Shown here piece after piece: positions 1 through 64,000 of a stretch of DNA of 64,000 nt. The DNA comes from Candidatus Falkowbacteria bacterium. Its GTDB lineage: Bacteria > Patescibacteriota > Patescibacteriia > XYB2-FULL-38-15. Both the position numbers and the translations under genes were made by a program. Position 1 is the first letter of the stretch; the number at the start of each line of letters is the position of its first letter. The notes beneath the pieces were generated by a model. That model did no database searches, was not told the origin of the DNA, and saw nothing but the letters and a program-made list of their open reading frames with translations. The DNA is taken from NCBI GenBank assembly GCA_016214745.1, contig JACRNW010000012.1, positions 4,368-68,367 of the forward strand, in the 5' to 3' direction.

Positions 1-1533
1 GTGGAAGTGTTTATAGGTCCCGGTTGGAATGCCGCGGGGACGATTGCCACTGATGGTACGGCAGTTTTCTTAAACGATGATTTTACTTTTAATAAACTTG
101 GCACGGCAGACGGAATTATTCAGGGTTATGATTCAAAGGGTTTAGCTTTCCGCGGTTCAGGTTGGGACGGCGCGGCGGCGCAAAATGTGGAAATGAAAAT
201 TAGTAATGTTGTTACGAACGCATCAAATTATAAACTTTCAGTTTTAAATAACGCCGGACAGGAAGTTGCTTATCTTGATCAGAGCGGAGCGCTTGGTCTT
301 TCGGGGAAATTTTATCCGGCTTCTCCCACCGGCACGCAAACCGACGCTTACATTTTCTACCGGAACAATCGCATGAGAACGAACGCGTCTGGCTGGGCGA
401 CCGGATCATTTGACTTTGCCGAAATGTTTTTGTCAAACGAATTTTTGGAAGCCGGCGATGTTGTGGTGCTTGACGAAACGACAAATGAATATGTAAAAAA
501 ATCCGTTGCGGCGTATGACGCGATGGCGCTTGGTATTGTTTCTACTGAACCGGGATTTTTGGCCGGGACAAATGTCAATTTTGACGATCCTTCGGTCGAT
601 CAGGGTTATCCGATCGCTCTCGCCGGCCGCGTGCCGACCAAAGTTTCAGTTGAGAACGGTCCGATCCGGCCGGGTGATTTTCTAACAACCTCATCCGCGG
701 CAGGCGTGGCCATGAAAGCGACTGAGTCAGGAATGATTATTGGTACGGCACTTGAAAGTTTTGATGGTCCAGAGGTCGGTTTGATAAAAGTTTTTGTCAA
801 TCTTGCCTGGTACAACGTGACTGGAGACGTGACGCCGGTTAGTGAAATGTCACAACTCACTCTTTCCGGTGATTTGAATATGAATGGCAATTACATTTTG
901 AATGTCGGCAAGATTGTCGGACAAGATGAAAAATGGAGCATTGATGAAAATGGCGTTTTGAAAATTAAATTGGTGAGCAAAGACGCGACAGAAAAAGAAA
1001 TGTTTGGATTGTCATCGGCCAAAGTGGAATTAACTCTGTCTGGTACCGACCGATTGGAAAACGGCACTAAGATGATAGATCTAAGTTTAATTGATCCTGA
1101 ATTTGTTAAAAATATTTCCGCCGAAACGCCACTTAAAGTTGTGGTAACTCTGAACGAACAAGCTTACGGCGTTTATGTTGCTGAAAAAACTGCTTACAGT
1201 TTCCGCGTAGCGGAATTGAACGCCGGAACTTCCGACGCGGCTTTTGATTGGATTGTGATCGCGCGAAGAAAGGGCTACGAAGATCCGCCGCCGACTGAAA
1301 TTATACCTCCCGTGGAACCAACTCCGGCTCCGAGTGAACCTGCGCCTGCGCCGACGGAACCAGCGCCTACACCAGCACCGACCGAACCTACTCCAGTTCC
1401 GACTGAACCAACTCCGGCTCCGACAGAGCCTGCACCAACAGAACCGGCGCCAACTGAACCTGCCCCAGCTCCAGTCGAACCTGCGCCAACGCCGAGCGAA
1501 CCAGCACCAACAGAGCCAGCCCCAGCCATTTAA
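1..1533 (+). CDS. Partial (N-terminus off-window) secreted/surface protein. It shares a roughly 130-aa domain with the next gene (FDFAEMF..GRVPTKV..GDFLTTS..AMKATE..). It ends in a Pro/Thr/Glu-rich tandem repeat (PTEPAPT)n.
   Basis: The ORF runs open from the window edge. The paralogous domain is aligned by eye to ORF 1562..4108. The C-terminal low-complexity repeat covers 1276..1530. Confidence 0.6.
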   Translation: MEVFIGPGWNAAGTIATDGTAVFLNDDFTFNKLGTADGIIQGYDSKGLAFRGSGWDGAAAQNVEMKISNVVTNASNYKLSVLNNAGQEVAYLDQSGALGLSGKFYPASPTGTQTDAYIFYRNNRMRTNASGWATGSFDFAEMFLSNEFLEAGDVVVLDETTNEYVKKSVAAYDAMALGIVSTEPGFLAGTNVNFDDPSVDQGYPIALAGRVPTKVSVENGPIRPGDFLTTSSAAGVAMKATESGMIIGTALESFDGPEVGLIKVFVNLAWYNVTGDVTPVSEMSQLTLSGDLNMNGNYILNVGKIVGQDEKWSIDENGVLKIKLVSKDATEKEMFGLSSAKVELTLSGTDRLENGTKMIDLSLIDPEFVKNISAETPLKVVVTLNEQAYGVYVAEKTAYSFRVAELNAGTSDAAFDWIVIARRKGYEDPPPTEIIPPVEPTPAPSEPAPAPTEPAPTPAPTEPTPVPTEPTPAPTEPAPTEPAPTEPAPAPVEPAPTPSEPAPTEPAPAI

Positions 1534-1561
1534 AATTCATTGATAATTTATAATATATTTT

Positions 1562-4108
1562 ATGTTTGACTTCCCAGAAGTTCGTCCAATTGGTAAACAA
1601 AAACAAAATGACCCTTCGGGTCATCACCCGCATGGTGACAAAAATAGTTTAAGACCTCTGATTTTAATTTTGGGGTTTTTTGCCATTGCTTCCGCCGGCG
1701 TAATTTTATTTGCCCTATTTCAAAAATTGGGGCCGGAAGCTTCTGCCGCTCCGGGTATTTATAAAACTTTAAATTACCAGGGAAAATTGGAAGACGTTGG
1801 CGGCGTCACCGTGGCCGACGGGTCATATAATATTAAACTTACAATTTATGATGCCGCCGCGGCCGGCAACGTTCTTTGGACCGCTCGCGAGTCGGATGCT
1901 TGCGGCGCGCCGTTTAATCCGGCGGCAAAATCAGTCACGACTTCGCTTGGTGTTTTTTCAACACAACTTGGAGAATCTGGTGACTGTCCGATCAATTTGG
2001 ATTTTAATACAGATTCTTATTATCTTGGTGTGACAGTTGGCGCGGATTCGGAAATGACGCCGAGAAAAAGAATTGGCGCGGCTGGCTACGCCTTCAACGC
2101 AGATTTGTTAGATGGCCTTAATACTTCCGCGGTCGGCGGCGCTTCGGCTTTTGTTCCGGCAGCTGATTCCAGCGGAAATTTTGTTTTAACTGGCAACGTT
2201 ACTTTTGACACAAATACTTTTGCTCTTGATTCTACAAATGATAATATTGGGATCGGCACGGCGGCGCCTGATATTGCTCGTACTTTGGATTTAATAATCA
2301 GCAAAAAGTACGGAATTTATGCTTCATCAAACTCTACCACAAACCACATGGCGGTGATTTATGGCGAGGCGACAGACACAACTAACATTGATCAGATGGG
2401 CGGATATTTTTCCGCGGCAAGCCCCAGCGGAAAAGGTGTTTTTGGGACAGCGGTTACCGCCGGCAATCCGTTTATTCCAAATTATGGCGGATATTTTATT
2501 GCGGCTGGCGATTCTGGAAATGGTGTCTATGGCGAAGCTACCGCGACAACTGGGGCCACTAACTACGGCGGGTATTTCACGGCGGGGGGCGATACGGGCT
2601 ATGGAGTTTACGGTTGGGCTGCCGGCACGGGTGGAGTAAATTATGGAGGGTATTTTAGAGCAAACGGCCTTGGCGGTTATGGTGTTTATGGCTGGGCCGC
2701 GGATATGGGAGCCACAGGAAATTACGGCGGTTATTTCCAGGCTAGCGGTCAAAGTAGCTACGGCGTCTACGGCTACGCGAGCGAAGCCACGACGGTAAAT
2801 TACGGCGTCTACGGACAAGCCGAAGGCCCGGCTGGCTATGGTGTTAAAGGTTACGCGGGGAATATTGTTGGCGGAAATTACGGCGGGTATTTTGAGGGCG
2901 CCGCCGCAGGAAGTTACGGCGCTTACGGAAAAGCGCCGGGCACCGGCGGCTACGGTGTTTACGGTTGGGCTTCAAACGCGGGCGCGCCAAACTACGGCGG
3001 TTATTTTAAATCAGACGGCGCGGGCGGTTACGGCGTTTACGCGTTGGCTACTGATACCACCGCGGTCACAAACTACGGCGGCTATTTTACGGCCGCGGGA
3101 ACTACGGCGCGGGCGGTTTATGCTGAAGCCAGTGACCTTACCTCAATAAATTTTGGCGGTTATTTTATAGCTAGAGGGGTAGATGGGGGCACGAGTGGAG
3201 TTTATGGAGAAGCTACGGCTGCTGGTTCTGTTTACGGTGTTCAAGGATTTGCTTCTAATAGTGGGGCTGTAGCAAATTACGGCGGTAATTTTGCGGCTGA
3301 CGGCACTGGCGGTGCTCGTGGTGTTTTTGGTTTCGCCTCTAACGTCGCAGGCACCAATTACGGAGTTTATGGGCAAGTAGCCTCCTCGGCTGGCTGGGGC
3401 GGATATTTTACCGGCGGCAATGGGCTTTACGCTAGCAGATTTAGCATTGCTGATACAACGAGCGCCATATCTTACAACACTATCGGCGCGCCCGCGGCAA
3501 CACATACCGCAGCCGGAGAAATTGAAAACGCCTCGGATCTTTTTATTGCCGATGACTTGGAAATCGGCGGTCAGGGTTGGTCCACCGGAGGCTATACGGA
3601 CTTGGCTGAAATGATTGCTTACAGCGGAGAGGGTGAAGCTGGCGATGTGGTCGTAGTTGATGAAAACAACGATAACGCCGCGAAACTCGCGACAAAACCT
3701 TATGATCAAAGTGTTCTCGGAATAATTTCCACTAAACCGAGTTTAATAATTACCGGCGGTATTAAGGAAGGGAAATTGATGGCTGTGGCCGGCCGCGTGC
3801 CGACCAAGGTGACGAACGTAAACGGCGCGATTAAGCGCGGCGACTTACTGACAACTTCTGCGGCGCCTGGCCGCGCCATGAAGGCAACCGAGCCAGGACC
3901 GATTGTAGGTAAGGCTCTTGGAGAGTGCGACGAGAGTGAATGCACAATTTGGGTTTTTCTAAATGTTAGTTGGTATGGCGGTGTAAGAACTGAAACAACG
4001 GCAATAGTTTCTTCGGTAATTGAAGATGCCAAAAATTTGGAGAGAGAAAATCTTTTGACAAAATTATCAGAGCTATGGCAAAAAATTGTTTCGTTGTTGA
4101 AAAAATAA
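1562..4108 (+). CDS. Large membrane-anchored surface protein. It has about 12 tandem Gly/Tyr-rich repeats (NYGGYF.A.G..GYGVYG) and a C-terminal domain paralogous to the upstream ORF.
   Basis: The N-terminal hydrophobic segment reads ILILGFFAIASAGVILFALF. A roughly 66-nt periodic coding repeat spans 2400..3400. The shared motif is AGRVPTKVTNVNGAIKRGDLLTTSAAPGRAMKATEPG. Confidence 0.6.
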   Translation: MFDFPEVRPIGKQKQNDPSGHHPHGDKNSLRPLILILGFFAIASAGVILFALFQKLGPEASAAPGIYKTLNYQGKLEDVGGVTVADGSYNIKLTIYDAAAAGNVLWTARESDACGAPFNPAAKSVTTSLGVFSTQLGESGDCPINLDFNTDSYYLGVTVGADSEMTPRKRIGAAGYAFNADLLDGLNTSAVGGASAFVPAADSSGNFVLTGNVTFDTNTFALDSTNDNIGIGTAAPDIARTLDLIISKKYGIYASSNSTTNHMAVIYGEATDTTNIDQMGGYFSAASPSGKGVFGTAVTAGNPFIPNYGGYFIAAGDSGNGVYGEATATTGATNYGGYFTAGGDTGYGVYGWAAGTGGVNYGGYFRANGLGGYGVYGWAADMGATGNYGGYFQASGQSSYGVYGYASEATTVNYGVYGQAEGPAGYGVKGYAGNIVGGNYGGYFEGAAAGSYGAYGKAPGTGGYGVYGWASNAGAPNYGGYFKSDGAGGYGVYALATDTTAVTNYGGYFTAAGTTARAVYAEASDLTSINFGGYFIARGVDGGTSGVYGEATAAGSVYGVQGFASNSGAVANYGGNFAADGTGGARGVFGFASNVAGTNYGVYGQVASSAGWGGYFTGGNGLYASRFSIADTTSAISYNTIGAPAATHTAAGEIENASDLFIADDLEIGGQGWSTGGYTDLAEMIAYSGEGEAGDVVVVDENNDNAAKLATKPYDQSVLGIISTKPSLIITGGIKEGKLMAVAGRVPTKVTNVNGAIKRGDLLTTSAAPGRAMKATEPGPIVGKALGECDESECTIWVFLNVSWYGGVRTETTAIVSSVIEDAKNLERENLLTKLSELWQKIVSLLKK

Positions 4109-4248
4109 TTTTTAAATTGTAAGCGAGTTGTGCCTTCGGGTACGGGTCATAACTCGTGTATAATAGCAGCTCCCCACCGCAAGGTGAGGAGTTGTTGTAT
4201 TTGTAGAAAAAGAAGTTTGAAGTTGGAAGTTAGAAGTTGGTGTTAGTT

Positions 4249-4330
4249 TCCCCCTCTACCCTTGGGGGAGAGGGTTGGCCCGCCTGCCACGCTAGCGCTG
4301 GCGTTGCGGGCAGGGGTGAGGGGTATGCGG
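4249..4330. repeat. GC-rich hairpin repeat, copy R-a. It is the reverse complement of the copy inside the RT gene at 39826..39912.
   Basis: The sequence cccctctacccttgggggagagggttggcccgcctgccacgctagcgctggcgttgcgggcaggggtgagggg is the reverse complement of 39838..39905 with few mismatches. Confidence 0.8.
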
Positions 4331-4332
4331 GG

Positions 4333-4361
4333 TTGACAAAAAGGTAAAAATGTGGTATTAT
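4333..4361 (+). promoter_or_regulatory. Sigma70-like promoter (TTGACA, 17 nt, TATTAT). It belongs to a promoter-leader module that recurs at 37463 and 49596.
   Basis: The sequence is ggTTGACAaaaaggtaaaaatgtggTATTATaaat. It is nearly identical to 49594..49630 and 37462..37498. Confidence 0.55.
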
Positions 4362-4478
4362 AAATGGTAAAATTAAAGGATGGAGTTTAGGCGAAAAAGC
4401 TCTTAAATTAAAGCTTTTTCGGGTAAGCTTCAACTTTTGAAGAGCCGTCTCGGCAGCGCCGAGACAAGGAGGTTGGCA

Positions 4479-5096
4479 ATGAAGGGTTTGATGACGTGCG
4501 CGGCGCTCGGATTCGTGTTCGTGGCTGGCTGCTACGGGAGCTACCAGAACTACGGCGATGGCCGAGGGGAAGACAGCTTCCCGATCGTGACCTGCGAAGT
4601 CACGGTGACGACGAACGCAGACGGCGCGACCATCACGGTCGACGGCGTCGTGGCAGGCGGTACCGTGGAACTCACGGTGGGCTCCCACACTTTCGTGGCC
4701 ACGGCTGCCGGTTACATTCCGGCGAGCGCGGTCGTGGACGTGGACGAGACCTGTGCGCCTGTCGCGCTTCGGCTTCGGCCGAACCTGAACGGCGACTACG
4801 ATCTCGTCTTGCACAACAGCATCTACGACCGGCTCCTGCTGCACCTCGACCAGGACGAGGAAGGGAATCTCGTCGGCTACGACTGGTACGCCGATGACCC
4901 GGGACACAGCTTCCAGGAATTCACCGGCACTGTTTCGTTCGATGGGGAGGCTTATCTCCTTTCGGACGATTCGGTCCGGCTGAATCTCACTGGCCGCTGG
5001 ACTCCGCCGGGAATTGGCGGCATCTCTCGGATCGTTGGTACCTGGATTTCCGCCGCAGGAGGCGACGGAGAGTGGCTCGCCGAGTCGCGGCCGTAG
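4479..5096 (+). CDS. High-GC lipoprotein with a PEGA-like domain.
   Basis: A strong SD (aaggagg) sits 7 nt before the ATG. The lipobox is FVFVAGC. The PEGA-like stretch reads TVTTNADGATITVDGVVAGGTVELTVGSHTFVATAAGY. The ORF is about 63% GC against about 40% in the flanks. Confidence 0.6.
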   Translation: MKGLMTCAALGFVFVAGCYGSYQNYGDGRGEDSFPIVTCEVTVTTNADGATITVDGVVAGGTVELTVGSHTFVATAAGYIPASAVVDVDETCAPVALRLRPNLNGDYDLVLHNSIYDRLLLHLDQDEEGNLVGYDWYADDPGHSFQEFTGTVSFDGEAYLLSDDSVRLNLTGRWTPPGIGGISRIVGTWISAAGGDGEWLAESRP

Positions 5097-5285
5097 CATC
5101 GGCCGCGCTCGAACCGGCATCTGGCAGAAATCGTGAAGAACGATTCTGTCGGGTGCCGGCTTTTTTAATTTTCATTCCGCTGTGGATGAAAATTTTTTTA
5201 TAATCATTTTTTGTGCTATAATTAATTAATTAATTTAACGCTTGTCCTTAAAAGTGCGTCTTTTGAGGAAAGTAAAATTCAATTT

Positions 5286-7637
5286 ATGAACAAAATCGCA
5301 AACATTTGCGACAAAGTTCTAAAGGCCTCTCTTTATCTTTTGGTCTTTGCTTTGCCGCTCTTCTTTCTTCCTTGGACTTTTGAAGCCCTGGATTTTAACA
5401 AACAAAATTTACTGATTATTTTGACTTTGTTCGCTGGATTGGCTTGGCTCGGGAAAATGGTGGCTTCAAGGCAGGTTGTTTTGCGCCGCAGTTTTTTGAA
5501 TGTGTTGATTTTGCTGTATGTTGTGATTTATACTCTGGCGACAATTTTTTCATTGGACTCCATCAGAAGTTTTATCGGCGCTTCGGGTTTGGAAAAAGAG
5601 GGGCTTGTGACCGTGCTTTGTTTTGTTGTTCTTTATTTTGTCATTATCAACAATTTCCGCGACATAAAGGCGGTTAAAAATTTACTCTATTCATATATTT
5701 TAGGCGCGGGACTTGTAACTGTCTGGACACTTATCGCTTTTTTGGGAGTACTGCCGGCTATTCTTGTTCCCAGTCAGGCGTTAAATCCGGTCGGGACACT
5801 TAATAGTTTGGGAATATTTTTAGGAGCCGCGTTTGTTTTGCTTTGTCCATTATTTTTGGGAGCGGAAACGGAAAAAGCGGCAGCCAGCAAGAAAAATTTA
5901 ATTATGAAAATTGTGATGGCTGTTTTTGCCGCTCTTGCTTTATTCCTTTTAGCGACGATTGATAATTGGACTGTTTGGGCGATTTTTACGCCAGCCGTTG
6001 CATTGATTTTGGCTTTTGTCATTATTCGGGCTCATGAAGTTAAAAATTTAGGATGGTTGGCTCTTCCCATGGCGGCTTTTGTTGTGACGGTTCTACTGTT
6101 CTTCATAAATACTCCGATTGTCACGCGGCTGCCGGCGGAAATTATGCCGTCTTTTTCCGCGAGCGCGGGAATTGCCAGGCAGACACTGCGGGAAGCTCCG
6201 CTTCTTGGTTCTGGGCCAAGCACATTTGTTTTTGATTATGCTAAATTTAAACCGGCCGGAGTAAATGAAACACAGCTTTGGGACATTAAATTTGATCGTT
6301 CCGCTTCAAGGGTTCTGACCATGCTTACAACTACCGGGCTTTTTGGAATTATTTCATGGTTATTTCTGATCATCTTTCTGGCGGTTCAAACCGTCTTTAA
6401 TTTGATCAAGGAAAAATCCGGAGCGTTATGGCTGAATCAGCTGGCCGTGGGCTCTGCTTGGTTTTTACTTTTGATCGCCAAATTTCTTTATTCTTCAAAT
6501 TTAACTTTAGAATTTTCATTTTGGATATTGACGGCTATTCTGATTGTCATGACTTCGCATAAGTTCTGGGAAATTTCCCTTGGCAGCGCGCCGCGCATTT
6601 CTTTGATTCTGTCATTTCTTCTTGCCCTTGGTATGATTTTGGCGATTTCCTCTTTTTATCTTATCGGTGAACGCTACGCGGCCGACGCGAGATTTGTCCA
6701 GGCGCTTTCATCCATAAATCGGGGAGAAGATTTGAGCAAAACGACGGAACTTTTTAACAGCGCCGCATCGCTAAATCAACGAAACGACGTTTACCTTAGA
6801 AATTTGGCGCAGAGTTTACAGGCGCAAATTAATCAAGAATTAGCGGCAACGCCGAATGAAGAGCGCGCGAAAAAAATTCAGGAATTGGTAGCAGCGGATA
6901 TTAATGTGGCAAAAAGAGCCACTGAACTTTCTCCCAAAAATTCAGCGAATTGGGCGACGTTAGCTTCAATTTATCAGACAGTCATGCCGCTTATCCAGGG
7001 GTCTAGCGAATGGGCCATTAGTTCTTGGCAGAAAGCGATTGAACTTGAGCCGGGGAATCCATACTTTTACACTGAACTGGGAAAAACTTATGCGAGCATG
7101 GCCGATATTCTTTCCACCGGTCTTCAGTCAAGTGACGAAAAAGTAAAAGCTGACGCTGAAACAAAAATTAAAGAAAATTTAGCTAAAGCAGAAGAGCAAC
7201 TTAGCAAGGCCATTGAAGTTAAGGCAGATTATGCACCAGCCCATTTTGAATTGGCGCTTGTTTACAGCCGGCAAGGGAAAATAAAAGAAGCGATTAGTAA
7301 ATTGGAAGCAATTAAAGCAGATTTGCCGAACGATATTGGCGTGGCTTTTCAGTTGGGACTTCTCTATGCGCAAAATAAAGAATTGGATAAAGCGGTTACC
7401 GAACTTTCCCGGGCCGTGGAATTGGCGCCAAACTTTGCCAACGCGCGATGGTATTTGGCGGCAATTTACGAAGAGCAGGGCAAAAAGGATTTAGCCCTCG
7501 CTCAATTGGAAGAAATTTTGAAAACTAATCCGGAGAATGAAACCGTTAAGCAAAAAATAGACGCATTAAAAAATCCGCCAGCCAGAGAGTCTGAGCCGCT
7601 ACCAACTCCAATTCCCGAGGCGGCTCCGGCGCAATAA
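5286..7637 (+). CDS. Polytopic membrane protein (O-antigen-ligase-like N-terminal region) with C-terminal TPR repeats.
   Basis: The first 470 aa contain about 10 hydrophobic helices. The C-terminus has TPR-like repeats (AHFELALVYSRQGKIKEAI, AFQLGLLYAQNKELDKAV, ARWYLAAIYEEQGK). Confidence 0.55.
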   Translation: MNKIANICDKVLKASLYLLVFALPLFFLPWTFEALDFNKQNLLIILTLFAGLAWLGKMVASRQVVLRRSFLNVLILLYVVIYTLATIFSLDSIRSFIGASGLEKEGLVTVLCFVVLYFVIINNFRDIKAVKNLLYSYILGAGLVTVWTLIAFLGVLPAILVPSQALNPVGTLNSLGIFLGAAFVLLCPLFLGAETEKAAASKKNLIMKIVMAVFAALALFLLATIDNWTVWAIFTPAVALILAFVIIRAHEVKNLGWLALPMAAFVVTVLLFFINTPIVTRLPAEIMPSFSASAGIARQTLREAPLLGSGPSTFVFDYAKFKPAGVNETQLWDIKFDRSASRVLTMLTTTGLFGIISWLFLIIFLAVQTVFNLIKEKSGALWLNQLAVGSAWFLLLIAKFLYSSNLTLEFSFWILTAILIVMTSHKFWEISLGSAPRISLILSFLLALGMILAISSFYLIGERYAADARFVQALSSINRGEDLSKTTELFNSAASLNQRNDVYLRNLAQSLQAQINQELAATPNEERAKKIQELVAADINVAKRATELSPKNSANWATLASIYQTVMPLIQGSSEWAISSWQKAIELEPGNPYFYTELGKTYASMADILSTGLQSSDEKVKADAETKIKENLAKAEEQLSKAIEVKADYAPAHFELALVYSRQGKIKEAISKLEAIKADLPNDIGVAFQLGLLYAQNKELDKAVTELSRAVELAPNFANARWYLAAIYEEQGKKDLALAQLEEILKTNPENETVKQKIDALKNPPARESEPLPTPIPEAAPAQ

Positions 7638-7704
7638 CACTCGGTTGACAAAATTATAGTTTGTTGTAATCTTAAACAATCTCCCGCCTAGATTCATGGG
7701 ACGT

Positions 7705-7778
7705 GGGCCTATAGTATAGTAGTAAAACGCCTCCATGGCATGGAGGAGTCGAGGGTGCGATTCCCTCTAGGTCCACCA
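7705..7778 (+). tRNA. tRNA-Ala (anticodon GGC).
   Basis: I folded the cloverleaf by hand. It has a G3:U70 pair, anticodon loop ATGGCAT, T-stem GAGGG/CCCTC, and an encoded CCA end. A 19-nt inverted repeat (ctcccgcctagattcatgg / ccatgaacttaggcgggag) embeds the tRNA. Confidence 0.6.
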
Positions 7779-7879
7779 TGAACTTAGGCGGGAGGTTTTT
7801 GAACTGGTTTATAGTTCATAGTTCATGGTCAACTATCAACAACAAACTGTGAACTATTAACTATTAACTATCAACCGCT

Positions 7880-8974
7880 ATGTCTTTTAAAGTCGGAATT
7901 GTCGGCCTGCCGAACGTGGGCAAATCAACTTTGTTCAAAGCCCTGACAAGAAAACAGGTTGACATCGCCAATTATCCATTTTGTACCATTGAGCCGAATG
8001 TCGGTACGGTTGCCGTACCCGATTTTCGGTTACAAAAATTATCAGACCTTTATAATTCGGAAAAAATAGTGCCGACCGTGATTGAATTTGTAGATATTGC
8101 CGGTTTAGTTAAAGGCGCCCACGAAGGGCAGGGTCTGGGAAATAAATTTTTGTCGCATATCAGAGAAGTGGATGCTATTTGCCAGGTTATCCGCGCTTTT
8201 CACGACCCAAATGTCATTCACGTGGATGGGAAAATCAATCCCATTTCCGATTTGGAAGTTATAAATTTGGAATTAATTTTTGCCGACCAAGAAACCGTAA
8301 AAAAACGTTTAGCGAGCTTGGCGAGCGAACTTAAGGGCGGAAAAGAAAAAGCGCTTGTTAAAACCAATGAGACGCTTTTGAAGATTAAAGATGGATTGGA
8401 AAAAGGCGTGATGGCCGCGACTATGGAATTGAATGAAGAAGAAAAATTTTTAGTTAAGGAATTAAGTTTATTATCTTTGAAACAGACGCTTTATGCGTTG
8501 AATGTATCCGAGGCGGATATCAAGGCCGAGAAAAATGAAATTTTGAAAAAATTTAATTTGCCGCTTGATCCGGAAAAAGTGATTTTGGTTTCCGCGAAGA
8601 TTGAATCTGAGCTTGCGGAGTTGCCGCCCGAAGAAGCAAGAAATTATTTAAAAGAGTTGGGACTTGAAGAGTCCGGTTTGGATAAATTGATTCGGGCGAG
8701 TTATAAAGAACTTAATTTAATTACCTTTTTTACGGCCGGGCCGAAAGATTCTCACGCTTGGACAATAAAAAAAGGCGCGAAAGCGCCGGAAGCGGCCGGG
8801 AAAATTCACACCGATTTTGAACGAGGGTTTATTTGTGCTGAAGTAATTAATTGGCAGGATTTAGTTAATGCCGGTGGCGATGTCGGGGCAAAGGAGAAGG
8901 GGTTGATTAGATTGGAAGGAAAAGAATATGTTGTTCAAGACGGCGACGTGGTGGAGTTTAGGTTTAATGTCTAA
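7880..8974 (+). CDS. ychF: Ribosome-binding ATPase YchF (Obg family).
   Basis: The N-terminus reads GIVGLPNVGKSTLFKALT...ANYPFCTIEPNVG and there is a TGS-like C-terminus. Confidence 0.9.
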   Translation: MSFKVGIVGLPNVGKSTLFKALTRKQVDIANYPFCTIEPNVGTVAVPDFRLQKLSDLYNSEKIVPTVIEFVDIAGLVKGAHEGQGLGNKFLSHIREVDAICQVIRAFHDPNVIHVDGKINPISDLEVINLELIFADQETVKKRLASLASELKGGKEKALVKTNETLLKIKDGLEKGVMAATMELNEEEKFLVKELSLLSLKQTLYALNVSEADIKAEKNEILKKFNLPLDPEKVILVSAKIESELAELPPEEARNYLKELGLEESGLDKLIRASYKELNLITFFTAGPKDSHAWTIKKGAKAPEAAGKIHTDFERGFICAEVINWQDLVNAGGDVGAKEKGLIRLEGKEYVVQDGDVVEFRFNV

Positions 8975-10190
8975 AAATAAAAATTTCCCGCATTACTTTT
9001 TGATCTGGGCGTGAGTAAATTGTGGAGCCGCGTTTCGTGATTTTTAAAAAATTGAAATCAGTAAATTCTTTAGGTAGAAGGTCAGCGGCTTGAAAGCCGA
9101 TTTTTTTTATTTCATCTATAATTGGTAAAAATAAGTTTTCATTTTTTCTGTGGAAGACGGGAAAAGCAATGACAATTTTGCCGCCAGATTTTAGAATTTT
9201 TTTAAATTCGCGGAAAGCGGCGAGATAAAGAGCGGATAATTCTTCAACAACTTTTTTTATCATTTCGTCGGTTTCGTTTCCTTGCATCGGCGGACCGAGA
9301 TACGGTTCAGTAATAACCGCATCCACCGAGCGAGGTGGTAGTTTATTGCCAAGGTGGCGAACATCGGATTCAATTAAGTTATAAGTTTCAAGTTTTAAGT
9401 TATAAGTTTTTGAAAGCCATTCCAGGTTTTGTTTCGCGCCGGCGATAATTTCGGGATTAATGTCTGAACCAGTCAAATTCTGATAGCCCATTAGCGCCGC
9501 CTCGCCCAAAATTGTGCCGAGGCCCAAGAAGGGATCTAAAATAGTTGCAGATTTATCAATGTTGGCTAAATTAATCATAATTTTTGCTAATTTTGGCGGG
9601 AGAAGGCCGACTTTCATGCTTCGTACCGGGCGGCTGTAATCGCGGAAACTTAAATTTTCAAATTCTTGGACGGCTAAAGTTCTGCCGAGATAAGTTTTCT
9701 TTTCGTCAATCAAGAAAATTAATTCCGCGCCGGCTTCGGTCAGTAGTTTATTTTTTTCCACGACAACCGAACTTAAATTTTTTTCTTTTGAAGTAACCCA
9801 TCGGGCGGCCGCTCCGGTATCAGCCAGAATGTCTTTGATTGCCATAGCCATTTTTTTTATTTTTTGGGTTTTGTTTTGGAAGTTTTTTAATGGTAATTTG
9901 TCGTCTATTTTATAAAAACTAAAGCCAAAATAAGATTTTTTTCCGTGAACTCGGGGAATATTTTCCGCGATATCTTCTGGTCTTGGGTCATCAAAAGCAT
10001 TCAAAATTGTACCAATTTTTATTGTGCCGCCGAGTCGCGCCATAAGATCGAAAACATCCTGGTCTTTTTCGGTTAGAAGCAGGAGAGCCTCTGGCGAAAC
10101 GGCTAAAAATTTTGTTTTATCCGAAAGAAGCGAGACAATTTCAGCGCTTGACAAAGTTGGATTTTGGCCTAAAATAAAGAAGTATTTCAT
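8964..10190 (-). CDS. Class I SAM-dependent RNA/DNA methyltransferase (Trm11/RlmL-like).
   Basis: Motif I is ILDPFLGLGTILGEAALMGY and motif IV-like is VITEPYLGPP. Confidence 0.5.
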   Translation of the reverse strand: MKYFFILGQNPTLSSAEIVSLLSDKTKFLAVSPEALLLLTEKDQDVFDLMARLGGTIKIGTILNAFDDPRPEDIAENIPRVHGKKSYFGFSFYKIDDKLPLKNFQNKTQKIKKMAMAIKDILADTGAAARWVTSKEKNLSSVVVEKNKLLTEAGAELIFLIDEKKTYLGRTLAVQEFENLSFRDYSRPVRSMKVGLLPPKLAKIMINLANIDKSATILDPFLGLGTILGEAALMGYQNLTGSDINPEIIAGAKQNLEWLSKTYNLKLETYNLIESDVRHLGNKLPPRSVDAVITEPYLGPPMQGNETDEMIKKVVEELSALYLAAFREFKKILKSGGKIVIAFPVFHRKNENLFLPIIDEIKKIGFQAADLLPKEFTDFNFLKITKRGSTIYSRPDQKVMREIFIFRH

Positions 10191-10254
10191 AATCCTCTGG
10201 TTTATATGCGAAAGTAAAGAGTTATTTAGTTTTGTTTTATTATATCACATCTTA

Positions 10255-10382
10255 CCCCGTTAGAAGTCCTCCGCGTAAAAATTTAATAAATTTTTACGCC
10301 CAAAAGTCATCGTCGTTTTTAAAAAAAATATTCCAACTCCGGCTGTCGTTTAAAGATAAATTAAACGGACTTCTAACGAGGC
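10255..10382 (+). promoter_or_regulatory. Copy 1 of a structured leader-element family (CCCCGTTAGAAGTCC ... GGACTTCTAACGAGG), oriented toward rpsF.
   Basis: Terminal inverted repeats enclose an AT-rich hairpin (gcgtaaaaattt-aataa-atttttacgc). Homologous copies are at 17418..17545 and 49405..49545. Confidence 0.6.
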
Positions 10383-10513
10383 TTGCACAATTTTTAGGGT
10401 TATGCTAAACTTTTAGAAACTTTATTATCAAGCGAGCGAGAGAAATGAAATTTATTTCATTTCCGAGCGAGCGCAGATAACAGGGATTTAATGCCCTTTA
10501 TTTAAATAGTTTT

Positions 10514-10957
10514 ATGAAACATTACGAATTATTGTACATTATCCCGGGACGTTATACCGAGGAAGAGATGGAGGGGATCAGCGGCAAAATTAACGAGACG
10601 GTCAAAAAATACGGCGGGGAAATAACCTCAACCGATAATTTGGGTTCTAAAAAAATAGCTTACCCCATTGCCAATACTCAGGTTGGGAATTATCTTGTGA
10701 TTGAGTTTAATGCCGAGCCGGAAAAAATCAAGGAACTTGAAGGGGAGTTAAAATTAACACCAGAAGTTTTGCGGTGCGAAATCGTGCTGAAGAAATTAAA
10801 AACTCAGGCGGAAATTGACGCGGAAAAAATAAGAAAAGAAAAGATGGCCGAAAAAGCGAAGGTAGAAGAAGTAAAAGCAGAGCAACCGGCGCCCAAGGTC
10901 AGTTTGGAAGAATTAGACAAAAAACTCGGCGAAATCCTTGAAGGAGATATTATTTAA
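10514..10957 (+). CDS. rpsF: 30S ribosomal protein S6.
   Basis: The N-terminus reads MKHYELLYIIPGRYTEEEMEG and the C-terminus is acidic/Lys-rich. Confidence 0.9.
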   Translation: MKHYELLYIIPGRYTEEEMEGISGKINETVKKYGGEITSTDNLGSKKIAYPIANTQVGNYLVIEFNAEPEKIKELEGELKLTPEVLRCEIVLKKLKTQAEIDAEKIRKEKMAEKAKVEEVKAEQPAPKVSLEELDKKLGEILEGDII

Positions 10958-10975
10958 AAGTAAATATTCAACTTT

Positions 10976-11422
10976 ATGAATTTGAATAAAGCGATGATTA
11001 TCGGAAATTTGACTCGCGATCCAGAAGTTAAAACTACTCCTTCTGGTCAAAGCGTTTCCTCTTTTTCCGTGGCGACAAACCGCGTTTGGACAAATGCGCA
11101 GGGGCAAAAGCAGGAAGCGGTTGAATATCATAATATTGTTGCTTGGGGAAAATTAGCAGAAATTTGCGGCCAATATTTAAATAAAGGAAAAAAAGTTTAT
11201 ATTGAAGGGCGGCTGCAGACCAGAGATTGGCAGGGGCAAGACGGAGTTAAAAGATATAAAACTGAAATTGTTGCCGAAAATATGATTATGCTTGACCGCG
11301 GCGGCGCTCCGAGCGCTTCTTCGGGAGCATCAGCGTCGGCCCAGCCCTCGGAACCAGAAGTTCAGGCACCGGCCGAGGAGCCTCAAGAAGAAGAGATTAA
11401 AGTTGAAAACATTCCTTTTTAA
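10976..11422 (+). CDS. ssb: Single-stranded DNA-binding protein.
   Basis: An OB-fold N-terminus (MIIGNLTRDPEVKTTPSGQSV) is followed by a Gly/Ser-rich linker and an acidic tail ending in IPF. Confidence 0.9.
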   Translation: MNLNKAMIIGNLTRDPEVKTTPSGQSVSSFSVATNRVWTNAQGQKQEAVEYHNIVAWGKLAEICGQYLNKGKKVYIEGRLQTRDWQGQDGVKRYKTEIVAENMIMLDRGGAPSASSGASASAQPSEPEVQAPAEEPQEEEIKVENIPF

Positions 11423-11439
11423 ACAGACTAAATTAAATT

Positions 11440-11676
11440 ATGATTAGACAAAATAACAGCACAGCAACAACCGGACGGAAGACCTGCTACTTCTGCGCCA
11501 ATAACGTCAAGGAAATTGATTATAAAGATGAAGCGGTCCTTAGAAAATTTATTTCTTCTTACGGGAAGATTGTCCCGCGACGCCGGAGCGGAGTTTGCAC
11601 AAAGCATCAACGTAAGTTGGCGCTTGCAATAAAACGCGCTAGAATTCTCGGGATTTTGCCTTTTACAAATAAGTAA
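11440..11676 (+). CDS. rpsR: 30S ribosomal protein S18.
   Basis: The sequence reads CYFCANNVKEIDYKDEAVLRKFISSYGKIVPRRRSGVCTKHQRKLALAIKRAR. Confidence 0.9.
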   Translation: MIRQNNSTATTGRKTCYFCANNVKEIDYKDEAVLRKFISSYGKIVPRRRSGVCTKHQRKLALAIKRARILGILPFTNK

Positions 11677-11748
11677 ATATGGCGGAGCAATAAAATCCAC
11701 TCTTTAAAATCGGGGTGGATTTTGTAATGATGAGAGGAAGTCAATTTT

Positions 11749-12810
11749 ATGACGCCCAATTGGATGATCTTAAAAAAAGAAAAGGATAAACAAAAAAAGT
11801 TTTTTTTGAGAGCAAAAATTATTTCATTAATTAGAAATTTTTTTTGTAGAGAAAATTTTTTAGAAGTAGAGACACCAAGCCTTGTCCGGCTGCCGGGAAT
11901 GGAGCCGCATCTTGATCCCGTCAAAGTAAATTTTTCTATTTTGGGCGGAAAACGCGAAGCATATCTTACAACTTCGCCGGAATATGCCATGAAAAAAATT
12001 TTGGCGGCCGGTTTTTCTCGGATTTTTCAAATTTGCAAAAGTTTTCGCGGGGGAGAAGCGATGGACGATTTACACAATCCAGAATTTACTATTTTAGAAT
12101 GGTACAGGACAAATGCGGATTATAAGGATATTATGGATGATGCAGAAAAATTGATAACTTTTATTGGCGTTAATTTGCAAAACAAAAAACGCTTAACCTT
12201 CCCTAAAAAAATCAAGAATTTAAAGATAAAATATCAAGGAAAAATAATCGATTTAACTCCGCCTTGGCCGAAGCTCACCATAAGAGATGCGTTTTCTAAA
12301 TATGCTGGTATAGATTTAGATAAAGTGTTAGAGAGGAATAAAATAGTACGCGTGGCTAAAGATAAGGGTTATGTTATTTCAAAAAACGATAGTTTTGATG
12401 ACATTTTCTTTAAAATATTTTTAAGCGAGATTGAACCGCATTTAGGCCAAGAAAAACCGACAATCCTTTACGATTGGCCGGTTCAAATGGCTGCACTTTC
12501 CCGGCAGAAAAAAACCGATCCGCGTTATGCTGAAAGATTTGAGATTTATATCGGCGGCTTGGAACTGGGAAACGCCTTTTCGGAATTAATTGATTCGGGC
12601 GAGCAAAGAAGGCGGCTTGTCTCGGAAAGAAATTTGAGAAAAGAATTAGGCAAGGAAATTTACGATATTGATGAAGATTTTTTAGAAGCTCTCCGTGAAA
12701 TGCCGCCATCCGGAGGAATTGCTATGGGGGTAGACCGGATTGCGATGTTATTTGCTGACGCTAAAAGTATTGACGAAGTTATGTTTTTTACGGCCAAACA
12801 AATTTTATAA
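11749..12810 (+). CDS. epmA: EF-P lysine-34 lysyltransferase (class II LysRS paralog EpmA/GenX/PoxA).
   Basis: Class II aaRS motifs are present (FRGGE, EFTILEWY, GGIAMGVDRIAMLF). It lacks an anticodon-binding domain and sits immediately upstream of efp. Confidence 0.75.
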   Translation: MTPNWMILKKEKDKQKKFFLRAKIISLIRNFFCRENFLEVETPSLVRLPGMEPHLDPVKVNFSILGGKREAYLTTSPEYAMKKILAAGFSRIFQICKSFRGGEAMDDLHNPEFTILEWYRTNADYKDIMDDAEKLITFIGVNLQNKKRLTFPKKIKNLKIKYQGKIIDLTPPWPKLTIRDAFSKYAGIDLDKVLERNKIVRVAKDKGYVISKNDSFDDIFFKIFLSEIEPHLGQEKPTILYDWPVQMAALSRQKKTDPRYAERFEIYIGGLELGNAFSELIDSGEQRRRLVSERNLRKELGKEIYDIDEDFLEALREMPPSGGIAMGVDRIAMLFADAKSIDEVMFFTAKQIL

Positions 12811-12834
12811 ACTTTAAATTATAACTCTAAATTT

Positions 12835-13401
12835 ATGGCTTCAACGCAAGACATTAAGCGAGGCGTAGTCATTTTGTGGAAAAATGATCCGCATCTTGTA
12901 ACAGAATTTGAGCATATCATGCCGGGTAAGGGTTCGGCTTTTGTTCGCACGAAATTAAAAAATTTAAAAACTGGAAAAGTTTTAGAAAACACTTTTAAGG
13001 TTGGGGAAAAAATTGACGTGGTTGATTTGGAAAAAAGAAAAGTCCAATATCTTTATGCGAGCGGAGATAAATTTGCGTTTATGGATAATAACACTTATGA
13101 GCAATTTGAGTTGGGGGTTGAGGTCTTGGCCGGCTTTGAAAAATATTTAAAAGAGGGATTGGAAGTGGTTTTGCTTTTTTCCGACGGCATGCCGATAACT
13201 TGTGAATTTCCCAAAAAAGTTTCATACAAAGTTACAGAGGCCGAGCCGGGTGTAAAGGGCGATACCGCTTCTGGGCGGGTGACGAAAGAGGTCACTGCAG
13301 AAAATGGCCTGAAAATTCGTGCACCGCTTTTTATCAAAGAAGGTGACACAATTGTCGTCAATACAGAAACCGGCGAATATGCCGAAAGGGCGTCGGAGTA
13401 A
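12835..13401 (+). CDS. efp: Elongation factor P.
   Basis: The sequence reads KRGVVILWKNDPHLVTEFEHIMPGKGSAFVRTKLKNLKTGKV and includes the conserved modified Lys in the PGKG loop. Confidence 0.9.
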   Translation: MASTQDIKRGVVILWKNDPHLVTEFEHIMPGKGSAFVRTKLKNLKTGKVLENTFKVGEKIDVVDLEKRKVQYLYASGDKFAFMDNNTYEQFELGVEVLAGFEKYLKEGLEVVLLFSDGMPITCEFPKKVSYKVTEAEPGVKGDTASGRVTKEVTAENGLKIRAPLFIKEGDTIVVNTETGEYAERASE

Positions 13402-13419
13402 AAATTAAAAATAGAGAAT

Positions 13420-13458
13420 TAAAAAACTCGGCTAGTCTCGGCCGAGTTTTTAGTTTGG
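13420..13458. terminator. Bidirectional intrinsic terminator between efp (+) and recA (-).
   Basis: The hairpin aactcggctagtctcggccgagtt is flanked by an A-run and a T-run. Confidence 0.5.
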
Positions 13459-13465
13459 AATTTTT

Positions 13466-14527
13466 TTAAGCGTTATTGTCGGGATTTTCTGCCGCTGCCT
13501 CTACCACCGTATTTTCCGCCGTGGCCTGGGCGGCATCCATAACCAACTTTCTAATTTGCGCCATTAATTTTGGTTTTTCTTTGAGATATCTTTTGGCTGT
13601 TTCCCGGCCAACGCCCAATTTTTCTTCGCCAAAATTATAAGAGTTGCCGCTTTTATTAATGATTTTATGGATAACCGCCGTGTCCAAGAGATCGCCGGAA
13701 AGAGAAATACCCTCGTTATACATAATATCAAATTCGCAGAATCTGAATGGCGGAGCAACTTTATTTTTAACGATTTTTGCCTTGACGCGATTCCCGATAA
13801 TCTGGTCGCCTTGTTTAATTTGGGCGGCCCGACGGACTTCAATGCGCACTGAGGAATAAAATTTGAGGGCCATGCCTCCGGTCGTGGTTTCGGGGTTTCC
13901 AAAAACAATGCCAATTTTATGTCTGATCTGGTTAATGAAAATAAGAGCGGTTTTTGTTTTTGAAATAACACCGGTTAATTTACGTAAGGCCTGAGACATT
14001 AATCTCGCCTGCAACCCCATATGTTGGTCGCCCATTTCACCTTCAATTTCCGCTTTTGGAACAAGAGCCGCGACTGAATCAACAACAATCACATCAACCC
14101 CGCCGGAGCGAACGAGCGTTTCCACAATTTCAAGAGCTTGTTCCCCAGTGTCTGGTTGAGAAATTAAGAGTTCCTCAATATTGACGCCGATTTTTGACGC
14201 GTATTCCGGATCAAGGGCGTGTTCGGCGTCAACAAAAGCGGCGATACCGCCGGCTTTTTGAATTTCCGCCACGACGTGCTGGGCGAGAGTTGTTTTACCG
14301 CTGGCTTCCGGACCGAAAATTTCAATGATTCTTCCGCGGGGCATACCGCCGATACCCAGAGCTAAATCCAGAGAAAGGCAACCTGAGGGGATAGATTCAA
14401 CTTCCATTCTTTTGGCCTCGCCAAGTTTCATAATTGAACCATCGCCGAATCTTTCTTTAATTTGATTAATCGCTTCTTCGGCTGCTTTGAATTTTTCGGA
14501 GACTTTTTCTTTATTTTCTTTGGTCAT
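13466..14527 (-). CDS. recA: Recombinase RecA.
   Basis: A Walker A motif ([14 protein letters not shown]) and RecA loop regions are present. The full length of about 350 aa fits. Confidence 0.95.
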
Positions 14528-14547
14528 ATTTTTACGGTTTATTTAAA

Positions 14548-15234
14548 TTATTTTAAAATTACTTGTCGGTAAATGATATTTTCTCGGCTGCGTTTTTTTG
14601 CCGCTGAAATTTTTATGACATTTAAACCAGTTTTTAGACTGATAGACTCATTAAAATTTCCCAGAGCATCAGTTTGAATTGTTTGATCGTTAATTTTGAC
14701 GTTGACTTCTTTTTCCGTTTTTCCGGTCACAAAAATTGTTGGACTTTCAGTGGTTAAATTTTGGACGGGGTTTATTACCAGAAGATCGGGGGGCGAAAAA
14801 ATATTGTTTATTTCAAATCCGAGATATGTTAGAAAAAGGATAACAAGGATGGCGGCGATTGATATTTCAATCAGTCTTGGAGTAACAATAAAATGTTTTG
14901 AAGAAACTTTTTGGAGGAATGCCTGCTTTTTTGTTTGGTGATCAGTAAAATTTTCTTTGTCAAAGATTTTTTTTAATCCGGTAAGGTCTATATTCAAAAA
15001 ATTGGCGTAAGTCTCTAAAATTTTTTCAGAATAAACTCCGCCGGGCAAGTTTTCATAATCTCCAGCCTCGAGGGCAAGAATGTGATTTGGCCTGAGGCGA
15101 GTTGCCAGAGCCACCTCCTCAAGGGAAAGATTCTGTTCCCGGCGGGTTTCAGAAAGAATATCGCCAACAGTTTTATTTTTTATTTGAGTAACGGAAAATT
15201 TACGCATTTTCTTCGGGGTCCTCTTCCTCGGCAA
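14548..15234 (-). CDS. rodZ: RodZ-like HTH membrane protein.
   Basis: An N-terminal XRE-type HTH (VGDILSETRREQNLSLEEVALATRLRPNHILALEAGDYENLPGGVY) is followed by a single TM segment. Confidence 0.6.
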   Translation of the reverse strand: MPRKRTPKKMRKFSVTQIKNKTVGDILSETRREQNLSLEEVALATRLRPNHILALEAGDYENLPGGVYSEKILETYANFLNIDLTGLKKIFDKENFTDHQTKKQAFLQKVSSKHFIVTPRLIEISIAAILVILFLTYLGFEINNIFSPPDLLVINPVQNLTTESPTIFVTGKTEKEVNVKINDQTIQTDALGNFNESISLKTGLNVIKISAAKKRSRENIIYRQVILK

Positions 15235-17419
15235 GATTATCGTTATTATCGTTGTAGGAATTTGTCGGAGCCGCTACGCCGGCAATCAAAATATCGCGAG
15301 GTTTGGCGCCGTCAGCTGGTCCAATTATACCTTGTTCTTCCATAAGATCAAGCAAACGGGCAGCTCTTGCGTAGCCGACCTTAAGCCGTCGTTGAAGAAG
15401 GGAAGCCGAAGCCTTGCCGGCTTGGACAATAACTTCTTTGGCGTCGGAAAGCAATTCATCATCAGAATCGTTTCCCAAATCAAGTCCGGGGATAGAAACG
15501 CCGAACGTTGGTTTTTGAGTAACTTCTTCCAGATATTCCGGCTCGTCTTGATTTTTTAAATAATCAATAACTTTTTTAATTTCATGATCGCGGACGAGTG
15601 CTCCCTGCAGACGTTTCGGTTTGCCAAGATCCGGGCAAGTGTAAAGCATATCGCCGCGGCCTAAAAGTTTTTCTGCGCCGGAAGTGTCCAAAATTGTTCG
15701 CGAATCAGTGTTTGAGGCCACGGCAAAGGCGATGCGGGTTGTGATGTTGGCTTTAATTAAACCGGTAATAATATTAACGGACGGTCGTTGAGTGGCCAAA
15801 ATCAAGTGAATCCCTACGGCGCGCGCCATCTGAGCCAAACGGATAATTGCCGCTTCAACTTCCGCGGCGGCAACGACCATTAGGTCCGCTAATTCGTCAA
15901 TAATCAGAACGAGGTAAGGCATTTTCTCACCGGTTTCTCGGTTGAAAGCGCCAATGTCGCGTTTGCCATGTTTGGAAAGAAGTTCAAAGCGGCGATCCAT
16001 TTCGCCAATGACCCATTTTAGGGCGTTTACGGTTTTGACTGTGTCAGTAATAACCGGCGTCAAAAGATGCGGAATGCCGTTATAAACCGTAAATTCAACG
16101 CGCTTTGGATCAACCATAATCATCCGCAAATCATCTGGACTATTTTGGTAAAGCAAACTGACAATAATAGTATTTAAGCAAACACTTTTGCCAGAACCAG
16201 TCGATCCGGCCACGAGCAAATGCGGCATTTTTCCCAAATCGGAAACCCAAACTTTTCCCGAGACATCCTTACCAAGCGCCACCGTGAGATTAGTTTTTCT
16301 TTGTTTAAATTCTTGCGCCCGCAAAATTTCTTTCAAATTGACCGCGGCAACTTTTTGGTTTGGCACTTCAATGCCGACAAGTGATTTGCCGGGAATTGGC
16401 GCCTCAATTCTGATGGGATGAGCAGCCAGAGCCAGAGCTAAATCATTATGAAGACTTGTAATTTTAGTGAGCTTGACGCCGTCGGCCGGTTTTAAAGTGT
16501 ATTGAGTTACGGTTGGTCCAACCGAGATGTCTCCCATTTCCACAATAATACCGAAATTTTCCAAAGTTTTTTGAATAATATTCATTTGAGTTTTGATGTC
16601 GCCGCTTGTCGGTTTTTCAGATTGGTCATCAAGTAAATCTAATGGTAAATCAATTTTTTTTCGCGCAACCTTAACAATCATTGGGCTTGCTTCCGGCAGG
16701 GCGGATTGGTCCGATGTCTCGGCCGGCAAATTTTTTGCCTCAAAAGCAGGAGCAGTCGCGGGAGCCGCTTCAGCGGGTTCTTGTTCGCCTTCTCCATCAG
16801 CCGGAGATTCTTCAGGGCGGTCGTTAAATTTCATGCCCAAAAATAAAAGTTTGATATTTTGATAAATTTTTTTCCAGAAACTTCCTTTTTCCGCTATTTT
16901 ATGGAGCGAGGTATTGAAGGTTAAGAGAATTGAAGAAATAAAAACAGCCAGAAGAATTAGAGTAGTGGCCACTGATCCGAGAGAAGTTAAAAGCGGATAA
17001 GAAAGAGTGAGGCCCAAATATCCGCCGCCCTCGGAAAGTCCGGTGAAGGAAAATGGATCATTATAAGAAAAGCTAAGATGGAGCAAGCTTTCGGTTGAAA
17101 GAATTAAGAAAAAAAGACCAATGTAATTTGAAGCCCCAAGTTCGTATTTTTCTCCGTTCAAAATAATGTAGCCAAGCGCCAAAAAAATTATGGGGATGGC
17201 AAAACGGCCTAAACCAAAAAAGGAAGCCAGAGCTTTTTCCAGATGTTCTCCGGCCCCGCCTGCTAAATTGAAAAGACTTAAAATACTGATTCCGGCCAAG
17301 GCGAAAAGGAAAACAATTAAAATTCCTCGCCTGGTTTCCGGATTTAACCGCGATGTTCCTCGTCGGTTGCTTTTTCGTCCCTCATTTTTCTCGTTTTTTG
17401 TATATTTGATTTTAGGCAT
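15200..17419 (-). CDS. ftsK: DNA translocase FtsK/SpoIIIE.
   Basis: It has N-terminal TM helices, a Pro/Glu-rich linker, a Walker A motif (GSTGSGKSVCLN), and a C-terminal gamma domain. Confidence 0.9.
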   Translation of the reverse strand: MPKIKYTKNEKNEGRKSNRRGTSRLNPETRRGILIVFLFALAGISILSLFNLAGGAGEHLEKALASFFGLGRFAIPIIFLALGYIILNGEKYELGASNYIGLFFLILSTESLLHLSFSYNDPFSFTGLSEGGGYLGLTLSYPLLTSLGSVATTLILLAVFISSILLTFNTSLHKIAEKGSFWKKIYQNIKLLFLGMKFNDRPEESPADGEGEQEPAEAAPATAPAFEAKNLPAETSDQSALPEASPMIVKVARKKIDLPLDLLDDQSEKPTSGDIKTQMNIIQKTLENFGIIVEMGDISVGPTVTQYTLKPADGVKLTKITSLHNDLALALAAHPIRIEAPIPGKSLVGIEVPNQKVAAVNLKEILRAQEFKQRKTNLTVALGKDVSGKVWVSDLGKMPHLLVAGSTGSGKSVCLNTIIVSLLYQNSPDDLRMIMVDPKRVEFTVYNGIPHLLTPVITDTVKTVNALKWVIGEMDRRFELLSKHGKRDIGAFNRETGEKMPYLVLIIDELADLMVVAAAEVEAAIIRLAQMARAVGIHLILATQRPSVNIITGLIKANITTRIAFAVASNTDSRTILDTSGAEKLLGRGDMLYTCPDLGKPKRLQGALVRDHEIKKVIDYLKNQDEPEYLEEVTQKPTFGVSIPGLDLGNDSDDELLSDAKEVIVQAGKASASLLQRRLKVGYARAARLLDLMEEQGIIGPADGAKPRDILIAGVAAPTNSYNDNNDNLAEEEDPEENA

Positions 17420-17545
17420 ACCCCGTTAGAAGTCTGCTTTTGAGCAGATTAAGTAATCAAAGGTAAAATGGATGTATTTTTATCATTACCCCGTTTCGCT
17501 GTAAGCGAAAAATTTTTACGGAAAATTTTTCGCCAAGGATTTCTA
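17418..17545 (-). promoter_or_regulatory. Copy 2 of the structured leader element. Its 3' arm directly abuts the ftsK start codon.
   Basis: The minus strand reads CCCCGTTAGAAATCCTTGGCG-[cgaaaaatt..aatttttcg hairpin]-...GACTTCTAACGGGGT-ATG. Confidence 0.6.
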
Positions 17546-17721
17546 ACGGGGCATACCCCCTTAAATAATTGATAATTTGTTCTTAAATTATAGTATTATT
17601 GGGTAGAAAAGTAAATCCCCACACCAACAATTGTTGGTGTGGGGATAAACCCCTTCTGTCAATACCGAAACATTGGTGTCTATCTCTTGACAAGAGCATG
17701 ATTATTTCTTAAAATAACAAA

Positions 17722-17901
17722 AATCCCGCACTTTTTTTTAAAGTACGGGACAGACAAGATAGTAAGGAAAGAACTGGAGGCAGTGAGCTCGGCTTGGTCC
17801 CGTCATTCGACAGGACGCCGGACACGGGATTGGTTAAAGTGCCACCGCTAAAAGCGGGGTGCCGCCAAGGCGGCAAAAAATTGAGTGTGCACCCGATTTT
17901 T
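17722..17901 (+). ncRNA. Candidate small RNA of about 180 nt, identity unknown (size is compatible with 6S RNA but unverified).
   Basis: The upstream promoter is TTGACA(17687)-17nt-TAAAAT. A 5' hairpin (cccgcacttt/aaagtacggg) is present. The terminal stem cggggtgc...gcacccg is followed by a T-run at 17895..17901. No ORF is present. Both flanking genes are on the minus strand. Confidence 0.35.
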
Positions 17902-18072
17902 ACTATTCCAATCCTTCCCGACCCCCATTTCTTTCCTTGCTATTTTCTTTTAAATTAGCGCTTTTTAAACACTAACAAGTAATCATACCATAAAATTAGA
18001 ATTTTGTCAATAGTCATTGACAAAAACCGCCGAAAGGGCGGTTTTTAGTTTATCTTAGATTTAATTTTTCTG

Positions 18073-19695
18073 TTATTGATTTTTTACTTTGTAAATCGTC
18101 ACTTCGCCGTTTTGGTAAACTTTATCTAAATTTTTATCTGTTTCAGGGTTAAAATTAGCCACAGCCTTTTCTTCAGGACCGAAAAATAGGTAATTAATAT
18201 TATTTATTTTGAGAAATACAGCTCTTGTTTGACTTTGGCTGTCGGGTGTTCCGAAAAAATATTGTAGCCGCTCGGTTTTTATCGTTTGGGCGGCGGTTAA
18301 ACTCCATTGGCCGACATAGACCGGACGGAGAGAAAGGGCGGGGAGGAGATTGCCATTTACCGGAGTTGCTAAAATGATATTTTCTTCGGCCGTATTATTT
18401 TTAAGCCAGACCATCGCCTCTTTTTTATCCAGGGATAAATAGGAGGAATAAATTTGTGGCGGGTTTGAATAATAAATTAAGTCATCAGTAATTAAAAAAT
18501 AATTGGAAAGTCCGAGAAAAACAATAAAAATAAACCACATCAAGATTTTTTTCTTGGCGAATTTTTTGAAGATAGAATTTGTGTCATACAGATAAAACAA
18601 ACTGATGACAGCCAGGACGGACATTACTATTTGCAAGCCGGCAGTCATTCTTCTTTGAAAATTGAAAGGAGCGTAAATTAAAATTATCTGCGCGAAAAAC
18701 CAGGCGAGGAGGAAAAGAGATTTTTCCGTTTTTTCTTTTTTAAGTAAAACGAAGACGCCAAAACACGCTAAAATCAAAAGAAGTCCGTAGCTTAAAAATG
18801 CTGCTCCGGGTCCTGGCGTGAGACAGATATTTTGAAGAGCGAATTGCTGGCGGGTCCAGAAATTTTTTAGGGTCCATGCGTGATAAATAATTGCCGGAAG
18901 AGAAATTGATAGTAAAATAAAATAATGTTTTAAAATATCCCATCGGATTTTTTTATTTTCTATACATAAAAATAAAAAATGTAATCCGAGGATGCCGGCG
19001 AGAGTTGGCGCATTATAAGGATGAAATTGAAAAAGAAAAAGAGCCGCGAAGCCCGCCCCTAAACTATAAATTTTTTTGCCCCTCTCAATCGCGAAAAGGG
19101 TTAGTAACAAAACTGTAATAAAAAGAGTAAGCGAGGCGATAAAATGCGGAGAATTGTAAAGAGTGGAAAAAGTAAAGGCTTCGGGGACCCAAAGATCCAT
19201 GGGGAGGGAAGAGGGGGTTACGGAGAAAATTTTAGAGATCAACCAGACCATCCAGCCCAGACCCGAGGCAAAAATTAAAAAAAGAAAACCAAGTTTTCTT
19301 TTTTTCTCTTCCGTGAAAAAGTGGGAAATAAAAATGTAAGCGACAGCCAAAAAAATCGGAATTAAAAAAATTCTTGCGAGTTGGTAGGCGGCAAAACTTG
19401 AAAGAGAAAATGTTTTGGCAGAAAGGCCGACCCCGAGCCAAAATGGATCAAAGATAAATCGTCCTTCATTTTCGGAAGTAAATAAATTTTTGAAAAGAAG
19501 ATGGCCATCTTTTGCTTGTTCAATCCAGGAATAATAAACCGGAGTATCTGCATGATCAATAAACTGAAGTCCGAGAAAAACGTTATTTTGCGGAGTTGAA
19601 AGAAAACCAAATAATATCGGGAGAGAGGTAATAACAATCAGCAATAAACTTACGAGACCGATAAGTTTCCATTTTTTTAAACTAATTTCTGGCAT
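18073..19695 (-). CDS. Polytopic membrane protein, putative GT-C-type glycosyltransferase.
   Basis: It has more than 10 predicted TM helices and sits in a cluster with a GT2 enzyme and a second large membrane protein. Confidence 0.4.
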   Translation of the reverse strand: MPEISLKKWKLIGLVSLLLIVITSLPILFGFLSTPQNNVFLGLQFIDHADTPVYYSWIEQAKDGHLLFKNLFTSENEGRFIFDPFWLGVGLSAKTFSLSSFAAYQLARIFLIPIFLAVAYIFISHFFTEEKKRKLGFLFLIFASGLGWMVWLISKIFSVTPSSLPMDLWVPEAFTFSTLYNSPHFIASLTLFITVLLLTLFAIERGKKIYSLGAGFAALFLFQFHPYNAPTLAGILGLHFLFLCIENKKIRWDILKHYFILLSISLPAIIYHAWTLKNFWTRQQFALQNICLTPGPGAAFLSYGLLLILACFGVFVLLKKEKTEKSLFLLAWFFAQIILIYAPFNFQRRMTAGLQIVMSVLAVISLFYLYDTNSIFKKFAKKKILMWFIFIVFLGLSNYFLITDDLIYYSNPPQIYSSYLSLDKKEAMVWLKNNTAEENIILATPVNGNLLPALSLRPVYVGQWSLTAAQTIKTERLQYFFGTPDSQSQTRAVFLKINNINYLFFGPEEKAVANFNPETDKNLDKVYQNGEVTIYKVKNQ

Positions 19696-20401
19696 GGGAT
19701 TTTTTTAAACGCCAAATTTCTTTCAAATATCCAAGAGAAACTTTTATAAAACTCACCCGGCTTTTGCGGCCGATTTTTTTATGTTCGGTCCAGATGACGG
19801 GAATTTCTTTTATACGATAATTATTTTTTTCAGCCAAGATGACGAGCTCAGTATCAAAAAACCATTCATTATTTTTTATTTGCGGTATGATGTTTTGAAC
19901 AATGGCACGGTTTACGGCCTTGAAACCGCAAGGAGCGTCTTTTGTTTTGAGGCCAAGTATCATGCGGAGAATAAAGCGGTATATTCTGGAAATTAATTTT
20001 CGCAGAGTGGATCTATTAACCTTAGAATCTTTATGAAACCGCGCGCCGGCGGCGAGGTCATAATTTTCCCGGCCGACCGCAGCGACGAGAGCAGGAAGGG
20101 CAGAAAGATCAGTTGCCAAATCCGCGTCCATAAAAACATAGACCTCGGCGTCGTTGCTCTCCCAAGCCGCGCGAATGGCTCGTCCCTTTCCTTTTTGCGG
20201 GATATGCAGATATTTTATCTCCCCAATATTTTTTTCCAAATCTTTCCCGATGTCGCTCGTCCGGTCAGTAGAATTATTATCGGCAATAATAATTTGCCAG
20301 TCGTCCGCGATGTTTTTTTTCAGAAAATCATAAAGTTTTGTGACGTTTTCCGCCAGGATCGCTTCTTCATTATAAACAGGAATAGCAATTAAAATTTTCA
20401 T
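19682..20401 (-). CDS. Family 2 glycosyltransferase (polyprenol-phosphate sugar transferase-like).
   Basis: The N-terminus reads IAIPVYNEE and there is a DAD motif (VFMDADLATD). Confidence 0.8.
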   Translation of the reverse strand: MKILIAIPVYNEEAILAENVTKLYDFLKKNIADDWQIIIADNNSTDRTSDIGKDLEKNIGEIKYLHIPQKGKGRAIRAAWESNDAEVYVFMDADLATDLSALPALVAAVGRENYDLAAGARFHKDSKVNRSTLRKLISRIYRFILRMILGLKTKDAPCGFKAVNRAIVQNIIPQIKNNEWFFDTELVILAEKNNYRIKEIPVIWTEHKKIGRKSRVSFIKVSLGYLKEIWRLKKSHARN

Positions 20402-20406
20402 AAAAT

Positions 20407-20509
20407 CTACAAATTACAAATTTTGATACAAATATACAAATTCTTGCTTACACGTTGATCTAATAAAAATATACTTTATCGCTATTTGTAAATGATTTGT
20501 AATTTGTAG
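20407..20509. mobile_element. AT-rich MITE-like element, copy A (TIR CTACAAATTACAAAT...ATTTGTAATTTGTAG).
   Basis: It is about 90% identical to the reverse complement of 41325..41432, including the internal caaatatacaaattcttgct..acgcgtt.atctaa. Confidence 0.65.
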
Positions 20510-22174
20510 TTATTCTATCAATTTATAAATTTTCCCCTCATCGTCTTTATATACCATAAGAAAGTTCCCGTCACTTTTTAAATTATTTTCCAGGGCGATA
20601 TGGTCTTTATCAACAAAAACATATTCTGAATGGAAATCATTTTTAACAATCTCGGAAATGTTTTGCCGCCTGCCGGTTGTGATATCAACCCATTCTTTAT
20701 GCAGGTCTTTATTATAATCATACATAAAAGTCGGATCAAGGCCGGCGATGTAATAATTGTGGGTGTTGTAATAAAAAAGCGCCGGAAAATCATCCCAGTC
20801 ATTATGAAAAATAATTGCTCCGGCCGGAGTATTATTTTTTAACCATTCCGCCGCGCCGCGATATTTATAGATGGAGCCGCCGGAAAGATAGAGTTGTTTT
20901 ATGGACCAAACGTTCCGCCCGGCAGTAAGCGGAATCATAATTAAAATATAAAGAATAACGAGGCTGGAAAAAATTTTTCTTTTTTGTCGCCAATTATTAA
21001 ATGCGGTCCAATATTTTTTAATTAAAGACAGCGGCTGATTTAAGGTAAAGGCGGATGAAAGAGTCGCAAAAGGAATGAAGTATTCAACATTGCGGCGGGA
21101 GCGCAAAGTCAGCGCCAAGAAAAAAAGCGCGAGAAAAGTTGAGGTGAGAATTTTTGTCTTTGTCTTGCGGTCGGTTAGAGCGGGTTTTTCTTTGCCAGCG
21201 AAATTTTTAAGAAAATTTATAAAAAATACAGTGAAAGAGAGTATCAATAAAATAAAAATAAAAGAAGAATTGGCGATGAGATCGCCCAAACCGTAAGGAT
21301 ACCACTCGGCTCCCACGCCGATTTTATCTTGATAATTAATAACGGCGATTTTTATAATTTGTTGCCAGTAAAAAAATAAATTTTTTGGAAAAAACGGATT
21401 TAGAACAACGCCGGCAACAAGGCCGCCAAAACACGCCGTAAGCAGTTTGATATTTTGTTTAGTGAAGACACAACGGAAAAAGTATGAAGTATAAAGTATG
21501 AAGTATAAAGTATATTTTTTTATTTTTTGAGCCAGGTTTTTGATACTTAATACTTGATACCCAATACGATCATCTATCTGTTTTTGATGAGAAAAATTTA
21601 TAATCGCGTCGCTTAAAACATAGAATGTGGTTAGAATAAACATCAGCGGCCAGCCGCCGTAAGTCCAAACATAAATAAAAGATAAAAGAAAAAGCGGCCA
21701 GATTTTTCGATTAAAAATAAAATAAAGGCCAAAGAGTAGGATTATCAGTGAAATAGATGAGGCCTTAGCCAGATTAATTCTAAAAATAAAAGGACTTGAA
21801 ACAAGAAGAATTAGACAATAAAAAATTGCGCCCCTAATTTTAAATTTTTGGAGAAACCAATAAAAAGTTAAAATCAAAAGCGCAGCGGAAAACGCGGTAA
21901 AAAGTTTTATACCGACCAGCGGGTCAAAAAAAGTAACAAAAGGAATGAGGGCGACGTGATATAAAAAATGGTGGTCGGTATAATAATTTTTCAAAACAGT
22001 AAATTGCAGCCAGGGAAAATCCCGGACAATCCCTTGGTCGCTGGTTAAGACCGCCATCTTGGCGTGGTAGAAAGAATCCGGATCGGGAAAAGTCGGGGAA
22101 ATTTGAAAATACGAAAAAAGAGAAAACGAAACGATGAAAAGCAGAAGAAATTTTAAGAGTTCAGTTTTTTTCAT
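20510..22174 (-). CDS. Polytopic membrane protein, putative GT-C-type glycosyltransferase.
   Basis: It has many TM helices and an N-terminal loop with FPDPDSFYHAK. A 13-nt tandem repeat (aagtatgaagtat)x3 lies inside the coding region at about 21470. Confidence 0.4.
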   Translation of the reverse strand: MKKTELLKFLLLFIVSFSLFSYFQISPTFPDPDSFYHAKMAVLTSDQGIVRDFPWLQFTVLKNYYTDHHFLYHVALIPFVTFFDPLVGIKLFTAFSAALLILTFYWFLQKFKIRGAIFYCLILLVSSPFIFRINLAKASSISLIILLFGLYFIFNRKIWPLFLLSFIYVWTYGGWPLMFILTTFYVLSDAIINFSHQKQIDDRIGYQVLSIKNLAQKIKKYTLYFILYTSYFFRCVFTKQNIKLLTACFGGLVAGVVLNPFFPKNLFFYWQQIIKIAVINYQDKIGVGAEWYPYGLGDLIANSSFIFILLILSFTVFFINFLKNFAGKEKPALTDRKTKTKILTSTFLALFFLALTLRSRRNVEYFIPFATLSSAFTLNQPLSLIKKYWTAFNNWRQKRKIFSSLVILYILIMIPLTAGRNVWSIKQLYLSGGSIYKYRGAAEWLKNNTPAGAIIFHNDWDDFPALFYYNTHNYYIAGLDPTFMYDYNKDLHKEWVDITTGRRQNISEIVKNDFHSEYVFVDKDHIALENNLKSDGNFLMVYKDDEGKIYKLIE

Positions 22175-22207
22175 CGGACAGTTTCCTCCTTTAAAATCGC
22201 GAGACAG

Positions 22208-23245
22208 TTAGCCCAGTTGTTTTTTAAAGAAATCAACCCAGGGAATGGGCGATGGATCAAGATTATAAATCATTGCCAGATAAAAACTCGTGTAACTGCC
22301 GAAGAGCAGAGTTTCCGTTGATTGTTGAAGTTTGGTTTTGGCTTTCGGTCTATACTCAACAAAATCAATTTTATTTCTTCGCAAAACTTCTTTTAAAATT
22401 AGATATCTTTTTTGATTTCGCGGGTGGTAAAGATTGGAATTGATAAGAACAAACTTAATATTTTTGTTGGCACTTGGATTTTTTAGCCCTTCCATTAGGT
22501 GATGATTTAATTCGGGGAGTTCAAAATAAGCCGCGAAGCATTTGGCATTTTCATTAATTTGGTTTGCCATAATATGGCCATTGCCGAGCAAAAATTCTGA
22601 AGCAACAATTATCGGAATTTTGTTTTGTAATTTTTGGGCAAAAGTTTTGGCCGTGCCATTCTTATGGTTCAGGAGAGCAATAGCTTGATTAATTTCTTTT
22701 TCTTCAATTTTCAAGAGGCCGCATCGTGCGAGGAAGCCGAGTTGTCCGAAAATGGAATAGCCCAAGCCCATGCGCGGCTGATTTGATGGATTATAAGTTG
22801 GTTTAAAAATATAAGCCGGATAATTGTTGCGGCGTAAAAAATTAGCCAGCGCGCCGCCGGTAGCAAGACCCAAAATTTTAGCTTTTCTTTTTTGTCCTTC
22901 ACGGGCCGTGGCCAAAGTTTCCTCAGTATTGCCGGAATAACTTGAAAGAATTAAAAGAGTTTTTGGTCCGACGTAAGCGGGCAGGGAATAGCCGCGGACG
23001 ATTTCGAGGGGTTTTTTCAACTGATCGGCAAAAAGAGTTTGAATTAAATGTCCGCCGAGCGCTGATCCGCCCATACCAGAGACGACGATATTTTCCACAC
23101 CGCGGTAGGCGGCCGGAATTTTTATTTTTTTAACTTCCCGCCAGGCTGCTTCGCATTGTTCGCCCAGAAGTTCAATTGACCCGAGCAGGTTTGATTTGTC
23201 TAATTTTTTGATTTGTTGAGGGGTAATCATATTTGTAAATGTCAT
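22208..23245 (-). CDS. Bifunctional phosphoglucose/phosphomannose isomerase (SIS domain).
   Basis: The sequence includes VVSGMGGSALGGHLIQ ... ASEFLLGNGH. Confidence 0.75.
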   Translation of the reverse strand: MTFTNMITPQQIKKLDKSNLLGSIELLGEQCEAAWREVKKIKIPAAYRGVENIVVSGMGGSALGGHLIQTLFADQLKKPLEIVRGYSLPAYVGPKTLLILSSYSGNTEETLATAREGQKRKAKILGLATGGALANFLRRNNYPAYIFKPTYNPSNQPRMGLGYSIFGQLGFLARCGLLKIEEKEINQAIALLNHKNGTAKTFAQKLQNKIPIIVASEFLLGNGHIMANQINENAKCFAAYFELPELNHHLMEGLKNPSANKNIKFVLINSNLYHPRNQKRYLILKEVLRRNKIDFVEYRPKAKTKLQQSTETLLFGSYTSFYLAMIYNLDPSPIPWVDFFKKQLG

Positions 23246-23283
23246 CGTTTTTATTTCTTTATTCTAACATTTTCAAGACAAAT

Positions 23284-23312
23284 TAAAAAGCCCAGCCGGG
23301 CGGCTGGGCGGA
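23284..23312 (-). terminator. Intrinsic terminator downstream of uvrC.
   Basis: The hairpin gcccagcc-gggc-ggctgggc is followed by a T-run on the minus strand. Confidence 0.55.
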
Positions 23313-23327
23313 AAATGCGGTATTCTA

Positions 23328-24629
23328 TCATTTATTAAATAATTTTTTACGGCGGAGGAGCTTGTGATAGCCAATGGCAAAACGGTGGGCTTCATCGCGA
23401 ACTCGGAGCAAAATATCTTTGTGCAATTCAGCGACGCGGACGAGTTCAGGATTATTTTGATCGGCAATCAGCCGGTCTTGTTTGCGGTCAAAACCTTTGG
23501 CAACACCCAGCACCGGAATTTTTATTTTTTTCTCGGAGAGAATCTCGCGAACAGCGTTGATTTGCCCCCAGCCGCCGTCAACCAAAATTATATTTGGTAA
23601 TGGCCAATCAGAAAGATGCTTTAATCGTCGCGTCATTACTTCTTTCATCATCCCGACATCGTTTGGTGTGGTTAAAGTTTTAATTTTAAATTTTCGGTAT
23701 TCATTTTTATTTGGTTTACCATCTTCAAAAACAACCATGCTGCCGGTCGCCGAAGTGCCGCTGATGTTTGAAATGTCATAACCCTCAATTCGACCAAAAA
23801 TGTCAATTGTTCCGCTGGATACGAATAGCGAATCTTTTGCGAATTTGCGAATTCGTAAATTCGAAGTTAATTCGTTATTCGTATCCTTTGTCAAAATAGC
23901 CACATCCTGGATATGCTCCAGAGAAAAAATTTGATTGCGAAGTCGCGCTGCTTTTTCAAAATTTTCTTCGCGGCTCGCAATAGCCATTTCCTTTTTTAAA
24001 TTTTTAATGATTTTTTCTTTTTTTCCTTCAAAAAATAAAATTAAATGGTGGATGAGGCGGCGGTAATCTTTTATTGAAACAAATCCGGCGCAAGGTGCAG
24101 GGCATTGTTTTAAATGATAATGAAGGCACGGTTTTTTAGCCATAACCACGCAATCGCGGAAAGGAAAAATTTTCCGGCGCAGAATATCAAGCGCGGCGCG
24201 AAGCGAGGAGGCACTCGTGTACGGACCGAAAAGTTTGGCGATTTGTTTTTTCTCGCCGGATGTCATCCGAGCCAATTCTAATCCACGCAGTAAAAAAATC
24301 CGAGGAAATTTTTCTTTGCTGATCGCCACGTACAAAAACGATCTATCATCTTTTTCTTTAACATTATATTTTGGTAAATATTTTTTTATCAAATTGGCTT
24401 CCAAAATTAAAGCTTCAATCACGGTAGGAGTTTTTTGGTAATCAATATCTGCAATTTTTGAAACTAATTTTTCAATTCTAATATCGTGCGGTCGGTCAAA
24501 ATAGCTTTTTACCCGATCGCGGAGCGAAGTGGCTTTTCCGACATAAATAATTTTACCCACGGCATTTTTCATTAAATACATGCCCGGGGTTTTAGGAAAT
24601 TTTTTTATTTTATTTTTTAATTCCGGCAT
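23328..24629 (-). CDS. uvrC: Excinuclease ABC subunit C, short form. The start is reassigned to the internal Met.
   Basis: A GIY-YIG motif (GMYLMKNAVGKIIYVGKATSLRDRVKSYF), a UvrBC-interaction region, and a C-terminal RNase H-like endonuclease region are present. The longer ORF start at 24779 would read through the high-GC insert. Confidence 0.85.
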   Translation of the reverse strand: MPELKNKIKKFPKTPGMYLMKNAVGKIIYVGKATSLRDRVKSYFDRPHDIRIEKLVSKIADIDYQKTPTVIEALILEANLIKKYLPKYNVKEKDDRSFLYVAISKEKFPRIFLLRGLELARMTSGEKKQIAKLFGPYTSASSLRAALDILRRKIFPFRDCVVMAKKPCLHYHLKQCPAPCAGFVSIKDYRRLIHHLILFFEGKKEKIIKNLKKEMAIASREENFEKAARLRNQIFSLEHIQDVAILTKDTNNELTSNLRIRKFAKDSLFVSSGTIDIFGRIEGYDISNISGTSATGSMVVFEDGKPNKNEYRKFKIKTLTTPNDVGMMKEVMTRRLKHLSDWPLPNIILVDGGWGQINAVREILSEKKIKIPVLGVAKGFDRKQDRLIADQNNPELVRVAELHKDILLRVRDEAHRFAIGYHKLLRRKKLFNK

Positions 24630-24681
24630 ATTGACTTTTTTATTTTTTTGTTTCAAGATAAATTTGCGAAAGGAGGACGCA

Positions 24682-24972
24682 ATGAAGATAGGCCACCTCA
24701 GGGAGCGCGTAGAACGTGACGCGAAACGGGACTTACCCGAGAGATTAATCTTCGGCGTCTGGGATGCAACAGTCGGCAATTACGTCGAAAGAGCCGAGTG
24801 GATTGTTGTCGTGGCAGAAAATGCCAAGGTGACGGTTGATCGGCTGAAGGGAGTGATTGATTATTTCTCGTCAATGCAATGTAGCGGCGTATCGAGCGAC
24901 GTGCAGCAGATCATGACACGTTTCGGTATGGCGCTCTCGAGGCAGTGGAAGGTCTACCGGACCGCGAAGTGA
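24682..24972 (+). CDS. High-GC small hypothetical protein (97 aa) inserted between uvrC and uvrA.
   Basis: A strong SD (aaaggagg) precedes the ATG. A TTGACT promoter lies upstream. The ORF is about 58% GC in a 40% GC context. Confidence 0.45.
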   Translation: MKIGHLRERVERDAKRDLPERLIFGVWDATVGNYVERAEWIVVVAENAKVTVDRLKGVIDYFSSMQCSGVSSDVQQIMTRFGMALSRQWKVYRTAK

Positions 24973-25006
24973 GCCTTGGCAAAACTTGCCCGGGCTCTTT
25001 TTTTAT

Positions 25007-27598
25007 TTATTTTTTATTCAAAACTTTTTTCAAATATTGTCCAGTGTATGATTTGGGATTTTTTGCCAATTCTTCCGGCGTGCCGGTCGCAATCAATTGT
25101 CCGCCGGCGTCGCCGCCATCGGGTCCTAAATCAATAATCCAGTCGGCCGTTTTTATGAAATCCAGATTATGCTCAATTACAATGACGGTATTTCCCAAAC
25201 TAACCAAGCGATGCAAAACTTCCAGCAATTTTTCCACGTCGGCGTAATGCAAACCGACTGTCGGTTCATCCAAAATATAAATCGTCCGACCGGTAGAGCG
25301 GCGGGCAAGTTCAGCGCCGAGTTTAATTCTTTGCGCTTCGCCGCCGGATAAAGTTGTCGCGGCCTGACCGAGTGTTAAATATTGTAAACCAACTTCGCGA
25401 AGAATTTTCAGCCGATCATAAACAGGAGGAATATTTCGGAAAAAAGTTTCCGCTTCTTCAACAGTCATCTGAAGCACGTCGTGAATATTTTTTTCTTTGT
25501 ATTTTATAGCCAATGTCTCCCGGTCAAAACGAGTTCCTTTACAAACTGGACAAGTCACATAAACTGCCGGCAGAAAATGCATTTCAATTTTAATCAGGCC
25601 GGCGCCTTCGCAATTTTCACAGCGTCCGCCCGGCACGTTGAAACTGAAACGACCCGGCTGGTAGCCGCGGGCGCGAGCTTCCGGCATAGCGGTGAAGAGT
25701 TCGCGAATGTGTGTCCAGGCGCCAGTGTAAGTTACCGGATTGGAACGAGGCGTGCGGCCGATGGGAGATTGGTCGATCACGATAACTTTATCCAAATAAT
25801 CCAGGCCCTCAATCCGAGCGTGTTTTCCGATTTCCCAATTGGTGTGATTAAGTTTATTGGAAAGCCCTTTATACAAAATATCATTTATAAGCGTGCTTTT
25901 GCCCGAACCGGAAACGCCCGTCACGCAAACGAATCTTTTGAGCGGAATTCTGACGTCAATATTTTTTAAATTATTTTCCGTGGCGCCGACTATTTTTATT
26001 TGGCCCGAGGAAAAATATTTGCTTTTGCCGTCAACGTGGCGGCGTTTTTCCGGAGTCTTAATTTCCTTATCTCCGCGTAAATAAGCCGCAGTCAAAGATT
26101 TCTTATCTTGCAAAACGTCGGGCATTGGTCCGGCGGCGACAATTTCTCCGCCGTGCGCTCCGGCGCCCGGCCCGAGGTCAACCAAATAATCGGCCGTCCA
26201 AATTGTTTCCGGATCATGTTCAACCACGATGACCGTGTTGCCGATGTCTTTGATGTGTTTTAAGGTGGCCAGCAATTTTTCGTTATCTTTCGGATGCAGG
26301 CCGATCGTCGGTTCGTCCAAAATGTAGAGCGCACCGACCAAACGCGAGCCGACTTGCGAAGCCAAGCGAATGCGCTGCGCTTCGCCGCCCGAGAGCGTGC
26401 CGGCCTTGCGGTCAAGCGTCAGATATCCCAAACCGACATCCAGCATAAATTGCAGCCGGCTTTTTATTTCTTTCAAAATCGTTGAGGAAATTTCCAAATC
26501 AGTCACGCTCAAGGGATTTTTTTTATTTTCCAAGTCAGTCAGGGCACCAAAAAATTCGTACGCTTCGTGAATCGACATTTTTGTCGTCTCGACGATATTT
26601 TTTCCCGCCACAAAAACATGCAGACTTTCTTTTCTAAGCCGGGCGCTACCGCAGTCGGGACAGGGAGTTTCGGAAAATAAAAATTCGGTGCCGAGGCCGT
26701 GACAAGTCGGACAGGCGCCGTAAGGACTGTTGAAAGAAAATAAGCGCGGTTCTATTTCCGGAAAAGAGAAACCGTCGTCCGGGCAAGAAAATTTTCCCGA
26801 CATCACCATTTCTTCGCCGTTGTCCAAAATAATGGTCACTACCTCCTGTCCGTGTTTTAAAGCGATTTCCACGGCTTCGGCGAGGCGGGCGCGCATGCCT
26901 TTATTATTTTCAAGCGGCCAGCCGAGCGTAACTTTATCAACGATCAAATCGATGTTGTGCTGTTTATAACGTGGCAAAACGATTTTTTCCCGGAGCGGTT
27001 TAAATTTTCCGTTGACGCGGACTTCGGAAAATCCGTCGTTATATAAATCATAAAGCAGTTGGTAATATTCGCCCTTGCGGCCGCGGACGACCGGCGCGAG
27101 AATTGAAATGTGGTCGGCCGATTTCGCGGCAGAGAGCGCGTCTTTTTTCTTATCGTGGATTTCCACGGTTTTTTTCAAAATCCAATCAACGATTTCTTCC
27201 ACAGTCATTTTTTTAATTTCTTTTCCGCAGACGGGACAATACGGTTTCCCAACCCGCGCGAAAAGAACGCGGAGATAATCATAAATTTCCGTGATGGTGG
27301 CGACCGTGGAGCGGGGATTTGCGCTATGGGCTTTTTGATCAATGGAAATGGCCGGCGACAATCCCTCAATTTCATCAACGTCGGGTTTATCCATCTGGCC
27401 CAAAAATTGCCGGGCGTAAGCCGAGAGAGACTCAACATAACGGCGCTGGCCTTCGGCAAAAATTGTATCAAAAGCCAAAGAAGATTTTCCCGAACCGGAG
27501 AGGCCAGTGAAAACAGTCATTTTATTTCTGGGAATCTCGAGAGAAACATTTTTCAAATTATGTTCTCGGGCGCCTTTTATAATTATTTTATCTTGCAT
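25007..27598 (-). CDS. uvrA: Excinuclease ABC subunit A.
   Basis: Two ABC ATPase modules ([30 protein letters not shown]), zinc-finger Cys clusters, and LSGGEAQR signatures are present. Confidence 0.95.
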
Positions 27599-27639
27599 AT
27601 TGACATTTTTTAATAATTTTGTAATAATTCATTTTGTAC

Positions 27640-27900
27640 GGTTTTGGTTTGCCGTGTTGGCGGACCACCGTCCGAGGAAAGAAGGAGGTGGATAGAGGAA
27701 AATGAGCAACAAGTCTTCGCTCGTGCGCGAGGCCAAGGCGCAGACGGCGTGATGCGGTGATCCCGCTAGGAGGTGGATGTCGGGGCGCCCCTGACACGGG
27801 ACGGAGATCGTCGGTTTAGCGGCTTAAGTGCCGCCACAGAAATGTGAACCGGCGGAAGCTCCAGTAGCCCTCAGGAGAATCATTCCTTCATTGGATCCCC
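27640..27900. other. GC-rich noncoding insert between uvrA and uvrB with duplicated AGGAGGTGGAT motifs. It supplies the last roughly 10 codons of uvrB.
   Basis: The composition shifts to above 60% GC. The motifs gaaggaggtggatagagg and gctaggaggtggatgtcgggg are present. Only micro-ORFs are found. Confidence 0.4.
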
Positions 27901-30018
27901 GGGATGTGCTTCGGCATGTTTCGGGGATTTTTTTAATTCCCGAATTTCATCGCGCAAAATGGCGGCCAGCTCGAATTGTAAATTTTTCGCCGCCTCTTTC
28001 ATTTGCCTTTCTTTTTCGTTTATAATTTCTTCAATATTTTTTCCTTTTTCGCCGATAACATCCAGATCCAAAATATTTTTAACTTTTTCTTTTTTATCTT
28101 CTTCGCCGACAATATCTTTGATTTTCTTTTGAATAGTTTTTGGTGTGATGCCGTGTTTTTTGTTATAGTCCATTTGCGTTTTTCGCCGACGTTCGGTTTC
28201 GCGGATGGCGCGTTCCATTGAGCCAGTCATTTGATCGGCATAAAGTAAAACTTGCCCGTGGACATTTCTCGCCGCTCGGCCAATCGTCTGGATAAGCGAA
28301 GTTTCACTGCGCAAAAATCCTTCTTTGTCCGCGTCTAAAATGGCGACTAGGGTCACTTCCGGCAGATCCAATCCTTCGCGCAATAAATTAACGCCGACCA
28401 GAATATCAAATTTCCCCCGGCGAAATTCAGTCAGAATTTTTATCCGGTCCAATGTTTGAACCTCACTGTGGATGTAGTTAACTTTAAATTTTTTTTCCGC
28501 GAGATATTCGCTTAAATCCTCGGCCATTTTTTTAGTCAGAGTCGTGACAAGGACCCGTTCGTTTCGTTTTACGCGGTCGGCAATTCGTTCCATTAAATCA
28601 TCAACTTGAGATTTTTCACCGGAATTTTTTGGTGTGATCGGGCGAACAATAATTTCCGGATCAATCAAACCAGTCGGTCTGATAATTTGTTCAACAACTT
28701 GTCCGCTTCGAGTTAATTCATAATCCGCCGGCGTGGCCGAAGTATAAATTGTCTGCGGCATTCGCGTTTCAAATTCGCTGAATTTCAGCGGCCGATTATC
28801 GGCGGCGGAAGGCAGACGAAAACCAAAATCAATCAACGCTCTTTTTCGCGAAGCATCACCGTCATACATTCCGGAAATTTGCGGCACGGTGACATGTGAT
28901 TCATCAATTACCATTAGCCAATCGGATAGGTTGTGGTTATTTTTGCCGGGGGATACGAATTGCGAATCTTTTACGAATTTACGAATTTGCAAATTCGCAG
29001 TTAATTCGTTATTCGTATCCTTTTGTGATGAGCGCGGGAAATAATCTAAAAGTGTCTCCGGCGGTTCGCCCGCGGCGCGGCCAGAAAGATGGCGAGAATA
29101 ATTTTCAATCCCATGGCAGTAGCCGACTTCTTTTATCATTTCTAAATCATAATTGGTCCGGCGCTCCAATCGCTCGGCTTCAAGCAGTTTTCCATTTTTA
29201 TTAAAATAATCCAAGCGGTCTTTTAATTCTTCTTTGATTGTTTTGAACGCTCGCTCGCGTTCCGGGCCCAGCGTGACAAAATGTTTGGCCGGAAAAATCC
29301 AAACGTCGGATGGTTCATCTTTTATTTTTCTTGTTACTGGGTCAATCGCAAAAATATTTTTTATTTTCTGGTTGGCGGACTCTACTCGGTAAATAATTTC
29401 TTGGTTCACGGGCATTATTTCCAAAGTCTCCCCACGCAAACGAAATTCGCCGCGTTTTAAATCGGAGTTAGTCCGGTTAAATTGCATGGTGATTAACTGG
29501 TTCAATAAATCAGCGCGGGTGATAGTTTGATCTTTAGCCAAATGCAAAACAATTTTTTCATAGGTTTCCGGGGCGCCCAAACCATAAATACAAGAAACCG
29601 AAGCGACGATGATTACATCGCGCCGCGTCAAAAGCGCCTGAGTCGCGGCGTGGCGGAGGCGATCAATTTCGTCATTGATCATGGCTTCTTTTTCAATGTA
29701 AGTATCGGTTCGCGGCAAATATGCTTCAGGTTGGTAGTAATCGTAATAGGAAACAAAATATTCCACGGCATTATCCGGGAAAAATTCTCGAAACTCATTG
29801 CAAAGCTGCGCCGCCAGGGTTTTATTGTGGGCGATGACAAGAGTGGGTTTATTGATTTTTGCGATCACATTTGCCACAGTAAAAGTTTTGCCTGAACCGG
29901 TGACGCCGAGAAGCGTTTGATGACCGTAATTTTTTTTCAAACCACTAACAAGTTCGGCGATTGCTTTTGGCTGATCGCCCGATGGTTTAAATTTAGATTT
30001 TAATTTGAATTTGTTCAT
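27880..30018 (-). CDS. uvrB: Excinuclease ABC subunit B. The start is reassigned to MNKFKLKSKF.
   Basis: The sequence reads GDQPKAIAELVSGLKKNYGHQTLLGVTGSGKTF, with helicase motifs, a DESH box, and a C-terminal UVR domain (ELAAILRDEIRELK). Confidence 0.95.
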   Translation of the reverse strand: MNKFKLKSKFKPSGDQPKAIAELVSGLKKNYGHQTLLGVTGSGKTFTVANVIAKINKPTLVIAHNKTLAAQLCNEFREFFPDNAVEYFVSYYDYYQPEAYLPRTDTYIEKEAMINDEIDRLRHAATQALLTRRDVIIVASVSCIYGLGAPETYEKIVLHLAKDQTITRADLLNQLITMQFNRTNSDLKRGEFRLRGETLEIMPVNQEIIYRVESANQKIKNIFAIDPVTRKIKDEPSDVWIFPAKHFVTLGPERERAFKTIKEELKDRLDYFNKNGKLLEAERLERRTNYDLEMIKEVGYCHGIENYSRHLSGRAAGEPPETLLDYFPRSSQKDTNNELTANLQIRKFVKDSQFVSPGKNNHNLSDWLMVIDESHVTVPQISGMYDGDASRKRALIDFGFRLPSAADNRPLKFSEFETRMPQTIYTSATPADYELTRSGQVVEQIIRPTGLIDPEIIVRPITPKNSGEKSQVDDLMERIADRVKRNERVLVTTLTKKMAEDLSEYLAEKKFKVNYIHSEVQTLDRIKILTEFRRGKFDILVGVNLLREGLDLPEVTLVAILDADKEGFLRSETSLIQTIGRAARNVHGQVLLYADQMTGSMERAIRETERRRKTQMDYNKKHGITPKTIQKKIKDIVGEEDKKEKVKNILDLDVIGEKGKNIEEIINEKERQMKEAAKNLQFELAAILRDEIRELKKSPKHAEAHPGDPMKE

Positions 30019-30214
30019 ATACGCAAAAAATTCCCCGAGATTCCTCCTCACTAAGGGAGGAGTGGGGCGTGTCTGTAAAGAAACGAACAGATTTTCGTTC
30101 TTATTGTAAGAGTATAGTAGCAAGAGAATTCGGCTTTGTCAAGCGCAACTTGACAAATGAGGGTTTTTTGATTTAAGATAGACAATCGCGAACAATAAGG
30201 GAGGGAAGGGAGGA

Positions 30215-31021
30215 TTGATCGTGAGCGAAGGAAACGCAGGGAGCAGTGTTGGGGGTTGTTCGGACGACAACCAGGTGGGCGACGACACGCTGACTGGCAA
30301 CAAAACTGGTCGGTACGAACTGCCGCTGGACGATCCGGATTTTCTTGGCGAGCTGTTTAGGACGGCAGAGGAAGAGGGCTTGGCCAAGACCTTCCAGGCT
30401 GGCGAGTGGATCTTCCATGCCGGCGAAGAGCCGGAGGAGTACTGGCTCATCGGCAAGGGTCGGGTAGCCCAGTACCGTGGAGGCAGCGATACGGGCAGTT
30501 GCATCAATGAGCTTGGCCCGCGGAGATTCCTCGGGGTGAGAGCGTTCCACCTCGGGATGCCGCATACTACCTCGGCTCAGGCCATTGAACCCAGCACTCT
30601 GATCAGGATCGGGGGATCCCTCTACGGCAAGTTGCTCAAAGTTCCGCGGTTCGTCTACCTCGTTATCCAGCAGCAGGAGAAGGAAATCTGCGAGGTGAGC
30701 GACGCGGTTCTGCGGAGTCGCGTTGACCTTGAAGCGCTGCAGCGCGAGGTCGCCACTCTCCGGAGGGATATTGAGCGATATGAAAAGATGTCGCCAGAGC
30801 AGCTGGCTCAGAGGAACGTTAGGGCCGGGGTGGCGGAACGGACTCTGCATCTTCTGGCGCCGGATCTTGTGGGGCTCGACAAGGACGTGGCAGAGCTTCT
30901 TGCCACGCTTCCGCCAGAAGTTCTGAAGGCGGTACGCAACAATCTCGTTTTTGGCAGGATTTTCGCCGCCATTACGAGATGTCGGAACCAGGTTCGGCCG
31001 CTCGAGTTTACCCGCAAGTAG
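30215..31021 (+). CDS. High-GC cyclic-nucleotide-binding domain protein with a C-terminal coiled coil.
   Basis: The cNMP-binding fold signature is FQAGEWIFHAGEEPEEYWLIGKGRVAQYR...GPRRFLGVRAF. An SD (aagggagga) is present. The ORF is about 62% GC. Confidence 0.55.
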   Translation: MIVSEGNAGSSVGGCSDDNQVGDDTLTGNKTGRYELPLDDPDFLGELFRTAEEEGLAKTFQAGEWIFHAGEEPEEYWLIGKGRVAQYRGGSDTGSCINELGPRRFLGVRAFHLGMPHTTSAQAIEPSTLIRIGGSLYGKLLKVPRFVYLVIQQQEKEICEVSDAVLRSRVDLEALQREVATLRRDIERYEKMSPEQLAQRNVRAGVAERTLHLLAPDLVGLDKDVAELLATLPPEVLKAVRNNLVFGRIFAAITRCRNQVRPLEFTRK

Positions 31022-31028
31022 GGGGTTT

Positions 31029-31066
31029 GCCGGTTGCGCGCAAGTGCGACCGGCTTTTTTTATTTT
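31029..31066 (+). terminator. Intrinsic terminator.
   Basis: The hairpin gccggttgcgcgcaagtgcgaccggc is followed by ttttttt. Confidence 0.7.
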
Positions 31067-31075
31067 GTGGGAAGT

Positions 31076-31145
31076 AAACCCCGCCCCGATTTTGCCCCTC
31101 ACCCAACCCTCTCCCCGATGGGGAGAGGACTAAGGTGAAGGGGGT
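31076..31145. repeat. GC-rich hairpin repeat, copy R-f.
   Basis: The sequence is cccctcacccaaccctctccccgatggggagaggactaaggtgaaggggg. It shares the CCCCTCAC and CTCTCCCC-GNNG-GGGAGAG modules with the copies at 37533, 50699, 4249 and 39826. Confidence 0.7.
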
Positions 31146-31149
31146 GTAT

Positions 31150-31899
31150 TTAAAAAAATTCTGCCGCGGCTTGTGGCTTTGGCAGAATAGTGAAGACGAA
31201 CTCGTGGGTTCTACGGTTAGGGCGGAGTGCATCCCGCGACAGGACATTTGGTCGCGGTCCACTCCCCGAGATCTTCGCCGGTGGAATCGCGAATGACTCG
31301 GCCAACCACATTTTCGTGATCGGCGAATTCGCCGAGGTAGTGCCAGTCGCCAGACCAGAAATCAATTTCTCGGCCGTTGATTTCCGGTTCAAAAGAAGCG
31401 GCTTCAAGTTCTCGCCCACGATACTTCGCACCGTGTGCGGCGGGCTGCAGATTTCCGGCAGGCATTCAACGCAACCCGCCTCAATCACTTCGCAGTTGTT
31501 CGTCACGCAGGCCATGACCGTGGCTTTGGGTTCCGTGTCGCCGCCGCGATCAAGAATGTCGGCGGTGGTTTGGATCAGAGCCGTGGCTTCCCGTCGCGTT
31601 TCAGCCGACGCGCCGTTCGGCGCGAGAGTCAAAAGCGTCGGATTGTCGGAAATTTGCCAGTCCACATCCTTGATCATGATACCGTACGAGTTGTAGACGT
31701 AGGCGTGAAGCTTGTAGTCACTGACGCTGGTCGTGTCGCCGGCGGGGACGACCGAGATGCCGTCTTCCGGCGGAGCGCAGTCGGAGACGATCGCTACTGC
31801 CATGGCGACGCTTGAATCGTTGGGACAGGGGTCAATGAACTCATTCCGGCAGCCGAGCGCCATTGCGAAAAGAACCGCGAACAACATCTTCGTCTTCAT
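31150..31899 (-). CDS. High-GC lipoprotein, hypothetical.
   Basis: The lipobox is FAMALGC and the SD is aaggaggg. It is Cys-rich and about 60% GC. Confidence 0.5.
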   Translation of the reverse strand: MKTKMLFAVLFAMALGCRNEFIDPCPNDSSVAMAVAIVSDCAPPEDGISVVPAGDTTSVSDYKLHAYVYNSYGIMIKDVDWQISDNPTLLTLAPNGASAETRREATALIQTTADILDRGGDTEPKATVMACVTNNCEVIEAGCVECLPEICSPPHTVRSIVGENLKPLLLNRKSTAEKLISGLATGTTSANSPITKMWLAESFAIPPAKISGSGPRPNVLSRDALRPNRRTHEFVFTILPKPQAAAEFF

Positions 31900-32041
31900 T
31901 TGTACCCTCCTTGCTGATTTTATTTTAGCAAAATATAAATAAAATTAAAAATATTTTTTTAAATAATCTTTCCCATGAACCGGAATTAACAAAAATTTCT
32001 CCCTTGACAATTCCCCCAGATTTGTTTAAATAGAATATTCT

Positions 32042-32299
32042 TTGTTTTATCCTTGGAGGAAGATGAGGAGGGAGGGAAAGGTGGAAAAAACAAAGCTAAA
32101 GAGGGGAGACACGTTGGAGTTCACGCTTGAGGGTAAGACCCTGAAGTGCGAAGTTTTGACCAAGATGTGCGTTGGTGACGCCGACCTCGTCGCGTTTTCC
32201 GTCGTCGGCCAGCCGGGCAGGAAATTCTACATCTACCTGCAACAGTTGCCGAACGGCAACCTGATCCAGAAGCCGGGGACCAAAATCTTCGGACATTAG
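32042..32299 (+). CDS. High-GC small hypothetical protein (the start may be the internal ATG/GTG after the ggaggagggaggg SD).
   Basis: A TTGACA promoter is at about 32005. A second 38-aa ORF (32321..32437) with its own SD (gggaggag) follows. A terminator hairpin (aaaaagaggccgactggcctcttt) is at about 32452. Confidence 0.4.
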   Translation: MFYPWRKMRREGKVEKTKLKRGDTLEFTLEGKTLKCEVLTKMCVGDADLVAFSVVGQPGRKFYIYLQQLPNGNLIQKPGTKIFGH

Positions 32300-32735
32300 C
32301 GGGGCGGCGGGAGGAGCGGATGGCCGCGATGAAAGTTCAAACCGGAGACAGGGTTGGACTTGGTCTTGGAAACCGGGATCATCGGGTTGGGGAGGTAGCC
32401 CATTTCTCGCACGAGAGGCCGAGGATCGTTTTCTGACGGTCCTCTTTTTTTGTATAAAAAAAGAGGCCGACTGGCCTCTTTCCCTAAAATTATTGGCAGC
32501 AGCAGGAACAACCCCTTAATCTTTTGGTGTGTTTGCGTAATTCTTTTCCCTTTTTAGTGTTTTTCAGAGCCTGTTTAGTTCTGGCTTTGGCCGCGCTATT
32601 TTGTCCCATATTATTTTTCTAATTAATTATGTAGGTGGCTTTACTTTAATATAATTATCCAAAGTAGTCAAATGTATTGATTTTTTAACGAAAATTTTGT
32701 ATAATTAAATACGCATTAATTAATAAATTTAAACT

Positions 32736-33506
32736 ATGGAAAACGCTTTAATTACGATTGGCATCATCGTGGCGGCGATTATTTTGGCTTCAATCAGACA
32801 AATCAACCAGTATCAACGAGGCGTGAAGTTCACAATGGGAAGATTTTCCGGCGTGCTGGCGCCTGGCTGGCGTTTAGTAATTCCCGTTTTTCAGTCCGCC
32901 AGAAAAGTTGATATGAGAATCAAGGCGGTTGACGTGCCGGATCAGGAAGCGATTACTAAAGATAATATTTCCGTCCGCGTGAACGCCGTGATTTATTACA
33001 AGGTTCGCGACGCGGAAAAAGTGATTATTGAAGTGGAAGATTTTGGTTATGCCACTTCGCAACTTGCTCAAACGACGATGAGAAACGTGGTCGGCGAAGT
33101 AAATCTGGATGAATTACTCTCCAGCCGCGAAGCCATCGCTGAAAAAATCAGAGAAATTGTTGACAAGGCCACTGACGCTTGGGGTATTGAGGTACATTCA
33201 GTGGAATTGAAAGACGTGACTTTGCCGGAAGAAATGAAACGGGTCATTGGCAAGCAAGCCGAGGCCGAGCGGGAAAAGAGATCGGTCATCATCAAGGCCG
33301 AAGGTGAAGTGATTGCCGCGGAAAATTTAGCCAAGGCCGCGAATACCCTGTCCGCTTCCGACGGCGCGCTGCATCTCCGCACTTTGAGTACGATTAATGA
33401 TGTTAGTTCTGACCAGTCAAACACAATTGTCTTTGCTATTCCACTGGAAATTCTACGGGCGTTTGAAAGATTGGGGAAAAAAGATAAAGAAAAAGAGCAG
33501 GTGTAA
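32736..33506 (+). CDS. SPFH/band-7 (stomatin-prohibitin-like) membrane protein.
   Basis: An N-terminal TM helix is followed by an SPFH core (YQRGVKFTMGRFSGVLAPGWRLVIPVFQSARKVDMRIKAVDVPDQEAITKDNISVRVNAVIYYKV) and a C-terminal coiled coil. Confidence 0.8.
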   Translation: MENALITIGIIVAAIILASIRQINQYQRGVKFTMGRFSGVLAPGWRLVIPVFQSARKVDMRIKAVDVPDQEAITKDNISVRVNAVIYYKVRDAEKVIIEVEDFGYATSQLAQTTMRNVVGEVNLDELLSSREAIAEKIREIVDKATDAWGIEVHSVELKDVTLPEEMKRVIGKQAEAEREKRSVIIKAEGEVIAAENLAKAANTLSASDGALHLRTLSTINDVSSDQSNTIVFAIPLEILRAFERLGKKDKEKEQV

Positions 33507-33520
33507 AAAATAATTTAAAA

Positions 33521-33557
33521 AACGTCCCGGGAAATCTGGGACGTTTTTGTTTTGTAA
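33521..33557 (+). terminator. Intrinsic terminator.
   Basis: The hairpin aacgtcccgggaaatctgggacgtt is followed by tttgtttt. Confidence 0.75.
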
Positions 33558-33631
33558 ATAAAAAAACTCCCGCGCGAACCGAAGTTCGGGGGAGTGGGGT
33601 ACGGTGGTGCTGTATGTGGCAGGCAGTGAGT

Positions 33632-33868
33632 CTAGCGCTTGGGCATAGGACCGATTTTGACTGCAGTGAGAAACTGACGGTCGGCTTCGGTACGGGTTCG
33701 TTCGAGTTCGGTCCAGTCGATGGGGTCTCCTTCGGGAATGCCAAATCCTTCGTCGTTGTAGTCCCCGGTATTGACAGAGCCGACTCGCTCCAGAAAGCGT
33801 TTGGCTCTCTCGGGAAGGCCGCTACCCAATGGTCGGCGGATTTCCTCATCCGTCAATGTCACCTTCAT
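33632..33868 (-). CDS. High-GC small hypothetical protein (78 aa).
   Basis: An SD (aaaggaga) precedes the ATG. The ORF is about 60% GC and sits as an islet between SPFH and PAP2 genes of native GC. Confidence 0.45.
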   Translation of the reverse strand: MKVTLTDEEIRRPLGSGLPERAKRFLERVGSVNTGDYNDEGFGIPEGDPIDWTELERTRTEADRQFLTAVKIGPMPKR

Positions 33869-33941
33869 GGCAAGTTCTCCTTTCTTGCTGATTAAAGTTT
33901 ATCAATTTCCATATTTTTTGTAAATAATCCCCCGCGCGGAT

Positions 33942-35600
33942 TTAAAGATAAATGAGATAAGCCTGGCCGTCGGTCGTGAAACTGTCGCCCGCGGCATTAG
34001 TTCCTTTTATTTCTCCAACCAGACCAATTTTTTGAAAGCTTCCGATGAGGCCAGTTTTTTCGAGGTCAGTCATAATAAATTCTCTCTCGGCGTCTATGTT
34101 AGGATTGATTTTATGAACAGGCAACTGAATAATCGGGCCAAGCTCCACACCCTGGTCAAAACTCGCCGTGGCCACCCAAACTTCAGTATTGTTTATTTTA
34201 TAATTGGTTTCCCAATATCGAGTATGGTGCCGCTGGCGGGCAGTGTTTAGTTCAGTTGATTTTTCAAAACCCAAGTCGTTGATTTTACTTTGATAAAAAG
34301 ACGGAGTCATGGGAGCGGTGGGATAATTTATATTTTTTGCAATGGCGGAAGATAATTTAAGAAAATTTTTTAAATTTGGCTCTTCGGCCCTGGACCAGCC
34401 GGCCGCAGTAAACAAATTAATTATTTGTTGTTTCTCGCCGATAACTATAAAACTGATTGGTTCCATTTTCTGGCCGAACAAGTCTTCGCTGTAGAGCGAT
34501 GCCGTTTTTGAAAAATCGGTCAGGGTGGTCTCCGCGAAGGCGTTAGCGGGTTGAATAATTTTTATTTTTCCGAAAGAAACAATAGAAAAAATCAAAAATA
34601 AAACAGTGAAGGCGGACAGCAATAATTTTTTCTCCGGCAAGGGCGCCGGTTTTTTTGCGGAAAATTTATTTTTAATTTCCGCGAAAGTCACGCCGAGCGC
34701 CAAAATCGCGAAACCCAAATACCAGCCCGCCAAAACGTCGCTTGGGTAATGGACGCCCAGATAAGTTCGGCTTAAACCGATGAGCAGAGCCAGCAGCAAA
34801 AATAAAATCAGGATAGAAATTTTTGAAAATTTATTTTTTAATTTTTTAAATAAAAGGTAGGCAATAAAACCATAAAAACAAACGGAGATTAGCGCATGGC
34901 CGCTCGGCAGGCTGTACGAAGTTGGCGAGGCGATTAAATTGGCGGCGATTGGCCTTGGTCGGTGAAAAATTATTTTCGCGATATAAGACAATAAAAAACC
35001 GCCGGCCGTGGTGGCGATTAAATATTGGGCGGCCTTTTTATTTTTAGTGATAAAAAGATAAGCGGCGGCCAGCGTTAGCCCGACGACGATTGTCTGCCAA
35101 TTAGCCAGATTAGTAAAAAAGACAAAGAAGTAATCCAGTTTTTCCGAAGTCGTGGCGTGCAACAAAGAAATAATTCGTCGGTCGGCAAAATACAACGGAT
35201 CTTTAAACCAGATGTCCTGGATGATGCCGAGAAAAAGAAAGAAAAAGACAGCGCTGATAATGATACCGAGAGTTAAATACCACCCGGTCGGCCGGTCAGC
35301 TCTTATCCTGTTTATGAAAAATTGGTAAAGTCTTGGCCACTTAATTTTTATTTTGTGGTTAAACGCCTGCCATTTTTTGTTTGATTTTATGCGTTCAATG
35401 ATCGCCCGCGCCAAGGTTATTATTTTTGCTTTGTGCTGCAGAAGGAACGACAAAATAATTTCCCATAAAACAATAACAAGGGCAACAAGCAGAATAAGAA
35501 TATTTAAAGCTAATCCCCAGTAACTAAAATACCGAAACATTTCTACGGATACATATACTACCGCAATGGCAAGAATAATTTTTAGAATTGTTTTCACCAT
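33942..35600 (-). CDS. Membrane protein with a PAP2 phosphatase domain and a C-terminal extracytoplasmic domain.
   Basis: PAP2 motifs are present (KIIFHRPRP ... PSGHA ... SRTYLGVHYPSDV). There are multiple TM helices. Confidence 0.7.
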   Translation of the reverse strand: MVKTILKIILAIAVVYVSVEMFRYFSYWGLALNILILLVALVIVLWEIILSFLLQHKAKIITLARAIIERIKSNKKWQAFNHKIKIKWPRLYQFFINRIRADRPTGWYLTLGIIISAVFFFLFLGIIQDIWFKDPLYFADRRIISLLHATTSEKLDYFFVFFTNLANWQTIVVGLTLAAAYLFITKNKKAAQYLIATTAGGFLLSYIAKIIFHRPRPIAANLIASPTSYSLPSGHALISVCFYGFIAYLLFKKLKNKFSKISILILFLLLALLIGLSRTYLGVHYPSDVLAGWYLGFAILALGVTFAEIKNKFSAKKPAPLPEKKLLLSAFTVLFLIFSIVSFGKIKIIQPANAFAETTLTDFSKTASLYSEDLFGQKMEPISFIVIGEKQQIINLFTAAGWSRAEEPNLKNFLKLSSAIAKNINYPTAPMTPSFYQSKINDLGFEKSTELNTARQRHHTRYWETNYKINNTEVWVATASFDQGVELGPIIQLPVHKINPNIDAEREFIMTDLEKTGLIGSFQKIGLVGEIKGTNAAGDSFTTDGQAYLIYL

Positions 35601-35604
35601 AAGT

Positions 35605-35991
35605 TTAGGCGGCTCGTGTTATTTTTTTCTTTTTGAACCAACCAATCAGAAATAAAATTCCTATAAGAAATGCAGGCCCATCAAGTACTAGCGATATAGC
35701 GAGAGTAATATACCAGGGGTTAATGTTTTCTCTTAGAATTGAAAATACCATGTGTGCTATACCTGCAATAATAAAAGCAATCCCGCCAACTACCTCATAT
35801 TTCCAGGATATCCATATTATCACTGCTAATGTCAGTGCAGGGATATTGTGTAATAATAAACCTAAAATAGTTTGCCAAAAGCCTAAATTTTCATCAAAAA
35901 CATCCCCTGAAAGTATTGTTAAGAATAAAACTAGTATTATTGATAAAATTCTTGGCGTCCAATATACAAACTTATTAATTTTTTTCTCCAT
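35605..35991 (-). CDS. Small four-TM membrane protein, hypothetical.
   Basis: Hydrophobicity pattern only. Confidence 0.4.
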   Translation of the reverse strand: MEKKINKFVYWTPRILSIILVLFLTILSGDVFDENLGFWQTILGLLLHNIPALTLAVIIWISWKYEVVGGIAFIIAGIAHMVFSILRENINPWYITLAISLVLDGPAFLIGILFLIGWFKKKKITRAA

Positions 35992-36076
35992 ATATTTTTA
36001 TTAAGGGATAAATCTATTTTAATTATACTCTCTTTTCCAAAACCAAAACACCCCGCAGTATCGCGGGATGTGTTGG

Positions 36077-36151
36077 TGGGGTGGCTACTGGGAGTTGAAC
36101 CCAGGCCAGTGGGACCACAACCCACTGTTCTACCGTTAAACTATAGCCACC
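36077..36151 (-). tRNA. tRNA-His (anticodon GTG).
   Basis: It has a G-1 extra nucleotide, acceptor GGTGGCTA/TAGCCACC, anticodon loop TTGTGGT, T-loop GGTTCAACTCC, and an encoded CCA. Confidence 0.75.
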
Positions 36152-36152
36152 A

Positions 36153-36228
36153 TGGTGACCCCGCTAGGAATCGAACCTAGATATCCAGCTTAGAAGGCTG
36201 GTGTTCTATCCATTGAACTACGGGGCCG
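36153..36228 (-). tRNA. tRNA-Arg (anticodon TCT).
   Basis: Cloverleaf: GGCCCCG-TA-GTTCAATGGATAGAAC-A-CCAGCCTTCTAAGCTGG-ATAT-CTAGGTTCGATTCCTAG-CGGGGTC-A-CCA. Confidence 0.75.
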
Positions 36229-36322
36229 TAATAAGTTAAAAGTTTAAAGTGAAAAGTTAAAAGTTTTTGAGTAAATTATTTTTTAATATAACAAACAATT
36301 TTCAGATTGTCAATCGTGAATT

Positions 36323-36499
36323 TCTCCCCTTAAGATAAGGGGAGATTAAGAGGGGTTATGAGCGGTGGATTTTAGTGGCCGGTTCATAACGCCCCCGCCC
36401 GCCACGCAAGCCAGCCCCGCCTGCAACGCTATGCTTGCATTAGCGGGCAGGTTGCTGGCGTTGCGGGCAGGCCCAGCCCCTCTTACCTTAAGAGGGGAG
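36323..36499. repeat. Structured GC-rich direct repeat, copy 1, flanking the xer gene (related to the R-a/R-b core).
   Basis: It is nearly identical to 37648..37827. The end hairpins are tctcccctta-ag-taaggggaga and cccctctta-cc-ttaagagggg. The core is gctggcgttgcgggcagg. Confidence 0.8.
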
Positions 36500-36502
36500 T
36501 TA

Positions 36503-37420
36503 TCATTTCCCGCGTCGGCGGCCGTGAAAACTTTTGTGCACGTCGCGAAGTTGTTGATTTGTGATATGCGTATAAATTTGCGTAGTAGTAATGGAAGAAT
36601 GGCCGAGCATGGCCTGGACCGAACGGATGTCGGCGCCGTTCATCAATAAATCCGTGGCGTAAGAATGGCGCATGGTGTGCGGCGTAACTTTTTTGGTGAT
36701 GCCGGCGATTTTAGAATATTTTTTTACGAGCCGTTCCACGCTCCGGGGAGTGAGAGCCGCTTCACTCTCATGCGCCCGGTCGTGGGAAACGAACAAAAAC
36801 GGTGAAACGTCTTGGCGCGCCTCCAGATATTGTTTGACCCAAAACTTGGCCTGGTTTGATAAAAAGACTATGCGCGGTTTGTCGCCCTTGCCGCGGACTG
36901 TAAATTCCTCTTTTTTTAAATTGACTTGTTCTTTTTTTAAATTTGCCAGCTCAGAAACGCGGAGTCCGGTGGAAAAAAGCATTTCCACAATCGCCTTGTC
37001 TCGTTTTTTTATAATTTCCGGCGTCTCGGCGAGCGTTGGCGCTTCAAGTAGCCGCTCCAAATCGCTTCCTTCTAAAAAATCCACCACGCGTTCGGGCATT
37101 TTGCCCAATTCAATTTTTTCCGCAGACAAAGTTTTGATGTCGCGCTTGGCCAGATATTTCAAAAAAGCTCGTAGGGCGATCAGATGATAATTTTGCGTAT
37201 TCTTTTTTAATTCTCTTCCTGTTTCGTCGGCAAAACGATTAAGCCAAAGGCGATACTGCCTAACCTTTTCTTGGGTAATGCCGGAAGGGGAGGAATTGCC
37301 TGCCCACTCGTTAAACCTTTTTAAATAAAAATCATAATTCCGTATGGTCTTGGAGGAACGGTTTTTTTCTATTTCCAAATATTCCAGAAATTGAGTGATC
37401 AAAGTGTTGAGGTTGGCCAT
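36503..37420 (-). CDS. xerC: Tyrosine site-specific recombinase, XerC/XerD-like.
   Basis: The N-terminal SAM-like domain reads FLEYLEIEKNRSSKTIRNYDFYLKRF. The catalytic C-terminus reads HTMRHSYATDLLMNGADIRSVQAMLGHSSITTTQIYTH. Confidence 0.85.
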   Translation of the reverse strand: MANLNTLITQFLEYLEIEKNRSSKTIRNYDFYLKRFNEWAGNSSPSGITQEKVRQYRLWLNRFADETGRELKKNTQNYHLIALRAFLKYLAKRDIKTLSAEKIELGKMPERVVDFLEGSDLERLLEAPTLAETPEIIKKRDKAIVEMLFSTGLRVSELANLKKEQVNLKKEEFTVRGKGDKPRIVFLSNQAKFWVKQYLEARQDVSPFLFVSHDRAHESEAALTPRSVERLVKKYSKIAGITKKVTPHTMRHSYATDLLMNGADIRSVQAMLGHSSITTTQIYTHITNQQLRDVHKSFHGRRRGK

Positions 37421-37462
37421 AGAGGATTTTTAGTGTCGCACAATTATATTTTACTACACATT

Positions 37463-37520
37463 TTTACTATTGACAAAATCCTCAAAATGTGGTATATTTA
37501 ATTGTTAGTAAATAGTTCTT
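37463..37520 (+). promoter_or_regulatory. Conserved promoter-leader module (TTGACAaaatcctcaaaatgtggTATATTtaattgttagtaaa), paralogous to 4333 and 49596.
   Basis: Aligned by eye to 49594..49650 (ttgacaaaatggttaaaatgtgttattctaaattgttagtaaa) and to 4333..4375. Confidence 0.55.
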
Positions 37521-37532
37521 TTAAAGGTAAAA

Positions 37533-37610
37533 CCCCCTCACTCCAACTCTCTCCCCGAAGGGGAGAGAGAGTCTCCTCGCCCCATTGGGGAGAGGATTAA
37601 GGTGAGGGGG
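37533..37610. repeat. GC-rich hairpin repeat, copy R-e (double hairpin).
   Basis: The sequence ccccctcac...ctctccccgaaggggagagagagtctcctcgccccattggggagagg...gtgaggggg has flanking inverted repeats. Confidence 0.75.
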
Positions 37611-37647
37611 CAACAAGTTCACAGTTTTCTTTTGGCGGCGCTCTGGT

Positions 37648-37827
37648 TTCTCCCCTTAAGGTAAGGGGAGATTAAGAGGGGTTATGAAAGGTGGATTTTT
37701 AAAATCACAATTCATAACGCCCCCGCCCGCCACGCAAGCCAGCCCCGCCTGCAACGCTATGCTTGCATTAGCGGGCAGGTTGCTGGCGTTGCGGGCAGGC
37801 CCAGCCCCTCTTATCTTAAGAGGGGAG
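37648..37827. repeat. Structured GC-rich direct repeat, copy 2 (partner of 36323..36499).
   Basis: About 97% identical over about 175 bp. Confidence 0.8.
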
Positions 37828-37923
37828 GAGCGAGCACAATCAAAAGAAGGCTGGGAAACCGGCGCTTCCTCTTTGCCACATCGGCGAGGAGAAAGCTTTC
37901 GCGTAAGGCGGAGGCAAAAGGAA

Positions 37924-38391
37924 ATGAAGATGGATACCCTGCGTTCCGCGTCCCACCTGCAGCGCGAGATCGGCGACGAGCTGTTCGCGGCTCTCGTGAA
38001 CTCGGACAACACCGCGGCGGTGCGGAAGTTCGCCGCGACGCTCGTCAAGTCCGCCCTCCCGACCGAGATGACGGTCGGCGGGGTCACCTACGAGATCCTC
38101 TCGTTCCTCAAGGGGGACGAGAAGAGCGTGGTCGGCCACACCATGGTCGAGCGGGCGAAGGAGATGGGCGCCAACCTCGGGGAGGAGGATTGCGAGCGCT
38201 TCCTGAAGAACCAGTCCGACATCCCCGCCGCGCTCTGCGGCAAGGTCGCCTTCGTCTTCCCGGACTTGCGGCACCCGGACGACCGCGAGTACGTCGCGGA
38301 CCTCGACTGGGGCGGCGACGGCTGGTACCTGCTCTGGGGCTGGCTCTCGCGCGACTGGCGCGGCCGCGGTCGTCTCCTTCGCCGCAAGTAA
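37924..38391 (+). CDS. DGR target protein (156 aa, high GC) with a C-terminal variable region.
   Basis: RBS aaaggaa. The last roughly 45 codons (38262..38387) align to the TR at 38735..38870. Differences fall mostly at TR adenines (AAC->GGC/CGC/GAC/CTC; GAC->GGC). The 3' 15 nt are identical (cgtctccttcgccgc). Confidence 0.75.
   Translation: MKMDTLRSASHLQREIGDELFAALVNSDNTAAVRKFAATLVKSALPTEMTVGGVTYEILSFLKGDEKSVVGHTMVERAKEMGANLGEEDCERFLKNQSDIPAALCGKVAFVFPDLRHPDDREYVADLDWGGDGWYLLWGWLSRDWRGRGRLLRRK
38262..38387 (+). repeat. DGR variable repeat (VR).
   Basis: It is homologous to the TR. All TR AAC codons are substituted in the VR. An IMH-like GC-rich 3' end is present. Confidence 0.75.
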
Positions 38392-38456
38392 TGTTTTGTA
38401 ACTCGGCCCTTCAAAAAGGCCGTGTCGCTCGGACCCTTGGACACTCGGTTCCTCGG

Positions 38457-38500
38457 GCCCTCACACATTTCGTTGTGTGAGGGCCTATTTTTTTAAACTA
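38457..38500 (+). terminator. Perfect 12-bp hairpin downstream of the VR, followed by a T-run (terminator and/or DGR homing-associated stem-loop).
   Basis: The hairpin is ggccctcacaca-tttcgt-tgtgtgagggcc, followed by ctattttttt. Confidence 0.6.
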
Positions 38501-38734
38501 AATTTTGATATACTTCAAAATAGATTTTACGGTTACGGCGTCGGCTATTGCTTATGCGCGTAGAATCTCGCCATTTCATTTTTCAGAATGCGATCGGTTA
38601 AGGCTTATCGCAGAGCAAGAATGAAGTGACTAAAATGAAGATACTTGGTGCGGCTTGTTAGGGAGACATAGCTTCTCCGAATACGATTCAACCCCGAGAG
38701 TATTCAAAGGGTGGTGGCACGGACGACAGGCCGC

Positions 38735-38870
38735 ATAATTCTGCGCAACCCGAACGGCAACCTCTACGTCGCCTACCTCAACTGGAACGACGACCGCTGG
38801 ATCGTGAACTTCAACTGGCTCGACAACGACTGGAACGACAACGATCGTCTCCTTCGCCGCCAGTCTCTTC
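38735..38870 (+). ncRNA. DGR template repeat (TR), a noncoding template rich in AAC codons.
   Basis: It contains seven in-frame AAC triplets where the VR has G/C-containing codons. The ORF called at 38711..39172 is the TR read in frame and overlaps avd on the other strand. Confidence 0.75.
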
Positions 38871-38900
38871 ATCAACGCTCCCGTCCCTTTGGGCGGGAGT

Positions 38901-39209
38901 TTATTTTCGGAAGGATTGTAAATTTTTTATCCAACCACCAAGCATTATACCGGCGGACGAAAGTTTTTGGGAGAGCCGCGCGTATTTTCCGGTATCTATT
39001 CCTTTTGCTTCCCAGAGAATTGCCACAAAAAATTTCAGATTGTCTAATTTACGATTTAATTGCAGCAAAAAGTTTAATTTATCTTCGCGTCTTGTATATT
39101 GCGCGGTTAAGGCCAATTCCAAAATATTTACGAATAATTCGTCTATTTTTTTGCCGAGCGTGTAGCGTGTGAGGCGGGGCAGATGCGTTAAAAAACTATG
39201 CCACAACAA
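38901..39209 (-). CDS. avd: DGR accessory variability determinant (Avd, four-helix-bundle protein).
   Basis: It is 102 aa. The C-terminal LGGWIKNL resembles the Bordetella Avd LGSWIARV. Four-helix-bundle / 23S-IVS family features are present. It lies between the TR and the RT but is transcribed divergently from the RT. Confidence 0.65.
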   Translation of the reverse strand: MLWHSFLTHLPRLTRYTLGKKIDELFVNILELALTAQYTRREDKLNFLLQLNRKLDNLKFFVAILWEAKGIDTGKYARLSQKLSSAGIMLGGWIKNLQSFRK

Positions 39210-39234
39210 ATAAGTTTCTTTGAAAGTGGAGATA

Positions 39235-40362
39235 ATGGGAATCTCGGTAAAATTCCGTTGGGGGGGGGGATTTAAAGGGCGGATCGTTCCGAAAATTCAA
39301 TTGGCTCATAAATTTGAAGATATTATTTCTTTAGAAAATTTATTTTTGGCCTGGCAGGAATTTTTAGTTGGCAAAAAGGGTAAGCGCGACGTCCAGATTT
39401 TTGCTCGCGACTTGGCTGATAATATTTTAGCGCTCCACGAAGATTTAGCAAATAAAACTTATCGCCACGGCGGATATGAAAGTTTTTACGTCAACGATCC
39501 GAAACGCCGACATATTCATAAAGCGGCGGCGCGCGACCGTTTACTCCATCACGCCGTTTACAGAATTCTTTATCAGTTTTTTGAAAAAACATTTATTGCC
39601 GACTCCTTTTCCTGTCGCTTAGGGAAAGGAACACACAAGGCCATTAATCGTTTCCGGGCCATGGCTTTTCGGGTAAGCCAAAATCACACGCGGACGGTTT
39701 GGGTTTTGAAATGCGACATTAAAAAGTTTTTCGCGAGCATTGACCACGAGGTTTTACTTAAAATTTTGAAAGAATATATTCCGGATGAAAATATTTTGTG
39801 GCTGCTGAAAAATGTGATAGAAAGTTTTGCCACTCTCCCCCTCACCCCTGCCCGCAACGCCAGCGCTAGCGTGGCAGGCGGGCCAACCCTCTCCCCGAAG
39901 GGGCGAGGGGACGAAAACGGTGTTGGTCTGCCGCTTGGCAATTTGACCTCGCAACTTTTCGCCAATGTTTATATGAATGTTTTTGATCAGTGGGTTAAAC
40001 ATAAACTGAAAGCCAAAAATTATTTACGCTATGCCGACGACTTTGTTTTTCTTTCCGAAAATCGTGAGTGGCTTTTGAATATCGTGCCGCAGATTAAAAA
40101 GTTTTTGGCGGAAGAATTAAAACTGACGCTTCATCCAAAGAAAATTATTTTGAAAACCGTCGTTTCGGGCGTTGATTTTTTGGGTTGGGTGTGCTTCTCG
40201 GACCATCGCGTCCTGCGGCAGACGGCGCGGCGGCGGATGTTAGCGCGTATTTTGGAAAATCCCACACAAGAAACTCTGCAATCATATTTAGGTCTTCTGA
40301 AACACGGCAATACTCTTGGAGTACGGTGGCAGACTCTTATAAATTATTGGTTGTGGGGGTGA
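39235..40362 (+). CDS. DGR reverse transcriptase.
   Basis: Motifs present: ENLFLAWQEFLVGKKGKR; GLPLGNLTSQLFANVYMN (DGR-type motif 4); LRYADDFVFL (YADD). There is no maturase/X domain and no intron structure. A G10 tract sits at 39260..39269 near the N-terminus. An in-frame GC-hairpin repeat insert lies at 39826..39912. Confidence 0.85.
   Translation: MGISVKFRWGGGFKGRIVPKIQLAHKFEDIISLENLFLAWQEFLVGKKGKRDVQIFARDLADNILALHEDLANKTYRHGGYESFYVNDPKRRHIHKAAARDRLLHHAVYRILYQFFEKTFIADSFSCRLGKGTHKAINRFRAMAFRVSQNHTRTVWVLKCDIKKFFASIDHEVLLKILKEYIPDENILWLLKNVIESFATLPLTPARNASASVAGGPTLSPKGRGDENGVGLPLGNLTSQLFANVYMNVFDQWVKHKLKAKNYLRYADDFVFLSENREWLLNIVPQIKKFLAEELKLTLHPKKIILKTVVSGVDFLGWVCFSDHRVLRQTARRRMLARILENPTQETLQSYLGLLKHGNTLGVRWQTLINYWLWG
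39826..39912. repeat. GC-rich hairpin repeat, copy R-b, inserted in-frame within the RT gene.
   Basis: It is the reverse complement of 4249..4330. It translates as ATLPLTPARNASASVAGGPTLSPKGRGDENG without stops. Confidence 0.8.
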
Positions 40363-40468
40363 TGGAATTTTTTATCAATCCTTGCCAAATAAAAAAGGTT
40401 GTGTTAATATGATTAAGTAAATTATTAATGACGGTTCGCTGGGCTACGGAGGGTAGACTCGGCAACCC

Positions 40469-40738
40469 GTGACAAAAATGTTAGACAAAAAAGCAAAAGA
40501 CAAAATTATTGAAAAGTTTCGAATTCACGAAACTGATACTGGTTCACCGCAGGTGCAGGTCGCCATTTTGACATCAGAGATCAAAGAATTGGTTGAACAC
40601 TTGAAAGAGCACAAAAAAGATTTCTCTTCCCGCCGCGGGTTGCTGAAAAAAGTCGGTGAGCGGCGCAGACTCTTGAAATATCTTGAGAGGGAAGACAAAA
40701 AGGGCCATGCCGAGTTAATGGAGAAATTAAAATTGTAA
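40469..40738 (+). CDS. rpsO: 30S ribosomal protein S15.
   Basis: The sequence reads [56 protein letters not shown]. Confidence 0.9.
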
Positions 40739-40797
40739 AAAATTTAGAGCCCCTCCTCTCGGAGGGGTTTTCGTCTTAAAAATAAGGAGGAAATTTT

Positions 40798-41319
40798 ATG
40801 GTAACTTATAAAGAGCAGCGCGTCGGAGTTTTTATCGACGTGCAAAACATGTATTATTCAGCCAAGAATTTATATAATGCAAAAGTAAATTTTGGTAATA
40901 TTTTAGAAACAGCAGTTGGAAATCGTAAATTAATTCGGGCCATCGCCTATGTTGTAAAAACAAAAACCGGCGAGGAAAAAGTTTTTTTTGAAGCGTTGGA
41001 AAAATTGGGTTTAGAAACCAGAGAAAAAGAATTAATGATTTACGATGGCGCGAAAAAAGCCGATTGGGATGTTGGAATTTGTATTGACTCAATTGCCTTG
41101 GCTGAAAGATTAGACGTCATTGTTATTGTTTCCGGCGACGGCGATTTTATTCCGCTCGTGCAATATTTAAAAATGAATAAAGGATGCCGGGTTGAATCAA
41201 TGGCTTTTCGTGAAACGACATCCACAAAATTAGTAGAAACGGTTGACAATTTTGTTGATTTGAGCCAAGATAAAAGACGGTATTTGATTAGCGGCCGGAC
41301 AAAGAGAACGATTATTTAA
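40798..41319 (+). CDS. NYN-domain (LabA/YacP-like) putative RNase.
   Basis: The sequence reads VGVFIDVQNMYYSAK ... AYVVKT ... VIVIVSGDGDFIPLVQYL. Confidence 0.7.
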   Translation: MVTYKEQRVGVFIDVQNMYYSAKNLYNAKVNFGNILETAVGNRKLIRAIAYVVKTKTGEEKVFFEALEKLGLETREKELMIYDGAKKADWDVGICIDSIALAERLDVIVIVSGDGDFIPLVQYLKMNKGCRVESMAFRETTSTKLVETVDNFVDLSQDKRRYLISGRTKRTII

Positions 41320-41324
41320 CTAAT

Positions 41325-41432
41325 CTACAAATTACAAATCATTTACAAATATACAAATAATAACGGAACGTGTTTTGTTAGATTAACGCGTCAGCAAGAA
41401 TTTGTATATTTGTATTAAATTCGTAATTTGTA
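41325..41432. mobile_element. AT-rich MITE-like element, copy B (inverted relative to copy A at 20407).
   Basis: Shares the same TIRs and internal sequence with copy A. Confidence 0.65.
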
Positions 41433-41515
41433 GTAATTTAATTTTTGATCGCCAGACAAGTAGGCTTCTTCTGGGTCACCAGAAGTCTAAAGTTTGGCGG
41501 TCAAAGCAAAAAATT

Positions 41516-43693
41516 ATGGTAAAAAAGTTTGAGTTGGAGTGGGGAGGAAAAAATTTAATTATTGAAACGGGAAAATTCGCCGGCCAGGCCAACGGCAGTT
41601 GCACGGTTCGTTACGGCGACACCTTGGTTTTGGCCACAGCCACAATGTCGGGAAATCAAAGGGAAGGAATTGATTTTTTTCCTTTGATGGTTGAGTACGA
41701 AGAAAAACTTTACGCGGCCGGAAAAATAAAAGGTTCTCGTTTTATAAAACGCGAGGGCCGTCCGACTGACGAAGCGATTTTAACAGCGCGCCTGATTGAT
41801 CGTGCGATCCGGCCGTTTTTTGATGACCGAATGAGAAACGATATTCAGGTAGTACTTTCCACTTTGTCTTGGGATCAGAAAAACGATCCGGATATCCCGG
41901 CTATGGTTGGCGCTTCAGTGGCCCTGATGATATCTGATATTCCCTGGAACGGGCCGATTGCCGCGGCAAGAGTCGGACAGATTAACGGGGAGTGGGTGTT
42001 AAATCCGACCTATGAAGCTCGGACAAAAAGTTCAATGGATGTTGTCGTGGCCGGCACGGAAGAAAAAGTTTGTATGCTTGAGGCCGGAGCGAGCGAAGTT
42101 TTGGAAACGGATGTTTTGGAAGCGATTAAGTTTGGACAGAAGCATTTAAAATCAATTACTAAATTAGTTGAAGCCATTCGCGAAGAAATAGGTAAAACTA
42201 AGATGTCCATTGTGGAAGAAGATCCGGAAGCCGCTTCCGAAAAAGAGGGATTGAAAAATAAAGTTAAAGAATTTTTGCGCGAAAAACTTGCGAGTTGTCT
42301 TTTTGACAGTAAAAAAGAAAGTAAAGCTTCGCGCCAGGAAGTTTTGGATAAGCTGGAAAAAGAATTGGAAGAATATTTAAAAGAGGAAGGGATTGGAAAA
42401 GATCGCCGAAAGGACGCCATGGGTTTTTTCTACGGAATTGTTGAAGAGGAAATCAGCCGGGTAATTTTGGAAAAAGAATTGCGGGTTGATTGCCGTGCCT
42501 TAACCGAGATTAGACCGCTCGCCGCTGAAGTGGCGTTGTTGCCCCGAACTCATGGTTCAGGATATTTTACTCGCGGTGATACGCACGTCTTGTCCGCGGT
42601 GACTTTGGGTTCGCCGGCGGACGAGCAGACTTTGGATGGGATGGAAGTTTCCGGCAAAAAAAGATTTATGCATCATTATAATTTTCCGCCCTTTTCTGTT
42701 GGTGAGGCTTCGCCGATGCGCGGACCGGGCCGGCGGGAAATTGGTCATGGCGCTCTCGCAGAACGCGCTCTTCTTCCGGTTTTGCCAAAAACGGAAATTT
42801 TCCCTTACACCATTCGCGTTGTCTCTGAAGTTTTAAGTTCCAACGGTTCTTCTTCCATGGCTTCGACCTGCGCTTCAACGTTGGCTTTGATGGATGCGGG
42901 CGTGCCGATTCACGCTCCGGTAGCGGGCATTGCCATGGGTTTGGCTTCGGACGAAAAAGGAAATTATAGAGTTTTGACAGATCTGCAAGACCTGGAAGAC
43001 AGCAAGGGCGGCATGGATTTTAAAATCGCCGGCACGAGAACGGGAATTACCGCCATTCAGATGGATACCAAAACTTTGGGATTGACCATGGAAATGGTGG
43101 AAAAAACTTTGGGGCAGGGTCGGGAAGCGAGAATGAAAATTTTGGACGTGATGGAGAGCGCGATTGCCACGCCGCGTCCGGAACTTTCGCCATACGCGCC
43201 GAGAATTATTTCTTTCAAAATTAATCCAGACAGAATTCGCGACGTCATTGGTCCTGGTGGAAAAATTATTAATGAGATTATTGATAACACGGGCGTTTCA
43301 ATTGATATTGCGAACGACGGGACAGTAGTAATTTGTTCGTCCCAGCCGCCGTCGCTTGATAAAGCCGTGGCTTGGGTTAAAAGTTTGACGCAGGAAGCTG
43401 AAGTCGGAGAAATTTATCAAGGGCCAGTCACGCGCATTCTTGATTTCGGCGCCTTCGTGGAAATTTTTCCGCACAAAGATGGACTAGTCCATATCTCGGA
43501 ACTCGCGCCGTACCGCGTAGACAAGGTAACCGACATTGTTAAAATCGGCGATGTTGTCCGAGTGAAAGTTATTAAGGTTGATGAACAGGGCAGAGTCGAT
43601 CTTTCCATAAAACGATTGCAAGAAAATGGAGATAAAAACGGCGGGCACGACCGAGACAATACGCGACCGAGAAACGATCGGCCAAGAAGATAG
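41516..43693 (+). CDS. pnp: Polynucleotide phosphorylase. The start is reassigned to MVKKFELEW.
   Basis: Two RNase PH domains, a KH domain, and a C-terminal S1 domain (GEIYQGPVTRILDFGAFVEI) are present. A 5' leader hairpin cttctgggtcaccagaag lies at about 41466. Confidence 0.95.
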   Translation: MVKKFELEWGGKNLIIETGKFAGQANGSCTVRYGDTLVLATATMSGNQREGIDFFPLMVEYEEKLYAAGKIKGSRFIKREGRPTDEAILTARLIDRAIRPFFDDRMRNDIQVVLSTLSWDQKNDPDIPAMVGASVALMISDIPWNGPIAAARVGQINGEWVLNPTYEARTKSSMDVVVAGTEEKVCMLEAGASEVLETDVLEAIKFGQKHLKSITKLVEAIREEIGKTKMSIVEEDPEAASEKEGLKNKVKEFLREKLASCLFDSKKESKASRQEVLDKLEKELEEYLKEEGIGKDRRKDAMGFFYGIVEEEISRVILEKELRVDCRALTEIRPLAAEVALLPRTHGSGYFTRGDTHVLSAVTLGSPADEQTLDGMEVSGKKRFMHHYNFPPFSVGEASPMRGPGRREIGHGALAERALLPVLPKTEIFPYTIRVVSEVLSSNGSSSMASTCASTLALMDAGVPIHAPVAGIAMGLASDEKGNYRVLTDLQDLEDSKGGMDFKIAGTRTGITAIQMDTKTLGLTMEMVEKTLGQGREARMKILDVMESAIATPRPELSPYAPRIISFKINPDRIRDVIGPGGKIINEIIDNTGVSIDIANDGTVVICSSQPPSLDKAVAWVKSLTQEAEVGEIYQGPVTRILDFGAFVEIFPHKDGLVHISELAPYRVDKVTDIVKIGDVVRVKVIKVDEQGRVDLSIKRLQENGDKNGGHDRDNTRPRNDRPRR

Positions 43694-43694
43694 G

Positions 43695-43722
43695 GCAAGC
43701 CCTTTCCCTTTTTGTTTGGGTT
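43695..43722 (+). terminator. Intrinsic terminator after pnp.
   Basis: The hairpin agggcaagccct is followed by ttccctttttgttt. Confidence 0.5.
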
Positions 43723-43786
43723 AAATAAAAGTAATATTTATTTTACCCCCCGTCATCGGTTAGTTAGAAATAATTCTGGCAAACTA

Positions 43787-44893
43787 ATGTTTTTTGAATT
43801 CTTCAAAAAAAATAGAACGAAAACCTTGCTGTGCGCGGCAGGGTTTTTGGTTATCGCAGGGCTTGTAGGATTTTCTTTTTGGTTTTATTTTAATTTTTTG
43901 AAAAGCGAGGAAGCATTTTTGGAAGTTGTGCCGGCTGATGCGGCAGTCTATTGGCATAGTGATTCTGGCCGAGGCGCGGATGATGCTTGGCTTTGGGCAA
44001 TGTCCCGGGCAACGCTTTCTCACGAAGCGGCAGACCAGACTAATTTTTTGGAAGAATTTTTGGCGCCGGAGACAAGTGAAATGGGTTTTGTGATTCTGCC
44101 GGACTTTGCGGACTTTGTTTTTTTCGGCCGGGTTGACGCTCCGAAATTTAATTTACTGAGGAGTAAATTAGAAGAACAAAATTATCATTATATTTTTGAA
44201 GACGGCAACAGAGCGATAATTTCAAGCACAAGGTCTGGTCTTGGAGAGGCGGTCGCAGTTTTAAGCCAAGAAAAATCATCTATGGCCGATCAGAAAATGA
44301 AATTGATGTCCTTTAACAGAGCAAGGCGCCGTTCGTCAGCTCAAATTTATTTTGGAGAAAATTTTAAAATAGATGATTTCCGCGCCATGTCCTGGAATTC
44401 TGATTTTTGGTCGAGCAATAAATTAACTATAGCCGCGAAAAGGGGAGCAGAGGTCGGTTTAGATGTCGCTGATTTTGATTTTTTGGCCGTTTCAGACGAT
44501 GAGTACCTTAAAGAGAACATGGAAAAAATTCTGAAAGACGATTTGGCCGTACTTTTGCCGGAAATTCGTGAGAAAATTTTGCCCGATAAGACTGTAGTCA
44601 AGGAACTTTTGGCCAACCCTGACGCTTTTTTGTTTGAAGACAAGAAGATTGGCGTTTTTTTGGTTCATTATCTTTTTGTGTCGGCCATAAATCAAGAGTT
44701 TTTGGTTGGAGAGGAGCGTCAGAAAGTAATTATCAGCAATTCAACCGGAATGTTTGAGAATTTTTTGGCTGATTCGGTTCGCCGGCCGGATTATTACGGA
44801 AAAAATTTGATAGAGTTGATTTTAGGCGGGTTAAAATGGCTGACAGCGGATTTTAATGGAGTAATTTTTGAAATTAATGTGGATAACCTGTGA
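43787..44893 (+). CDS. Membrane-anchored hypothetical protein.
   Basis: An N-terminal TM segment reads LLCAAGFLVIAGLVGFSFWFYF. No motif was recognised. Confidence 0.45.
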   Translation: MFFEFFKKNRTKTLLCAAGFLVIAGLVGFSFWFYFNFLKSEEAFLEVVPADAAVYWHSDSGRGADDAWLWAMSRATLSHEAADQTNFLEEFLAPETSEMGFVILPDFADFVFFGRVDAPKFNLLRSKLEEQNYHYIFEDGNRAIISSTRSGLGEAVAVLSQEKSSMADQKMKLMSFNRARRRSSAQIYFGENFKIDDFRAMSWNSDFWSSNKLTIAAKRGAEVGLDVADFDFLAVSDDEYLKENMEKILKDDLAVLLPEIREKILPDKTVVKELLANPDAFLFEDKKIGVFLVHYLFVSAINQEFLVGEERQKVIISNSTGMFENFLADSVRRPDYYGKNLIELILGGLKWLTADFNGVIFEINVDNL

Positions 44894-45016
44894 ACAAGAA
44901 TATCGTTCTTCTGGGGATAACTGGCCATTAATTTTAAACAACAAAATGATTTTTCTTTTAAATAAGCCAAAGTTTTAGGATTGACAAGAAGGCTTATTTC
45001 ATGATATAATATCTAT

Positions 45017-45334
45017 AGAACATTGAAATCAGAGACGTTTGGCAGAAAGATCGGCCAAATTTCTCTCTTCTCTACTTTTCGTCAAAGGTTCTCAGCTGGC
45101 AGAACCTGACTCTAAAACAAAAACAAAAATTACATTTTCGGTGGGGTTCTCGCGAACTTCACCATAAGAATGGTAGAGGGGCCTTTCGCTTTGAAGTCAG
45201 CAAAAAGCGTTCCTTCCCCCAAGACCGGTATCTCTTTAATCCTCTCCGGAGGACAAAAGGGTGTGTCAAGGGGGCATAAGGGCGCAACGGCCATTTATTA
45301 ATTATATTATATAAGGGCGCAGTTGCGCCCTTTT
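45017..45334 (+). ncRNA. Candidate ncRNA of about 320 nt, identity unknown.
   Basis: The promoter is TTGACA(44981)-18nt-TGaTATAAT (an extended -10). No ORF of 40 aa or more is present. The terminator is gggcgcagttgcgccc+tttt at 45315..45334. Internal hairpins are present. The downstream dksA-like gene has its own promoter at about 45412. Confidence 0.4.
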
Positions 45335-45497
45335 AAAGTTGAGCGAAGTCCCCCGATAAATCGGGGACGAAGCGAAATCCCGAGCAGAGCGAGGGATCCC
45401 ATGAACACTTGAAAAAACTTGCCTATTCATATATACTTAATTTAAAGAGTTTATCATTAAATAAACGCGAAAATCGTTAAAGTTAAATGGCAATTAT

Positions 45498-45884
45498 ATG
45501 GCAGTCAAAAACAATCTTGATAAAGAATTTTTAAAGAAAATTGAAAATCAACTTTTGGCGGAAAGGGCGCGCTTGGAAAAGGAGTTGGCTCAATTCACCA
45601 AAAAGAATCCGCATAACGCGTCTGACTACGACGCTAATTTTCCGACGATCGGCGACGCGGAAGACGAAAATGCGGCCGAGGTTGCCGTCTATAGCGATAA
45701 TCTGACCTTGGAGCGAACGCTTGAGTCTGCTTTGCGCGATGTCAATGGCGCCCTGAAACGCATTGAAGACGGAACTTATGGGATTTGTCGTTATTGCGGC
45801 AAACCAATTGATCCAAAACGATTAGAGGCGCGTCCAGCTTCTTCCGCCTGCATGGAATGTAAATCAAAGTTTAGCGGAAAATAA
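45498..45884 (+). CDS. DksA/TraR-family C4 zinc-finger protein.
   Basis: An N-terminal coiled coil is followed by CRYCGKPI...CMECK. Confidence 0.65.
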   Translation: MAVKNNLDKEFLKKIENQLLAERARLEKELAQFTKKNPHNASDYDANFPTIGDAEDENAAEVAVYSDNLTLERTLESALRDVNGALKRIEDGTYGICRYCGKPIDPKRLEARPASSACMECKSKFSGK

Positions 45885-45895
45885 CACGGGAAGCG

Positions 45896-46363
45896 ATGAA
45901 TTTAACCTTTGCTAAAAAAATGATGCTTATCAACTTTCTGATAAGCATTTTGTTTTTGGCCGACCGATTGGCTAAGTGGTGCGCTCTCGGAATTTCCGAA
46001 GGAGGCGTTTTTTTATTTTCGGAAAAATTTGTCGGCCTGCGTTTCTATAAAAATTTTAATTTGATTTTTAATATCGCTTTACCAGAGATTCTGATGTACG
46101 GACTGATCAGCATAATTTTGGCGGTGCTCGCCTGGCTGCTTATAAAAAATTATCGGCAGAAAAATATTTTTTTAATTTTCTCCTTTAGTTTAATTATTGC
46201 CGGGGCGGTGAGTAATCTAATTGATCGGCTGTATTTTGGTTTTGTAATTGATTTTATAAGTTTTTTTGATTATTCAGTTTTTAATTTATCCGACGTTTAT
46301 ATTATTGGTGGCGTGGGATTAATTTTTATCAGAGAATTTTTTTTAAAAAATAAAAATTTATAG
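45896..46363 (+). CDS. lspA: Lipoprotein signal peptidase II.
   Basis: Four TM helices. The conserved FNLSDVYIIGGVGL (FN.AD motif) is present. Confidence 0.75.
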   Translation: MNLTFAKKMMLINFLISILFLADRLAKWCALGISEGGVFLFSEKFVGLRFYKNFNLIFNIALPEILMYGLISIILAVLAWLLIKNYRQKNIFLIFSFSLIIAGAVSNLIDRLYFGFVIDFISFFDYSVFNLSDVYIIGGVGLIFIREFFLKNKNL

Positions 46364-46366
46364 TTC

Positions 46367-47974
46367 TTGAACATGTCTTCAAAAATATTATCGGCGGCGA
46401 TTGTCGGATTGGACGCGGAGCTCGTTGAAGTAGAGGCTGATATTTCGCCGGGACTTAGTCATTTTACAATTGTTGGCCTGCCGGACATGGCCGTGCAAGA
46501 ATCGCGCGAGCGGGTTCGGGCAGCCATTAAAAATAGTAATCTCCCGTTTCCGAGAACTCGCGTTACGGTAAATTTGGCACCGGCTGATTTAAAAAAAGAG
46601 GGCCCGTCTTATGATTTGCCCATCGCGATTGCAATTCTTTTAGCTTCACATTTTTTGAAAATGCCGGAAAAGACAAGAGAGACAGGCGGAGAAAATCTTG
46701 AACTCTTGGCAAGCGCAAAACCCGACTCCATTCTTTGTTGTTTCGACGCTCTCTTTGTCGGCGAGTTGGCTCTGGACGGAGTAGTGAGGCCGGTAAATGG
46801 AATGTTGGCCATTGCCGCGGCCGCCCGCGCCCGCGGTATAAAAATATTGTGTGTTCCCGAGGCAAACGCTCGGGAAGCGAGTTTGATTGAAGGTCTGGAA
46901 ATTATTCCGATAAAAAATTTATTTCAGTTGGTTGAACATTTAGCCGGAAAAAATTTAATTCCATTATTTTCCCGCGAAAAACCGTTTGATTTTGGCGATA
47001 CTGGTTTGGTCGATGAAGAAAACTTTGATATGGCCTACGTCCGCGGACAGGAATATGCCAAGCGCGCCCTGGAAATCGTGGCTGCCGGAGGTCATAATCT
47101 TTTGATGTCCGGTCCGCCGGGTTCGGGGAAAACCTTACTTTCAAAAACACTGCCTTCAATTTTGCCTTCACTTACGATTGATGAAGCGCTTGAAGTAACG
47201 CGAATTTATTCGGTTGCCGGCCTTCTGCCGCCGGACCAGCCGCTTATGATTCGCCGGCCGTTTCGAAGTCCGCACCATACCGCCTCAAATGTTTCGCTTG
47301 TGGGCGGCGGCGCTTGGCCGCGGCCGGGCGAAGTGAGTTTGTCTCATCGCGGCGTTTTATTTTTGGACGAACTCCCCGAATTCAGCCGCGCCGTGCTTGA
47401 AAGTTTGCGCCAACCTCTGGAAGACGGCGTAGTTACAATTTCTCGCGCCGCGGGCAGTCTGCAGTTTCCGGCAAAATTCATTTTAGTGGCGGCGCGGAAT
47501 CCCTGCCCCTGCGGCTACAACACCGATCCGGAAAAATTTTGTACCTGTTCACCATCGGCAATTTTACGTTATCAGAAAAAAATTTCCGGACCGCTCCTGG
47601 ACAGAATTGATTTGCACATTGAAGTGCCGCGGGTAAAATTTGAAAAATTGGCTGAAGAAAAAGTAGCGGAAAGTTCAGCGGAAATAAAAAAACGGGCGGA
47701 GCGAGCGCGAAATTTGCAGCGAGCGAGATATAAGGGTTACAAAATTATGACCAACGCCGAGCTTCCCTCCAAATTAATTAAAGATTTTTGCCAGATTGAC
47801 GGAGCGAGTCAGGATTTCTTAAAAAATGCGGTGAATCAGATGCGTTTATCGGCTCGCGCTTATTATCGTTTGTTAAAAATTTCCCGGACAATTGCCGATT
47901 TATCGGGTGAAGAAAAAATTTTACTGCCGCACGTGGCCGAGGCGCTGCAATATCGAGCAAAGGCGGCGGAGTAA
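46367..47974 (+). CDS. comM: Mg-chelatase-like AAA+ protein YifB/ComM.
   Basis: A Lon-like N-terminal domain (AAIVGLDAELVEVEADIS), a Walker A motif (GPPGSGKT), and a C-terminal ChlI-like domain are present. Confidence 0.9.
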   Translation: MNMSSKILSAAIVGLDAELVEVEADISPGLSHFTIVGLPDMAVQESRERVRAAIKNSNLPFPRTRVTVNLAPADLKKEGPSYDLPIAIAILLASHFLKMPEKTRETGGENLELLASAKPDSILCCFDALFVGELALDGVVRPVNGMLAIAAAARARGIKILCVPEANAREASLIEGLEIIPIKNLFQLVEHLAGKNLIPLFSREKPFDFGDTGLVDEENFDMAYVRGQEYAKRALEIVAAGGHNLLMSGPPGSGKTLLSKTLPSILPSLTIDEALEVTRIYSVAGLLPPDQPLMIRRPFRSPHHTASNVSLVGGGAWPRPGEVSLSHRGVLFLDELPEFSRAVLESLRQPLEDGVVTISRAAGSLQFPAKFILVAARNPCPCGYNTDPEKFCTCSPSAILRYQKKISGPLLDRIDLHIEVPRVKFEKLAEEKVAESSAEIKKRAERARNLQRARYKGYKIMTNAELPSKLIKDFCQIDGASQDFLKNAVNQMRLSARAYYRLLKISRTIADLSGEEKILLPHVAEALQYRAKAAE

Positions 47975-48037
47975 AAGTTATAAGTTTTATAAAATAAAAA
48001 AACGAACTTTTGGCAAGCTCGTTTTTTTTGAGTCTTT

Positions 48038-49399
48038 TTATTTTATGTAATTTAACGGATTATACACTTTGCCATTAATTCTAACTTCAAAGTGCAAGTG
48101 AGGGCCAGTGGAACGGCCGGTTGAACCCTCTAATCCGATTTTTTGTCCTCTTTCAATAGTGTCTCCATCTTCAACCAGAATTGTAGTCATGTGTCCGTAA
48201 AGAGTTACTACTCCTCCGCCGTGATTAACCATGACGTTATGTCCGTAACCGGAGTTCAGATACTGAACGCGAATAACCACGCCGTCATCGGCGGCAAGAA
48301 TAGGTGTGCCGGCTGGGCAGGCGATATCAACGCCGGTGTGGCGCCAGCCAAAATATTGAGAAATGCGGCTGCAGCCATTGGGCCAGAGCATTTTTCCGCT
48401 CGTAGGAACGGGACCATACGAAGGAATATTCACGGTATTTCTGCCGGCGACAGATGGTCGCGGGGCCGGAGCTGGTGCCGGAACCTTTCCGTCCGGTACT
48501 ATTATATATTCGCCGACTTTGATATCACTTGCATCGGGTAATGCGTTAAATTCCAAAACTTTTTCCGCATCGGTGTTGTAGTATTTAGCAATTTTTTCTA
48601 CAGTGTCGCCGGTTTTTACTTGATGCAGTACGCCGCTCGTCGGCAAAATTACGAGTTTGTCGCCCGGACGGATTGTACTCGTGCTCGTGAGTTTGTTGGC
48701 CCAGAGGATCGTGGTTACGCCGATATTAAATTTTTCCGCGATAGTGCCAATCGTGTCGCCGCCTTCAACTTGATATTCAATGACTTTGGTTCGGCTGTTG
48801 GAATTTATACTTGAAGGAAGATTGGGGTTTAAAAGTGTGCTGTTGTCTCCGATTGAAGCGATTGGCAAATCGCCGGAAAAGTCGTCATTCCCCAGAGCTG
48901 CAGCTGGCAGCGGCATGCCGATATCAGATTCCAAATAACTTACAGTTTTGATGTTACTTTGGTCAGCCGTTTCTTGGATGAAATCATTTAATTCTGAGTC
49001 GCTGTTGTAGGATAAAGTGTAGAGGATACTTTTTTGACCGATCTGTTCAGAATTTTCGAGCGAGGCCGCTTTGGCATTTAAACTTGAAGCCACGGAGAGA
49101 AGAGTAATTAAGGCTATAACCGTGTGGGTGATATAGCGGCGGGTGAAGGGATAAATAATTTTAACTTTAATCGGCGCGTAAATTTTATCCCACCAGCGAA
49201 TTTTTATAAAAAGGGCGATTTTGTAGATTTTTACCGCAAATGAAAAAAGGACAGTTTTACCGAACCATTGTAATGGTTTTGCGACTGTCCAAGTCAGGAT
49301 AAAAACGATTAAATTTTTTAAATGAATCAGACCGCCCAAAAAGCCAACCAGAATCTTGATGCCCATCTTTTTCAGCAAGAATAAAGCATTTTGTGCCAT
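48038..49399 (-). CDS. LysM-domain M23 family peptidoglycan endopeptidase.
   Basis: Two LysM repeats (GDTIGTIAEKFNIGVTTILWANKL; GDTVEKIAKYYNTDAEKVLEFN). The M23 motifs are HTGVDIA and GSTGRSTGPHLHFEV. Confidence 0.85.
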   Translation of the reverse strand: MAQNALFLLKKMGIKILVGFLGGLIHLKNLIVFILTWTVAKPLQWFGKTVLFSFAVKIYKIALFIKIRWWDKIYAPIKVKIIYPFTRRYITHTVIALITLLSVASSLNAKAASLENSEQIGQKSILYTLSYNSDSELNDFIQETADQSNIKTVSYLESDIGMPLPAAALGNDDFSGDLPIASIGDNSTLLNPNLPSSINSNSRTKVIEYQVEGGDTIGTIAEKFNIGVTTILWANKLTSTSTIRPGDKLVILPTSGVLHQVKTGDTVEKIAKYYNTDAEKVLEFNALPDASDIKVGEYIIVPDGKVPAPAPAPRPSVAGRNTVNIPSYGPVPTSGKMLWPNGCSRISQYFGWRHTGVDIACPAGTPILAADDGVVIRVQYLNSGYGHNVMVNHGGGVVTLYGHMTTILVEDGDTIERGQKIGLEGSTGRSTGPHLHFEVRINGKVYNPLNYIK

Positions 49400-49404
49400 A
49401 CACC

Positions 49405-49545
49405 CCGTTAGAAATCTGTTAAGAATTAAATTACAGATTAAGCGAGAAAAGGTGCGTTTTTATTTAAGTCCCGTCAAAACGGACGCAGAGAAAAATCGTT
49501 AAATTTTTCTCTGCCAAGGATTTCTAACGGGGTAAATAATTCAAT
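49405..49545 (-). promoter_or_regulatory. Copy 3 of the structured leader element. Its 3' arm abuts the M23 peptidase start codon.
   Basis: The minus strand reads CCCCGTTAGAAATCCTTGGCAG-[cagagaaaaat..atttttctctg hairpin]-...GATTTCTAACGGGGTGT-ATG. Confidence 0.6.
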
Positions 49546-49593
49546 TGTAATCATACCAGAAAGGGGGTGGCGTGTCAATCTCGGCGACAAGCC

Positions 49594-49650
49594 GGGTTGA
49601 CAAAATGGTTAAAATGTGTTATTCTAAATTGTTAGTAAAATTGGTCTTTT
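49594..49650 (+). promoter_or_regulatory. Conserved promoter-leader module (ggTTGACAaaatggttaaaatgtgtTATTCTaaattgttagtaaa).
   Basis: Paralogous to 4333 and 37463. Confidence 0.55.
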
Positions 49651-49810
49651 AAACTTATTCTTAGCCTTATTTTGGCGGTTTTATGACCATCAAAACAAGG
49701 CTGGGAGTGGTTTCCCGGCTGTTCTTGCCTTCCGGCGAATCGGACAAGGTGTCTGGCAATGGTGCCGAGTGCTTTGTTTGACTACCGGCGGGTGAGGGAG
49801 GAAAGAGACG

Positions 49811-50479
49811 ATGGCAAGGGCGACGATTAGTCAGGTGCACGAACTGGGGGAGCAGATCAGGCGCGGGCAGATTCCGGCGTGGAAGGTGAGGATCGTTTTC
49901 GGGCTTTCCGAAAAGGAAACGGAAACGCCGTTCCACATGTTCCTCAGCCTGGTAAAGGCCGCCAAGGCCGAGATCGTCTCGGCCGAGCAGATGCAGATGA
50001 TCCTCGAGGGAAGGTGCGAATCCTTCGGGATTTTCAAGGTGACGGTGGATTACGGTCTCACTCTCTCCGAGATGATCGCCGCTGGCCGTTATGACGTCGT
50101 AGACAGCTACATCACTACCGAGTATTTCCCTGTGACCGGCAAGGGGAGGGTAGAGCGCGAGGTCGTCGCGGTTTACCTGAATCGTGAAGTAAAGGACGGT
50201 GATGTCATCGCCGAGCTCGCCCTTCGCGGTTTCCGGCCCGCCAAGATCGAGGATCTTCTTGCTTTGAGCGCACTGCATCCCGATTTTCGGGAAGGATTTC
50301 CGACGACGGTGCTTGGTCCTAAGGGAGATCTGAGCGGTGATCGCGGCTGTTTCTACACGTGTCACGGTCTGACTGAGGGCATGTGGGTCTTGGCTCACGG
50401 CTGGTTCAATCTCCGCCTGTGCGTTCCCTGCTGGGGGAAGTCCTGTCGGTTTCTGGCCGTCCGCAAGGACGCTGCGTAG
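49811..50479 (+). CDS. High-GC hypothetical protein (222 aa).
   Basis: SD gagggagga. About 60% GC. C-terminal Cys/Trp-rich. No motif was recognised. Confidence 0.45.
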   Translation: MARATISQVHELGEQIRRGQIPAWKVRIVFGLSEKETETPFHMFLSLVKAAKAEIVSAEQMQMILEGRCESFGIFKVTVDYGLTLSEMIAAGRYDVVDSYITTEYFPVTGKGRVEREVVAVYLNREVKDGDVIAELALRGFRPAKIEDLLALSALHPDFREGFPTTVLGPKGDLSGDRGCFYTCHGLTEGMWVLAHGWFNLRLCVPCWGKSCRFLAVRKDAA

Positions 50480-50698
50480 TTCGAACCTCATCCTGACACT
50501 TTCGGCGTAAGCCGAGAGAGTCGGGTGGAACGGACCTGCTGACTCCTACCTTTGGTGTAACAACCGGGGTAGGAGTCTTTTTTATTTCGCGAAAACGCAA
50601 AAGAAACAAAGACGCAAAAACCCCAACTGCAAGTTTTGAATTTTGGTCATTGGGATTTATTTGGAATTTGATGTTTTGGATTTTGGATTTTTGATATC

Positions 50699-50752
50699 GT
50701 CCCCCTCACCTCAATCCTCTCCCGCAAGGGGAGAGGAGGAAATTGTGGGGAT
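50699..50752. repeat. GC-rich hairpin repeat, copy R-g. It is preceded by a ttttggat tandem repeat at 50641..50695.
   Basis: The sequence is ccccctcacctcaatcctctcccgcaaggggagaggagg. Confidence 0.7.
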
Positions 50753-50835
50753 TTATTCTCTTTACAATTTTTATATTTTAATGTAAATTTAACAAATAAC
50801 TTTTAACAATTAACCGTTAACTATTAACTAATTGT

Positions 50836-52857
50836 ATGTTGTATTCTCTGCTTTTCTCTCTGGGCGCCGCGATTTTGGCCATCGTTTTTGGATTTTTCCT
50901 TATGCGATGGATTTTAAAACTTCCGGCCGGAGACGAAAAAATGCAATCAATTGCCAAGGCCATTCAAGAAGGGGCCAAGGCGTATTTAAATCGGCAGTAC
51001 AAAACCGTGGCGATTGTCGCGGTCATTTTATTTGTTTTGCTTTTATTCCTCGGAATTTACGCCTCGCTTGGATTTTTAGTTGGCGCGGCGGCCTCGGCTC
51101 TGGCCGGATACCTCGGCATGTACATTTCTGTGCGAGCCAATGTCCGGACAACCGAAGCGGCAAAGAGCGGTTTAAAAAATGCCCTGAATGTCGCTTTCCG
51201 CGGCGGAACGGTGACGGGTTTATTGGTTGTCGGCTTGGCGCTTTTGGCGGTGACTGGATTTTTTATGCTTTTAGTCTATGGATTTAAACAAGACGCAGTC
51301 GATGCGGTGAAAGCTTTAGTCGGCTTAGGTTTTGGCGGAAGTTTGATTTCAGTTTTTGCCCGGCTCGGCGGCGGCATTTATACCAAGGGTGCTGACGTCG
51401 GCGCTGATTTGGTGGGAAAAGTTGAAGCCGGTATTCCGGAAGATGACCCAAGAAATCCAGCCGTGATTGCCGACAATGTCGGTGATAATGTTGGCGACTG
51501 CGCGGGCATGGCCGCGGACTTGTTTGAAACTTACGCTATCTCGGCGATTGCCGCGATGTTACTCGGTACACTTCTCTTGCCAGATTTTTCCAACTCATTG
51601 ATTTATCCGTTGGTTCTTGGTGGAGTTTCCATTATTTGTTCAATCATCGGAACGTTTTTTGTCCGTCTCGGAAGAAAACAGGCGATTATGGGCGCGCTTT
51701 ACAAAGGATTGGTTGCGAGCGCGGTTTTGGCGGCGGCAGCTTTTTATCCGATTACTTCATGGCTCATGAAAGGAAACGGATCTTTTGAAGTTTGGAAACT
51801 TTATGTTGTGTCACTCGTCGGAATTCTTATAACTTTTGGCATGATGGCGATTACGGAATATTACACTTCAAAAAAATATCGGCCGGTGCGGGAAATTGCC
51901 AAGGCCTCAACCACCGGACATGGGACAAATATTATTACCGGTCTTGCGATGTCTATGGAGTCAACCGCCATGCCAGTACTTTTGATTGTCGCGGGAATTT
52001 TAGTTTCTTTTTGGCTCGCGGGAATTTATGGTGTGGCAATTGCAGTCATGACGATGTTATCAATGACCGGAATTATTGTGGCGATTGATGCTTTTGGTCC
52101 GATTACTGATAACGCCGGCGGCATTGCAGAAATGGCCGGATTGCCGAAAGAAGTTCGCGACGTGACCGATCCGCTAGACGCGGTTGGAAATACAACGAAA
52201 GCGGTGACCAAAGCATATGCCATTGCTTCGGCCGGACTCGCGGCGCTTGTGCTCTTTGCATCTTATGTCCACGAAATTACGGCGCTTGGATTTAAGGATA
52301 ATGTTTTTGACTTGTCTGATCCAAAAATTATTGCTGGATTATTTATCGGCGGATTGCTTCCGTATTTGTTTGGTTCAATGGCCATGAGAGCGGTCGGCAA
52401 GGCCGGCGGAAAAGTGGTTGACGAGGTTCGCCGCCAATGGAAAGAAATAAAAGGTTTGATGGAAGGCACAGCCAAAGCCGATTACGCGGCGTGCGTGGAT
52501 ATTGTCACAAAATCTGCTATTCGCCAGATGATTGTGCCGGCGCTTTTGCCGGTGGTCGCGCCGATTTTGGTTGGTCTGCTTTTGGGACCAAAAGCTTTGG
52601 GCGGATTATTGGTGGGTTCAATCGTGACGGGAATTTTTGTCGGAATTTCCATGACTTCGGGCGGCGCGGCTTGGGATAATTCCAAAAAATTTATTGAAGA
52701 AGGAAATTTCGGCGGCAAAGGATCTTTTGCCCATCAGGCGGCGGTGACCGGCGACACAGTTGGCGATCCCTACAAAGATACGGCCGGCCCGGCGATTAAT
52801 CCAATGATTAAGGTGTTGAACATTGTCGCGCTTTTGATTATTGGTTTTTTGATCTAG
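50836..52857 (+). CDS. hppA: Membrane-bound proton/sodium-translocating pyrophosphatase.
   Basis: The signature is [55 protein letters not shown]. About 15 TM helices are present. Confidence 0.95.
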
Positions 52858-52865
52858 CTTAAAAT

Positions 52866-52902
52866 AAAAAATCCACTCGCCTAATCAGCGGGTGGATTTT
52901 TG
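52866..52902 (+). terminator. Intrinsic terminator after hppA.
   Basis: The hairpin atccactcgc-ctaatca-gcgggtggat is followed by ttttgttt. Confidence 0.65.
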
Positions 52903-53156
52903 TTTGACAAAATTTTAAGGTTTAGTTAAAATGATTTTTGTATGACAGTTAAGAGAATTTTTATTTTGATTAGCATTATTACTGGCCATAGGCGGTCTAG
53001 GCGTTTTTAATAGTTATAAATTAAAAATGAACTGGCCGCCAAACGCGGTCAGTTTTATTTTTAGGATATTGTCTCTCTAAAATAGTCGCGAAAATTTTGC
53101 CGCTGTTTTGGGGAGGGAAATGGATGGGCGCGGGAGGCGCCGGGAGGAGAAACGAG

Positions 53157-53756
53157 ATGGACGACAAAAGGCTGCGGGAAGTGAAGATCTGTCCGGTGCA
53201 CGGGGAGGCGATGGAGGAGAGGCCGGATGGTCTCTATTGTCAGCACTGTGATCGGCTGGGACGACACGGCCATGTGGTTGTTGCGGCTTGTCTCAATTGC
53301 GGCTCAGTCCTGCTCGACATCGGCCATTTCATGAGCTGCTACCCCTCGATCGTACTCGGCTGGCGCTGCACCGAGGAGCGACTCCGGGATGGCCGGGAAC
53401 ACGTGCTTCACGTTTCGGCCGTCTGGGGAGATCACGCGGTCCATCCGGATGCGGACATCGTACCGGGGAGTGTTCTCAACCTTTTCTGTCCTCGCTGCAA
53501 GGCGGAGTTCCCGAGGGTTTCCTATTGCAACGAGTGTCGCGCCAAGGTGGTGCGGATCGGGGCGCGGCACATGTACGACGGGAGGGACGGTTTCATCGAA
53601 GTTTGTGCCAGGTGGGGCTGCCCGCAACATCGCAAGGTGAGTCCGGACGAGTCTGCGGCTGTGGCCGGTCCCCAGGTCATGTGCGGCGGGGGACGCCACA
53701 TGGACATCGCTGCGATGAGAGCCGACGTGGTTCTGCGCAACGGCGCCGGAAGGTAG
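53157..53756 (+). CDS. High-GC Cys-rich (multiple CxxC) putative zinc-ribbon protein.
   Basis: SD gggaggag 6 nt before the ATG. Cys pairs: CPVHG..CQHCD, CLNCG, CPRCK..CNECR, CARWGC. About 64% GC. Confidence 0.45.
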   Translation: MDDKRLREVKICPVHGEAMEERPDGLYCQHCDRLGRHGHVVVAACLNCGSVLLDIGHFMSCYPSIVLGWRCTEERLRDGREHVLHVSAVWGDHAVHPDADIVPGSVLNLFCPRCKAEFPRVSYCNECRAKVVRIGARHMYDGRDGFIEVCARWGCPQHRKVSPDESAAVAGPQVMCGGGRHMDIAAMRADVVLRNGAGR

Positions 53757-53953
53757 GAACGCCGGGGCACAGGTGAGGAGTGGGGGGTCTTCGGGCGGAT
53801 CTGTGAAGTTGCATTGAGTGCAACAACGCAGGTTCGCCCTCTTTTTTATATGCGAAATTGTAAAAGGCGACGAAAATGTAAAATTAAAAAAAGAGGCCTT
53901 GCCTCCTTCCGCCCCCTTGACAAGATTTTTACATATGTTATGATAATCTGTTC

Positions 53954-54078
53954 GGAACAAAAACCGCCGGAAACCTGCAGACACGACAAGCACGGGGGTT
54001 AATTCTGCGCTCGCCTGGCTTTGGCTCGGCAAAGCGCGGAAATAACTCTCTTGTCTGCAGATTCCCGGTGGTTTTTTA
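53954..54078 (+). ncRNA. Candidate small RNA of about 125 nt.
   Basis: The promoter is TTGACA(53917)-17nt-ATGATAAT. A 24-nt closing stem (aaaaaccgccggaaacctgcagac / gtctgcagattcccggtggttttt) ends in a T-run. No ORF is present. The downstream gene is on the opposite strand. Confidence 0.4.
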
Positions 54079-54096
54079 TTTAAAAGATTTTTGGTT

Positions 54097-56097
54097 TTAA
54101 AAAGTCAGAGGGTTTAACGCCGGATCGGGGATTCCTGACGGTGAGGTTGGTACAGTCGCCGGCGGTTCTGTTGGCGGCGGGGTCGGTTCTTTTCCGACCA
54201 AACAAACCGCGCTCCATGGAACATAATGGCTTGTCCAAGTTTCAGTTTTTATTTCACCGTCCTTAGAAGCAATAGTTCTCTCAAACGCAGCGTCCGCGCC
54301 GGTATGCGCGCGCTCAGTACATTTTTTTTCGCCGGGCGCCAAGTCCGTGGTTTCAACAATTTTAGTCGGGCCGGGGCTCACAAAATTAAAAACTCTTGGC
54401 GTTGTTATTTCTACCTTACGTCCGTCGGGCGTACCCCAGAGTTCAAAAATTAATTCATTGCCGTCAATTTTCGTTTGGAGCAAAAGATAAGCCGGCGTAT
54501 CATTGATAAACTTAAGATCAGGACTTGGACTGTAAATTGTCGCGTCCATGCCGGCTGGTTCATAATAAACTACGCGGTAAGAATGAGGCCGGCGTTCGGT
54601 AATGGGCAGGCCGGCGTTTAAAGCCACGCGGAACATTGTCGTGCCGATTTGGCAGAGGCCGCCGCCGTATTCGGGAATTGTTTTATCGCCCTTGATAACC
54701 AGCTCCTGCAGATAGCCGGTACGTCCGCTTATTTCTCCGAGAGTTTTGTCGGTGGAAAATTCTTCGCCAGGAGCAATTAAGACGCCATTAAGTTTTGCCG
54801 CTCCGACCGCGATGTTGTGGCGGCGATTTACCGGGCTTCCGGAAAAATCTGAAATACCTTCGCCGACCAATTCCTGAATTCCTAAATTATTAAGACTGCC
54901 GATTGGAATTTGCGGAGCGGTAATTTTTACAATTAATTGGATAATGTCAGAATTGTCTAGTTTATAATTTGACGGACAACTGGCGGGAATTTTTGTTTCG
55001 TCAAAATTTATCAAGTAATCATTTATGATATTGTAGCTTGCCTCAACATTTAATTCTTTTCCGCCCTGATGGAGCTGAAATTCTTTGACAACGCCGTTTT
55101 CAATCGTGAACTTGGCGTTTTGCGGGGCGACGTCAATCGTCTTTGCCAAAGTTTTTAAATATTCTTCAGTTTTTTCTTTATTTAGTCCGGCTATTACGCT
55201 GTTCGGCGTTAATTGAAACTCCATCCATAATCTGATTTGATCTTGAGTTATATTCCAGATTTTTTTATTTTCTTTGACAGAGATAAGGCAAAGTCCAGCC
55301 AGTTTTTTTGCTCGATCCGCGGCCAAGGTCGCTTCGGCTTTTTTTATTTTTGCTTTTCCGGCCACAAAATCAATCGGCGTCGGGGTTGTATCAAGGACGG
55401 AAACTTTGGCAAAAGCTTCATCAATTGCTGATGAATAATCAAAGACTTGGCCGTCTTCTTCGTCGCTCACTTTGGTGGAAACAGTTCGTCCGTTTGTAAT
55501 TATTTCGAGTTGGGCATCTTTAATCGGTTTTTCAAGATAACCAAAATTTTCTTTTAAGACTGCCAGAATTTCTTCTTCATTTAGTTGATATTTAAGTTTA
55601 AGCTTTTGTCCGAAGAGTAAAAGATAAAAATGCTGCTTCAAATCATTCCAAAAATTTCCTGACCGTCCCAAGGCCATGGCTTCTTCAATTGTTCCTTTAT
55701 TATCCAAAGTAAAGACGGAGCGGGAGAGGTCGGGGTCAGTTGGGGCAGTAACAAGCGGAACGACTGATGCTTTTTTATTTTGGTAAATAAAAGTAACCCC
55801 TTCCTCGTTGTAGGTTCTGGTTGTCTCATTGAGCAGGTTGAAGGCATGATCGTTTGTTTTTCCGCCGATATTTAAATCCCCGATTTTTACGCCGGGAAAA
55901 ATTTTATCGGAGAAAACTTCTTCAAAGGCAAAAACCGTGGCGGTCGGCAAAACTATTAATAACAAAAAAATGGCAATAACAATTTTATGCCATTTTTTAA
56001 TGATGAATTTTCGCGGAGTTGCTTCAGCTATTTTCACCTCGGGATTTGCTAAATTTTTATTTTTTTCTTTACGCATCTTTTCTTGCCCGCTCACCAA
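54097..56097 (-). CDS. VanW-domain membrane-anchored protein with a Pro-rich C-terminus.
   Basis: An N-terminal TM segment is present. The VanW core reads YGGGLCQIGTTMFRVALNAGLPITERRPHSYRVVYYEPAGMDATIY. Confidence 0.7.
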   Translation of the reverse strand: MVSGQEKMRKEKNKNLANPEVKIAEATPRKFIIKKWHKIVIAIFLLLIVLPTATVFAFEEVFSDKIFPGVKIGDLNIGGKTNDHAFNLLNETTRTYNEEGVTFIYQNKKASVVPLVTAPTDPDLSRSVFTLDNKGTIEEAMALGRSGNFWNDLKQHFYLLLFGQKLKLKYQLNEEEILAVLKENFGYLEKPIKDAQLEIITNGRTVSTKVSDEEDGQVFDYSSAIDEAFAKVSVLDTTPTPIDFVAGKAKIKKAEATLAADRAKKLAGLCLISVKENKKIWNITQDQIRLWMEFQLTPNSVIAGLNKEKTEEYLKTLAKTIDVAPQNAKFTIENGVVKEFQLHQGGKELNVEASYNIINDYLINFDETKIPASCPSNYKLDNSDIIQLIVKITAPQIPIGSLNNLGIQELVGEGISDFSGSPVNRRHNIAVGAAKLNGVLIAPGEEFSTDKTLGEISGRTGYLQELVIKGDKTIPEYGGGLCQIGTTMFRVALNAGLPITERRPHSYRVVYYEPAGMDATIYSPSPDLKFINDTPAYLLLQTKIDGNELIFELWGTPDGRKVEITTPRVFNFVSPGPTKIVETTDLAPGEKKCTERAHTGADAAFERTIASKDGEIKTETWTSHYVPWSAVCLVGKEPTPPPTEPPATVPTSPSGIPDPALNPLTF

Positions 56098-56140
56098 TTC
56101 TAGAAAAATTTTTCCATTGCAAAAAATTATTTCACGGGAG

Positions 56141-56398
56141 TTAAGGTTTTTTATGATGATCTTTGTCGGAATTGGTGGGCGGGTGAACCTGTAATATTTC
56201 GTTCAGGAGAGTTTTGGCCAATTTAGCTCTTTCTTCTTCATCAGTTTGGCTTGTAGAAATACTAAGCCGGAGAGCTGAACCTTCTTTTGCGTCATCGGGG
56301 AGATCTTTTTTGGGCCAGATAATTTCTTGTCCGTCTTCGGTTTTTATAACAGCAGAATCGCCTTCAAATCGATCAACCGCCGCTTTTATAAATTTCAT
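56141..56398 (-). CDS. Small hypothetical protein (DUF3006-like).
   Basis: 85 aa. The sequence includes FEGDSAVIKTEDGQEIIWPKKDLP. Confidence 0.4.
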   Translation of the reverse strand: MKFIKAAVDRFEGDSAVIKTEDGQEIIWPKKDLPDDAKEGSALRLSISTSQTDEEERAKLAKTLLNEILQVHPPTNSDKDHHKKP

Positions 56399-56403
56399 AA
56401 AAT

Positions 56404-56841
56404 TTAAAACTCCTCCTTAACTTTAATTTGAGCGTCGGAAACAGCTTTGGGCAGAATAATTGTCAGAAGTCCGTTTTTTAGAATTGCTTTTATTTTATCC
56501 GCTTTGACATCTTGAGGCAGAACAATAGTTCTTGAAAAACCTCCCCAGTAGCATTCGCGGTAAAGATAATCGGAAGGGTTAATATTGGCCTCGGCTTCGC
56601 GTTTTCCACGGATAGTCAGAAGATCATTATTTACGAGAATATTTAAATCTTCCGGTTTTACGCCAGCCACGGTTGACCGAACAACAATTTCTTTATCATT
56701 ATGATAAACATCAACAGAGAGCTGGCCTTCATATTCTTTGGCCAGCCAGGTATGGGGCTCTCCGTCGCCCTCTTTTTGCACCGGGAAAAAATTCTCCTCT
56801 TCAGGTTTTTGATTTTTTAATGGGAAGAGGTTTTTGAGCAT
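56404..56841 (-). CDS. Hsp20/alpha-crystallin family small heat-shock protein.
   Basis: The alpha-crystallin domain reads VDVYHNDKEIVVRSTVAGVKPEDLNILVNNDLLTIRGKRE ... KNGLLTIILPKA. Confidence 0.85.
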   Translation of the reverse strand: MLKNLFPLKNQKPEEENFFPVQKEGDGEPHTWLAKEYEGQLSVDVYHNDKEIVVRSTVAGVKPEDLNILVNNDLLTIRGKREAEANINPSDYLYRECYWGGFSRTIVLPQDVKADKIKAILKNGLLTIILPKAVSDAQIKVKEEF

Positions 56842-56925
56842 AGGCTTTAAATAAGTTATATTATTGTAGTAGATTTTTAAATAGTTGTCAAAATTTTTAA
56901 CTTCTGATATTATATTAAATAACTT

Positions 56926-57003
56926 GGCCCTATCGTCTAGTCTGGTCTAGGACACCACGCTTTCAATGTGGTAACCCGGGTTCGAATCCCGGTGGGGCTA
57001 CCA
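56926..57003 (+). tRNA. tRNA-Glu (anticodon TTC).
   Basis: Cloverleaf: GGCCCTA-TC-GTCTAGTCTGGTCTAGGAC-A-CCACGCTTTCAATGTGG-TAAC-CCGGGTTCGAATCCCGG-TGGGGCT-A-CCA. The 3' end is overlapped by IR1-L and by the recombinase ORF tail. Confidence 0.75.
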
Positions 57004-58525
57004 GAAAAAAACTTTTCGGATTTTCGGTAAAAATTTGGTTGACGGCGCACAGCGCCGCCCACGGGTTTTTCGGCGAATTGTCGCCGTTTTTTATTTCCCC
57101 CCACACCACTTGTCCGCCCGTAAGGCGGAGGTTCGAGCCAAATATTTTTTTGGCCATAACCTTTTTGTCTAAAAGGTTATGCTCCCGCGCGATTTTAGGC
57201 AGATTCTCTGCCTCTTTTATCCATTCCTTCATCGGTTCGATCCAGCCAGTCCGCTTTTGTTTCAGGTGGACAATTTTTTCTTCCAGCGACTTTTTCTCAC
57301 TTATAAATTTAGCCTTCTTTTCTAAGTATACCTCTCGCTCAATATCCTGCTCCAAGTAACTATCTAAAAGTCGCTGTAGCTTCATTTTTAGGGACTCTAT
57401 GGTATTTTTGATCTCTTGAACAAAAGCGGCCGAGGATTGGGCATCTTGGTTTTTGTCTTTTTCGAGCAAGGCGGTTAATTGCGTTGCCCAATCCTCGCTC
57501 AAAGAAAATTTTTCAAGCAAAAGGGATGTCTGCTCATCTAAACACTCCTGGCGAATACAGGGCTCGTCACATTTTATTGCCTTGTTCTTTTTGGTGCAGT
57601 GATAATAAATATAATCATGAGTATTACCATTCTTTTGTTTTTTCACCCTGTATTCGCCAGTTATGCCCATACCACAAGTGCCACATCTTAACATGCCGCA
57701 AAATGCTTGCGGTTCATTTTTTGTTTTGTGGTGCGGTCTGCTTTTTTGCTTCAAAATATTCTGTACTTGGTCAAAAATTTTCTTTGAGATGACTGGCTGA
57801 TGTTTGCCCTCATAAAGTTCTTTACCGTACCTAAAAAATCCAACATAAAACGGATTGGAAAGGATAAAAGAAACTCTGTCTCGTTTCCAGTGTTTACCAT
57901 TACGCGATGTTATTCCTTGTTGCGCCAAAAAGTTAGAGATATCCTCTAGTCGTGAATTGCCTTGCGCGTATAGTTCAAAAGTTTTTCGCAAGATTTCCGC
58001 TTGCTTTTTATCCACAGCCACATTTTTAGTGCGGGGGTCGTTGAAATACCAAAACGGCGCAAGGCCGGGATACTCTCCGCGCCTAACTTTTTGGCGCATA
58101 CCTCGCTTTACATTTTCGGATAATGAATCAACATAATATTTGCTTTGCCCAAAAGCAATATTTAGCATAAATTTCCCTTGTGGCGTGCTTTCAAACCAAA
58201 ACTGCGGAAATTTTAAGGCCGTAATATGCCCGCAATCTAAAAGATAAATTATCTTTCCACCATCCACAGAATTGCGCGCTAATCGGTCGGGATGCCACGA
58301 AATTATGCCATTTGCTTCCCCGCGCTCTATTCTTTCTAACATGGTATTAAAAACCGGTCTGCCTGGAATTTTAGCCGATTGTTTTTCTATTAACTCCTCA
58401 ACAATAATCAGACCTTCATTTCTGGCAAAGGCGCGCAATTCTGTGGTCTGGGCTTCAATACTCAAAACTTGCTTATCTTCCACATCCGTGGATTTGCGGG
58501 CATACAAAAAGAATTTTTGTTCCAT
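56963..58525 (-). CDS. Large serine recombinase (resolvase/invertase N-domain + recombinase domain + zinc ribbon). Its C-terminal roughly 45 aa are encoded by IR1-L.
   Basis: Catalytic N-terminus LYARKSTDVEDKQVLSIEAQ ... GIISWHPDRLARN. Zinc ribbon CGMLRCGTCGMGITGEY..YYHCTKK. A C-terminal coiled coil is present. The start is reassigned to MEQKFFLYARKST. Confidence 0.85.
   Translation of the reverse strand: MEQKFFLYARKSTDVEDKQVLSIEAQTTELRAFARNEGLIIVEELIEKQSAKIPGRPVFNTMLERIERGEANGIISWHPDRLARNSVDGGKIIYLLDCGHITALKFPQFWFESTPQGKFMLNIAFGQSKYYVDSLSENVKRGMRQKVRRGEYPGLAPFWYFNDPRTKNVAVDKKQAEILRKTFELYAQGNSRLEDISNFLAQQGITSRNGKHWKRDRVSFILSNPFYVGFFRYGKELYEGKHQPVISKKIFDQVQNILKQKSRPHHKTKNEPQAFCGMLRCGTCGMGITGEYRVKKQKNGNTHDYIYYHCTKKNKAIKCDEPCIRQECLDEQTSLLLEKFSLSEDWATQLTALLEKDKNQDAQSSAAFVQEIKNTIESLKMKLQRLLDSYLEQDIEREVYLEKKAKFISEKKSLEEKIVHLKQKRTGWIEPMKEWIKEAENLPKIAREHNLLDKKVMAKKIFGSNLRLTGGQVVWGEIKNGDNSPKNPWAALCAVNQIFTENPKSFFLVAPPGFEPGLPH
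56999..57135. repeat. Inverted repeat IR1-L (137 bp), a perfect inverted copy of 58737..58873. It starts in the tRNA-Glu 3' end.
   Basis: The reverse complement of 58737..58873 matches base-for-base as read. It contains the hairpin ccgcc-cgtaa-ggcgg. Confidence 0.85.
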
Positions 58526-58736
58526 ATATTTTTTATTAAAATTTAAATAGCCGCCCTGGTGCAGCCAACCCAAGAGAAAGTCTCAAGGATTGATTCCAAG
58601 ACGGCTATTAAAAAAGACTTTCTTGATTTGGTTGGCTGCGTATTAAGTATACCACAAATATAAAAAACAACAAAACAAAAATTCTTTTTGTCGGGCAAAG
58701 CAAATAACGAGACAGAATTTCAAATCGCGCGGGTGG

Positions 58737-58873
58737 CGAACCTCCGCCTTACGGGCGGACAAGTGGTGTGGGGGGAAATAAAAAACGGCGACAATTCGCC
58801 GAAAAACCCGTGGGCGGCGCTGTGCGCCGTCAACCAAATTTTTACCGAAAATCCGAAAAGTTTTTTTCTGGTA
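58737..58873. repeat. Inverted repeat IR1-R.
   Basis: Partner of 56999..57135. It generates the spurious ORF 58688..58918. Confidence 0.85.
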
Positions 58874-58887
58874 TCACTTTACAACGA

Positions 58888-59009
58888 AATACGAACCTTT
58901 TTTGAACAAAATTATTAGGGGTTTATGGTGTAGGGGCTGGCCGCCCCTACAACCCCGCAAATTCGTGCGGGCAAAAAGGAAGGGGTTTTAGGGGAGGGAA
59001 TTTTTGCCC
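58888..59009. repeat. Inverted repeat IR2-L (122 bp), a perfect inverted copy of 63129..63251, composed of three hairpins.
   Basis: gaaatacgaaccttttttgaacaaaattattaggggtttatggtgtaggggctggccgcccctacaaccccgcaaattcgtgcgggcaaaaaggaaggggttttaggggagggaatttttgccc equals the reverse complement of 63129..63251. Confidence 0.85.
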
Positions 59010-62000
59010 AGTTGGTACGCCGCGATACTCAAATCGAACGAAGTAAAAGTCCTCGCCACCCAAGTATTTATCCATTTTTTCATTGTGTGTCAAGAAAAAT
59101 CCTCGGCTTTCAAACCACTGTCGCACTCGTTCGTTCATTATCATTGCATATGATGTGCTTGCTCGCGCTTCCGCTTCAATCGGTACTTTGTATGCTGTCG
59201 CGATATCAAGGACGCGCTCCATCATTTTTCTTGCCAAACCTTTTCCTTGGTAGTTTGGCAAAATGGCCATATCATGCACATGAGCTGCGCGTTCGCTGGG
59301 ATTGACTTCCGATTCTTCAGGAAGAACAAGTAGGTAACCAGCGGCTTCTTTACCGGATCTGACGACAAAACTCGACGCGGCGCCGGGCACTTCCAATTCG
59401 CGCTGCTTGCGCAAAATATCAGCGATGTGCGCTTTCCCTTGAGTCATTCCTTGCGGATAAATTGCTTCTTCAAGTTTTGCAATGAGTTCCACATCTCTTT
59501 CAGTAAGATTGGCGTAAGTAATGGCTTCGTCTAAAGATTCAACGCCGCGAATTTTAGGCATATCATAAATTTGGTCGCCGCGCGCGTCGGAATATCCAAC
59601 ATGCGTTTTCGGCTCGTACACATTTTGTTCAAGCCTTCCACCAGGCGGAATCAAATCTGAATAACCAGTCCCAACTTTTACCGGACGACTCGTATATTCT
59701 GCCCAAAATGTTTGGTACACACGCGCTAAAAGCGGGGAAAGATTTTTGTAATTATTCGCCACCTCGATATTATCCAAGATCACCACATCTGAATTATCTC
59801 GACGATTCCGGCTGTCGACGATAACGGATTGCGCAACAATGCGTCCATTGTATTTGATAGTGAAGTATTGAGTGGAAGGATTAAACATGTAGTCAGTATT
59901 TTTGGAGTCGCCAAACGGCATGCAACAATCCGTATAGTTTCCACACACCCACCCTTCAGGGTCTGATTTTGCGTGAACTTGTGCTTCAACCAATGGACCA
60001 ACATCAACATTTTGTTCTTGAAGCAAGCGAATAACATCCTCCTCAATATCAACGGGTATATTTTGAAAAAGATCAGGTACTTCCATTTGTTTTTCGCCCA
60101 TTTTTCGGCCTTTGATTAGTTGCTTGAGTTGAAAGAATAACCCCTTAATGTCTTTAGCGGTGCCGCGGATTTTCATTTTTTGAGAACCTAATCCTTCTTT
60201 TAGGGCTTCAGTTAAGGCTCGGCCGGCAAAAATACGGCGGTGCGGTTCAAATGGTTGCTCGCTGTCCAATTTTCCCTCTGCGAGATCGTGAAAATCTGCT
60301 CTGCGTTTTAATTTTTCAAGCGCGCCAAGATTAAATCCTGGGGCGGCGGTAATTTCTAAAATTTCAGGAGGCAAACCGGAAAGATCAAGATTAGATTCAA
60401 CTGCAAACACTCGTTTTTTTAATTCACGCAAAGATGACACTGGACCATGATTTTGAAACGGATCGCGTTCTTTGTTATATCGTGGCAGGAAGTTAATAAA
60501 TTCTTGATTATCATCCATTGTCTGTATTCCATTCAAAATGCCTTTTGCTTCAGCTGGTTCAAGTCGTCGAATATTTGGCACCCAAAAAAGTACATCATGC
60601 CAATTTGCCAATCGTCCGTCGGTTCCTCGCGTTGCGTTAAACCGCAAAAGATAATTCTGCACCACCGTGCCGCCCGTATATTCTGCCGCTTCTTTATACC
60701 AACCTCTGATTTCTGGTGTTTGAGCCGCGAGACATAGTCTGAAATCAAGATCGTTTTTTGATTCAGGGGTTTCTGCAAAAATCTTTTGCCATTCGCGGCC
60801 TTCTGCGCTCGCGCGCCATTCGGCATAACGCACGAGGCCATTTGGGTCGCGCAAAACATAATCATTAGCGTACTCGTAATACATCTCAACTTCTGCCTGC
60901 GACACTGCGGTTTGTAATTCCGCTGGCCAATCAGCGACGGCAAAAGAAAGATCATCGCCTTCGTGTCCGTCAACAATACCTTTTAGATATCGCTGTTTAT
61001 CATGTGCTAAAGCAACGCCTCTCAAATCCTGTCCATGTTCCAATGCCTGAACGACAAGTCCAAGAGTTGCCTGTTTTCCTTGCTGTTCAGTTTGTTCTCT
61101 GCCATAACCACCGGCTTCCTGTTGTCCTAAAAGTGCAGCGATTAAATTACCATGTTGTTCAAGATATTTATTTAATTTATCTTGAGGCACGTCTGCAACG
61201 GATAAATCATAACGGCCCCAGTCAACCCACTGCTGATAAAATTTTGTTCCTTCAGCGCGATAGGGATTTTTCAAAAAAACTTGCAAGGCCAGCCAGTGCA
61301 TGCGCTTGCCTTCAAAAAATAAATCACGGCAAGCCCTTACGCCGATGACTTCTTCCCATGTTTTTCCTTCCGCTCGTTTTCCAAGCCGCTTTCGCGCCGC
61401 TTCAATTCTTGGCGCTTCGCGTTGCTGTAAATACTGCCAGACGCCTTTTTCAATGAGTTTGTGCGCTTCTGCTAACTGTTTTTTCAGTTTATCTGGTTCC
61501 ATTTTACTTACATCAAATCCGAGTTTTTCCAAAAGTTGCCAGCCGCTCATTTGACGGGAAACATCTCTATCATCAGCGGCGAGTATGCCTTTGGCGCGTT
61601 CCGGTCCTACGGCCTTCAAAAAATCATAAACCACCGCGTCGGAATAGTTATACGGCGACTGTTCTCCTCTGCGACAACGAAATTGCTCAATAAGTTCTGC
61701 GGTTTCCGGGTCTGCTTTTGCCGCGCGCAAACCTAAGGTCTCACGAACGCCAGTTTTTACTTGGGCAACCGCATTTTCTCTATCAATTTTTCCAAAAATA
61801 ACAGGCTTGTCATAAAATTTAGAAAGCACAAAATCAATTGTCGCTCCTTGCCGCTCGCTCTCGTTTGGTTCGGCGAAAAGTCGTTCCAGTCGTCTTGAAG
61901 TTCGCTCAAAATTTTGATAATCACGCAAAGCGTCACCAGACAGCAAGCCATATTTTTTTGCTATGGCCTCATACTTAAAATGTAATTGGCGCATGACCCT

Positions 62001-62933
62001 GCCGGAAGAAACGCCAGTCAATAATAGCTCGCGGTCGCGTATATTTTGACCAAGTTCTGCCGCCATTCTTTCTCGCGCCGCATGAATGACTGGGGCTCGA
62101 GCTTGACTTTCAATCTGGCCTCTTTCTTCCCAAGCTAAGTATTCGCCTGTTGGTAATTGTCCGTGTTCATTTACACCGCGTGCTTCAAAAGCAGTGCGCA
62201 CCGCTTCAGTCATGGATAAATTTGCTTGCTCAGAAAATTTGTCATTGTAATATATTGATAAATTTTCAGAAATTCTTGCGAGCTGATGTTTCATCGTGCG
62301 CACAAGCGGAGCAATGTTGCGCACATCCGGCTCAAACATTGTATTCGTTTGTTCATCCCAAGCACGCATGCCAAAATCGTTTACGCCAAGGTAGCGATTT
62401 TGTGAGCGAAGAAAATAGCGATGTGGCATAGCTACATCCGCCCCTTGCACATCTCGTCGAGTATCAATCCTGACATTCTCTTTCGCCCACGCCAACGCTA
62501 AAAGATCTGCGGTTGTAATTTCCGAGGCAGGAGAACCGTCGGGATTGTATTCGTCAGTTTTATAAATGGTTTTCTTTCCATTCTCTTCGCGAATAAAATA
62601 CTGCCCACCCAGCATGGCGATTTCTTCGTTGGTTAATCGCAGACGACGAATAACTGCGTCTTGATCTACTTCTTGGCCTTCCGCAAGCAAAAGCGGCAAC
62701 AATTCCTTAAAATGTTTTTCGGTAAAAGAAGACGCTTCGGTTTCAATATCTTTTCTTGTTAAGGGTTTTTCAGCTGCCTCAACTTCAAACTGTTCATCCA
62801 ATTCGGGATGATGACCGCCTTCTTTGCTTTTTGGAGTTTGCCGCCATTCCTCCAAACCCTCATCGATTTCTTTTGCCGCCTGACGTTTTGAATATCGTTC
62901 AGGCATTGAAAAACGTTCTGACATAAATTTCAA
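58947..62933 (-). CDS. Large (1328 aa) cytoplasmic hypothetical protein with a C-terminal GNAT N-acetyltransferase domain.
   Basis: The GNAT motif is HVHDMAILPNYQGKGLARKMMERVLDIATAYKVPIEAEA. No signal peptide. About 47% GC. Its 3' end lies within IR2-L. Confidence 0.6.
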   Translation of the reverse strand: MKFMSERFSMPERYSKRQAAKEIDEGLEEWRQTPKSKEGGHHPELDEQFEVEAAEKPLTRKDIETEASSFTEKHFKELLPLLLAEGQEVDQDAVIRRLRLTNEEIAMLGGQYFIREENGKKTIYKTDEYNPDGSPASEITTADLLALAWAKENVRIDTRRDVQGADVAMPHRYFLRSQNRYLGVNDFGMRAWDEQTNTMFEPDVRNIAPLVRTMKHQLARISENLSIYYNDKFSEQANLSMTEAVRTAFEARGVNEHGQLPTGEYLAWEERGQIESQARAPVIHAARERMAAELGQNIRDRELLLTGVSSGRVMRQLHFKYEAIAKKYGLLSGDALRDYQNFERTSRRLERLFAEPNESERQGATIDFVLSKFYDKPVIFGKIDRENAVAQVKTGVRETLGLRAAKADPETAELIEQFRCRRGEQSPYNYSDAVVYDFLKAVGPERAKGILAADDRDVSRQMSGWQLLEKLGFDVSKMEPDKLKKQLAEAHKLIEKGVWQYLQQREAPRIEAARKRLGKRAEGKTWEEVIGVRACRDLFFEGKRMHWLALQVFLKNPYRAEGTKFYQQWVDWGRYDLSVADVPQDKLNKYLEQHGNLIAALLGQQEAGGYGREQTEQQGKQATLGLVVQALEHGQDLRGVALAHDKQRYLKGIVDGHEGDDLSFAVADWPAELQTAVSQAEVEMYYEYANDYVLRDPNGLVRYAEWRASAEGREWQKIFAETPESKNDLDFRLCLAAQTPEIRGWYKEAAEYTGGTVVQNYLLRFNATRGTDGRLANWHDVLFWVPNIRRLEPAEAKGILNGIQTMDDNQEFINFLPRYNKERDPFQNHGPVSSLRELKKRVFAVESNLDLSGLPPEILEITAAPGFNLGALEKLKRRADFHDLAEGKLDSEQPFEPHRRIFAGRALTEALKEGLGSQKMKIRGTAKDIKGLFFQLKQLIKGRKMGEKQMEVPDLFQNIPVDIEEDVIRLLQEQNVDVGPLVEAQVHAKSDPEGWVCGNYTDCCMPFGDSKNTDYMFNPSTQYFTIKYNGRIVAQSVIVDSRNRRDNSDVVILDNIEVANNYKNLSPLLARVYQTFWAEYTSRPVKVGTGYSDLIPPGGRLEQNVYEPKTHVGYSDARGDQIYDMPKIRGVESLDEAITYANLTERDVELIAKLEEAIYPQGMTQGKAHIADILRKQRELEVPGAASSFVVRSGKEAAGYLLVLPEESEVNPSERAAHVHDMAILPNYQGKGLARKMMERVLDIATAYKVPIEAEARASTSYAMIMNERVRQWFESRGFFLTHNEKMDKYLGGEDFYFVRFEYRGVPTGQKFPPLKPLPFCPHEFAGL

Positions 62934-63128
62934 AAATATTAAAATATTAAAATGATGCTAAATCACTACTCATAATTTATCATAAATCGAGTTCTAAAGC
63001 AATGAGGAGCAATACTTGCGCGCGCACGGGCGGGTGGGGCAAGCGCAAATAGTTTCGGCGGCGCATTCGCGTAAGCGAATACGAAAACTCGCGCCGTCGG
63101 CGAAAAAGCGGCGGGCGAAAATAAGGGC

Positions 63129-63251
63129 GGGCAAAAATTCCCTCCCCTAAAACCCCTTCCTTTTTGCCCGCACGAATTTGCGGGGTTGTAGGGGCGGCCA
63201 GCCCCTACACCATAAACCCCTAATAATTTTGTTCAAAAAAGGTTCGTATTT
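63129..63251. repeat. Inverted repeat IR2-R.
   Basis: Partner of 58888..59009. Confidence 0.85.
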
Positions 63252-63261
63252 TATGCAGAAC

Positions 63262-63292
63262 CCGTTTTGACGGGTTTATTTTTTAGAGTAAA
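63262..63292 (+). terminator. Intrinsic terminator-like hairpin.
   Basis: The hairpin aacccgttttgacgggtt is followed by tatttttt. Confidence 0.55.
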
Positions 63293-63302
63293 ATACCAAT
63301 AT

Positions 63303-63920
63303 ATGAAGTCTAAAAGTATTTACATAATAACTATCGTCCTCGCGATAATCTTGGCAGGATTTTTATATTTTATAATTAAAAGTAATAATAAAGAAATTGA
63401 ACTGCCCAAAATAAACTTTGATGCAGAAGCTCAACTGCCGAATGCCAATATTAATTTCAAATATCCGAAGGAGGGATTTTACAAACTAGGGATCAATCTG
63501 ACTGATTTGGCAACCAGTGAAACTTTAATATCCGGAATACATATTGAACCCACCGCAGAATTTGATAGGAACGCCCAAAGTGCTTACGTAGTGGAGGAGA
63601 TTAAATTGTTGAAGAATGAAAAAAATTTTAAAAACATGGAAGAGCTTGAGTCATTTTATAAAACAGATTTTAGTCTTTCGGAGTTTGAAAGAGAGTATGC
63701 TAAAGAAAATGGACATATTTTAGATATCAATGATAACAAATATTTTATATATAAAGTGACAGAAGACGCGACTGTGTGGCATGCATTAACTATCGCAGAA
63801 GAAGGTGTTATTGAAGTTAGTTTAGCTTACACCAATGGTTTTACCCCTTATTCAGAAAATATATACAAAAATAATGACGGACTCTTTTTGGAAATATTAG
63901 AAAATATTAATCCCAGATAA
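63303..63920 (+). CDS. Hypothetical membrane-anchored protein.
   Basis: The N-terminal TM segment reads IYIITIVLAIILAGFLYFII. No motif was recognised. Confidence 0.4.
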   Translation: MKSKSIYIITIVLAIILAGFLYFIIKSNNKEIELPKINFDAEAQLPNANINFKYPKEGFYKLGINLTDLATSETLISGIHIEPTAEFDRNAQSAYVVEEIKLLKNEKNFKNMEELESFYKTDFSLSEFEREYAKENGHILDINDNKYFIYKVTEDATVWHALTIAEEGVIEVSLAYTNGFTPYSENIYKNNDGLFLEILENINPR

Positions 63921-64000
63921 TAATCCGAACGCCTGACAAAAATTATAAATGAAAACAACGGCTTTTCCGGCCACTGTTTTTATTTTTACTCAGCCACGAC

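Follow-up and report, generated by a model that had tools for sequence, protein, structure and literature searches.

Replacement-type flexible genomic islands, such as O-antigen and surface-protein loci, are exchanged via conserved flanks and are usually AT-richer than the genome that carries them. The small GC-rich units described here, which lie in a 64,000-nucleotide stretch of Patescibacteria (CPR) DNA (the window), resemble such islands in their fixed chromosomal position, their divergent or non-homologous content, the homologous recombination in their flanks and their predicted surface-exposed products. They differ in being single-gene units of 0.3–1 kb at about 2 per 10 kb, in being complete from promoter to terminator with portable 5′ and 3′ modules, in being GC-richer than the genome, and in carrying a different translation-initiation signal from the native genes. 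Like integron cassettes, they are small, modular, single-ORF units with imperfect-hairpin ends and variable presence, including a tandem array of three in one relative (L069); unlike them, they come without IntI, attI or attC core in the window, have their own promoters, are scattered and position-conserved, and contain intragenic breakpoints. One of them, islet 6, qualifies as a genuine DGR target, complete with VR/TR, avd and RT, and it shares a homologous expression module with islet 7; both belong to a fast-evolving, probably ligand-binding gene class. The set as a whole departs from DGR targets in that one islet only has a TR and in that the compositional shift is not adenine-specific and reaches well beyond the VR. 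The lgr genes of Protochlamydia amoebophila are reported to be a lineage-restricted, paralogous and relocating family of 5–6 kb LRR genes, markedly GC-richer than their AT-rich, host-associated genome and recently duplicated in that single genome (PMC2216083). The window islets share with them the lineage restriction, the absence of homologues elsewhere and the GC excess, and differ in comprising many unrelated small families with positions conserved across species and a common expression module.

The window has a mean GC of 0.441. Segmentation in sliding 150-bp windows with a threshold of at least 0.55 recovered the GC islets where the initial annotation had placed them:

4165–5201, GC 0.57, segment 1
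24666–24998, GC 0.55, islet 2
27624–27935, GC 0.56, islet 3
30175–31919, GC 0.58, islet 4, first part
32065–32456, GC 0.55, islet 4, second part
33554–33882, GC 0.56, islet 5
37531–38501, GC 0.61, islet 6
38643–38919, GC 0.55, DGR TR
49671–50592, GC 0.57, islet 7
53061–53878, GC 0.60, islet 8

These amount to about 10 small GC-rich units, and the local GC of 58–65% that had been ascribed to all of them was too high for the small islets, which measure 54–56%. Two further GC-rich patches (2442–3962 and 47160–47559) lie inside genes of native codon usage and are not islets. The gap between islet and native genes persisted in codon usage, where GC3 is bimodal with zero overlap, at 0.61–0.95 in nine islet ORFs vs 0.26–0.51 in 38 native genes (about 0.75 vs about 0.42 for the two classes). 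A and T are depleted equally at the 4-fold sites of the islet ORFs. The gene content initially read from the islets (a PEGA lipoprotein, a cNMP-binding protein, a second lipoprotein, a Zn-ribbon protein and unknowns of 78–222 aa) was found, and so was the placement of several islets between uvrC, uvrA and uvrB, with the proviso that Pfam confirmed uvrC and uvrB, the two genes that its scan covered, and that uvrA was assigned from 44–90% identity to full-length matches across phyla together with what we take to be a canonical UvrA N-terminus. In GC-rich regions the longest ORF was often the wrong, antisense frame. A search of the open-access literature returned no description of GC islets in Patescibacteria.

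The first islet, I1, served as the focal cassette, and its parts are as follows:

4249–4326, no strand assigned, GC-rich nested-hairpin MITE-like repeat upstream of I1 and outside the cassette proper
4333–5165, forward strand, focal cassette I1, comprising promoter, leader, ORF and terminator
4333–4361, forward strand, type A promoter, TTGACA-17-TATTAT with an extended −10 TG
4368–4478, forward strand, type A structured 5′ leader, a long hairpin and a GC hairpin that abuts the SD
4465–4471, forward strand, SD AAGGAGG, directly after the GC hairpin of the leader
4479–5096, forward strand, ORF for a 205-aa lipoprotein, GC3 0.79
5097–5165, forward strand, 3′ module, a long imperfect hairpin terminator, CTCGAACCGGCATCTGGCAGAAATCGTGAAGAACGATTCTGTCGGGTGCCGG plus a T-run

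The promoter is kept in seven relatives (L068, L069, L071, L073, L080, L081 and L083), the 3′ module is kept at the DNA level in all orthologous loci, and an RNAalifold consensus of six leaders contains 30 pairs, seven of them with compensatory changes. The type A leader module is reused upstream of a different ORF in L069. In the encoded protein, Pfam recognized a PEGA domain (PF08308, 6.8e-5, 23.1 bits vs a cutoff of 20.8), and a lipobox read by eye places the cysteine at position 18, with no variation at G17-C18, behind a hydrophobic N-terminus, across 21 sequences. The AF2 model (pLDDT 84.8) consists of the PEGA β-sandwich followed by a C-terminal barrel of eight strands at residues 105–203, where the pLDDT is above 90. 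Foldseek matched this barrel to streptavidin, lipocalin-type and designed barrels with a probability of 1.00 and a TM score of 0.58–0.65 (normalised to streptavidin or designed barrels), but with E ≥ 1e-3 and an identity of 10–16%, and the model suggests a calycin/avidin-like domain that is a candidate ligand-binding barrel. The I1 protein would comprise a flexible tether, a PEGA β-sandwich and a predicted ligand-binding barrel at the cell surface; we infer both this location and the expression level of the cassettes.

In eight other relatives, representing at least six distinct lineages, I1 has an orthologue at the same place, preceded by the same promoter and leader and followed by the same terminator; GC3 of these orthologues is 0.72–0.81 vs 0.40–0.51 in the adjacent TPR gene. 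The protein identity falls to 51% with GC3 unchanged, and the 4-fold sites of native orthologues are 41–52% identical in most species pairs, although in some pairs synonymous sites are not fully saturated and residual non-equilibrium is possible. Relatives of I1 number 21 among 5.8 billion proteins and members of the I7 family 13, and all named ones, like all examined contexts of both families, belong to this Patescibacteria clade. In NCBI, JGI, ENA and Logan alike, I1 was recovered solely from this one chromosomal slot, on a background of 0.46–0.49 GC, and no genome turned up whose GC around these islet genes equals their own. The density of islets is 2.1 per 10 kb in the clade vs 0.2–0.6 elsewhere, a difference biased upward by loci L067–L074 and L079–L083, which were retrieved via an islet gene, and less so for the uvrA- and hppA-anchored loci.

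The remaining islets, apart from the DGR block, comprise the following features:

24630–25006, forward strand, islet 2 cassette, with promoter region, AAGGAGG SD and terminator, between uvrC and uvrA
24682–24972, forward strand, islet 2 ORF, 96 aa, GC3 0.66
27600–27935, forward strand, islet 3, with a TTGACA-17-AATAAT promoter, a structured RNA of about 300 nt and a strong terminator, between uvrA and uvrB
27703–27753, forward strand, islet 3 mini-ORF, 16 aa
30150–31061, forward strand, islet 4a cassette, with promoter, SD and a terminator at 31029–31054
30221–31021, forward strand, islet 4a ORF, a 266-aa cNMP-binding protein, GC3 0.70
31086–31145, no strand assigned, hairpin MITE-like repeat between the convergent islets 4a and 4b
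31150–31899, reverse strand, islet 4b, a 249-aa lipoprotein with an AAGGAGG SD, GC3 0.70
32004–32490, forward strand, islet 4c, with a TTGACA −35 box, SD and terminator
32063–32299, forward strand, islet 4c ORF, 78 aa, GC3 0.77
32321–32437, forward strand, possible second ORF of islet 4c, 38 aa
33632–33868, reverse strand, islet 5, a 78-aa ORF with an AAGGAG SD, GC3 0.61
49597–50585, forward strand, islet 7 cassette, with a type B promoter at 49597–49625, a conserved leader of about 180 nt and a conserved 3′ end with terminator
49811–50479, forward strand, islet 7 ORF, 222 aa, GC3 0.72
50700–50750, no strand assigned, hairpin MITE-like repeat downstream of islet 7, conserved in L075
53124–53850, forward strand, islet 8, start at 53124 or 53157, stop at 53756, GC3 0.73, with terminator

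Conservation extends to several of these. The islet 2 slot holds a GC-rich ORF of 87–96 aa behind the same promoter in L001–L005 and L060, and is a mere 117–217-bp spacer in the Falkowbacteria L006 and L007. Islet 3, which had been listed as protein-coding at 27640–27900, proved to be a conserved structured RNA with a mini-ORF of 16–21 aa and no sizeable ORF; its consensus fold has seven covarying pairs, and it is kept at the DNA level in L001, L004 and L005 and absent from L002 and L003, where uvrB and uvrA abut. Syntenic GC-rich homologues of islet 4a, and syntenic homologues of islet 4b with 37–52% identity and a GC of 0.52–0.59, are present in L001, L002, L004 and L005. L076 and L078 have nothing in the islet 7 slot, which is occupied in the window, L075 and L077. 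Islet 8, a Cys-rich double zinc ribbon (Pfam Zn_ribbon_6, 5e-7), is matched at the same place by homologues in L076 (54%) and L077 (46%), and other GC-rich families occupy the slot in L075, L077 and L078. Same-position, same-GC conservation of the islet 7 and 8 slots stands in part, the slots elsewhere holding other GC-rich families or nothing; the genes in them have GC3 of 0.63–0.84 in genomes of 0.40–0.48 GC. Islet 4c has no homologue among the fetched relatives and islet 5 none in the relatives examined, and in L001 and L004 the islet 5 slot contains a different GC-rich family of about 90 aa. The slot after the SPFH gene likewise holds different GC-rich families, or is empty, in relatives.

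These data bear directly on the proposal, made in the initial annotation, that the islets were acquired recently from a high-GC donor (an actinobacterial host, for example) and have not yet ameliorated. Their codon-position GC (GC1/2/3 of 0.61/0.44/0.74) is what would be expected of a genome of roughly 58–60% GC, their strong SDs are out of keeping with the way native genes initiate translation, and islets 4c and 5 and the whole DGR block, though only these, are absent from the same sites in the relatives examined. Against such import, most islets keep their synteny and an equally high GC in species that have diverged heavily at the 4-fold sites of native genes: I1 has the same slot and GC in its eight relatives, and islets 2, 3, 4a and 4b are also conserved and GC-rich in the uvrA loci of relatives. 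Conserved position and unchanged GC in related CPR genomes is the very pattern that the initial annotation had named as speaking against its proposal. Neither the I1 nor the I7 family has a homologue beyond the clade among the 5.8 billion proteins searched, the taxonomic comparison yielded no high-GC donor, and the promoters and leaders are of native type and conserved. Import is contradicted for I1, I2, I3, I4a, I4b, I7 and I8, and we regard it as very improbable as a general account.

The DGR block provides an internal comparison, and its features are:

37470–38486, forward strand, islet 6, the DGR target unit, with a type B promoter at 37470–37498
37533–37615 and 37647–37827, MITE-like repeats that interrupt the islet 6 leader
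37930–38391, forward strand, DGR target ORF, GC3 0.95, with the VR at about 38265–38385
38455–38486, forward strand, islet 6 terminator
38740–40362, forward strand, rest of the DGR, comprising TR, avd and RT
about 38740–38860, DGR TR
38901–39209, reverse strand, avd, GC3 0.41, matching phrog_3206 (2.7e-16)
39220–40362, DGR RT, GC3 0.47, matching RVT_1 (4e-24)

One islet had been identified as a DGR target gene, and the RT, the Avd and an adenine-biased TR/VR pair are all present; the part of islet 6 at 37533–37827 is made up of MITE-like repeats. TR and VR differ at 38 positions, 22 of them TR adenines (22 of 29 adenines are changed). Because the other 16 differences are not at adenines and the RT carries an in-frame hairpin-MITE insertion at 39838–39902, seen against the RTs of L012 and L013, the current activity of the DGR is uncertain. 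The block is absent in L076 and L077. GC3 of the target is 0.95–0.96 even outside the VR vs 0.41 in avd and 0.47 in the RT, and similar contrasts occur in other CPR (0.77 vs 0.41 in L013, 0.53 vs 0.34 in L012). Within one block the target is thus GC-rich and avd and RT are not, which argues that GC does not mark origin, adding to the case against import, and that high GC is a maintained property of the gene class. Adenine-specific mutagenesis by the DGR was rejected as the cause of the high GC, given the equal depletion of A and T at 4-fold sites and the GC3 of 0.96 outside the VR. The promoter-leaders of islets 6 and 7 are homologous (z = 14) despite unrelated ORFs; the two are not paralogous DGR targets, their proteins comparing at E > 1 with homology confined to the promoter-leaders, and the DGR TR has no match to the islet 7 3′ end.

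The islets are also set apart by how their genes appear to be translated. A strong SD, unusual for this genome, had been noted for them, and the measurements bear this out: the SD core is at least 5 nt in all nine islet ORFs (mean 6.0), and native genes reach a mean of 3.8 even with starts picked to suit them best, with AAGGAGG in three of 38. Native genes are almost SD-less and islet genes SD-strong. Promoters do not divide so cleanly. A near-consensus TTGACA-17-TAnnnT promoter lies upstream of about five of ten units (I1, I3, I4a, I6 and I7), and similar promoters also precede native tRNAs, uvrB and a LysM peptidase gene, so the idea that each islet has such a promoter and that it is peculiar to the islets does not hold. 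Hairpin terminators do follow most islets, as had been claimed, and the strongest ones within 24–40.5 kb follow islets. The units sit exactly between the promoters of neighbouring genes. No Rfam match, either at the gathering score or at E ≤ 1, was obtained for the leaders, for islet 3 or for further non-coding units with promoters.

Discrete units of variable presence between fixed flanks recall the integron-like cassettes that the initial annotation had also considered. On such a reading, a site-specific recombinase would capture and shuffle them at hairpin (attC-like) sites formed by the GC-rich repeats or 3′ modules. L069 has three cassettes in a row with common 5′ and 3′ modules, one imperfect hairpin of about 65 bp standing behind three different GC-rich ORFs, and a tyrosine recombinase adjoins islet 6. 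This recombinase (36503–37420), the only one of its kind in the window, scores 127.7 bits vs a TIGR02249 integron-integrase cutoff of 265, has its best matches in XerC/XerD/XerA, and is conserved beside rpsO in relatives without islet 6. The cassettes are spread over 64 kb rather than anchored in an array at attI, each has its own promoter (near-consensus in about half), the 3′ hairpins are terminators with T-runs, and no attC-like core common to them was seen by eye. The breakpoint inside the I1 ORF, described below, indicates homologous rather than site-specific exchange. Nor do the repeats provide boundaries. A GC-rich hairpin repeat family does exist (six copies in the window vs 0.12 expected), but it adjoins only islets 1, 4, 6 and 7 rather than most islets as thought; the copy upstream of I1, whose core fits the family pattern, is present in the window, L071 and L073 but missing from L068 and L069. 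The repeats were rejected as att sites or boundaries of cassettes, since orthologous cassettes lack them and they occur at unrelated sites; they are bystanders, not the cassettes. An integron mechanism consequently seems to us the least probable of the accounts considered. The cassette idea itself survives in the sense of discrete, self-contained units with slots filled or empty, portable modules and mosaic coding parts, although without the integron or import origin.

Mosaicism is evident at I1, whose tree is incongruent with its flanks: between the window and L073, the TPR gene is 95% identical and I1 52%. The breakpoint lies inside the ORF, the leader being closest to L071/L073 and the 3′ half of the ORF closest to L068/L069, with an identity of 0.88–0.92 that exceeds that of the flanks. 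The coding parts of I1 are mosaic and have been exchanged between lineages. With slots 7, 8 and post-SPFH divergent or empty in relatives and I1 incongruent and mosaic, the loci behave as replacement islands would. Allele replacement, incongruent trees and slots with non-homologous GC-rich genes in different species might also reflect a steady inflow of alleles that repeatedly replace slot contents, drawn from some unsampled GC-rich pool (plasmid, phage or sister CPR lineage) that shares the regulatory signals of the clade, and GC-rich CPR relatives do exist (L010 at 0.556 and L042 at 0.578). We consider this improbable: those two relatives have no homologues of these families in the syntenic loci and were rejected as donors, and I1 was never recovered outside its one chromosomal slot and moderate GC background. 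A phage or defence origin was likewise rejected, as IMG/VR contains no relatives of I1 or I7 and no islet protein matched PHROG or PADLOC; nor were there NCBIfam matches. The searches made brought up neither a high-GC donor nor a phage copy nor an integron integrase.

We therefore favour, as the probable account, conserved, clade-specific, recombining cassettes whose GC richness is a maintained trait of their class. I1 would be a vertically inherited, clade-specific, self-contained expression cassette consisting of a strong sigma-70 promoter, a structured leader of about 110 nt, an AAGGAGG SD, a lipoprotein ORF and a long-hairpin terminator. The class to which it would belong, small accessory genes making up about 13% of the sequence in the clade (a sister group of Ca. 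Falkowbacteria), may be described as orphan, clade-confined families in fixed intergenic slots between housekeeping genes, with fast-evolving amino-acid sequences and gain, loss and replacement slot by slot. Lineages would swap coding parts through homologous recombination while the regulatory frame around them stays conserved, with portable 5′ promoter-leader and 3′ terminator modules placed around unrelated ORFs. GC richness and SD-dependent initiation would then be stable traits of the class, whatever the GC of the host genome, and not a fading foreign mark.

Synteny, conserved GC3, clade restriction, mosaicism, shared modules and the SD dichotomy are established by the data. That the composition is actively maintained is what we infer from this pattern; about what maintains it we are far less sure. 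The most likely cause, in our view, is selection linked to a separate mode of expression that would set stable, structured mRNAs with SD initiation beside AU-rich, SD-less native mRNAs; GC-biased gene conversion comes a close second. Such conversion acts at eukaryotic recombination hotspots; here it would operate at recombination-hot slots under diversifying selection, where divergent alleles would repeatedly form heteroduplexes whose GC-biased repair would drive all codon positions to GC. Several observations favour it. Recombination between lineages is demonstrated at the focal locus; the symmetric AT-to-GC shift at 4-fold sites and the shift at all three codon positions suggest a fixation bias, not codon selection alone; the islet 3 non-coding RNA is also GC-rich; and mRNA structure shows no strong excess beyond composition, the synonymous-codon shuffle giving a weak, non-significant excess (z −1.29 ± 0.41 vs −0.62 ± 0.25). 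Yet GC3 is even along the islet ORFs, including parts that look non-recombinant and the non-VR part of the DGR target, without concentration in recombinant segments, and leaders in the same recombining units keep native GC, although they are constrained. We know of no precedent in bacteria for so strong a local effect of biased conversion, and hold it to be a possible but rather unlikely driver. Within-species strain pairs are 99.9–100% identical and yield no usable polarised SNP spectrum.

More broadly, and tentatively, these CPR genomes may run two regimes, AU-rich, SD-less housekeeping genes and fast-evolving, strong-SD, modular genes in a GC dialect that face the host or environment (lipoproteins, DGR-type binders, small regulators and a structured RNA), the dialect being actively maintained over speciation timescales by selection for separate translation and mRNA stability or by unusually strong local GC-biased conversion; the case for this falls somewhat short of even. 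To our knowledge, no bacterial genome has been described whose architecture as a whole reflects either such selection or such conversion. Atypical GC is routinely taken as a sign of recent horizontal transfer, and here that inference fails: a gene class with GC3 of about 0.75 persists at the same loci of many species in a native background of about 0.42. If selection maintains the GC, these organisms, about whose gene regulation next to nothing is known, would possess an additional mode of expression that depends on SDs, GC-rich coding and modular leaders, and it would mark the genes likeliest to mediate the episymbiotic lifestyle, namely small regulators, DGR-type binders and lipoproteins of the surface. 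Were biased gene conversion responsible instead, the islets would be the sharpest local bacterial example of a debated process and a natural test bed for it. In either case, the conserved leaders and the SD dichotomy offer annotation rules for CPR genomes.

The window also contains short repeats of their own interest. The hairpin repeat at 4259–4323 is 98.5% identical to an inverted copy at 39838–39902, and an AT-rich 73-bp palindrome is a second short multi-copy palindrome at non-orthologous sites. No transposase or RAYT was identified for the MITE-like repeats. Rickettsia palindromic elements insert in frame, and the window repeats resemble these, MITEs and REP-like elements in being short multi-copy palindromes at non-orthologous sites, with some copies of the palindromes forming in-frame insertions in the RT, UvrB and UvrC genes.

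The window has a GC content of 44.1%, interrupted by GC-rich stretches with sharp edges where the initial annotation had reported islets; windowed GC and the split in third-position GC (GC3) between islet ORFs and native genes both bear these islets out. The longest ORF of an islet mostly lies in a wrong, antisense frame, and frames were picked instead by positional GC and Shine-Dalgarno (SD) sequence, giving nine ORFs.

ORFs of the GC-rich islets (I1-I8), picked by positional GC and SD
4479-5096, + strand, I1 ORF (focal cassette, PEGA lipoprotein)
24682-24972, + strand, I2 ORF
30221-31021, + strand, I4a ORF (cNMP gene)
31150-31899, - strand, I4b ORF (lipoprotein)
32063-32299, + strand, I4c ORF
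33632-33868, - strand, I5 ORF
37930-38391, + strand, I6 ORF (DGR target)
49811-50479, + strand, I7 ORF
53157-53756, + strand, I8 ORF

No sizeable ORF lies in islet 3 (27600-27935). The GC3 of the islet ORFs (0.61-0.95, n = 9) does not overlap that of native genes (0.26-0.51, n = 38), with pooled GC1/2/3 of 0.61/0.44/0.74 and 0.50/0.37/0.42, respectively. From native to islet genes, both A (0.19 to 0.09) and T (0.28 to 0.16) drop at 4-fold sites, so the composition shift is symmetric. Islet proteins use more C, R, V, D and G and fewer K, I and N than native ones. Pfam confirmed PEGA, cNMP-binding and double zinc ribbon domains among them, and also UvrB, UvrC, XerC/D and RT in the window. GC-rich patches at 2442-3962 and 47160-47559 were rejected as islets, as the genes that contain them show native codon usage.

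By UvrA, the window belongs to Patescibacteria, with five to six species at 87-90% identity (L001-L005, L014/L060) and Candidatus Falkowbacteria at 81-82%. Gene order over ~14.5-33.5 kb is conserved in relatives, which carry GC islets in the same slots (fixed intergenic sites) as the window. The uvrA/uvrC slot holds, in L001-L005 and L060, a very divergent GC-rich ORF of 87-96 aa with the same promoter and AAGGAGG SD; in Falkowbacteria it is a spacer only (117-217 bp). L001, L004 and L005 keep islet 3 as conserved DNA; in L002 and L003 it is missing and uvrB directly adjoins uvrA. The convergent I4a/I4b pair is GC-rich in L001, L002, L004 and L005 and 24-52% identical where detectable, among flanking genes that are mostly 50-95% identical (adjacent SPFH gene, 84-95%; UvrA, 87-90%). 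In the clade of sister species, islets number 2.1 per 10 kb and make up 13.5% of bases, with the density of loci found via I1 itself biased upward; the corresponding densities are 0.6 for Falkowbacteria, 0.5 for other CPR and 0.2 for non-CPR loci. Islets that are GC-rich at the same slots in related genomes, an outcome the initial annotation had itself named as refuting, speak against both of its proposed origins and refute recent import from a high-GC donor. In their syntenic regions, L001-L005 lack a homologue of a PAP2/LssY_C membrane protein gene of native GC (33942-35600, - strand); presence/absence variation in the region is not confined to GC-rich genes.

Among 5.8 billion sequences, 21 are relatives of the 205-aa I1 protein; they are all ~200 aa long, and every named one is from Patescibacteria. 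The I1 gene occupies the same slot in eight other relatives (at least six distinct lineages), in the order large surface protein, I1, zero to two variable GC-rich genes, a 783-aa TPR protein and ychF; in all relatives the GC3 of I1 is 0.72-0.81, versus 0.40-0.51 for the TPR gene. The promoter, ~110-nt leader and 3′ hairpin module are near-identical DNA across relatives, and a hairpin repeat lies upstream in some species only. The leader folds into a long hairpin and a GC hairpin close to the SD, with seven compensatory pairs; an Rfam search with it matched no family. The AF2 model (pLDDT 84.8) comprises a disordered tether (residues 1-33), a PEGA β-sandwich (38-97) and an eight-stranded barrel (105-203), for which the best structural matches are streptavidin, designed barrels and lipocalin-type proteins (TM 0.58-0.65, probability 1.00, E ≥ 1e-3). 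From the model we infer that I1 is probably a surface-tethered ligand-binding lipoprotein.

Slot 7 carries a cassette in the window's genome, L075 and L077 but not in L076 or L078. In the empty slot of L076, the LysM-peptidase and hppA promoters diverge with ~20 bp between their -35 boxes; in the occupied slots, a complete promoter-to-terminator unit sits exactly between the two promoters, without target-site duplication. Slot 8 contains the Zn-ribbon family, another family or both, L075 carries an I7 paralogue in another slot, and the DGR block is missing from L076 and L077. In L069, the I1 kind of promoter-leader (type A) precedes two different ORFs, and one 65-bp terminator follows three. 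The promoter-leaders of I6 and I7 (type B) are homologous once MITE insertions are excised (z = 14 overall, 8.5 for the leader alone), and their proteins are unrelated. The I7 leader of L075 (8770-8885) contains an inserted palindromic element of the GTCATCCTGAGGAGC...GCTCAGAATGAC type, so cassette leaders tolerate MITE insertions; a related copy lies in the uvrA/uvrC spacer of L007 (Falkowbacteria).

By TPR and ychF, the closest relative of the window's genome is L073 (95% aa identity), with which it shares only 52% identity in I1; its I1 protein is 76-77% identical to those of L068 and L069. Segment by segment, the window's leader is nearest L071 and L073 (0.90-0.92), whereas I1 from nt 331 to the ORF end is nearest L068 and L069 (0.88-0.92, above the flanks at 0.76-0.80), which places a breakpoint inside the ORF. 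At least two discrete C-terminal allelic classes are present in the I1 family alignment, and between the window and L075 HppA is 98% identical, I7 only 46%.

Under the list heading ALTERNATIVES, we weighed an integron, phage/defence, a GC-rich reservoir, adenine mutagenesis and an assembly artefact. The integron-like origin first proposed was rejected: the recombinase is XerC/D-type, scoring 127.7 against a cutoff of 265 for integron integrase, and the cassettes are scattered, many with their own promoter. For a phage or defence origin, there were no IMG/VR, PHROG or PADLOC matches. An assembly artefact is excluded, since independent assemblies from NCBI, JGI, ENA and Logan, one of them a complete chromosome, share this architecture. 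The idea of cassettes with a common module fails as first framed and survives in altered form: slots are conserved, regulatory modules are portable and GC-coded ORFs are exchanged by homologous recombination. The open-access literature searched gave no account of such an architecture, which most resembles replacement-type flexible islands and the Protochlamydia lgr genes (PMC2216083).

Each of the nine islet ORFs is preceded by an SD whose core spans 5 nt or more (mean 6.0), against a mean of 3.8 in native genes with the most favourable start chosen for each, in agreement with the initial annotation that strong SDs on islets are unusual for this genome. AAGGAGG precedes only 3 of 38 native genes (20510-22174; 40798-41319, NYN; 56141-56398, DUF3006). 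Native genes of the window are essentially SD-less, with AU-rich upstream regions, which implies that initiation in this lineage would be mostly SD-independent. The claim of a consensus promoter per islet, unusual for the genome, holds in part: near-consensus TTGACA-17-TAnnnT promoters lie upstream of I1, I3, I4a, I6 and I7 and not of the rest, and native units (tRNAs, uvrB, the LysM-M23 peptidase gene and several putative RNA genes) have them too. A 29-nt pattern is common to the promoters at 4333, 37470 and 49597 (three matches versus 0.01 expected), and the terminators closing islets are the strongest in 24-40.5 kb. Three promoter-driven units without plausible ORF or Rfam match are candidate CPR-specific ncRNAs.

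Candidate ncRNA units
~17725-17985, - strand, ~260-nt transcript; promoter 18010(-) kept in L002-L005
~45010-45490, + strand, unit 3′ of a perfect TTGACA-18-TATAAT promoter at 44981; kept in L075-L077, upstream of dksA
~53950-54090, + strand, ~130-nt hairpin RNA from promoter 53917

At 4-fold sites, native orthologues are only 41-52% identical for most species pairs, and identity between I1 proteins falls as low as 51%; even so, the GC4 of I1 is 0.67-0.83 in every lineage. Slot genes have a GC3 of 0.63-0.84 throughout, in genomes of 0.40-0.48 GC. Within the DGR block, GC3 is 0.95 for the target (0.96 outside VR) versus 0.41 for avd and 0.47 for RT, and target and rest contrast likewise in two other CPR lineages (0.77 vs 0.41 in L013; 0.53 vs 0.34 in L012), from which high GC appears to be a property of the gene class and not a relic of foreign origin. 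Adenine mutagenesis is excluded by the symmetric A/T loss and the target's GC3 outside VR. An unsampled GC-rich reservoir, ranked third among causes, is improbable: none was found, each recovered I1 context being the same slot at a background GC of 0.46-0.49, all large contigs among the 13 relatives of I7 being clade genomes already identified, and L010 and L042 lacking islet families in syntenic loci. GC-biased conversion at the recombining islet loci ranks above it, as a possible though rather unlikely cause; GC3 is even along islet ORFs, and leaders stay at native GC. In absolute terms, the folds of islet mRNAs are much more stable (-0.29 to -0.49 vs -0.20 to -0.29 kcal/mol/nt), with a small excess over synonymous-codon shuffles (z -1.29 ± 0.41 vs -0.62 ± 0.25). 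The cause we tentatively favour is selection linked to a separate mode of expression that depends on the SD.

The hairpin family has six copies in the window versus 0.12 expected and 4.2 per 100 kb in the clade; a variant occurs in Falkowbacteria, and it is absent from all other fetched loci. Copies lie at non-orthologous sites and are independent MITE-like elements. A 65-bp GC-rich copy (39838-39902), 98.5% identical to that at 4259-4323 upstream of I1, sits in frame within the DGR RT (ORF 39220-40362) and adds ~25 aa (PLTPARNASASVAGGPTLSPKG...) missing from RT homologues in L012 and L013; given this insertion and 16 non-adenine TR/VR differences, the DGR may be decaying.

Other repeats were found. 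A 73-bp AT-rich palindromic element in uvrC (23817-23889) and uvrB (28951-29023), with copies 92% identical, forms an in-frame ~25-aa insertion (KDTNNELTxNLxIRKFxKDSxFVS) in both proteins, missing from the L002, L004 and L005 orthologues, and resembles Rickettsia palindromic elements. A 181-bp GC-rich composite palindromic element, directly repeated at 36321-36499 and 37647-37827 (93% identical), flanks xer; it explains the non-coding GC-rich patch by the tRNA-His/Arg genes, and its second copy interrupts the DGR target cassette leader. A ~130-bp MITE-like element with terminal inverted repeats CCCCGTTAGAA(A/G)TC...GA(T/C)TTCTAACGGGG has at least two window copies (17421-17548, 49403-49533) and one in the uvrA/uvrC slot of sister species L004, a non-orthologous site. 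A further small family is an AT-rich repeat (CTACAAATTACAAATTTTGATACAAATATACAAATTC...) with two copies, inverted relative to each other, in unrelated intergenic regions (20407-20509, 41325-41433). There are also two pairs of perfect (100%) inverted repeats: the 137-bp pair (56999-57135/58737-58873) brackets a large serine recombinase (56963-58573), and the 123-bp pair (58887-59009/63129-63251) a 1328-aa GNAT-domain protein (58947-62933). The region could be an invertible element, an integrated element or an assembly artefact; both pairs adjoin tRNA-Glu, where relatives have tsaD/tsaE after HSP20.

Follow-up and report, generated by a model that had tools for sequence, protein, structure and literature searches.

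Three repeats in a Candidatus Falkowbacteria genome are insertions of a small mobile element, probably derived from a GIY-YIG nuclease unit

The stretch of 64,000 nucleotides analysed here, referred to as the window, holds three copies (c1, c2 and c3) of an ~130 bp repeat. These copies are insertions of a small mobile element (MITE) and not a dedicated leader RNA. Most probably, they are non-coding miniature derivatives of a very small mobile element that encodes a GIY-YIG nuclease. The features of the three loci are as follows.

10251-10254: target duplication of c1, left copy, CTTA; matches CTTG at 10382-10385 in three of four positions
10255-10381, plus strand: c1, 127 bp, in the intergenic region from which a methyltransferase gene and rpsF diverge; A/T hairpin at 10273-10299
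10382-10385: target duplication of c1, right copy, CTTG, then CACA
17417-17420: target duplication of c2, downstream copy; contains the ftsK start codon (ATG = 17419-17417, minus strand)
17421-17551, minus strand (gene-sense): c2, 131-bp non-autonomous element separating the ribosome-binding site of ftsK from its ATG
17421-17434: terminal inverted repeat of c2, ftsK-side arm, CCCCGTTAGAAGTC; pairs with 17538-17551
17505-17533: subterminal A/T hairpin of c2, GCGAAAAATTTTT-ACG-GAAAATTTTTCGC
17538-17551: terminal inverted repeat of c2, promoter-side arm, GATTTCTAACGGGG on the plus strand
17552-17555: target duplication of c2, upstream copy, CATA on the plus strand, TATG in gene sense
17587-17615, minus strand: promoter-like site of the ftsK host, TTTACT-17-TATAAT; also in relatives without the element
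49399-49402: target duplication of c3, gene-side copy, TACA on the plus strand; matches 49533-49536 in three of four positions
49403-49532, minus strand: c3, 130 bp; downstream of the host promoter and upstream of the LysM-M23 peptidase ATG
49485-49514: subterminal A/T hairpin of c3, based on the fold and the family-wide stem comparison
49533-49536: target duplication of c3, promoter-side copy, TAAA on the plus strand
49550-49578, minus strand: promoter-like site of the LysM-M23 peptidase host, TTGACA-17-TATGAT; kept in relatives without c3

The three window copies as insertions

In agreement with an earlier note on this DNA, c1 to c3 share terminal inverted repeats and an A/T-rich internal hairpin, which adjoins one arm in each copy; the exact ends are shifted slightly from those first assigned. 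The inverted ends (CCCCGTTAGAA/TTCTAACGGGG) pair over 11-15 bp and the interior is variable. Allowing up to one mismatch, the 11-mer CCCCGTTAGAA occurs six times in the window, which corresponds to three inverted pairs, versus a mean of 1.18 occurrences in the shuffled window; six occurrences were reached in 0 of 100 shuffles. The orientation of c1 is opposite to that of c2 and c3 in window coordinates, and its right arm contains one mismatch (CCTCGTTAGAA on the minus strand). c1 is an older, degenerate copy (right arm TTCTAACGAGG); locus L068 is comparable to its right flank (CTTG..CTTGACAC). The CTTGGC (GCCAAG) junction, which had been attributed to all three copies, is present in c2 and c3 and absent from c1. 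The window copies, 127-131 bp long and without an ORF, fold far more strongly than shuffled sequences (z = -6.0 to -6.8). Throughout the family the stem of the subterminal hairpin has a mean length of 12.3 bp versus 6.1 bp in shuffles, and most of its arms are distinct (42 of 47). The window contains three copies per 64 kb, and elsewhere up to three copies of the family are present on a single 8-kb locus.

Evidence for insertion came from the flanks of the copies and from orthologous sites in relatives. A perfect 4-bp target duplication flanks 94 of the 131 family members, and among these 94 the sequences TAAA (33), TGAA (28), TATG (13) and TCAA (11) were found. In the window, the duplication of c2 is perfect (CATA/CATA) and those of c1 and c3 match at three of the four positions. 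Orthologues of the window genes were reached via homologue searches; exact-protein look-ups gave nothing. Among related Falkowbacteria, the ftsK site is filled in L216, as it is in the window, and empty in L213 and L214/L215. The relatives with an empty ftsK site carry a single TATG; the site reads ..TTATTTAGGGGGTATGCCAAAA.. in L214 and is similar in L213. Likewise, the peptidase site is empty in L217-L220, where it reads ..GAATTATATATGGCACAA.. as compared with the filled site of c3. The interiors of orthologous copies at the same site are highly divergent despite 93% identity of the FtsK proteins. The duplications, together with the empty orthologous sites for c2 and c3, strongly support the suggestion, already contained in the earlier note, that the repeats are MITEs. 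The family displays features by which MITEs are recognised, namely terminal inverted repeats (11-15 bp arms), a duplication of fixed length, presence/absence polymorphism and a small, non-coding, multicopy nature; the longer coding element that shares ends and duplication is represented by the 280-286-bp GIY-YIG units described below. The family is spread over at least 120 loci and its distribution across phyla is patchy, with members found in Patescibacteria, Deltaproteobacteria/Thermodesulfobacteriota, Planctomycetota, Omnitrophota and Nitrospirota. Carriers among complete genomes include OZ246416.1 (886 kb, closely related to the window) and CP113000.1.

Insertion sites at gene boundaries

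The identities of the flanking genes, encoding FtsK (by its Pfam domains), a LysM+M23 peptidase and ribosomal protein S6, are as previously proposed. An arm had been said to lie directly before the ATG in two copies, and this is correct apart from a spacer of one to three nucleotides: the arm of c2 is followed by T and the ATG of ftsK (GGGGTATG), and that of c3 by TGT and the ATG of the LysM-M23 gene (GGGGTGTATG). The 3' arm abuts a start codon because the duplicated 4 bp contain this codon (TATG), or because a duplicated TG forms GTG together with the last G of the element. In c3, the gene-side duplication supplies the A (base 49399) of the peptidase start codon (ATG, 49399-49397, minus strand). 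The upstream duplication of c2 opens a mini-ORF on the minus strand (ATG CCC CGT TAG, 17554-17543). Most of the 5' UTR of both ftsK and the peptidase gene now consists of element, so that the proposed donation of 5' UTRs stands; c2 and c3 constitute these UTRs because they inserted there and not by design. A preference for cell-division and wall genes did not hold, since no such link was found and the hosts include hisF/hisH-like genes and many others. The ftsK promoter-like site is located upstream of c2, and transcripts would therefore read through c2. A simple scan for an internal outward promoter (conserved ACGGGGTATAAT) detected no sigma-70-like site at proper spacing in the element. As annotated by NCBI, the window M23 peptidase falls short of its orthologues by 11 residues; start-codon calling is misled by such insertions, this peptidase being an example.

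The first start codon of a gene is occupied at 24 of 95 sites versus 0.58% of random positions, and a stop codon at 13 of 95 versus 0.29%. Gene starts account for 12 of the 22 occupied ATGAA sites (55%), versus 6.2% among all ATGAA occurrences, and most non-start ATGAA occurrences fall within genes. In 40 of 132 cases the element abuts a start codon, including 27 with GTG at -1 and 11 with ATG at +1. Other copies are located at -35 boxes or in plain intergenic DNA. Surviving insertions are thus found at gene boundaries, namely start codons, stop codons, TTGACA boxes and stop/start overlaps of the ATGA type, and the codons and promoter boxes on which the element lands remain intact. The enrichment does not require that start codons be actively targeted; a sequence preference (RTNAA, TATG) would suffice if insertions inside genes are lost.

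A 280-286-bp unit encoding a GIY-YIG nuclease

The ends CCCCGTTAGAA(R)TC / GAYTTCTAACGGGG define the element, whose 4-bp targets are mostly TGAA, TAAA, TCAA/TTGA and TATG. The full-length unit is 280-286 bp (for example positions 6221-6502 of L032) and nearly all of it is a single ORF for a single-domain GIY-YIG nuclease of 85-93 aa, in which PF01541 (E=2e-17) is the only Pfam domain. Both ends are present 280-286 bp apart at 90 of 92 nuclease loci and 318 bp apart at the other two, and 65 nuclease loci carry a perfect duplication. When unique full-length sites are considered (n=68), the duplication is perfect in 48, and its spectrum is the same as that of the MITE copies. The ends form part of the coding sequence: the left end encodes P-V-R-S and the right end D/G-F-stop, and the nuclease homologues (n=956) have N-termini MNPVRS.. 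and C-termini ..DF followed by the stop. Of the 68 unique sites, 58 have an ORF that stops at the TAA of the right end, and at 13 the host ATG is its first codon. Many full-length copies bring no start codon with them and begin at the host ATG (A+TGAA). The host start is rebuilt 4-6 nt after the nuclease stop, either from the last G of the element plus the duplicated TG, or from the duplicated TATG. A full-length copy in L121 occupies the ATGA overlap of a hisF-like and a hisH-like gene. About 10 of the 68 nuclease copies are frameshifted.

Residues Y10, Y12, Y23, G25, R33, H37, N38, E69 and N83 of the nuclease are invariant. Its structure model (pLDDT 81) matches UPF0213, SLX1 and I-TevI, the closest solved structures being UPF0213 BH0048 and the SLX1 nuclease domain; a PDB sequence search retrieved only UPF0213 (E=1e-6) and SLX1. 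The L032 contig carries both a MITE and a full-length copy, and at least 10 MITE-size copies are located on contigs that had been chosen solely by their nuclease protein. A literature search with the 11-mer ends yielded only unrelated primers, and one on GIY-YIG enzymes with inverted repeats, duplications, MITEs or Patescibacteria yielded as relevant only the Ssn paper discussed below and a passing mention of horizontal transfer. The 282-bp nuclease element, present in many uncultivated bacterial phyla, has apparently not been described before.

We propose that the nuclease would recognise the hairpin or branch point that arises when the ends pair, as its nearest relatives SLX1, UPF0213 and Ssn suggest, and that it may mobilise its own element as well as, in trans, the MITEs. 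The arrangement of the stop and start codons is further consistent with a translation relay across the element. Ribosomes starting at the old ribosome-binding site would melt the stem, terminate at the TAG or TAA that the ends contain and then initiate again at the reconstituted start codon; host genes would stay expressed because of this termination and restart.

Several observations stand against mobilisation by the nuclease. To our knowledge the GIY-YIG domain has no transposition chemistry: it hydrolyses DNA, and we know of no strand transfer by it. A 4-bp duplication is the classic mark of a DDE transposase. A tblastn search detected no nuclease gene in the 64-kb window, and another gave no match for the nuclease in plasmids. 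Outside the 14-15-bp ends, the MITE interiors have no similarity to the nuclease ORF. The identity between full-length copies at unrelated sites does not exceed 92%, so that no very recent jump was caught among them, and for the full-length form no empty site turned up.

Alternative explanations and related systems

The earlier note had also considered a riboregulator. On this alternative the element is a cis-acting structured leader RNA, the arms hide the downstream start region and the repeat is kept for that function. In its favour, c2 and c3 are located in the transcribed leader immediately before the ATG, the strong fold of c1-c3 would suit such an RNA, and pairing of the subterminal hairpin is preserved by compensatory changes. 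The orientation relative to the abutted gene is also biased (19 versus 7, and 10/10 in one subfamily), yet it is not fixed. The target duplications and empty sites demonstrate, however, that the copies are insertions, and the two strands fold alike (-41.7 kcal/mol for sense versus -41.1 for antisense, p=0.67; G-U pairs 111 versus 119). The elements have no Rfam match: at the gathering score the window yielded only 4 tRNAs, and at E<1 a search of five loci yielded nothing on the elements. Moreover, stop codons, -35 boxes and plain intergenic DNA are occupied as well, the long form is a nuclease ORF, the host genes are functionally unrelated, and the interiors of same-site copies differ greatly next to FtsK proteins that are 93% identical. 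A leader RNA as the primary nature of the element is thus largely refuted, and we consider it highly improbable; as a side effect, arm pairing may hide the start region.

An ordinary MITE moved by a DDE transposase that generates 4-bp duplications (IS1380/piggyBac-like, IS5 or IS701), with the GIY-YIG ORF as a captured passenger, would account for the duplication and for ends starting with CCC, both of which are typical of DDE families, and GIY-YIG enzymes are not known as transposases. The likeness to piggyBac/IS1380 and IS5-type transposons extends to a T..A-rich target; the piggyBac end is CCCTAGAAAG and its target TTAA. The present targets (TGAA, TAAA, TATG) are, however, non-palindromic, and the only ORF is that of the GIY-YIG nuclease. 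In ~1.26 Mb of loci the end pairs enclose only filler or the nuclease ORF, and no DDE transposase gene was found between them. A piggyBac/IS1380-like parent was rejected accordingly, long-range end pairs with equal flanks being two separate MITEs. Both ends accompany the nuclease at nearly all of its loci (see above) and lie in its reading frame (PVRS.., ..DF-stop), conserved in hundreds of homologues, which makes a recent passenger unlikely. We therefore regard mobilisation by a DDE enzyme as unlikely. The closest published system consists of the Ssn nucleases with their NTS/SRM hairpin repeats (Chenal et al., Nat Commun 2025; PMC11893778), whose authors noted that NTS-ssnA-NTS resembles an insertion sequence. 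If the present repeats belonged to a domesticated system of this kind (Neisseria), they would be recognition sites through which a resident single-strand nuclease controls incoming or recombining DNA, and not a selfish transposon. In both cases a single-domain GIY-YIG protein (~94 aa for Ssn, 85-93 aa here) without a separate DNA-binding domain is encoded by a gene bracketed by inverted-repeat sequence, with many short non-coding copies genome-wide, and the published repeats likewise avoid coding regions (PMC11893778). In Ssn, though, a complete hairpin of 20-50 nt flanks the gene on each side, whereas here a single pair of inverted arms encloses the gene and takes in both ends of its coding sequence. 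Target duplications, empty sites, the borrowing of start codons and an ~130-bp MITE form do not appear in the Ssn paper (PMC11893778); here each copy has its own target duplication, orthologous sites are polymorphic and the nuclease borrows host start codons. The frameshifts in about 10 of 68 nuclease copies and the patchy spread across phyla also argue against a resident host system, as does a groundwater study that predicted GIY-YIG genes to have left Patescibacteria by horizontal transfer (PMC12455944). Finally, the published SRM motif, HGTCWYN(0-2)YYVSBRHN(0-5)WNVSBRGN(0-2)RNCYNB, is unmatched, with 7 matches in 1.26 Mb versus 5 in shuffles and a match in 1 of 224 elements. A domesticated Ssn-like system thus appears quite improbable, and a mobile nuclease element with its MITEs remains our preferred explanation.

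Correia/NEMIS elements of Neisseria, ERIC, RUP and BOX are 100-150 bp, have inverted ends and are inserted near genes, and the present elements resemble them in these respects. MITEs of the Correia/NEMIS type are co-transcribed, give rise to long hairpins within the mRNA and can influence expression. Correia elements have a TA duplication and 26-bp ends, and we know of no coding partner of the GIY-YIG kind for them, nor of reports that they split start or stop codons with rebuilding. In contrast, the elements described here have a 4-bp duplication and a GIY-YIG coding partner, and the start and stop codons they split are rebuilt. REP/REPIN-RAYT and IS200/IS605-PATE provide examples of hairpin repeats spread by a small hairpin-recognising enzyme, in which the non-coding derivatives outnumber the gene; REP-RAYT and IS200/IS605 use a Y1 (HUH) transposase and generate no target duplication. 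Membership of IS200/IS605, PATE or REP-RAYT is ruled out by the 4-bp duplication and the GIY-YIG partner. These hairpin systems (REP/REPIN-RAYT and IS200/IS605-PATE) are also cited in PMC11893778. The element nuclease has the same catalytic fold as homing GIY-YIG enzymes (T4 seg) and SLX1/UPF0213. The T4 seg genes are also located between host genes. Homing enzymes have added DNA-binding domains and spread via repair from a homologous allele; in contrast to the present elements, they have no inverted ends, target duplications or MITEs at unrelated sites. Integron attC sites were rejected as well, because these need 5'-RYYYAAC ... GTTRRRY-3' and both strands here read the reverse, 5'-..GTTAGAA ... 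TTCTAAC..-3'; the elements are single and lie beside housekeeping genes.

As a tentative extension, the 280-286-bp unit may represent a new class of autonomous transposable element, its sole protein being a GIY-YIG nuclease of 85-93 aa that recognises the hairpin or cruciform of the element's own ends. If so, it would rank as the smallest of the autonomous mobile elements of cellular genomes, one without its own start codon or ribosome-binding site that plugs into host starts, ATGA overlaps and -35 boxes, hands ribosomes back to the host gene via termination and restart, and has seeded MITEs and 30-60-bp hairpins in at least five bacterial phyla. Mobilisation by the nuclease would add GIY-YIG as a new enzyme class to the few prokaryotic transposition machineries, and would set the lower size limit of autonomous elements at ~282 bp, as compared with ~700 bp for IS200. 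The likeness between Ssn-type nucleases and insertion sequences would become directly testable, with target duplications and empty sites in hand. Elements of this kind could pass for conserved regulatory RNAs in genomes of candidate phyla, and they provide a concrete example of a parasite lodged inside the start codon or stop/start overlap of an essential gene (ftsK) with the reading frame intact.

Limits and insertion of the repeat copies

The three copies of the repeat in the window were delimited as follows.

c1, 10255-10381, near rpsF; orientation opposite to that of c2 and c3 in window coordinates
c2, 17421-17551, at ftsK
c3, 49403-49532, at the LysM-M23 peptidase gene

A search of the window for CCCCGTTAGAA, allowing at most one mismatch, yielded six occurrences arranged as three inverted pairs, compared with a mean of 1.18 in shuffled sequences, none of which (0/100) reached six. 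This confirms the three-copy repeat with inverted ends described in the earlier note. Alignment showed that conservation is limited to the arms, a short junction and an A/T-rich hairpin beside one arm, the interiors being about 50% different. In the predicted fold, every copy has a closing stem of 11-15 bp that encloses two internal hairpins, and folding was stronger than that of shuffles on both strands (z = -6.0 to -6.8). The adjoining genes encode FtsK, a LysM+M23 peptidase and ribosomal protein S6; the tie to cell-division and wall genes that had been proposed is coincidental. A database protein from Candidatus Falkowbacteria, the group to which the window belongs, is 100% identical to this FtsK.

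The repeat is inserted DNA with a 4-bp target duplication, so that the alternative of a MITE, also raised in the earlier note, was right. Of 131 elements, 94 lie between perfect 4-bp direct repeats, whose sequence varies (TAAA 33, TGAA 28, TATG 13, TCAA 11 and a few others, each pooled with its reverse complement). Copy c2 is flanked by CATA on both sides, and the flanks of c3 and c1 match at three of four positions. Direct proof that c2 was inserted comes from orthologous loci: the region upstream of ftsK in database loci L213 and L214/L215 (FtsK 86-88% identical) has the same promoter and leader and a single TATG, without the element (..TATAATTTAAGAACAAATTATCATTTATTTAGGGGGTATGCCAAAA..). Likewise, four relatives have an empty c3 site upstream of the peptidase gene (TTGACA-17-TATAAT..GAATTATATATGGCACAA).

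In a closer relative (L216, FtsK 93% identical) an element with a very different interior occupies the same ftsK TATG. This element (1370-1499) and c2 have the ends and the A/T hairpin in common, and the other half is almost wholly different. Such unlike halves despite the high FtsK identity are less suggestive of slow drift than of one copy being replaced by, or recombining with, another. L216 also carries a second, degenerate copy (1176-1306), placed at the -35 box, TTTAC(T), of the ftsK promoter; in the window and in other relatives this position holds the terminator hairpin of the upstream gene. Judging from the flanks, duplicated targets are re-used: a MITE and a full-length nuclease element lie head to tail around a single common TGAA in L136 (1643-2059), and two elements have one TATG in common in L114 (7754-7893).

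The distance between the H+-pyrophosphatase and LysM-M23 genes is 150-220 nt in relatives versus 1436 nt in the window. The extra stretch (49534-50835) holds a 274-aa ORF (49667-50491, minus strand) without a Pfam match, and looks like a second, larger insertion beside c3.

Gene boundaries and the leader reading

An arm of the element abuts start codons because the duplicated 4 bp include all or part of the start codon. At TATG targets, of which c2 is an example, the element is left with an ATG on either side. At A|TGAA targets the downstream copy retains TG, which together with the last G of the element forms an in-frame GTG. In 40 of 132 elements, a start codon that opens an ORF of at least 80 codons lies at -1 to +3 relative to one end (27 GTG at -1, 11 ATG at +1). 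When empty sites were rebuilt in silico, 24 of 95 insertions hit a long ORF at its first start codon and 13 of 95 hit a stop codon, versus 0.58% and 0.29% of random positions, respectively. Many TGAA sites are ATGA stop/start overlaps, where the TGA of the upstream gene survives in the left copy and the start of the downstream gene is restored by the right one. TTGACA boxes account for several of the TCAA/TTGA sites. Within one motif, start sites are enriched about ten-fold: gene starts account for 12 of 22 occupied ATGAA sites versus 6.2% of all ATGAA, and for 8 of 13 occupied TATG sites versus 5.2%. Sequence preference combined with loss of intragenic insertions would yield this enrichment, and active targeting of start codons would not be required. 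The public record of the M23 peptidase gene (48038-49399, minus strand) gives a protein of 442 aa, while more than 15 orthologues have 453 aa, their first codon being the ATG in contact with c3; start-codon calling was apparently misled by the insertion.

The reading of the element as a riboregulator, in which a leader RNA would be its very nature, is not supported. Among 40 elements with a defined gene-sense strand, sense and antisense strands folded equally well (-41.7 versus -41.1 kcal/mol, p=0.67) with similar numbers of G-U pairs (111 versus 119), and no Rfam family matched the window at the gathering score or five loci at E<1. Pairing in the subterminal A/T hairpin is retained through compensatory change (mean stem 12.3 bp versus 6.1 in shuffles; 42 of 47 arms distinct). 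Both strands show this constraint to the same degree, which fits a requirement at the DNA level. Random orientation relative to genes had been named as favoring a plain MITE; orientation relative to the abutted gene is in fact biased (19 versus 7, and 10/10 in the subfamily ending in GACAGAC), but it is not fixed. The element is not a strand-specific RNA.

Distribution and the full-length nuclease unit

With one genome per species, at least 120 stretches match CCCCGTTAGAA-N(95-125)-TTCTAACGGGG, a pattern that itself imposes the 11-nt ends. Those listed come from many Patescibacteria lineages and from Deltaproteobacteria/Thermodesulfobacteriota, Planctomycetota, Omnitrophota and Nitrospirota MAGs, and their interiors are of several unrelated classes, those in Patescibacteria being AT-rich and those in the other phyla GC-rich. 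This cross-phylum spread fits a groundwater study in which GIY-YIG genes were predicted to be horizontally transferred from Patescibacteria to other bacteria (PMC12455944). GC-rich copies of the Deltaproteobacteria type (L054, L056, L062, L074) contain an internal hairpin, ATTCCGGCGGGG-TTTAAT-GCCCCGCTGGAAT, that resembles the Neisseria dRS3/NTS core ATTCCC..GGGAAT; the likeness may be fortuitous or may point to a connection with the repeats of the nuclease Ssn.

In locus L032 a MITE lies 470 bp from a 282-bp element that has the same ends and a TGAA duplication. The single ORF of the latter is read from the host ATG (ATG AA|C CCC GTT AGA AGT .., MNPVRS..) and stops within the right end (GAC TTC TAA), the host gene restarting at G|TG. 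Its product is a GIY-YIG nuclease (PF01541, E=2e-17). Searching the database for homologues yielded 956, most of them 86-93 aa long, which begin with MNPVRS/N or with host-derived extensions ending in PVRS and which end in ..FFFAHDF or ..GF; the element ends therefore belong to the reading frame.

Both ends were found 280-286 bp apart (318 bp in two cases) at 90 of 92 loci fetched via the protein alone, 65 of them with perfect 4-bp duplications. After removal of duplicates, 48 of 68 sites had perfect duplications (TGAA 21, TTGA 9, TATG 6, TAAA 4, TCAA 3), the same spectrum as in MITEs. At these 68 sites the ORF ends at the right-end TAA in 58, starts at the host ATG in 13 and has its own ATG 15-19 nt inside the left end in 31; about ten copies are frameshifted. 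Rebuilt host starts lie 4-6 nt past the nuclease stop. TATG sites read host ATG CCC CGT TAG, the nuclease ATG 9 nt later, and then TAA CGGGGT ATG of the host gene. In L121 the element lies within the ATGA overlap of hisF-like and hisH-like genes, and the HisH-like protein starts at a rebuilt GTG ((M)KKNPEIAIIDYG). MITEs and the nuclease unit thus have identical ends and the same target spectrum, with coding ends, borrowed start codons and survival of insertions at gene boundaries.

At least ten copies of MITE size, with duplications, were also present on contigs chosen via the protein alone, and mini forms of 29-60 bp with duplications exist. Four of 32-59 bp (L082 7333-7366, L058 7334-7365, L024 725-777, L116 4893-4951) consist of roughly the two arms and a loop between their own 4-bp duplications, one reading TTGA|..|TTGAca; apparently the mobile unit can be as small as the hairpin alone. 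A second hairpin family of 53-59 bp, with ends CCCTGTTAAATA / TATTTAACAGGG and TTTA/TGAA-type flanks, is probably a sister family. Its members are:

L061, 2036-2088
L066, 5200-5252
L105, 4656-4709
L188, 595-650
L031, 7635-7693

Relatives of the nuclease and a model for mobilization

The nearest solved structures by sequence are the UPF0213 proteins BH0048 and EF2693, and SLX1, a structure-selective nuclease that cuts branched DNA. The model of the nuclease (pLDDT 81) resembles both BH0048 and the nuclease domain of SLX1, with TM scores of up to 0.65 and an rmsd of 2.2 Å across 74-77 residues; I-TevI is more distant. A small GIY-YIG ORF in L077 (7155-7373, minus strand), 40% identical to the family and without CCCCGTTAGAA ends, lies between two direct repeats of about 60 nt resembling pieces of a tRNA gene.

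By analogy with relatives that recognize hairpins or branched DNA, the nuclease would recognize the stem or branch point of the paired ends and mobilize both MITE and full-length forms, cuts staggered by 4 nt giving the target duplication. Transposition is not known for any GIY-YIG enzyme, which is the main weakness of this model; an unseen DDE transposase that moves the elements, with the nuclease as passenger, is a possible but less likely alternative. Host expression would survive insertion through ribosomes that load at the original ribosome-binding site and continue into the left arm. For c2, the frame translated there would be a mini-ORF (ATG CCC CGT TAG, 17554-17543), and its translation would open the stem and release the right arm, ..UAACGGGGU-AUG, one base apart from the native ..UAAGGGGGU-AUG.

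Among published systems, Ssn comes closest. This nuclease, a single GIY-YIG domain of 94 aa, binds to a hairpin repeat (NTS/SRM) and cuts adjacent single-stranded DNA; such repeats flank its gene, and the authors of the study likened the layout to an insertion sequence and discussed domestication (PMC11893778). The text of that paper makes no mention of target duplication, and "transposition" occurs only in one of its references. The elements described here differ from Ssn in that one repeat pair spans the gene instead of a hairpin on each side, and in their target duplications, empty sites and MITE derivatives. Nor do they carry its SRM motif (one match in 224 elements; overall 7 versus 5 in shuffles). 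In the literature covered, which included few subscription journals, we found no account of GIY-YIG genes bounded by inverted ends and target duplications. What makes the repeat interesting is its partner element, apparently a mobile unit of extremely small size that has not been described before.

Follow-up and report, generated by a model that had tools for sequence, protein, structure and literature searches.

Why do three nearly identical promoters, far apart on one contig of a Falkowbacteria genome, each precede a GC-rich gene? CPR/Patescibacteria are uncultured and mostly host-attached, and their transcription signals and surface-protein regulation are almost unknown. The original prediction, made on the 64-kb window (the whole stretch of DNA analysed here), read the three sites as a mobile or templated expression module in front of unrelated genes rather than as independent promoters. 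We documented their sequence anatomy, conservation and synteny, together with an insertion and the parts of a DGR, and conclude that the three sites probably reflect promoter-leader reuse in a lineage-wide family of fast-evolving gene cassettes of Falkowbacteria/Magasanikbacteria-like CPR. Each unit combines a strong promoter and a structured 5' leader with a small GC3-rich gene and a hairpin terminator, and in related genomes every promoter-leader is retained alongside its gene.

A search of the window for TTGACAAAA-N5-AAAATGTGnTAT (pattern TTGACAAAANNNNNAAAATGTGNTAT) returned exact matches on the forward strand at 4333, 37470 and 49597 and nowhere else, against 0.02 expected, confirming near-identical promoters at the predicted places. 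A 43-nt extended pattern matched 49597 without mismatch and 37470 with two (0 expected in the window search). The core was present at all three sites as described, except that the gg said to precede TTGACA is missing from the copy at 37463-37469. The promoters and one relative are as follows.

4333..4361, forward strand: promoter copy 1, TTGACA, 17-nt spacer, TATTAT, TGn extended -10, 11 of 12 consensus positions
37470..37498, forward strand: promoter copy 2, TTGACA, 17-nt spacer, TATATT, TGn, 11 of 12 consensus positions
49597..49625, forward strand: promoter copy 3, TTGACA, 17-nt spacer, TATTCT, TGn, 10 of 12 consensus positions
17982..18010, reverse strand: a fourth, weaker promoter relative, TTGACAAAAT..TGGTATGAT then TTGTTAGT; under the promoter-HMM threshold

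TG stands one base 5' of the -10 at all three sites. From these elements we infer sigma-70/sigma-A-class promoters of near-consensus strength, with start sites and sigma factor likewise predicted from sequence. The resemblance goes beyond the TTGACA/TATAAT hexamers, as the prediction had held: the window has 12 TTGAC[AT]-N17-TAnnnT sites, and when these are compared in pairs, spacer identity is highest in the three pairings of our copies (0.76-0.82 vs a mean of 0.39, s.d. 0.15). Over the 20 nt 3' of the -10, the highest identity belongs to 37470/49597.

How much of this likeness is special to the lineage? The 26-nt core common to the three copies (20 specified bases) occurs at 120 or more loci in bacterial genomes, including Firmicutes, many Patescibacteria and others, with unrelated downstream sequence; it is a generic near-consensus extended -10 promoter. 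Like other extended -10 (TGn/TRTG) sigma-70/sigma-A promoters, the copies combine TTGACA, a 17-nt A/T-rich spacer and TG before a TATAAT-like hexamer. They differ in that the similarity between 37470 and 49597 runs ~35 nt into the transcript and resumes farther downstream, so no general promoter consensus accounts for the likeness of these two. BLAST of the window against itself aligned 49597-49653 with 37470-37525 (57 nt, 82.5% identity, one gap), and 22 of 25 leader positions past the -10 are identical. Farther into the leader the two copies have the blocks TTTTCTTTTGGCGG and ATCAAAAnAAGGCTGGGA in common, the second leader block reading TTTTCTTTTGGCGG ... ACAATCAAAAGAAGGCTGGGA; the AAGGCTGGGA block, 60-330 nt farther on, has two matches in the window vs 0.15 expected. 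On this evidence we take copies 37470 and 49597 to be truly homologous, from the promoter to ~35 nt into the transcript and again in the two arms of the P1 hairpin.

Copy 4333 stands apart. It lacks TTGTTAGT and reads TAAATGGTAAAATTA, so its similarity ends at ~+15. For its likeness from the promoter to ~+15, convergence on the consensus explains the data as well as old common descent does. A promoter HMM scored family members, the same sequences that formed its training set, at 37.7-53.5 bits over ~55 nt vs at most 30 bits for generic promoters, and found three copies in the 64-kb window and one each in 20 kb of the relatives L126 and L127. The promoters cannot be called independent in the case of 37470 and 49597, which are related by descent, while the core of all three is generic and found at the 120 or more loci in unrelated bacteria.

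The 37470 copy opens a DGR island, laid out as follows.

37454..40379, forward strand: DGR island, 2.9 kb, missing from the syntenic xerC-like gene / rpsO site of relative L127
37505..37526, forward strand: leader 5' block GTTAGTAAATAGTTCTTTTAAA, common to copies 2 and 3
37533..37610: palindromic GC-rich REP/MITE-like insertion in the leader, self-inverted, 76% identity, repeat family D7
37625..37638, forward strand: 5' half of leader hairpin P1, TTTTCTTTTGGCGG, paralleling GCCTTATTTTGGCGG of copy 3, and L136
37647..37827: MITE-like element, 181 nt, in the P1 loop; second copy at 36321-36499, 92.8% identity
37836..37923, forward strand: 3' leader core, with ACAATCAAAAGAAGGCTGGGA (3' half of P1), a GAAA hairpin, anti-RBS-like CTTCCTCTTTGCC, and GGCAAAAGGAA before the ATG
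37924..38391, forward strand: islet 2 CDS, a DGR variable protein of 155 aa, GC 0.68, GC3 0.96, VR at 38267-38389
38455..38495, forward strand: GC-rich 13-bp hairpin and T-run 3' of the VR, a terminator that also fits the hairpin expected 3' of a DGR VR
38742..38864, forward strand: template repeat (TR), AAC-rich, 123 nt, 70% identity to the VR
38901..39209, reverse strand: avd (bAvd-like accessory protein), Pfam PF22296, 42.3 bits vs a cutoff of 40
39220..40362, forward strand: DGR reverse transcriptase (RT), Pfam RVT_1, with an in-frame MITE insertion at 39838-39910

The island's boundaries are sharp: L127:1-866 corresponds to window 36588-37453 and L127:873 onward to window 40380 onward, with no duplication seen at the junctions in this comparison. 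Promoter copy 2 lies 16 nt within the left edge. We rejected an integron or other integrase-borne element, as the tyrosine recombinase gene (36503-37420) is also conserved in L127, which lacks the island. What look like 181-nt 'direct repeats' on either side of that gene are copies of a MITE-like element also found in the leader loop of L136.

As in DGRs of the Bordetella phage BPP-1 type, the island pairs an RT bearing I/LGxxxSQ and YADD with an Avd homolog, a small protein whose C-terminus carries the VR of a TR/VR pair with an IMH-like 3' end, a GC hairpin after the VR and weak C-type-lectin-like fold matches. The RT carries LGNLTSQLFANVY and YADD, has Bordetella phage bRT 8ub7 as its best PDB match (E 1.8e-37) and is longer by ~30 residues between query positions 186 and 231. 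The islet-2 protein was modelled by AlphaFold at pLDDT 94, and nearly all of its top PDB matches are C-type lectin domains, matches that are weak (E 0.08-1, probability at most 0.92, TM 0.43-0.53). The VR and TR are identical over their 3' 15 nt (CGTCTCCTTCGCCGC), and positions that vary across 40 islet-2 homologs, read as a consensus against the TR, largely coincide with TR AAC/GAC codons. TR/VR mismatches fall on 22 A, 8 C, 3 G and 4 T positions of the TR, in which A makes up ~24%. The cassette departs from the BPP-1 type in its avd on the opposite strand, the MITE in the RT and the 15 non-adenine differences among 37, more than an active pair normally shows. Because of these mismatches and the in-frame MITE, the DGR may be decaying, or the TR at 38742..38864 may not be the current template. 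DGRs of CPR bacteria have been surveyed before (PMC8144416, PMC11661182), and our literature search found no paper on a conserved promoter-leader 5' of DGR target genes.

The promoter-leader of islet 2 travels with its gene. Its homologs in L133, L134 and L136 lie in three further genomic settings, each behind this promoter and leader; in L133 the promoter is 91% identical to copy 2 over 57 nt and homology begins exactly at the -35. The P1 loop is occupied in L136 as well (L136:4766-4868 vs 37626-37728, 88.6%). Matches to an HMM of the islet-2 leader core (t2core) were confined to homologs of the islet-2 gene. A Parcubacteria homolog has the same promoter type with a short, unrelated leader.

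The 49597 copy heads a second variable gene, here called gene X.

49632..49810, forward strand: type-3 structured 5' leader, P1 hairpin then a P2 long-range stem (RNAalifold)
49811..50479, forward strand: islet 3 CDS, gene X, 222 aa, N-terminal ~165 residues conserved, GC 0.58
50542..50585, forward strand: terminator-like hairpin ACTCCTACC...GGTAGGAGT and T-run, read from sequence

The hairpin at 50542..50585 went uncalled by a terminator scan because its loop exceeds 8 nt. Promoter copy 3 is kept in six orthologous loci; gene X is syntenic in L121 and L124, and its orthologs, at the syntenic position between M23/LysM and H+-PPase, retain both promoter and leader. A metagenome scan by protein alignment returned seven loci. 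Conserved residues in gene X give way to ~40 hypervariable ones (about 50330-50449), followed by an invariant RFLAVRKDAA tail, and A makes up a fraction of 0.11 of the VR-like part vs 0.21 of the rest. In two contigs from one metagenome the promoter, leader and downstream flank are ~99% identical and the VR ~45%. We rejected the window TR as the template for gene X, and neither the window nor 20 kb of two relatives yielded a cognate TR; a conserved 23-mer at the 3' end of the gene has a single occurrence in the window and in each relative locus. The cognate TR may lie elsewhere in the genome and should end in ...TTTCTGGCCGTCCGCAAGGACGC. In the gene X model the VR is of low confidence, and no significant fold match emerged; by its variability pattern we count gene X as a putative DGR target.

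The type-3 leader keeps ~95% conservation over ~120 nt among orthologs with protein identities of 39-55%. It folds with an MFE of -71.4 kcal/mol (z -4.4), and RNAalifold finds covariation at one of 51 predicted pairs, a low count that follows from the leader being so conserved. We also considered a uORF in this leader and rejected it: the ATG is missing in three orthologs, and 1-nt indels disrupt the frame.

The third unit, at 4333, encodes a lipoprotein.

4251..4323, directly 5' of promoter 1: GC-rich MITE/REP-like element, 73 nt, 96% identity to an inverted copy at 39838-39910 in the RT gene
4368..4478, forward strand: type-1 5' leader, a long hairpin, then a hairpin at GTCTCGGCAGCGCCGAGAC just 5' of the Shine-Dalgarno, then AAGGAGG
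4479..5096, forward strand: islet 1 CDS, PEGA-domain lipoprotein (Pfam PEGA), GC 0.63, GC3 0.79
5108..5170, forward strand: intrinsic terminator, a long hairpin, 3' of islet 1

The protein matches P0104, a PEGA protein of Falkowbacteria, at 100% identity. Proteins HZB93_03635 and HZB93_03580 of a Candidatus Falkowbacteria MAG are also matched at 100% from the window; look-ups by exact sequence with the window's RT, H+-PPase and integrase gave no match. Its orthologs are syntenic and retain promoter 1 and the type-1 leader, the promoter being kept at the orthologous loci L137 and L138. Seven of 33 predicted pairs in the leader show compensatory changes (RNAalifold, four sequences). L137 carries the 4333-type promoter-leader twice; the second copy (3710-3859, 83% identical to window 4333-4452) leads an M10-like lipoprotein gene that is clearly unrelated to the PEGA gene (BLASTP E 0.3-0.4). 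The islet 1 terminator is likewise found 3' of three unrelated GC-rich genes in L137.

Putative mobile promoters and promoter reuse have been described (Matus-Garcia, Nijveen and van Passel 2012, PMC3488235) for stretches of 50-100 nt at 80% identity or more, within a 150-nt upstream frame, before non-homologous downstream genes. Our cases resemble these: the window pair shares 57 nt at 82.5% before genes whose proteins have no detectable sequence similarity (islets 2 and 3, BLASTP E 0.57), and the L137 pair, 83% identical over ~120 nt, precedes PEGA and M10-like genes and lies within the upstream distance. The window pair differs in that its stretches begin 214 nt (49597 to 49811) and 454 nt (37470 to 37924) 5' of the start codons, outside the frame, in that its genes are of the same kind, and in that its copies are old and inherited with the genes. 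Copies 4333 and 37470, at 70% identity over 43 nt, fall short of the length and identity used there. The genes behind 37470 and 49597 are not unrelated in kind, both encoding DGR-type variable proteins. Since each copy is kept with its own gene in relatives, two of the three at orthologous positions, we regard the promoter-leaders as old, inherited regulatory regions.

In the cassette family that we favour, the non-coding flanks would be retained while coding parts diverge or are replaced, each unit being self-contained and its gene specifying a predicted secreted or surface-type protein. Copy 37470 would be the first functional element of a complete DGR cassette (VR gene, TR, avd, RT) between the xerC-like gene and rpsO, and copy 49597 would drive an orphan gene whose synteny is conserved and whose tail is hypervariable and VR-like. 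The housekeeping sigma factor would recognise the promoters and give high constitutive transcription, and the leader hairpins could act as 5' mRNA stabilisers, as modulators of ribosome access, or as both. The P1 loop tolerates MITE insertions. The U-rich GUCUUUU could base-pair with the purines that immediately precede the AUG; this block pairs with the pre-AUG stretch in five of eight MFE folds and is missing in L127, L128, L131 and L136. Ordinary duplication and recombination may have spread the promoter-leader, with the conserved flanks serving as homology arms.

Could the three sites have converged independently? Promoters driven to the lineage's sigma-70 optimum (-35 TTGACAAA, A-rich spacer, TRTG, TATTAT) would fit the wide occurrence of the core, and among the matches listed a Saccharibacteria site differs from copy 3 at only 2 of 26 positions. 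The spacer positions at which the window copies agree are exactly those that vary among the orthologs of each gene (AAAACGTG, AAAGCGTG, AAATACGC, AAATATGG, AAATTATG), L139 has the promoter type without the leader, and the early end of similarity at 4333 points the same way. Pure convergence is nevertheless unlikely in view of the leader identity of copies 2 and 3, with its second block, and of the gap in HMM score between family and generic promoters. The same outlying spacer and start-region identity could mark a shared operator, with the spacer and +1 region (AAAATGTG ... TAAATTGTTAGT) bound by one transcription factor and the three genes forming a regulon; GTTAGT lies 5-12 nt 3' of the -10 in at least six loci among the 120 listed, where a rough estimate gives ~0.4. 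We hold this to be very unlikely, however, as the sites have no obvious dyad symmetry and no linked regulator gene, and their spacer positions are not conserved among orthologs.

An autonomous mobile promoter, that is, a MITE-like non-autonomous element whose outward promoter activates genes including horizontally acquired GC-rich ones, would explain the duplication in L137 before an unrelated gene, the start of L133 homology at the -35 and the start of the DGR island 16 nt 5' of it. GC-rich MITEs are clearly active in this genome, one within the RT ORF and one abutting promoter 1. But the latter excludes the promoter, and the module itself has no terminal inverted repeats, no target-site duplication and, by self-BLAST of both strands, no inverted copies. 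Only three copies occur in 64 kb and one each in L126 and L127; two of the three are at orthologous positions, and every checked copy elsewhere precedes a homologous gene, with homology continuing into the UTR and gene. We judge such an element quite unlikely. What stands of the predicted mobility is the island insertion at 37470 and the L137 promoter-leader duplication; nothing points to templating. A dedicated cis-regulatory RNA, in which the leader is a sensor or protein-binding RNA controlling translation of the DGR variable proteins and the promoter likeness is secondary, is a possibility that we entertain tentatively; it is compatible with the cassette family and assigns the leader a specific function. 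The fold of the type-3 leader fits it, as do near-invariant CCGGCGAAUCGGAC and GCAAUGGUG in predicted loops or internal loops, conserved well above the protein, possible anti-RBS pairings in an RNA without Rfam match, and the presence of the leader before two different variable-protein families. Against it, the type-3 leader is nearly devoid of covariation, the P1 loop takes 70-300 nt of MITE sequence, a more distant homolog has no leader, and the high relative conservation may be no more than a consequence of rapid change in the coding part. Nor do the type-2 and type-3 cores align beyond AAGGCTGG, and a structure common to both was rejected.

Rfam 15 at gathering score, the only scan that covered the islet-2 leader (37505-37923), returned tRNAs only in the window, and permissive scans of 49560-49860 and 4300-4520 returned only chance-level miRNA/snoRNA matches, leaving two candidate structured 5' leaders without an Rfam counterpart. 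A separate RNA at 17725-17975 was also without Rfam match. We speculate, with some reserve, that the leader is an undescribed lineage-specific RNA specifically coupled to DGR variable-protein genes, with a 5' GUUAGUAAA, a P1 that is a MITE hotspot and a conserved GC-rich, RBS-overlapping core. It might time production of the diversified surface protein or flag its cassette for recombination or retrohoming, and with the conserved terminator it would then define portable expression cassettes for GC3-rich, fast-evolving surface genes in otherwise AT-rich reduced genomes.

In the Mycoplasma vsp/vlp families, divergent surface-protein genes are joined to a 5' non-coding expression region that is highly conserved. 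The cassettes may resemble these in pairing a conserved 5' region with divergent surface-protein coding in a small-genome, host-dependent bacterium; signal-peptide conservation, an invertible promoter and site-specific recombination sites are not seen here, and variation here is at least partly retroelement-driven. In the E. coli ompA leader, 5' UTR stabiliser hairpins lie between a strong promoter and a strong Shine-Dalgarno of an abundant envelope protein. The leaders described here may be analogous in placing a long structured leader between such elements, although there is no sequence relationship.

DGR variable-protein genes, retroelement-adjacent and dispersed, appear to travel as self-contained promoter-leader-gene-terminator units with GC3 up to 0.96. 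Were the leader a dedicated regulator, expression control would be tied to targeted hypermutation; were it not, promoter-leader reuse and consensus convergence would still explain the finding. The window offers a clean, comparatively validated example of CPR strong promoter architecture and yields a promoter, leader and terminator that could serve as parts in CPR biology.

The predicted high-GC islets are borne out by CDS GC contents of 0.63, 0.68 and 0.58 vs 0.44 for the window. GC3 of the three genes is 0.71-0.96 vs 0.45-0.49, in genomes of 42-44% GC, and this persistent high GC3 is left unexplained by the cassette-family account. We considered A-specific depletion as the cause of the whole-gene high GC and rejected it: outside the VRs, A and T are both low.

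The original prediction held that a conserved promoter-leader module of about 55 nt precedes three different high-GC islets, and all three sequences are found at the positions it gave. A pattern search of the window for TTGACAAAA-N5-AAAATGTGnTAT returned exact matches only at 4333, 37470 and 49597 (copies 1, 2 and 3), with 0.02 expected, and a 43-nt pattern extending into the leader matched at 37470 and 49597, with 0 expected. Each site has TTGACA, a 17-nt spacer, TATnnT and a TG before the -10, scores 10-11 of 12 against the consensus, and agrees at the sequence level with extended -10 sigma-70 promoters; all three appear to be strong housekeeping-type promoters. The window has 12 promoter-like sites whose spacer is 17 nt long; ranked by spacer identity, the three pairs formed by copies 1, 2 and 3 come first (0.76-0.82; mean 0.39, sd 0.15), and past the -10 no pair is more alike than copies 2 and 3. 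The sharing thus extends beyond the hexamers. Self-BLAST of the window aligned 49597-49653 with 37470-37525 at 82.5% identity over 57 nt. Two predicted details did not hold: the "gg" preceding TTGACA is absent from the 37470 copy, and the copy at 4333 has TAAATGGTAAAATTA in place of TAAATTGTTAGTAAA.

The three-copy feature is real; its core is ordinary and its context more interesting. Scanning one genome per bacterial species for a core of 20 specified bases identified at least 120 matching loci, and the matches listed fall in Eubacteriales, Oscillospiraceae, Clostridia, many Patescibacteria (about 17 Magasanikbacteria among them) and other groups, with differing, unrelated sequence 3' of the core. 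By our own rough estimate, about 17 matches would be expected even with the entire collection at 35% GC. Because the matches span these groups and are followed by unrelated sequence, the core motif is a recurrent optimum that combines TTGACAAA at the -35 with an A-rich spacer and an extended -10 of TRTG type. Precisely those spacer bases on which the three copies agree are the ones that differ between orthologs, and this is so for all three genes. In a Parcubacteria homolog of islet 2, this type of promoter is followed by a leader that is short and unrelated. We interpret this first layer of similarity, common to all three copies, as the result of converging on the consensus or keeping it.

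A second layer points to truly shared promoter-leader ancestry within cassette families, namely copies 2 and 3 and a type-1 pair in the related locus L137. Copies 2 and 3 have in common GTTAGTAAA(A)T.G.TCTTTTAAA and two later blocks, TT(T/A)T(C/T)TTTTGGCGG and AC(A/C)ATCAAAA(G/C)AAGGCTGGGA; within the window, AAGGCTGGGA occurs in these two leaders only. In predicted folds the two later blocks pair to form the stem of a hairpin, P1, and self-BLAST revealed two elements in the P1 loop of copy 2:

37533-37610, palindromic REP-like element
37647-37827, 181-nt MITE-like element

The same 181-nt element occupies the P1 loop of the related locus L136 (L136:4766-4912), and the loops of five other relatives (L126, L127, L131, L133 and L134) carry other inserts. 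This repeat is also present at 36321-36499, 92.8% identical to 37647-37827, and the pair flanks a xerC-like gene. A promoter HMM gave family members 37.7-53.5 bits over about 55 nt and generic promoters of the at least 120 loci no more than 30 bits, a gap biased in favor of the 11 members since they both trained the model and were scored by it. In five of eight MFE folds the U-rich block, noted in the original prediction as tcttttaaa, pairs with purines immediately 5' of the AUG. On our inspection, the two sides seem to change in step (GUCUUUU/AAGAGAC for the window, UUCUUUU/AAGAGAA for L126); four relatives do without the block. As their likely function, we infer that the leaders may protect the mRNA 5' end and/or control ribosome access.

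Unit 1, a PEGA lipoprotein gene (4479-5096), is syntenic in the related loci L137 and L138. Its promoter and leader are conserved, the leader differing from those of copies 2 and 3, with compensatory changes in 7 of 33 predicted pairs. L137 contains a second unit-1 promoter-leader (L137:3710-3859), 83% identical to the window copy, upstream of an unrelated M10-like lipoprotein gene, and the long terminator at 5108-5170 of the window is found there 3' of three unrelated GC-rich genes.

Promoter 3 and its leader of about 180 nt are kept in six orthologous loci, upstream of gene X (49811-50479, 222 aa), which in relatives lies in the syntenic order M23/LysM, X, H+-PPase. The leader is about 95% identical over its 3' 120 nt, compared to 39-55% for the proteins, and folds with z = -4.4; it has no conserved uORF among orthologs and no Rfam match. 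The protein family combines about 165 conserved N-terminal residues, about 40 hypervariable residues (A fraction of the gene 0.11 there vs 0.21 elsewhere) and an invariant RFLAVRKDAA end. Between two contigs from one metagenome (L129 and L130), promoter, leader and 3' flank are about 99-100% identical and the variable repeat (VR) about 45%, with divergence climbing steadily toward the VR through about 500 coding nucleotides, a wider span than the VR of a typical diversity-generating retroelement (DGR). A search of the window and of 20 kb of two relatives found no cognate template repeat (TR). Back-to-back with promoter 3, 19 nt away, is a divergent promoter (49550-49578, minus strand; TTGACA, 17 nt, TATGAT, TG) serving the M23/LysM peptidase gene, and the block ACCAGAAAGGGG..GTCAAT is kept at all orthologous loci.

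Promoter 2 heads a complete DGR across 37924-40362:

37924-38391, target gene (islet 2), 155 aa, its last ~40 codons forming the VR (38267-38389)
3' of the VR, GC hairpin of 13 bp plus T-run
38742-38864, AAC-rich TR, 70% identical to the VR
38901-39209, minus strand, accessory gene avd
39220-40362, reverse transcriptase (RT) with LGNLTSQLFANVY and YADD, nearest solved relative Bordetella phage bRT

The RT, avd and identical, IMH-like 3' end (15 nt) agree with described DGRs (PMC8144416, PMC11661182); of the 37 TR/VR mismatches, 22 are at TR adenines and 15 at non-A positions. Across 40 homologs, the variable positions mostly correspond to AAC/GAC codons of the TR (consensus read by eye), and C-type lectin domains account for nearly all matches to the AlphaFold model of the target protein (pLDDT 94), which are weak. 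A MITE at 39838-39910 lies in frame within the RT ORF, adding about 30 residues between RT motifs; together with the non-A mismatches, this suggests decay of the DGR or a non-current template. The same 73-nt GC-rich MITE/REP-like element recurs inverted at 4251-4323 (96% identical), adjoining promoter 1.

Compared with the syntenic locus L127, the window carries 37454-40379 as extra DNA inserted between rpsO and the xerC-like gene. The left edge of this insertion lies 16 nt before the -35, and the right edge 17 nt beyond the stop codon of the RT. Islet-2 homologs elsewhere stand alone, with no nearby TR or RT, each with promoter and leader and with homology to the window starting at the -35:

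L133, between NiFe-hydrogenase subunit genes
L134, between a P-type ATPase gene and bacA
L136, adjoining gyrB

The original prediction had taken the near-identity to imply a mobile or templated expression module. Its mobile part is borne out insofar as the L137 pair places one promoter-leader before different coding sequences; self-BLAST, the island junctions and the HMM scan revealed on it no hallmark of an autonomous element and no sign of templating. Compared to "putative mobile promoters" (PMC3488235), copies 2 and 3 agree in identity and length but not in distance to the start. The promoter-leader recurs before differing coding sequences and also moves to new sites together with its gene, as the DGR island and the islet-2 homologs at scattered sites show. 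Our literature searches turned up no account of a conserved promoter-leader ahead of DGR target genes in CPR bacteria.

Each promoter appears to head a compact cassette of promoter, structured leader, GC3-rich gene and terminator. At 100% identity, the proteins of all three islets match those of a single Candidatus Falkowbacteria MAG, where they lie on an 85.9-kb contig. The surrounding window is an ordinary CPR chromosome of 44% GC (rpsO, PNPase, FtsK, H+-PPase, M23/LysM peptidase, tRNAs and others), against which the islets are GC-rich as predicted (0.63, 0.68 and 0.58 for islets 1, 2 and 3), with GC3 of 0.79, 0.96 and 0.71 compared to 0.45-0.49 in housekeeping genes. Our best explanation leaves unaccounted the persistent extreme GC3 of the cassettes in AT-rich genomes. 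Adenine mutagenesis was rejected as its cause because A and T are both depleted. GC3 of 0.7-0.96 characterizes small accessory genes more widely (4479-5096, 30215-31021, 37924-38391, 49811-50479 and 53097-53756) although the genomes have only 42-44% GC overall. The same bias is seen in their homologs from a number of CPR genomes (L133, L134, L136 and L137).

The window holds further repeats and a candidate RNA. Palindromes related to the 73-nt MITE/REP-like element, CCCCTCACC...GGGGAGAGG, are dispersed in intergenic regions (31093, 37533 and 50701). A candidate non-coding RNA of about 250 nt (17725-17975, minus strand) upstream of ftsK has a promoter at 18010-17982 (TTGACAAAAT..TGGTATGAT, then TTGTTAGT), an MFE of -103.6 kcal/mol (z -7.6), an intrinsic terminator at its end and no Rfam match. 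Coding repeats occur in two large ORFs with no Pfam match: PT/PA-rich repeats of 21-27 nt (1302-1514), and repeats of about 80 nt with an NYGGYF motif (2399-3309) in an 848-aa ORF (1562-4108). An internally palindromic, AT-rich 88-nt repeat containing ...GATACGAATAGCGAATC...CGAATTCG... lies at 23802-23889 and, 5 kb away, at 28936-29023 (86% identical), and an imperfect, also self-complementary 110-nt inverted repeat (41325-41433 / 20407-20509, 79% identical) has one copy between an NYN-domain gene and the PNPase gene. Lastly, the 3' end of tRNA-Glu carries a 6.25-kb island (57004-63256) that L127 lacks. It codes for a large serine recombinase (56963-58573, minus strand) and for a GNAT-domain protein of 1328 aa, and has two pairs of 100%-identical inverted repeats at 56999-57135 / 58737-58873 and 58887-59009 / 63129-63251.
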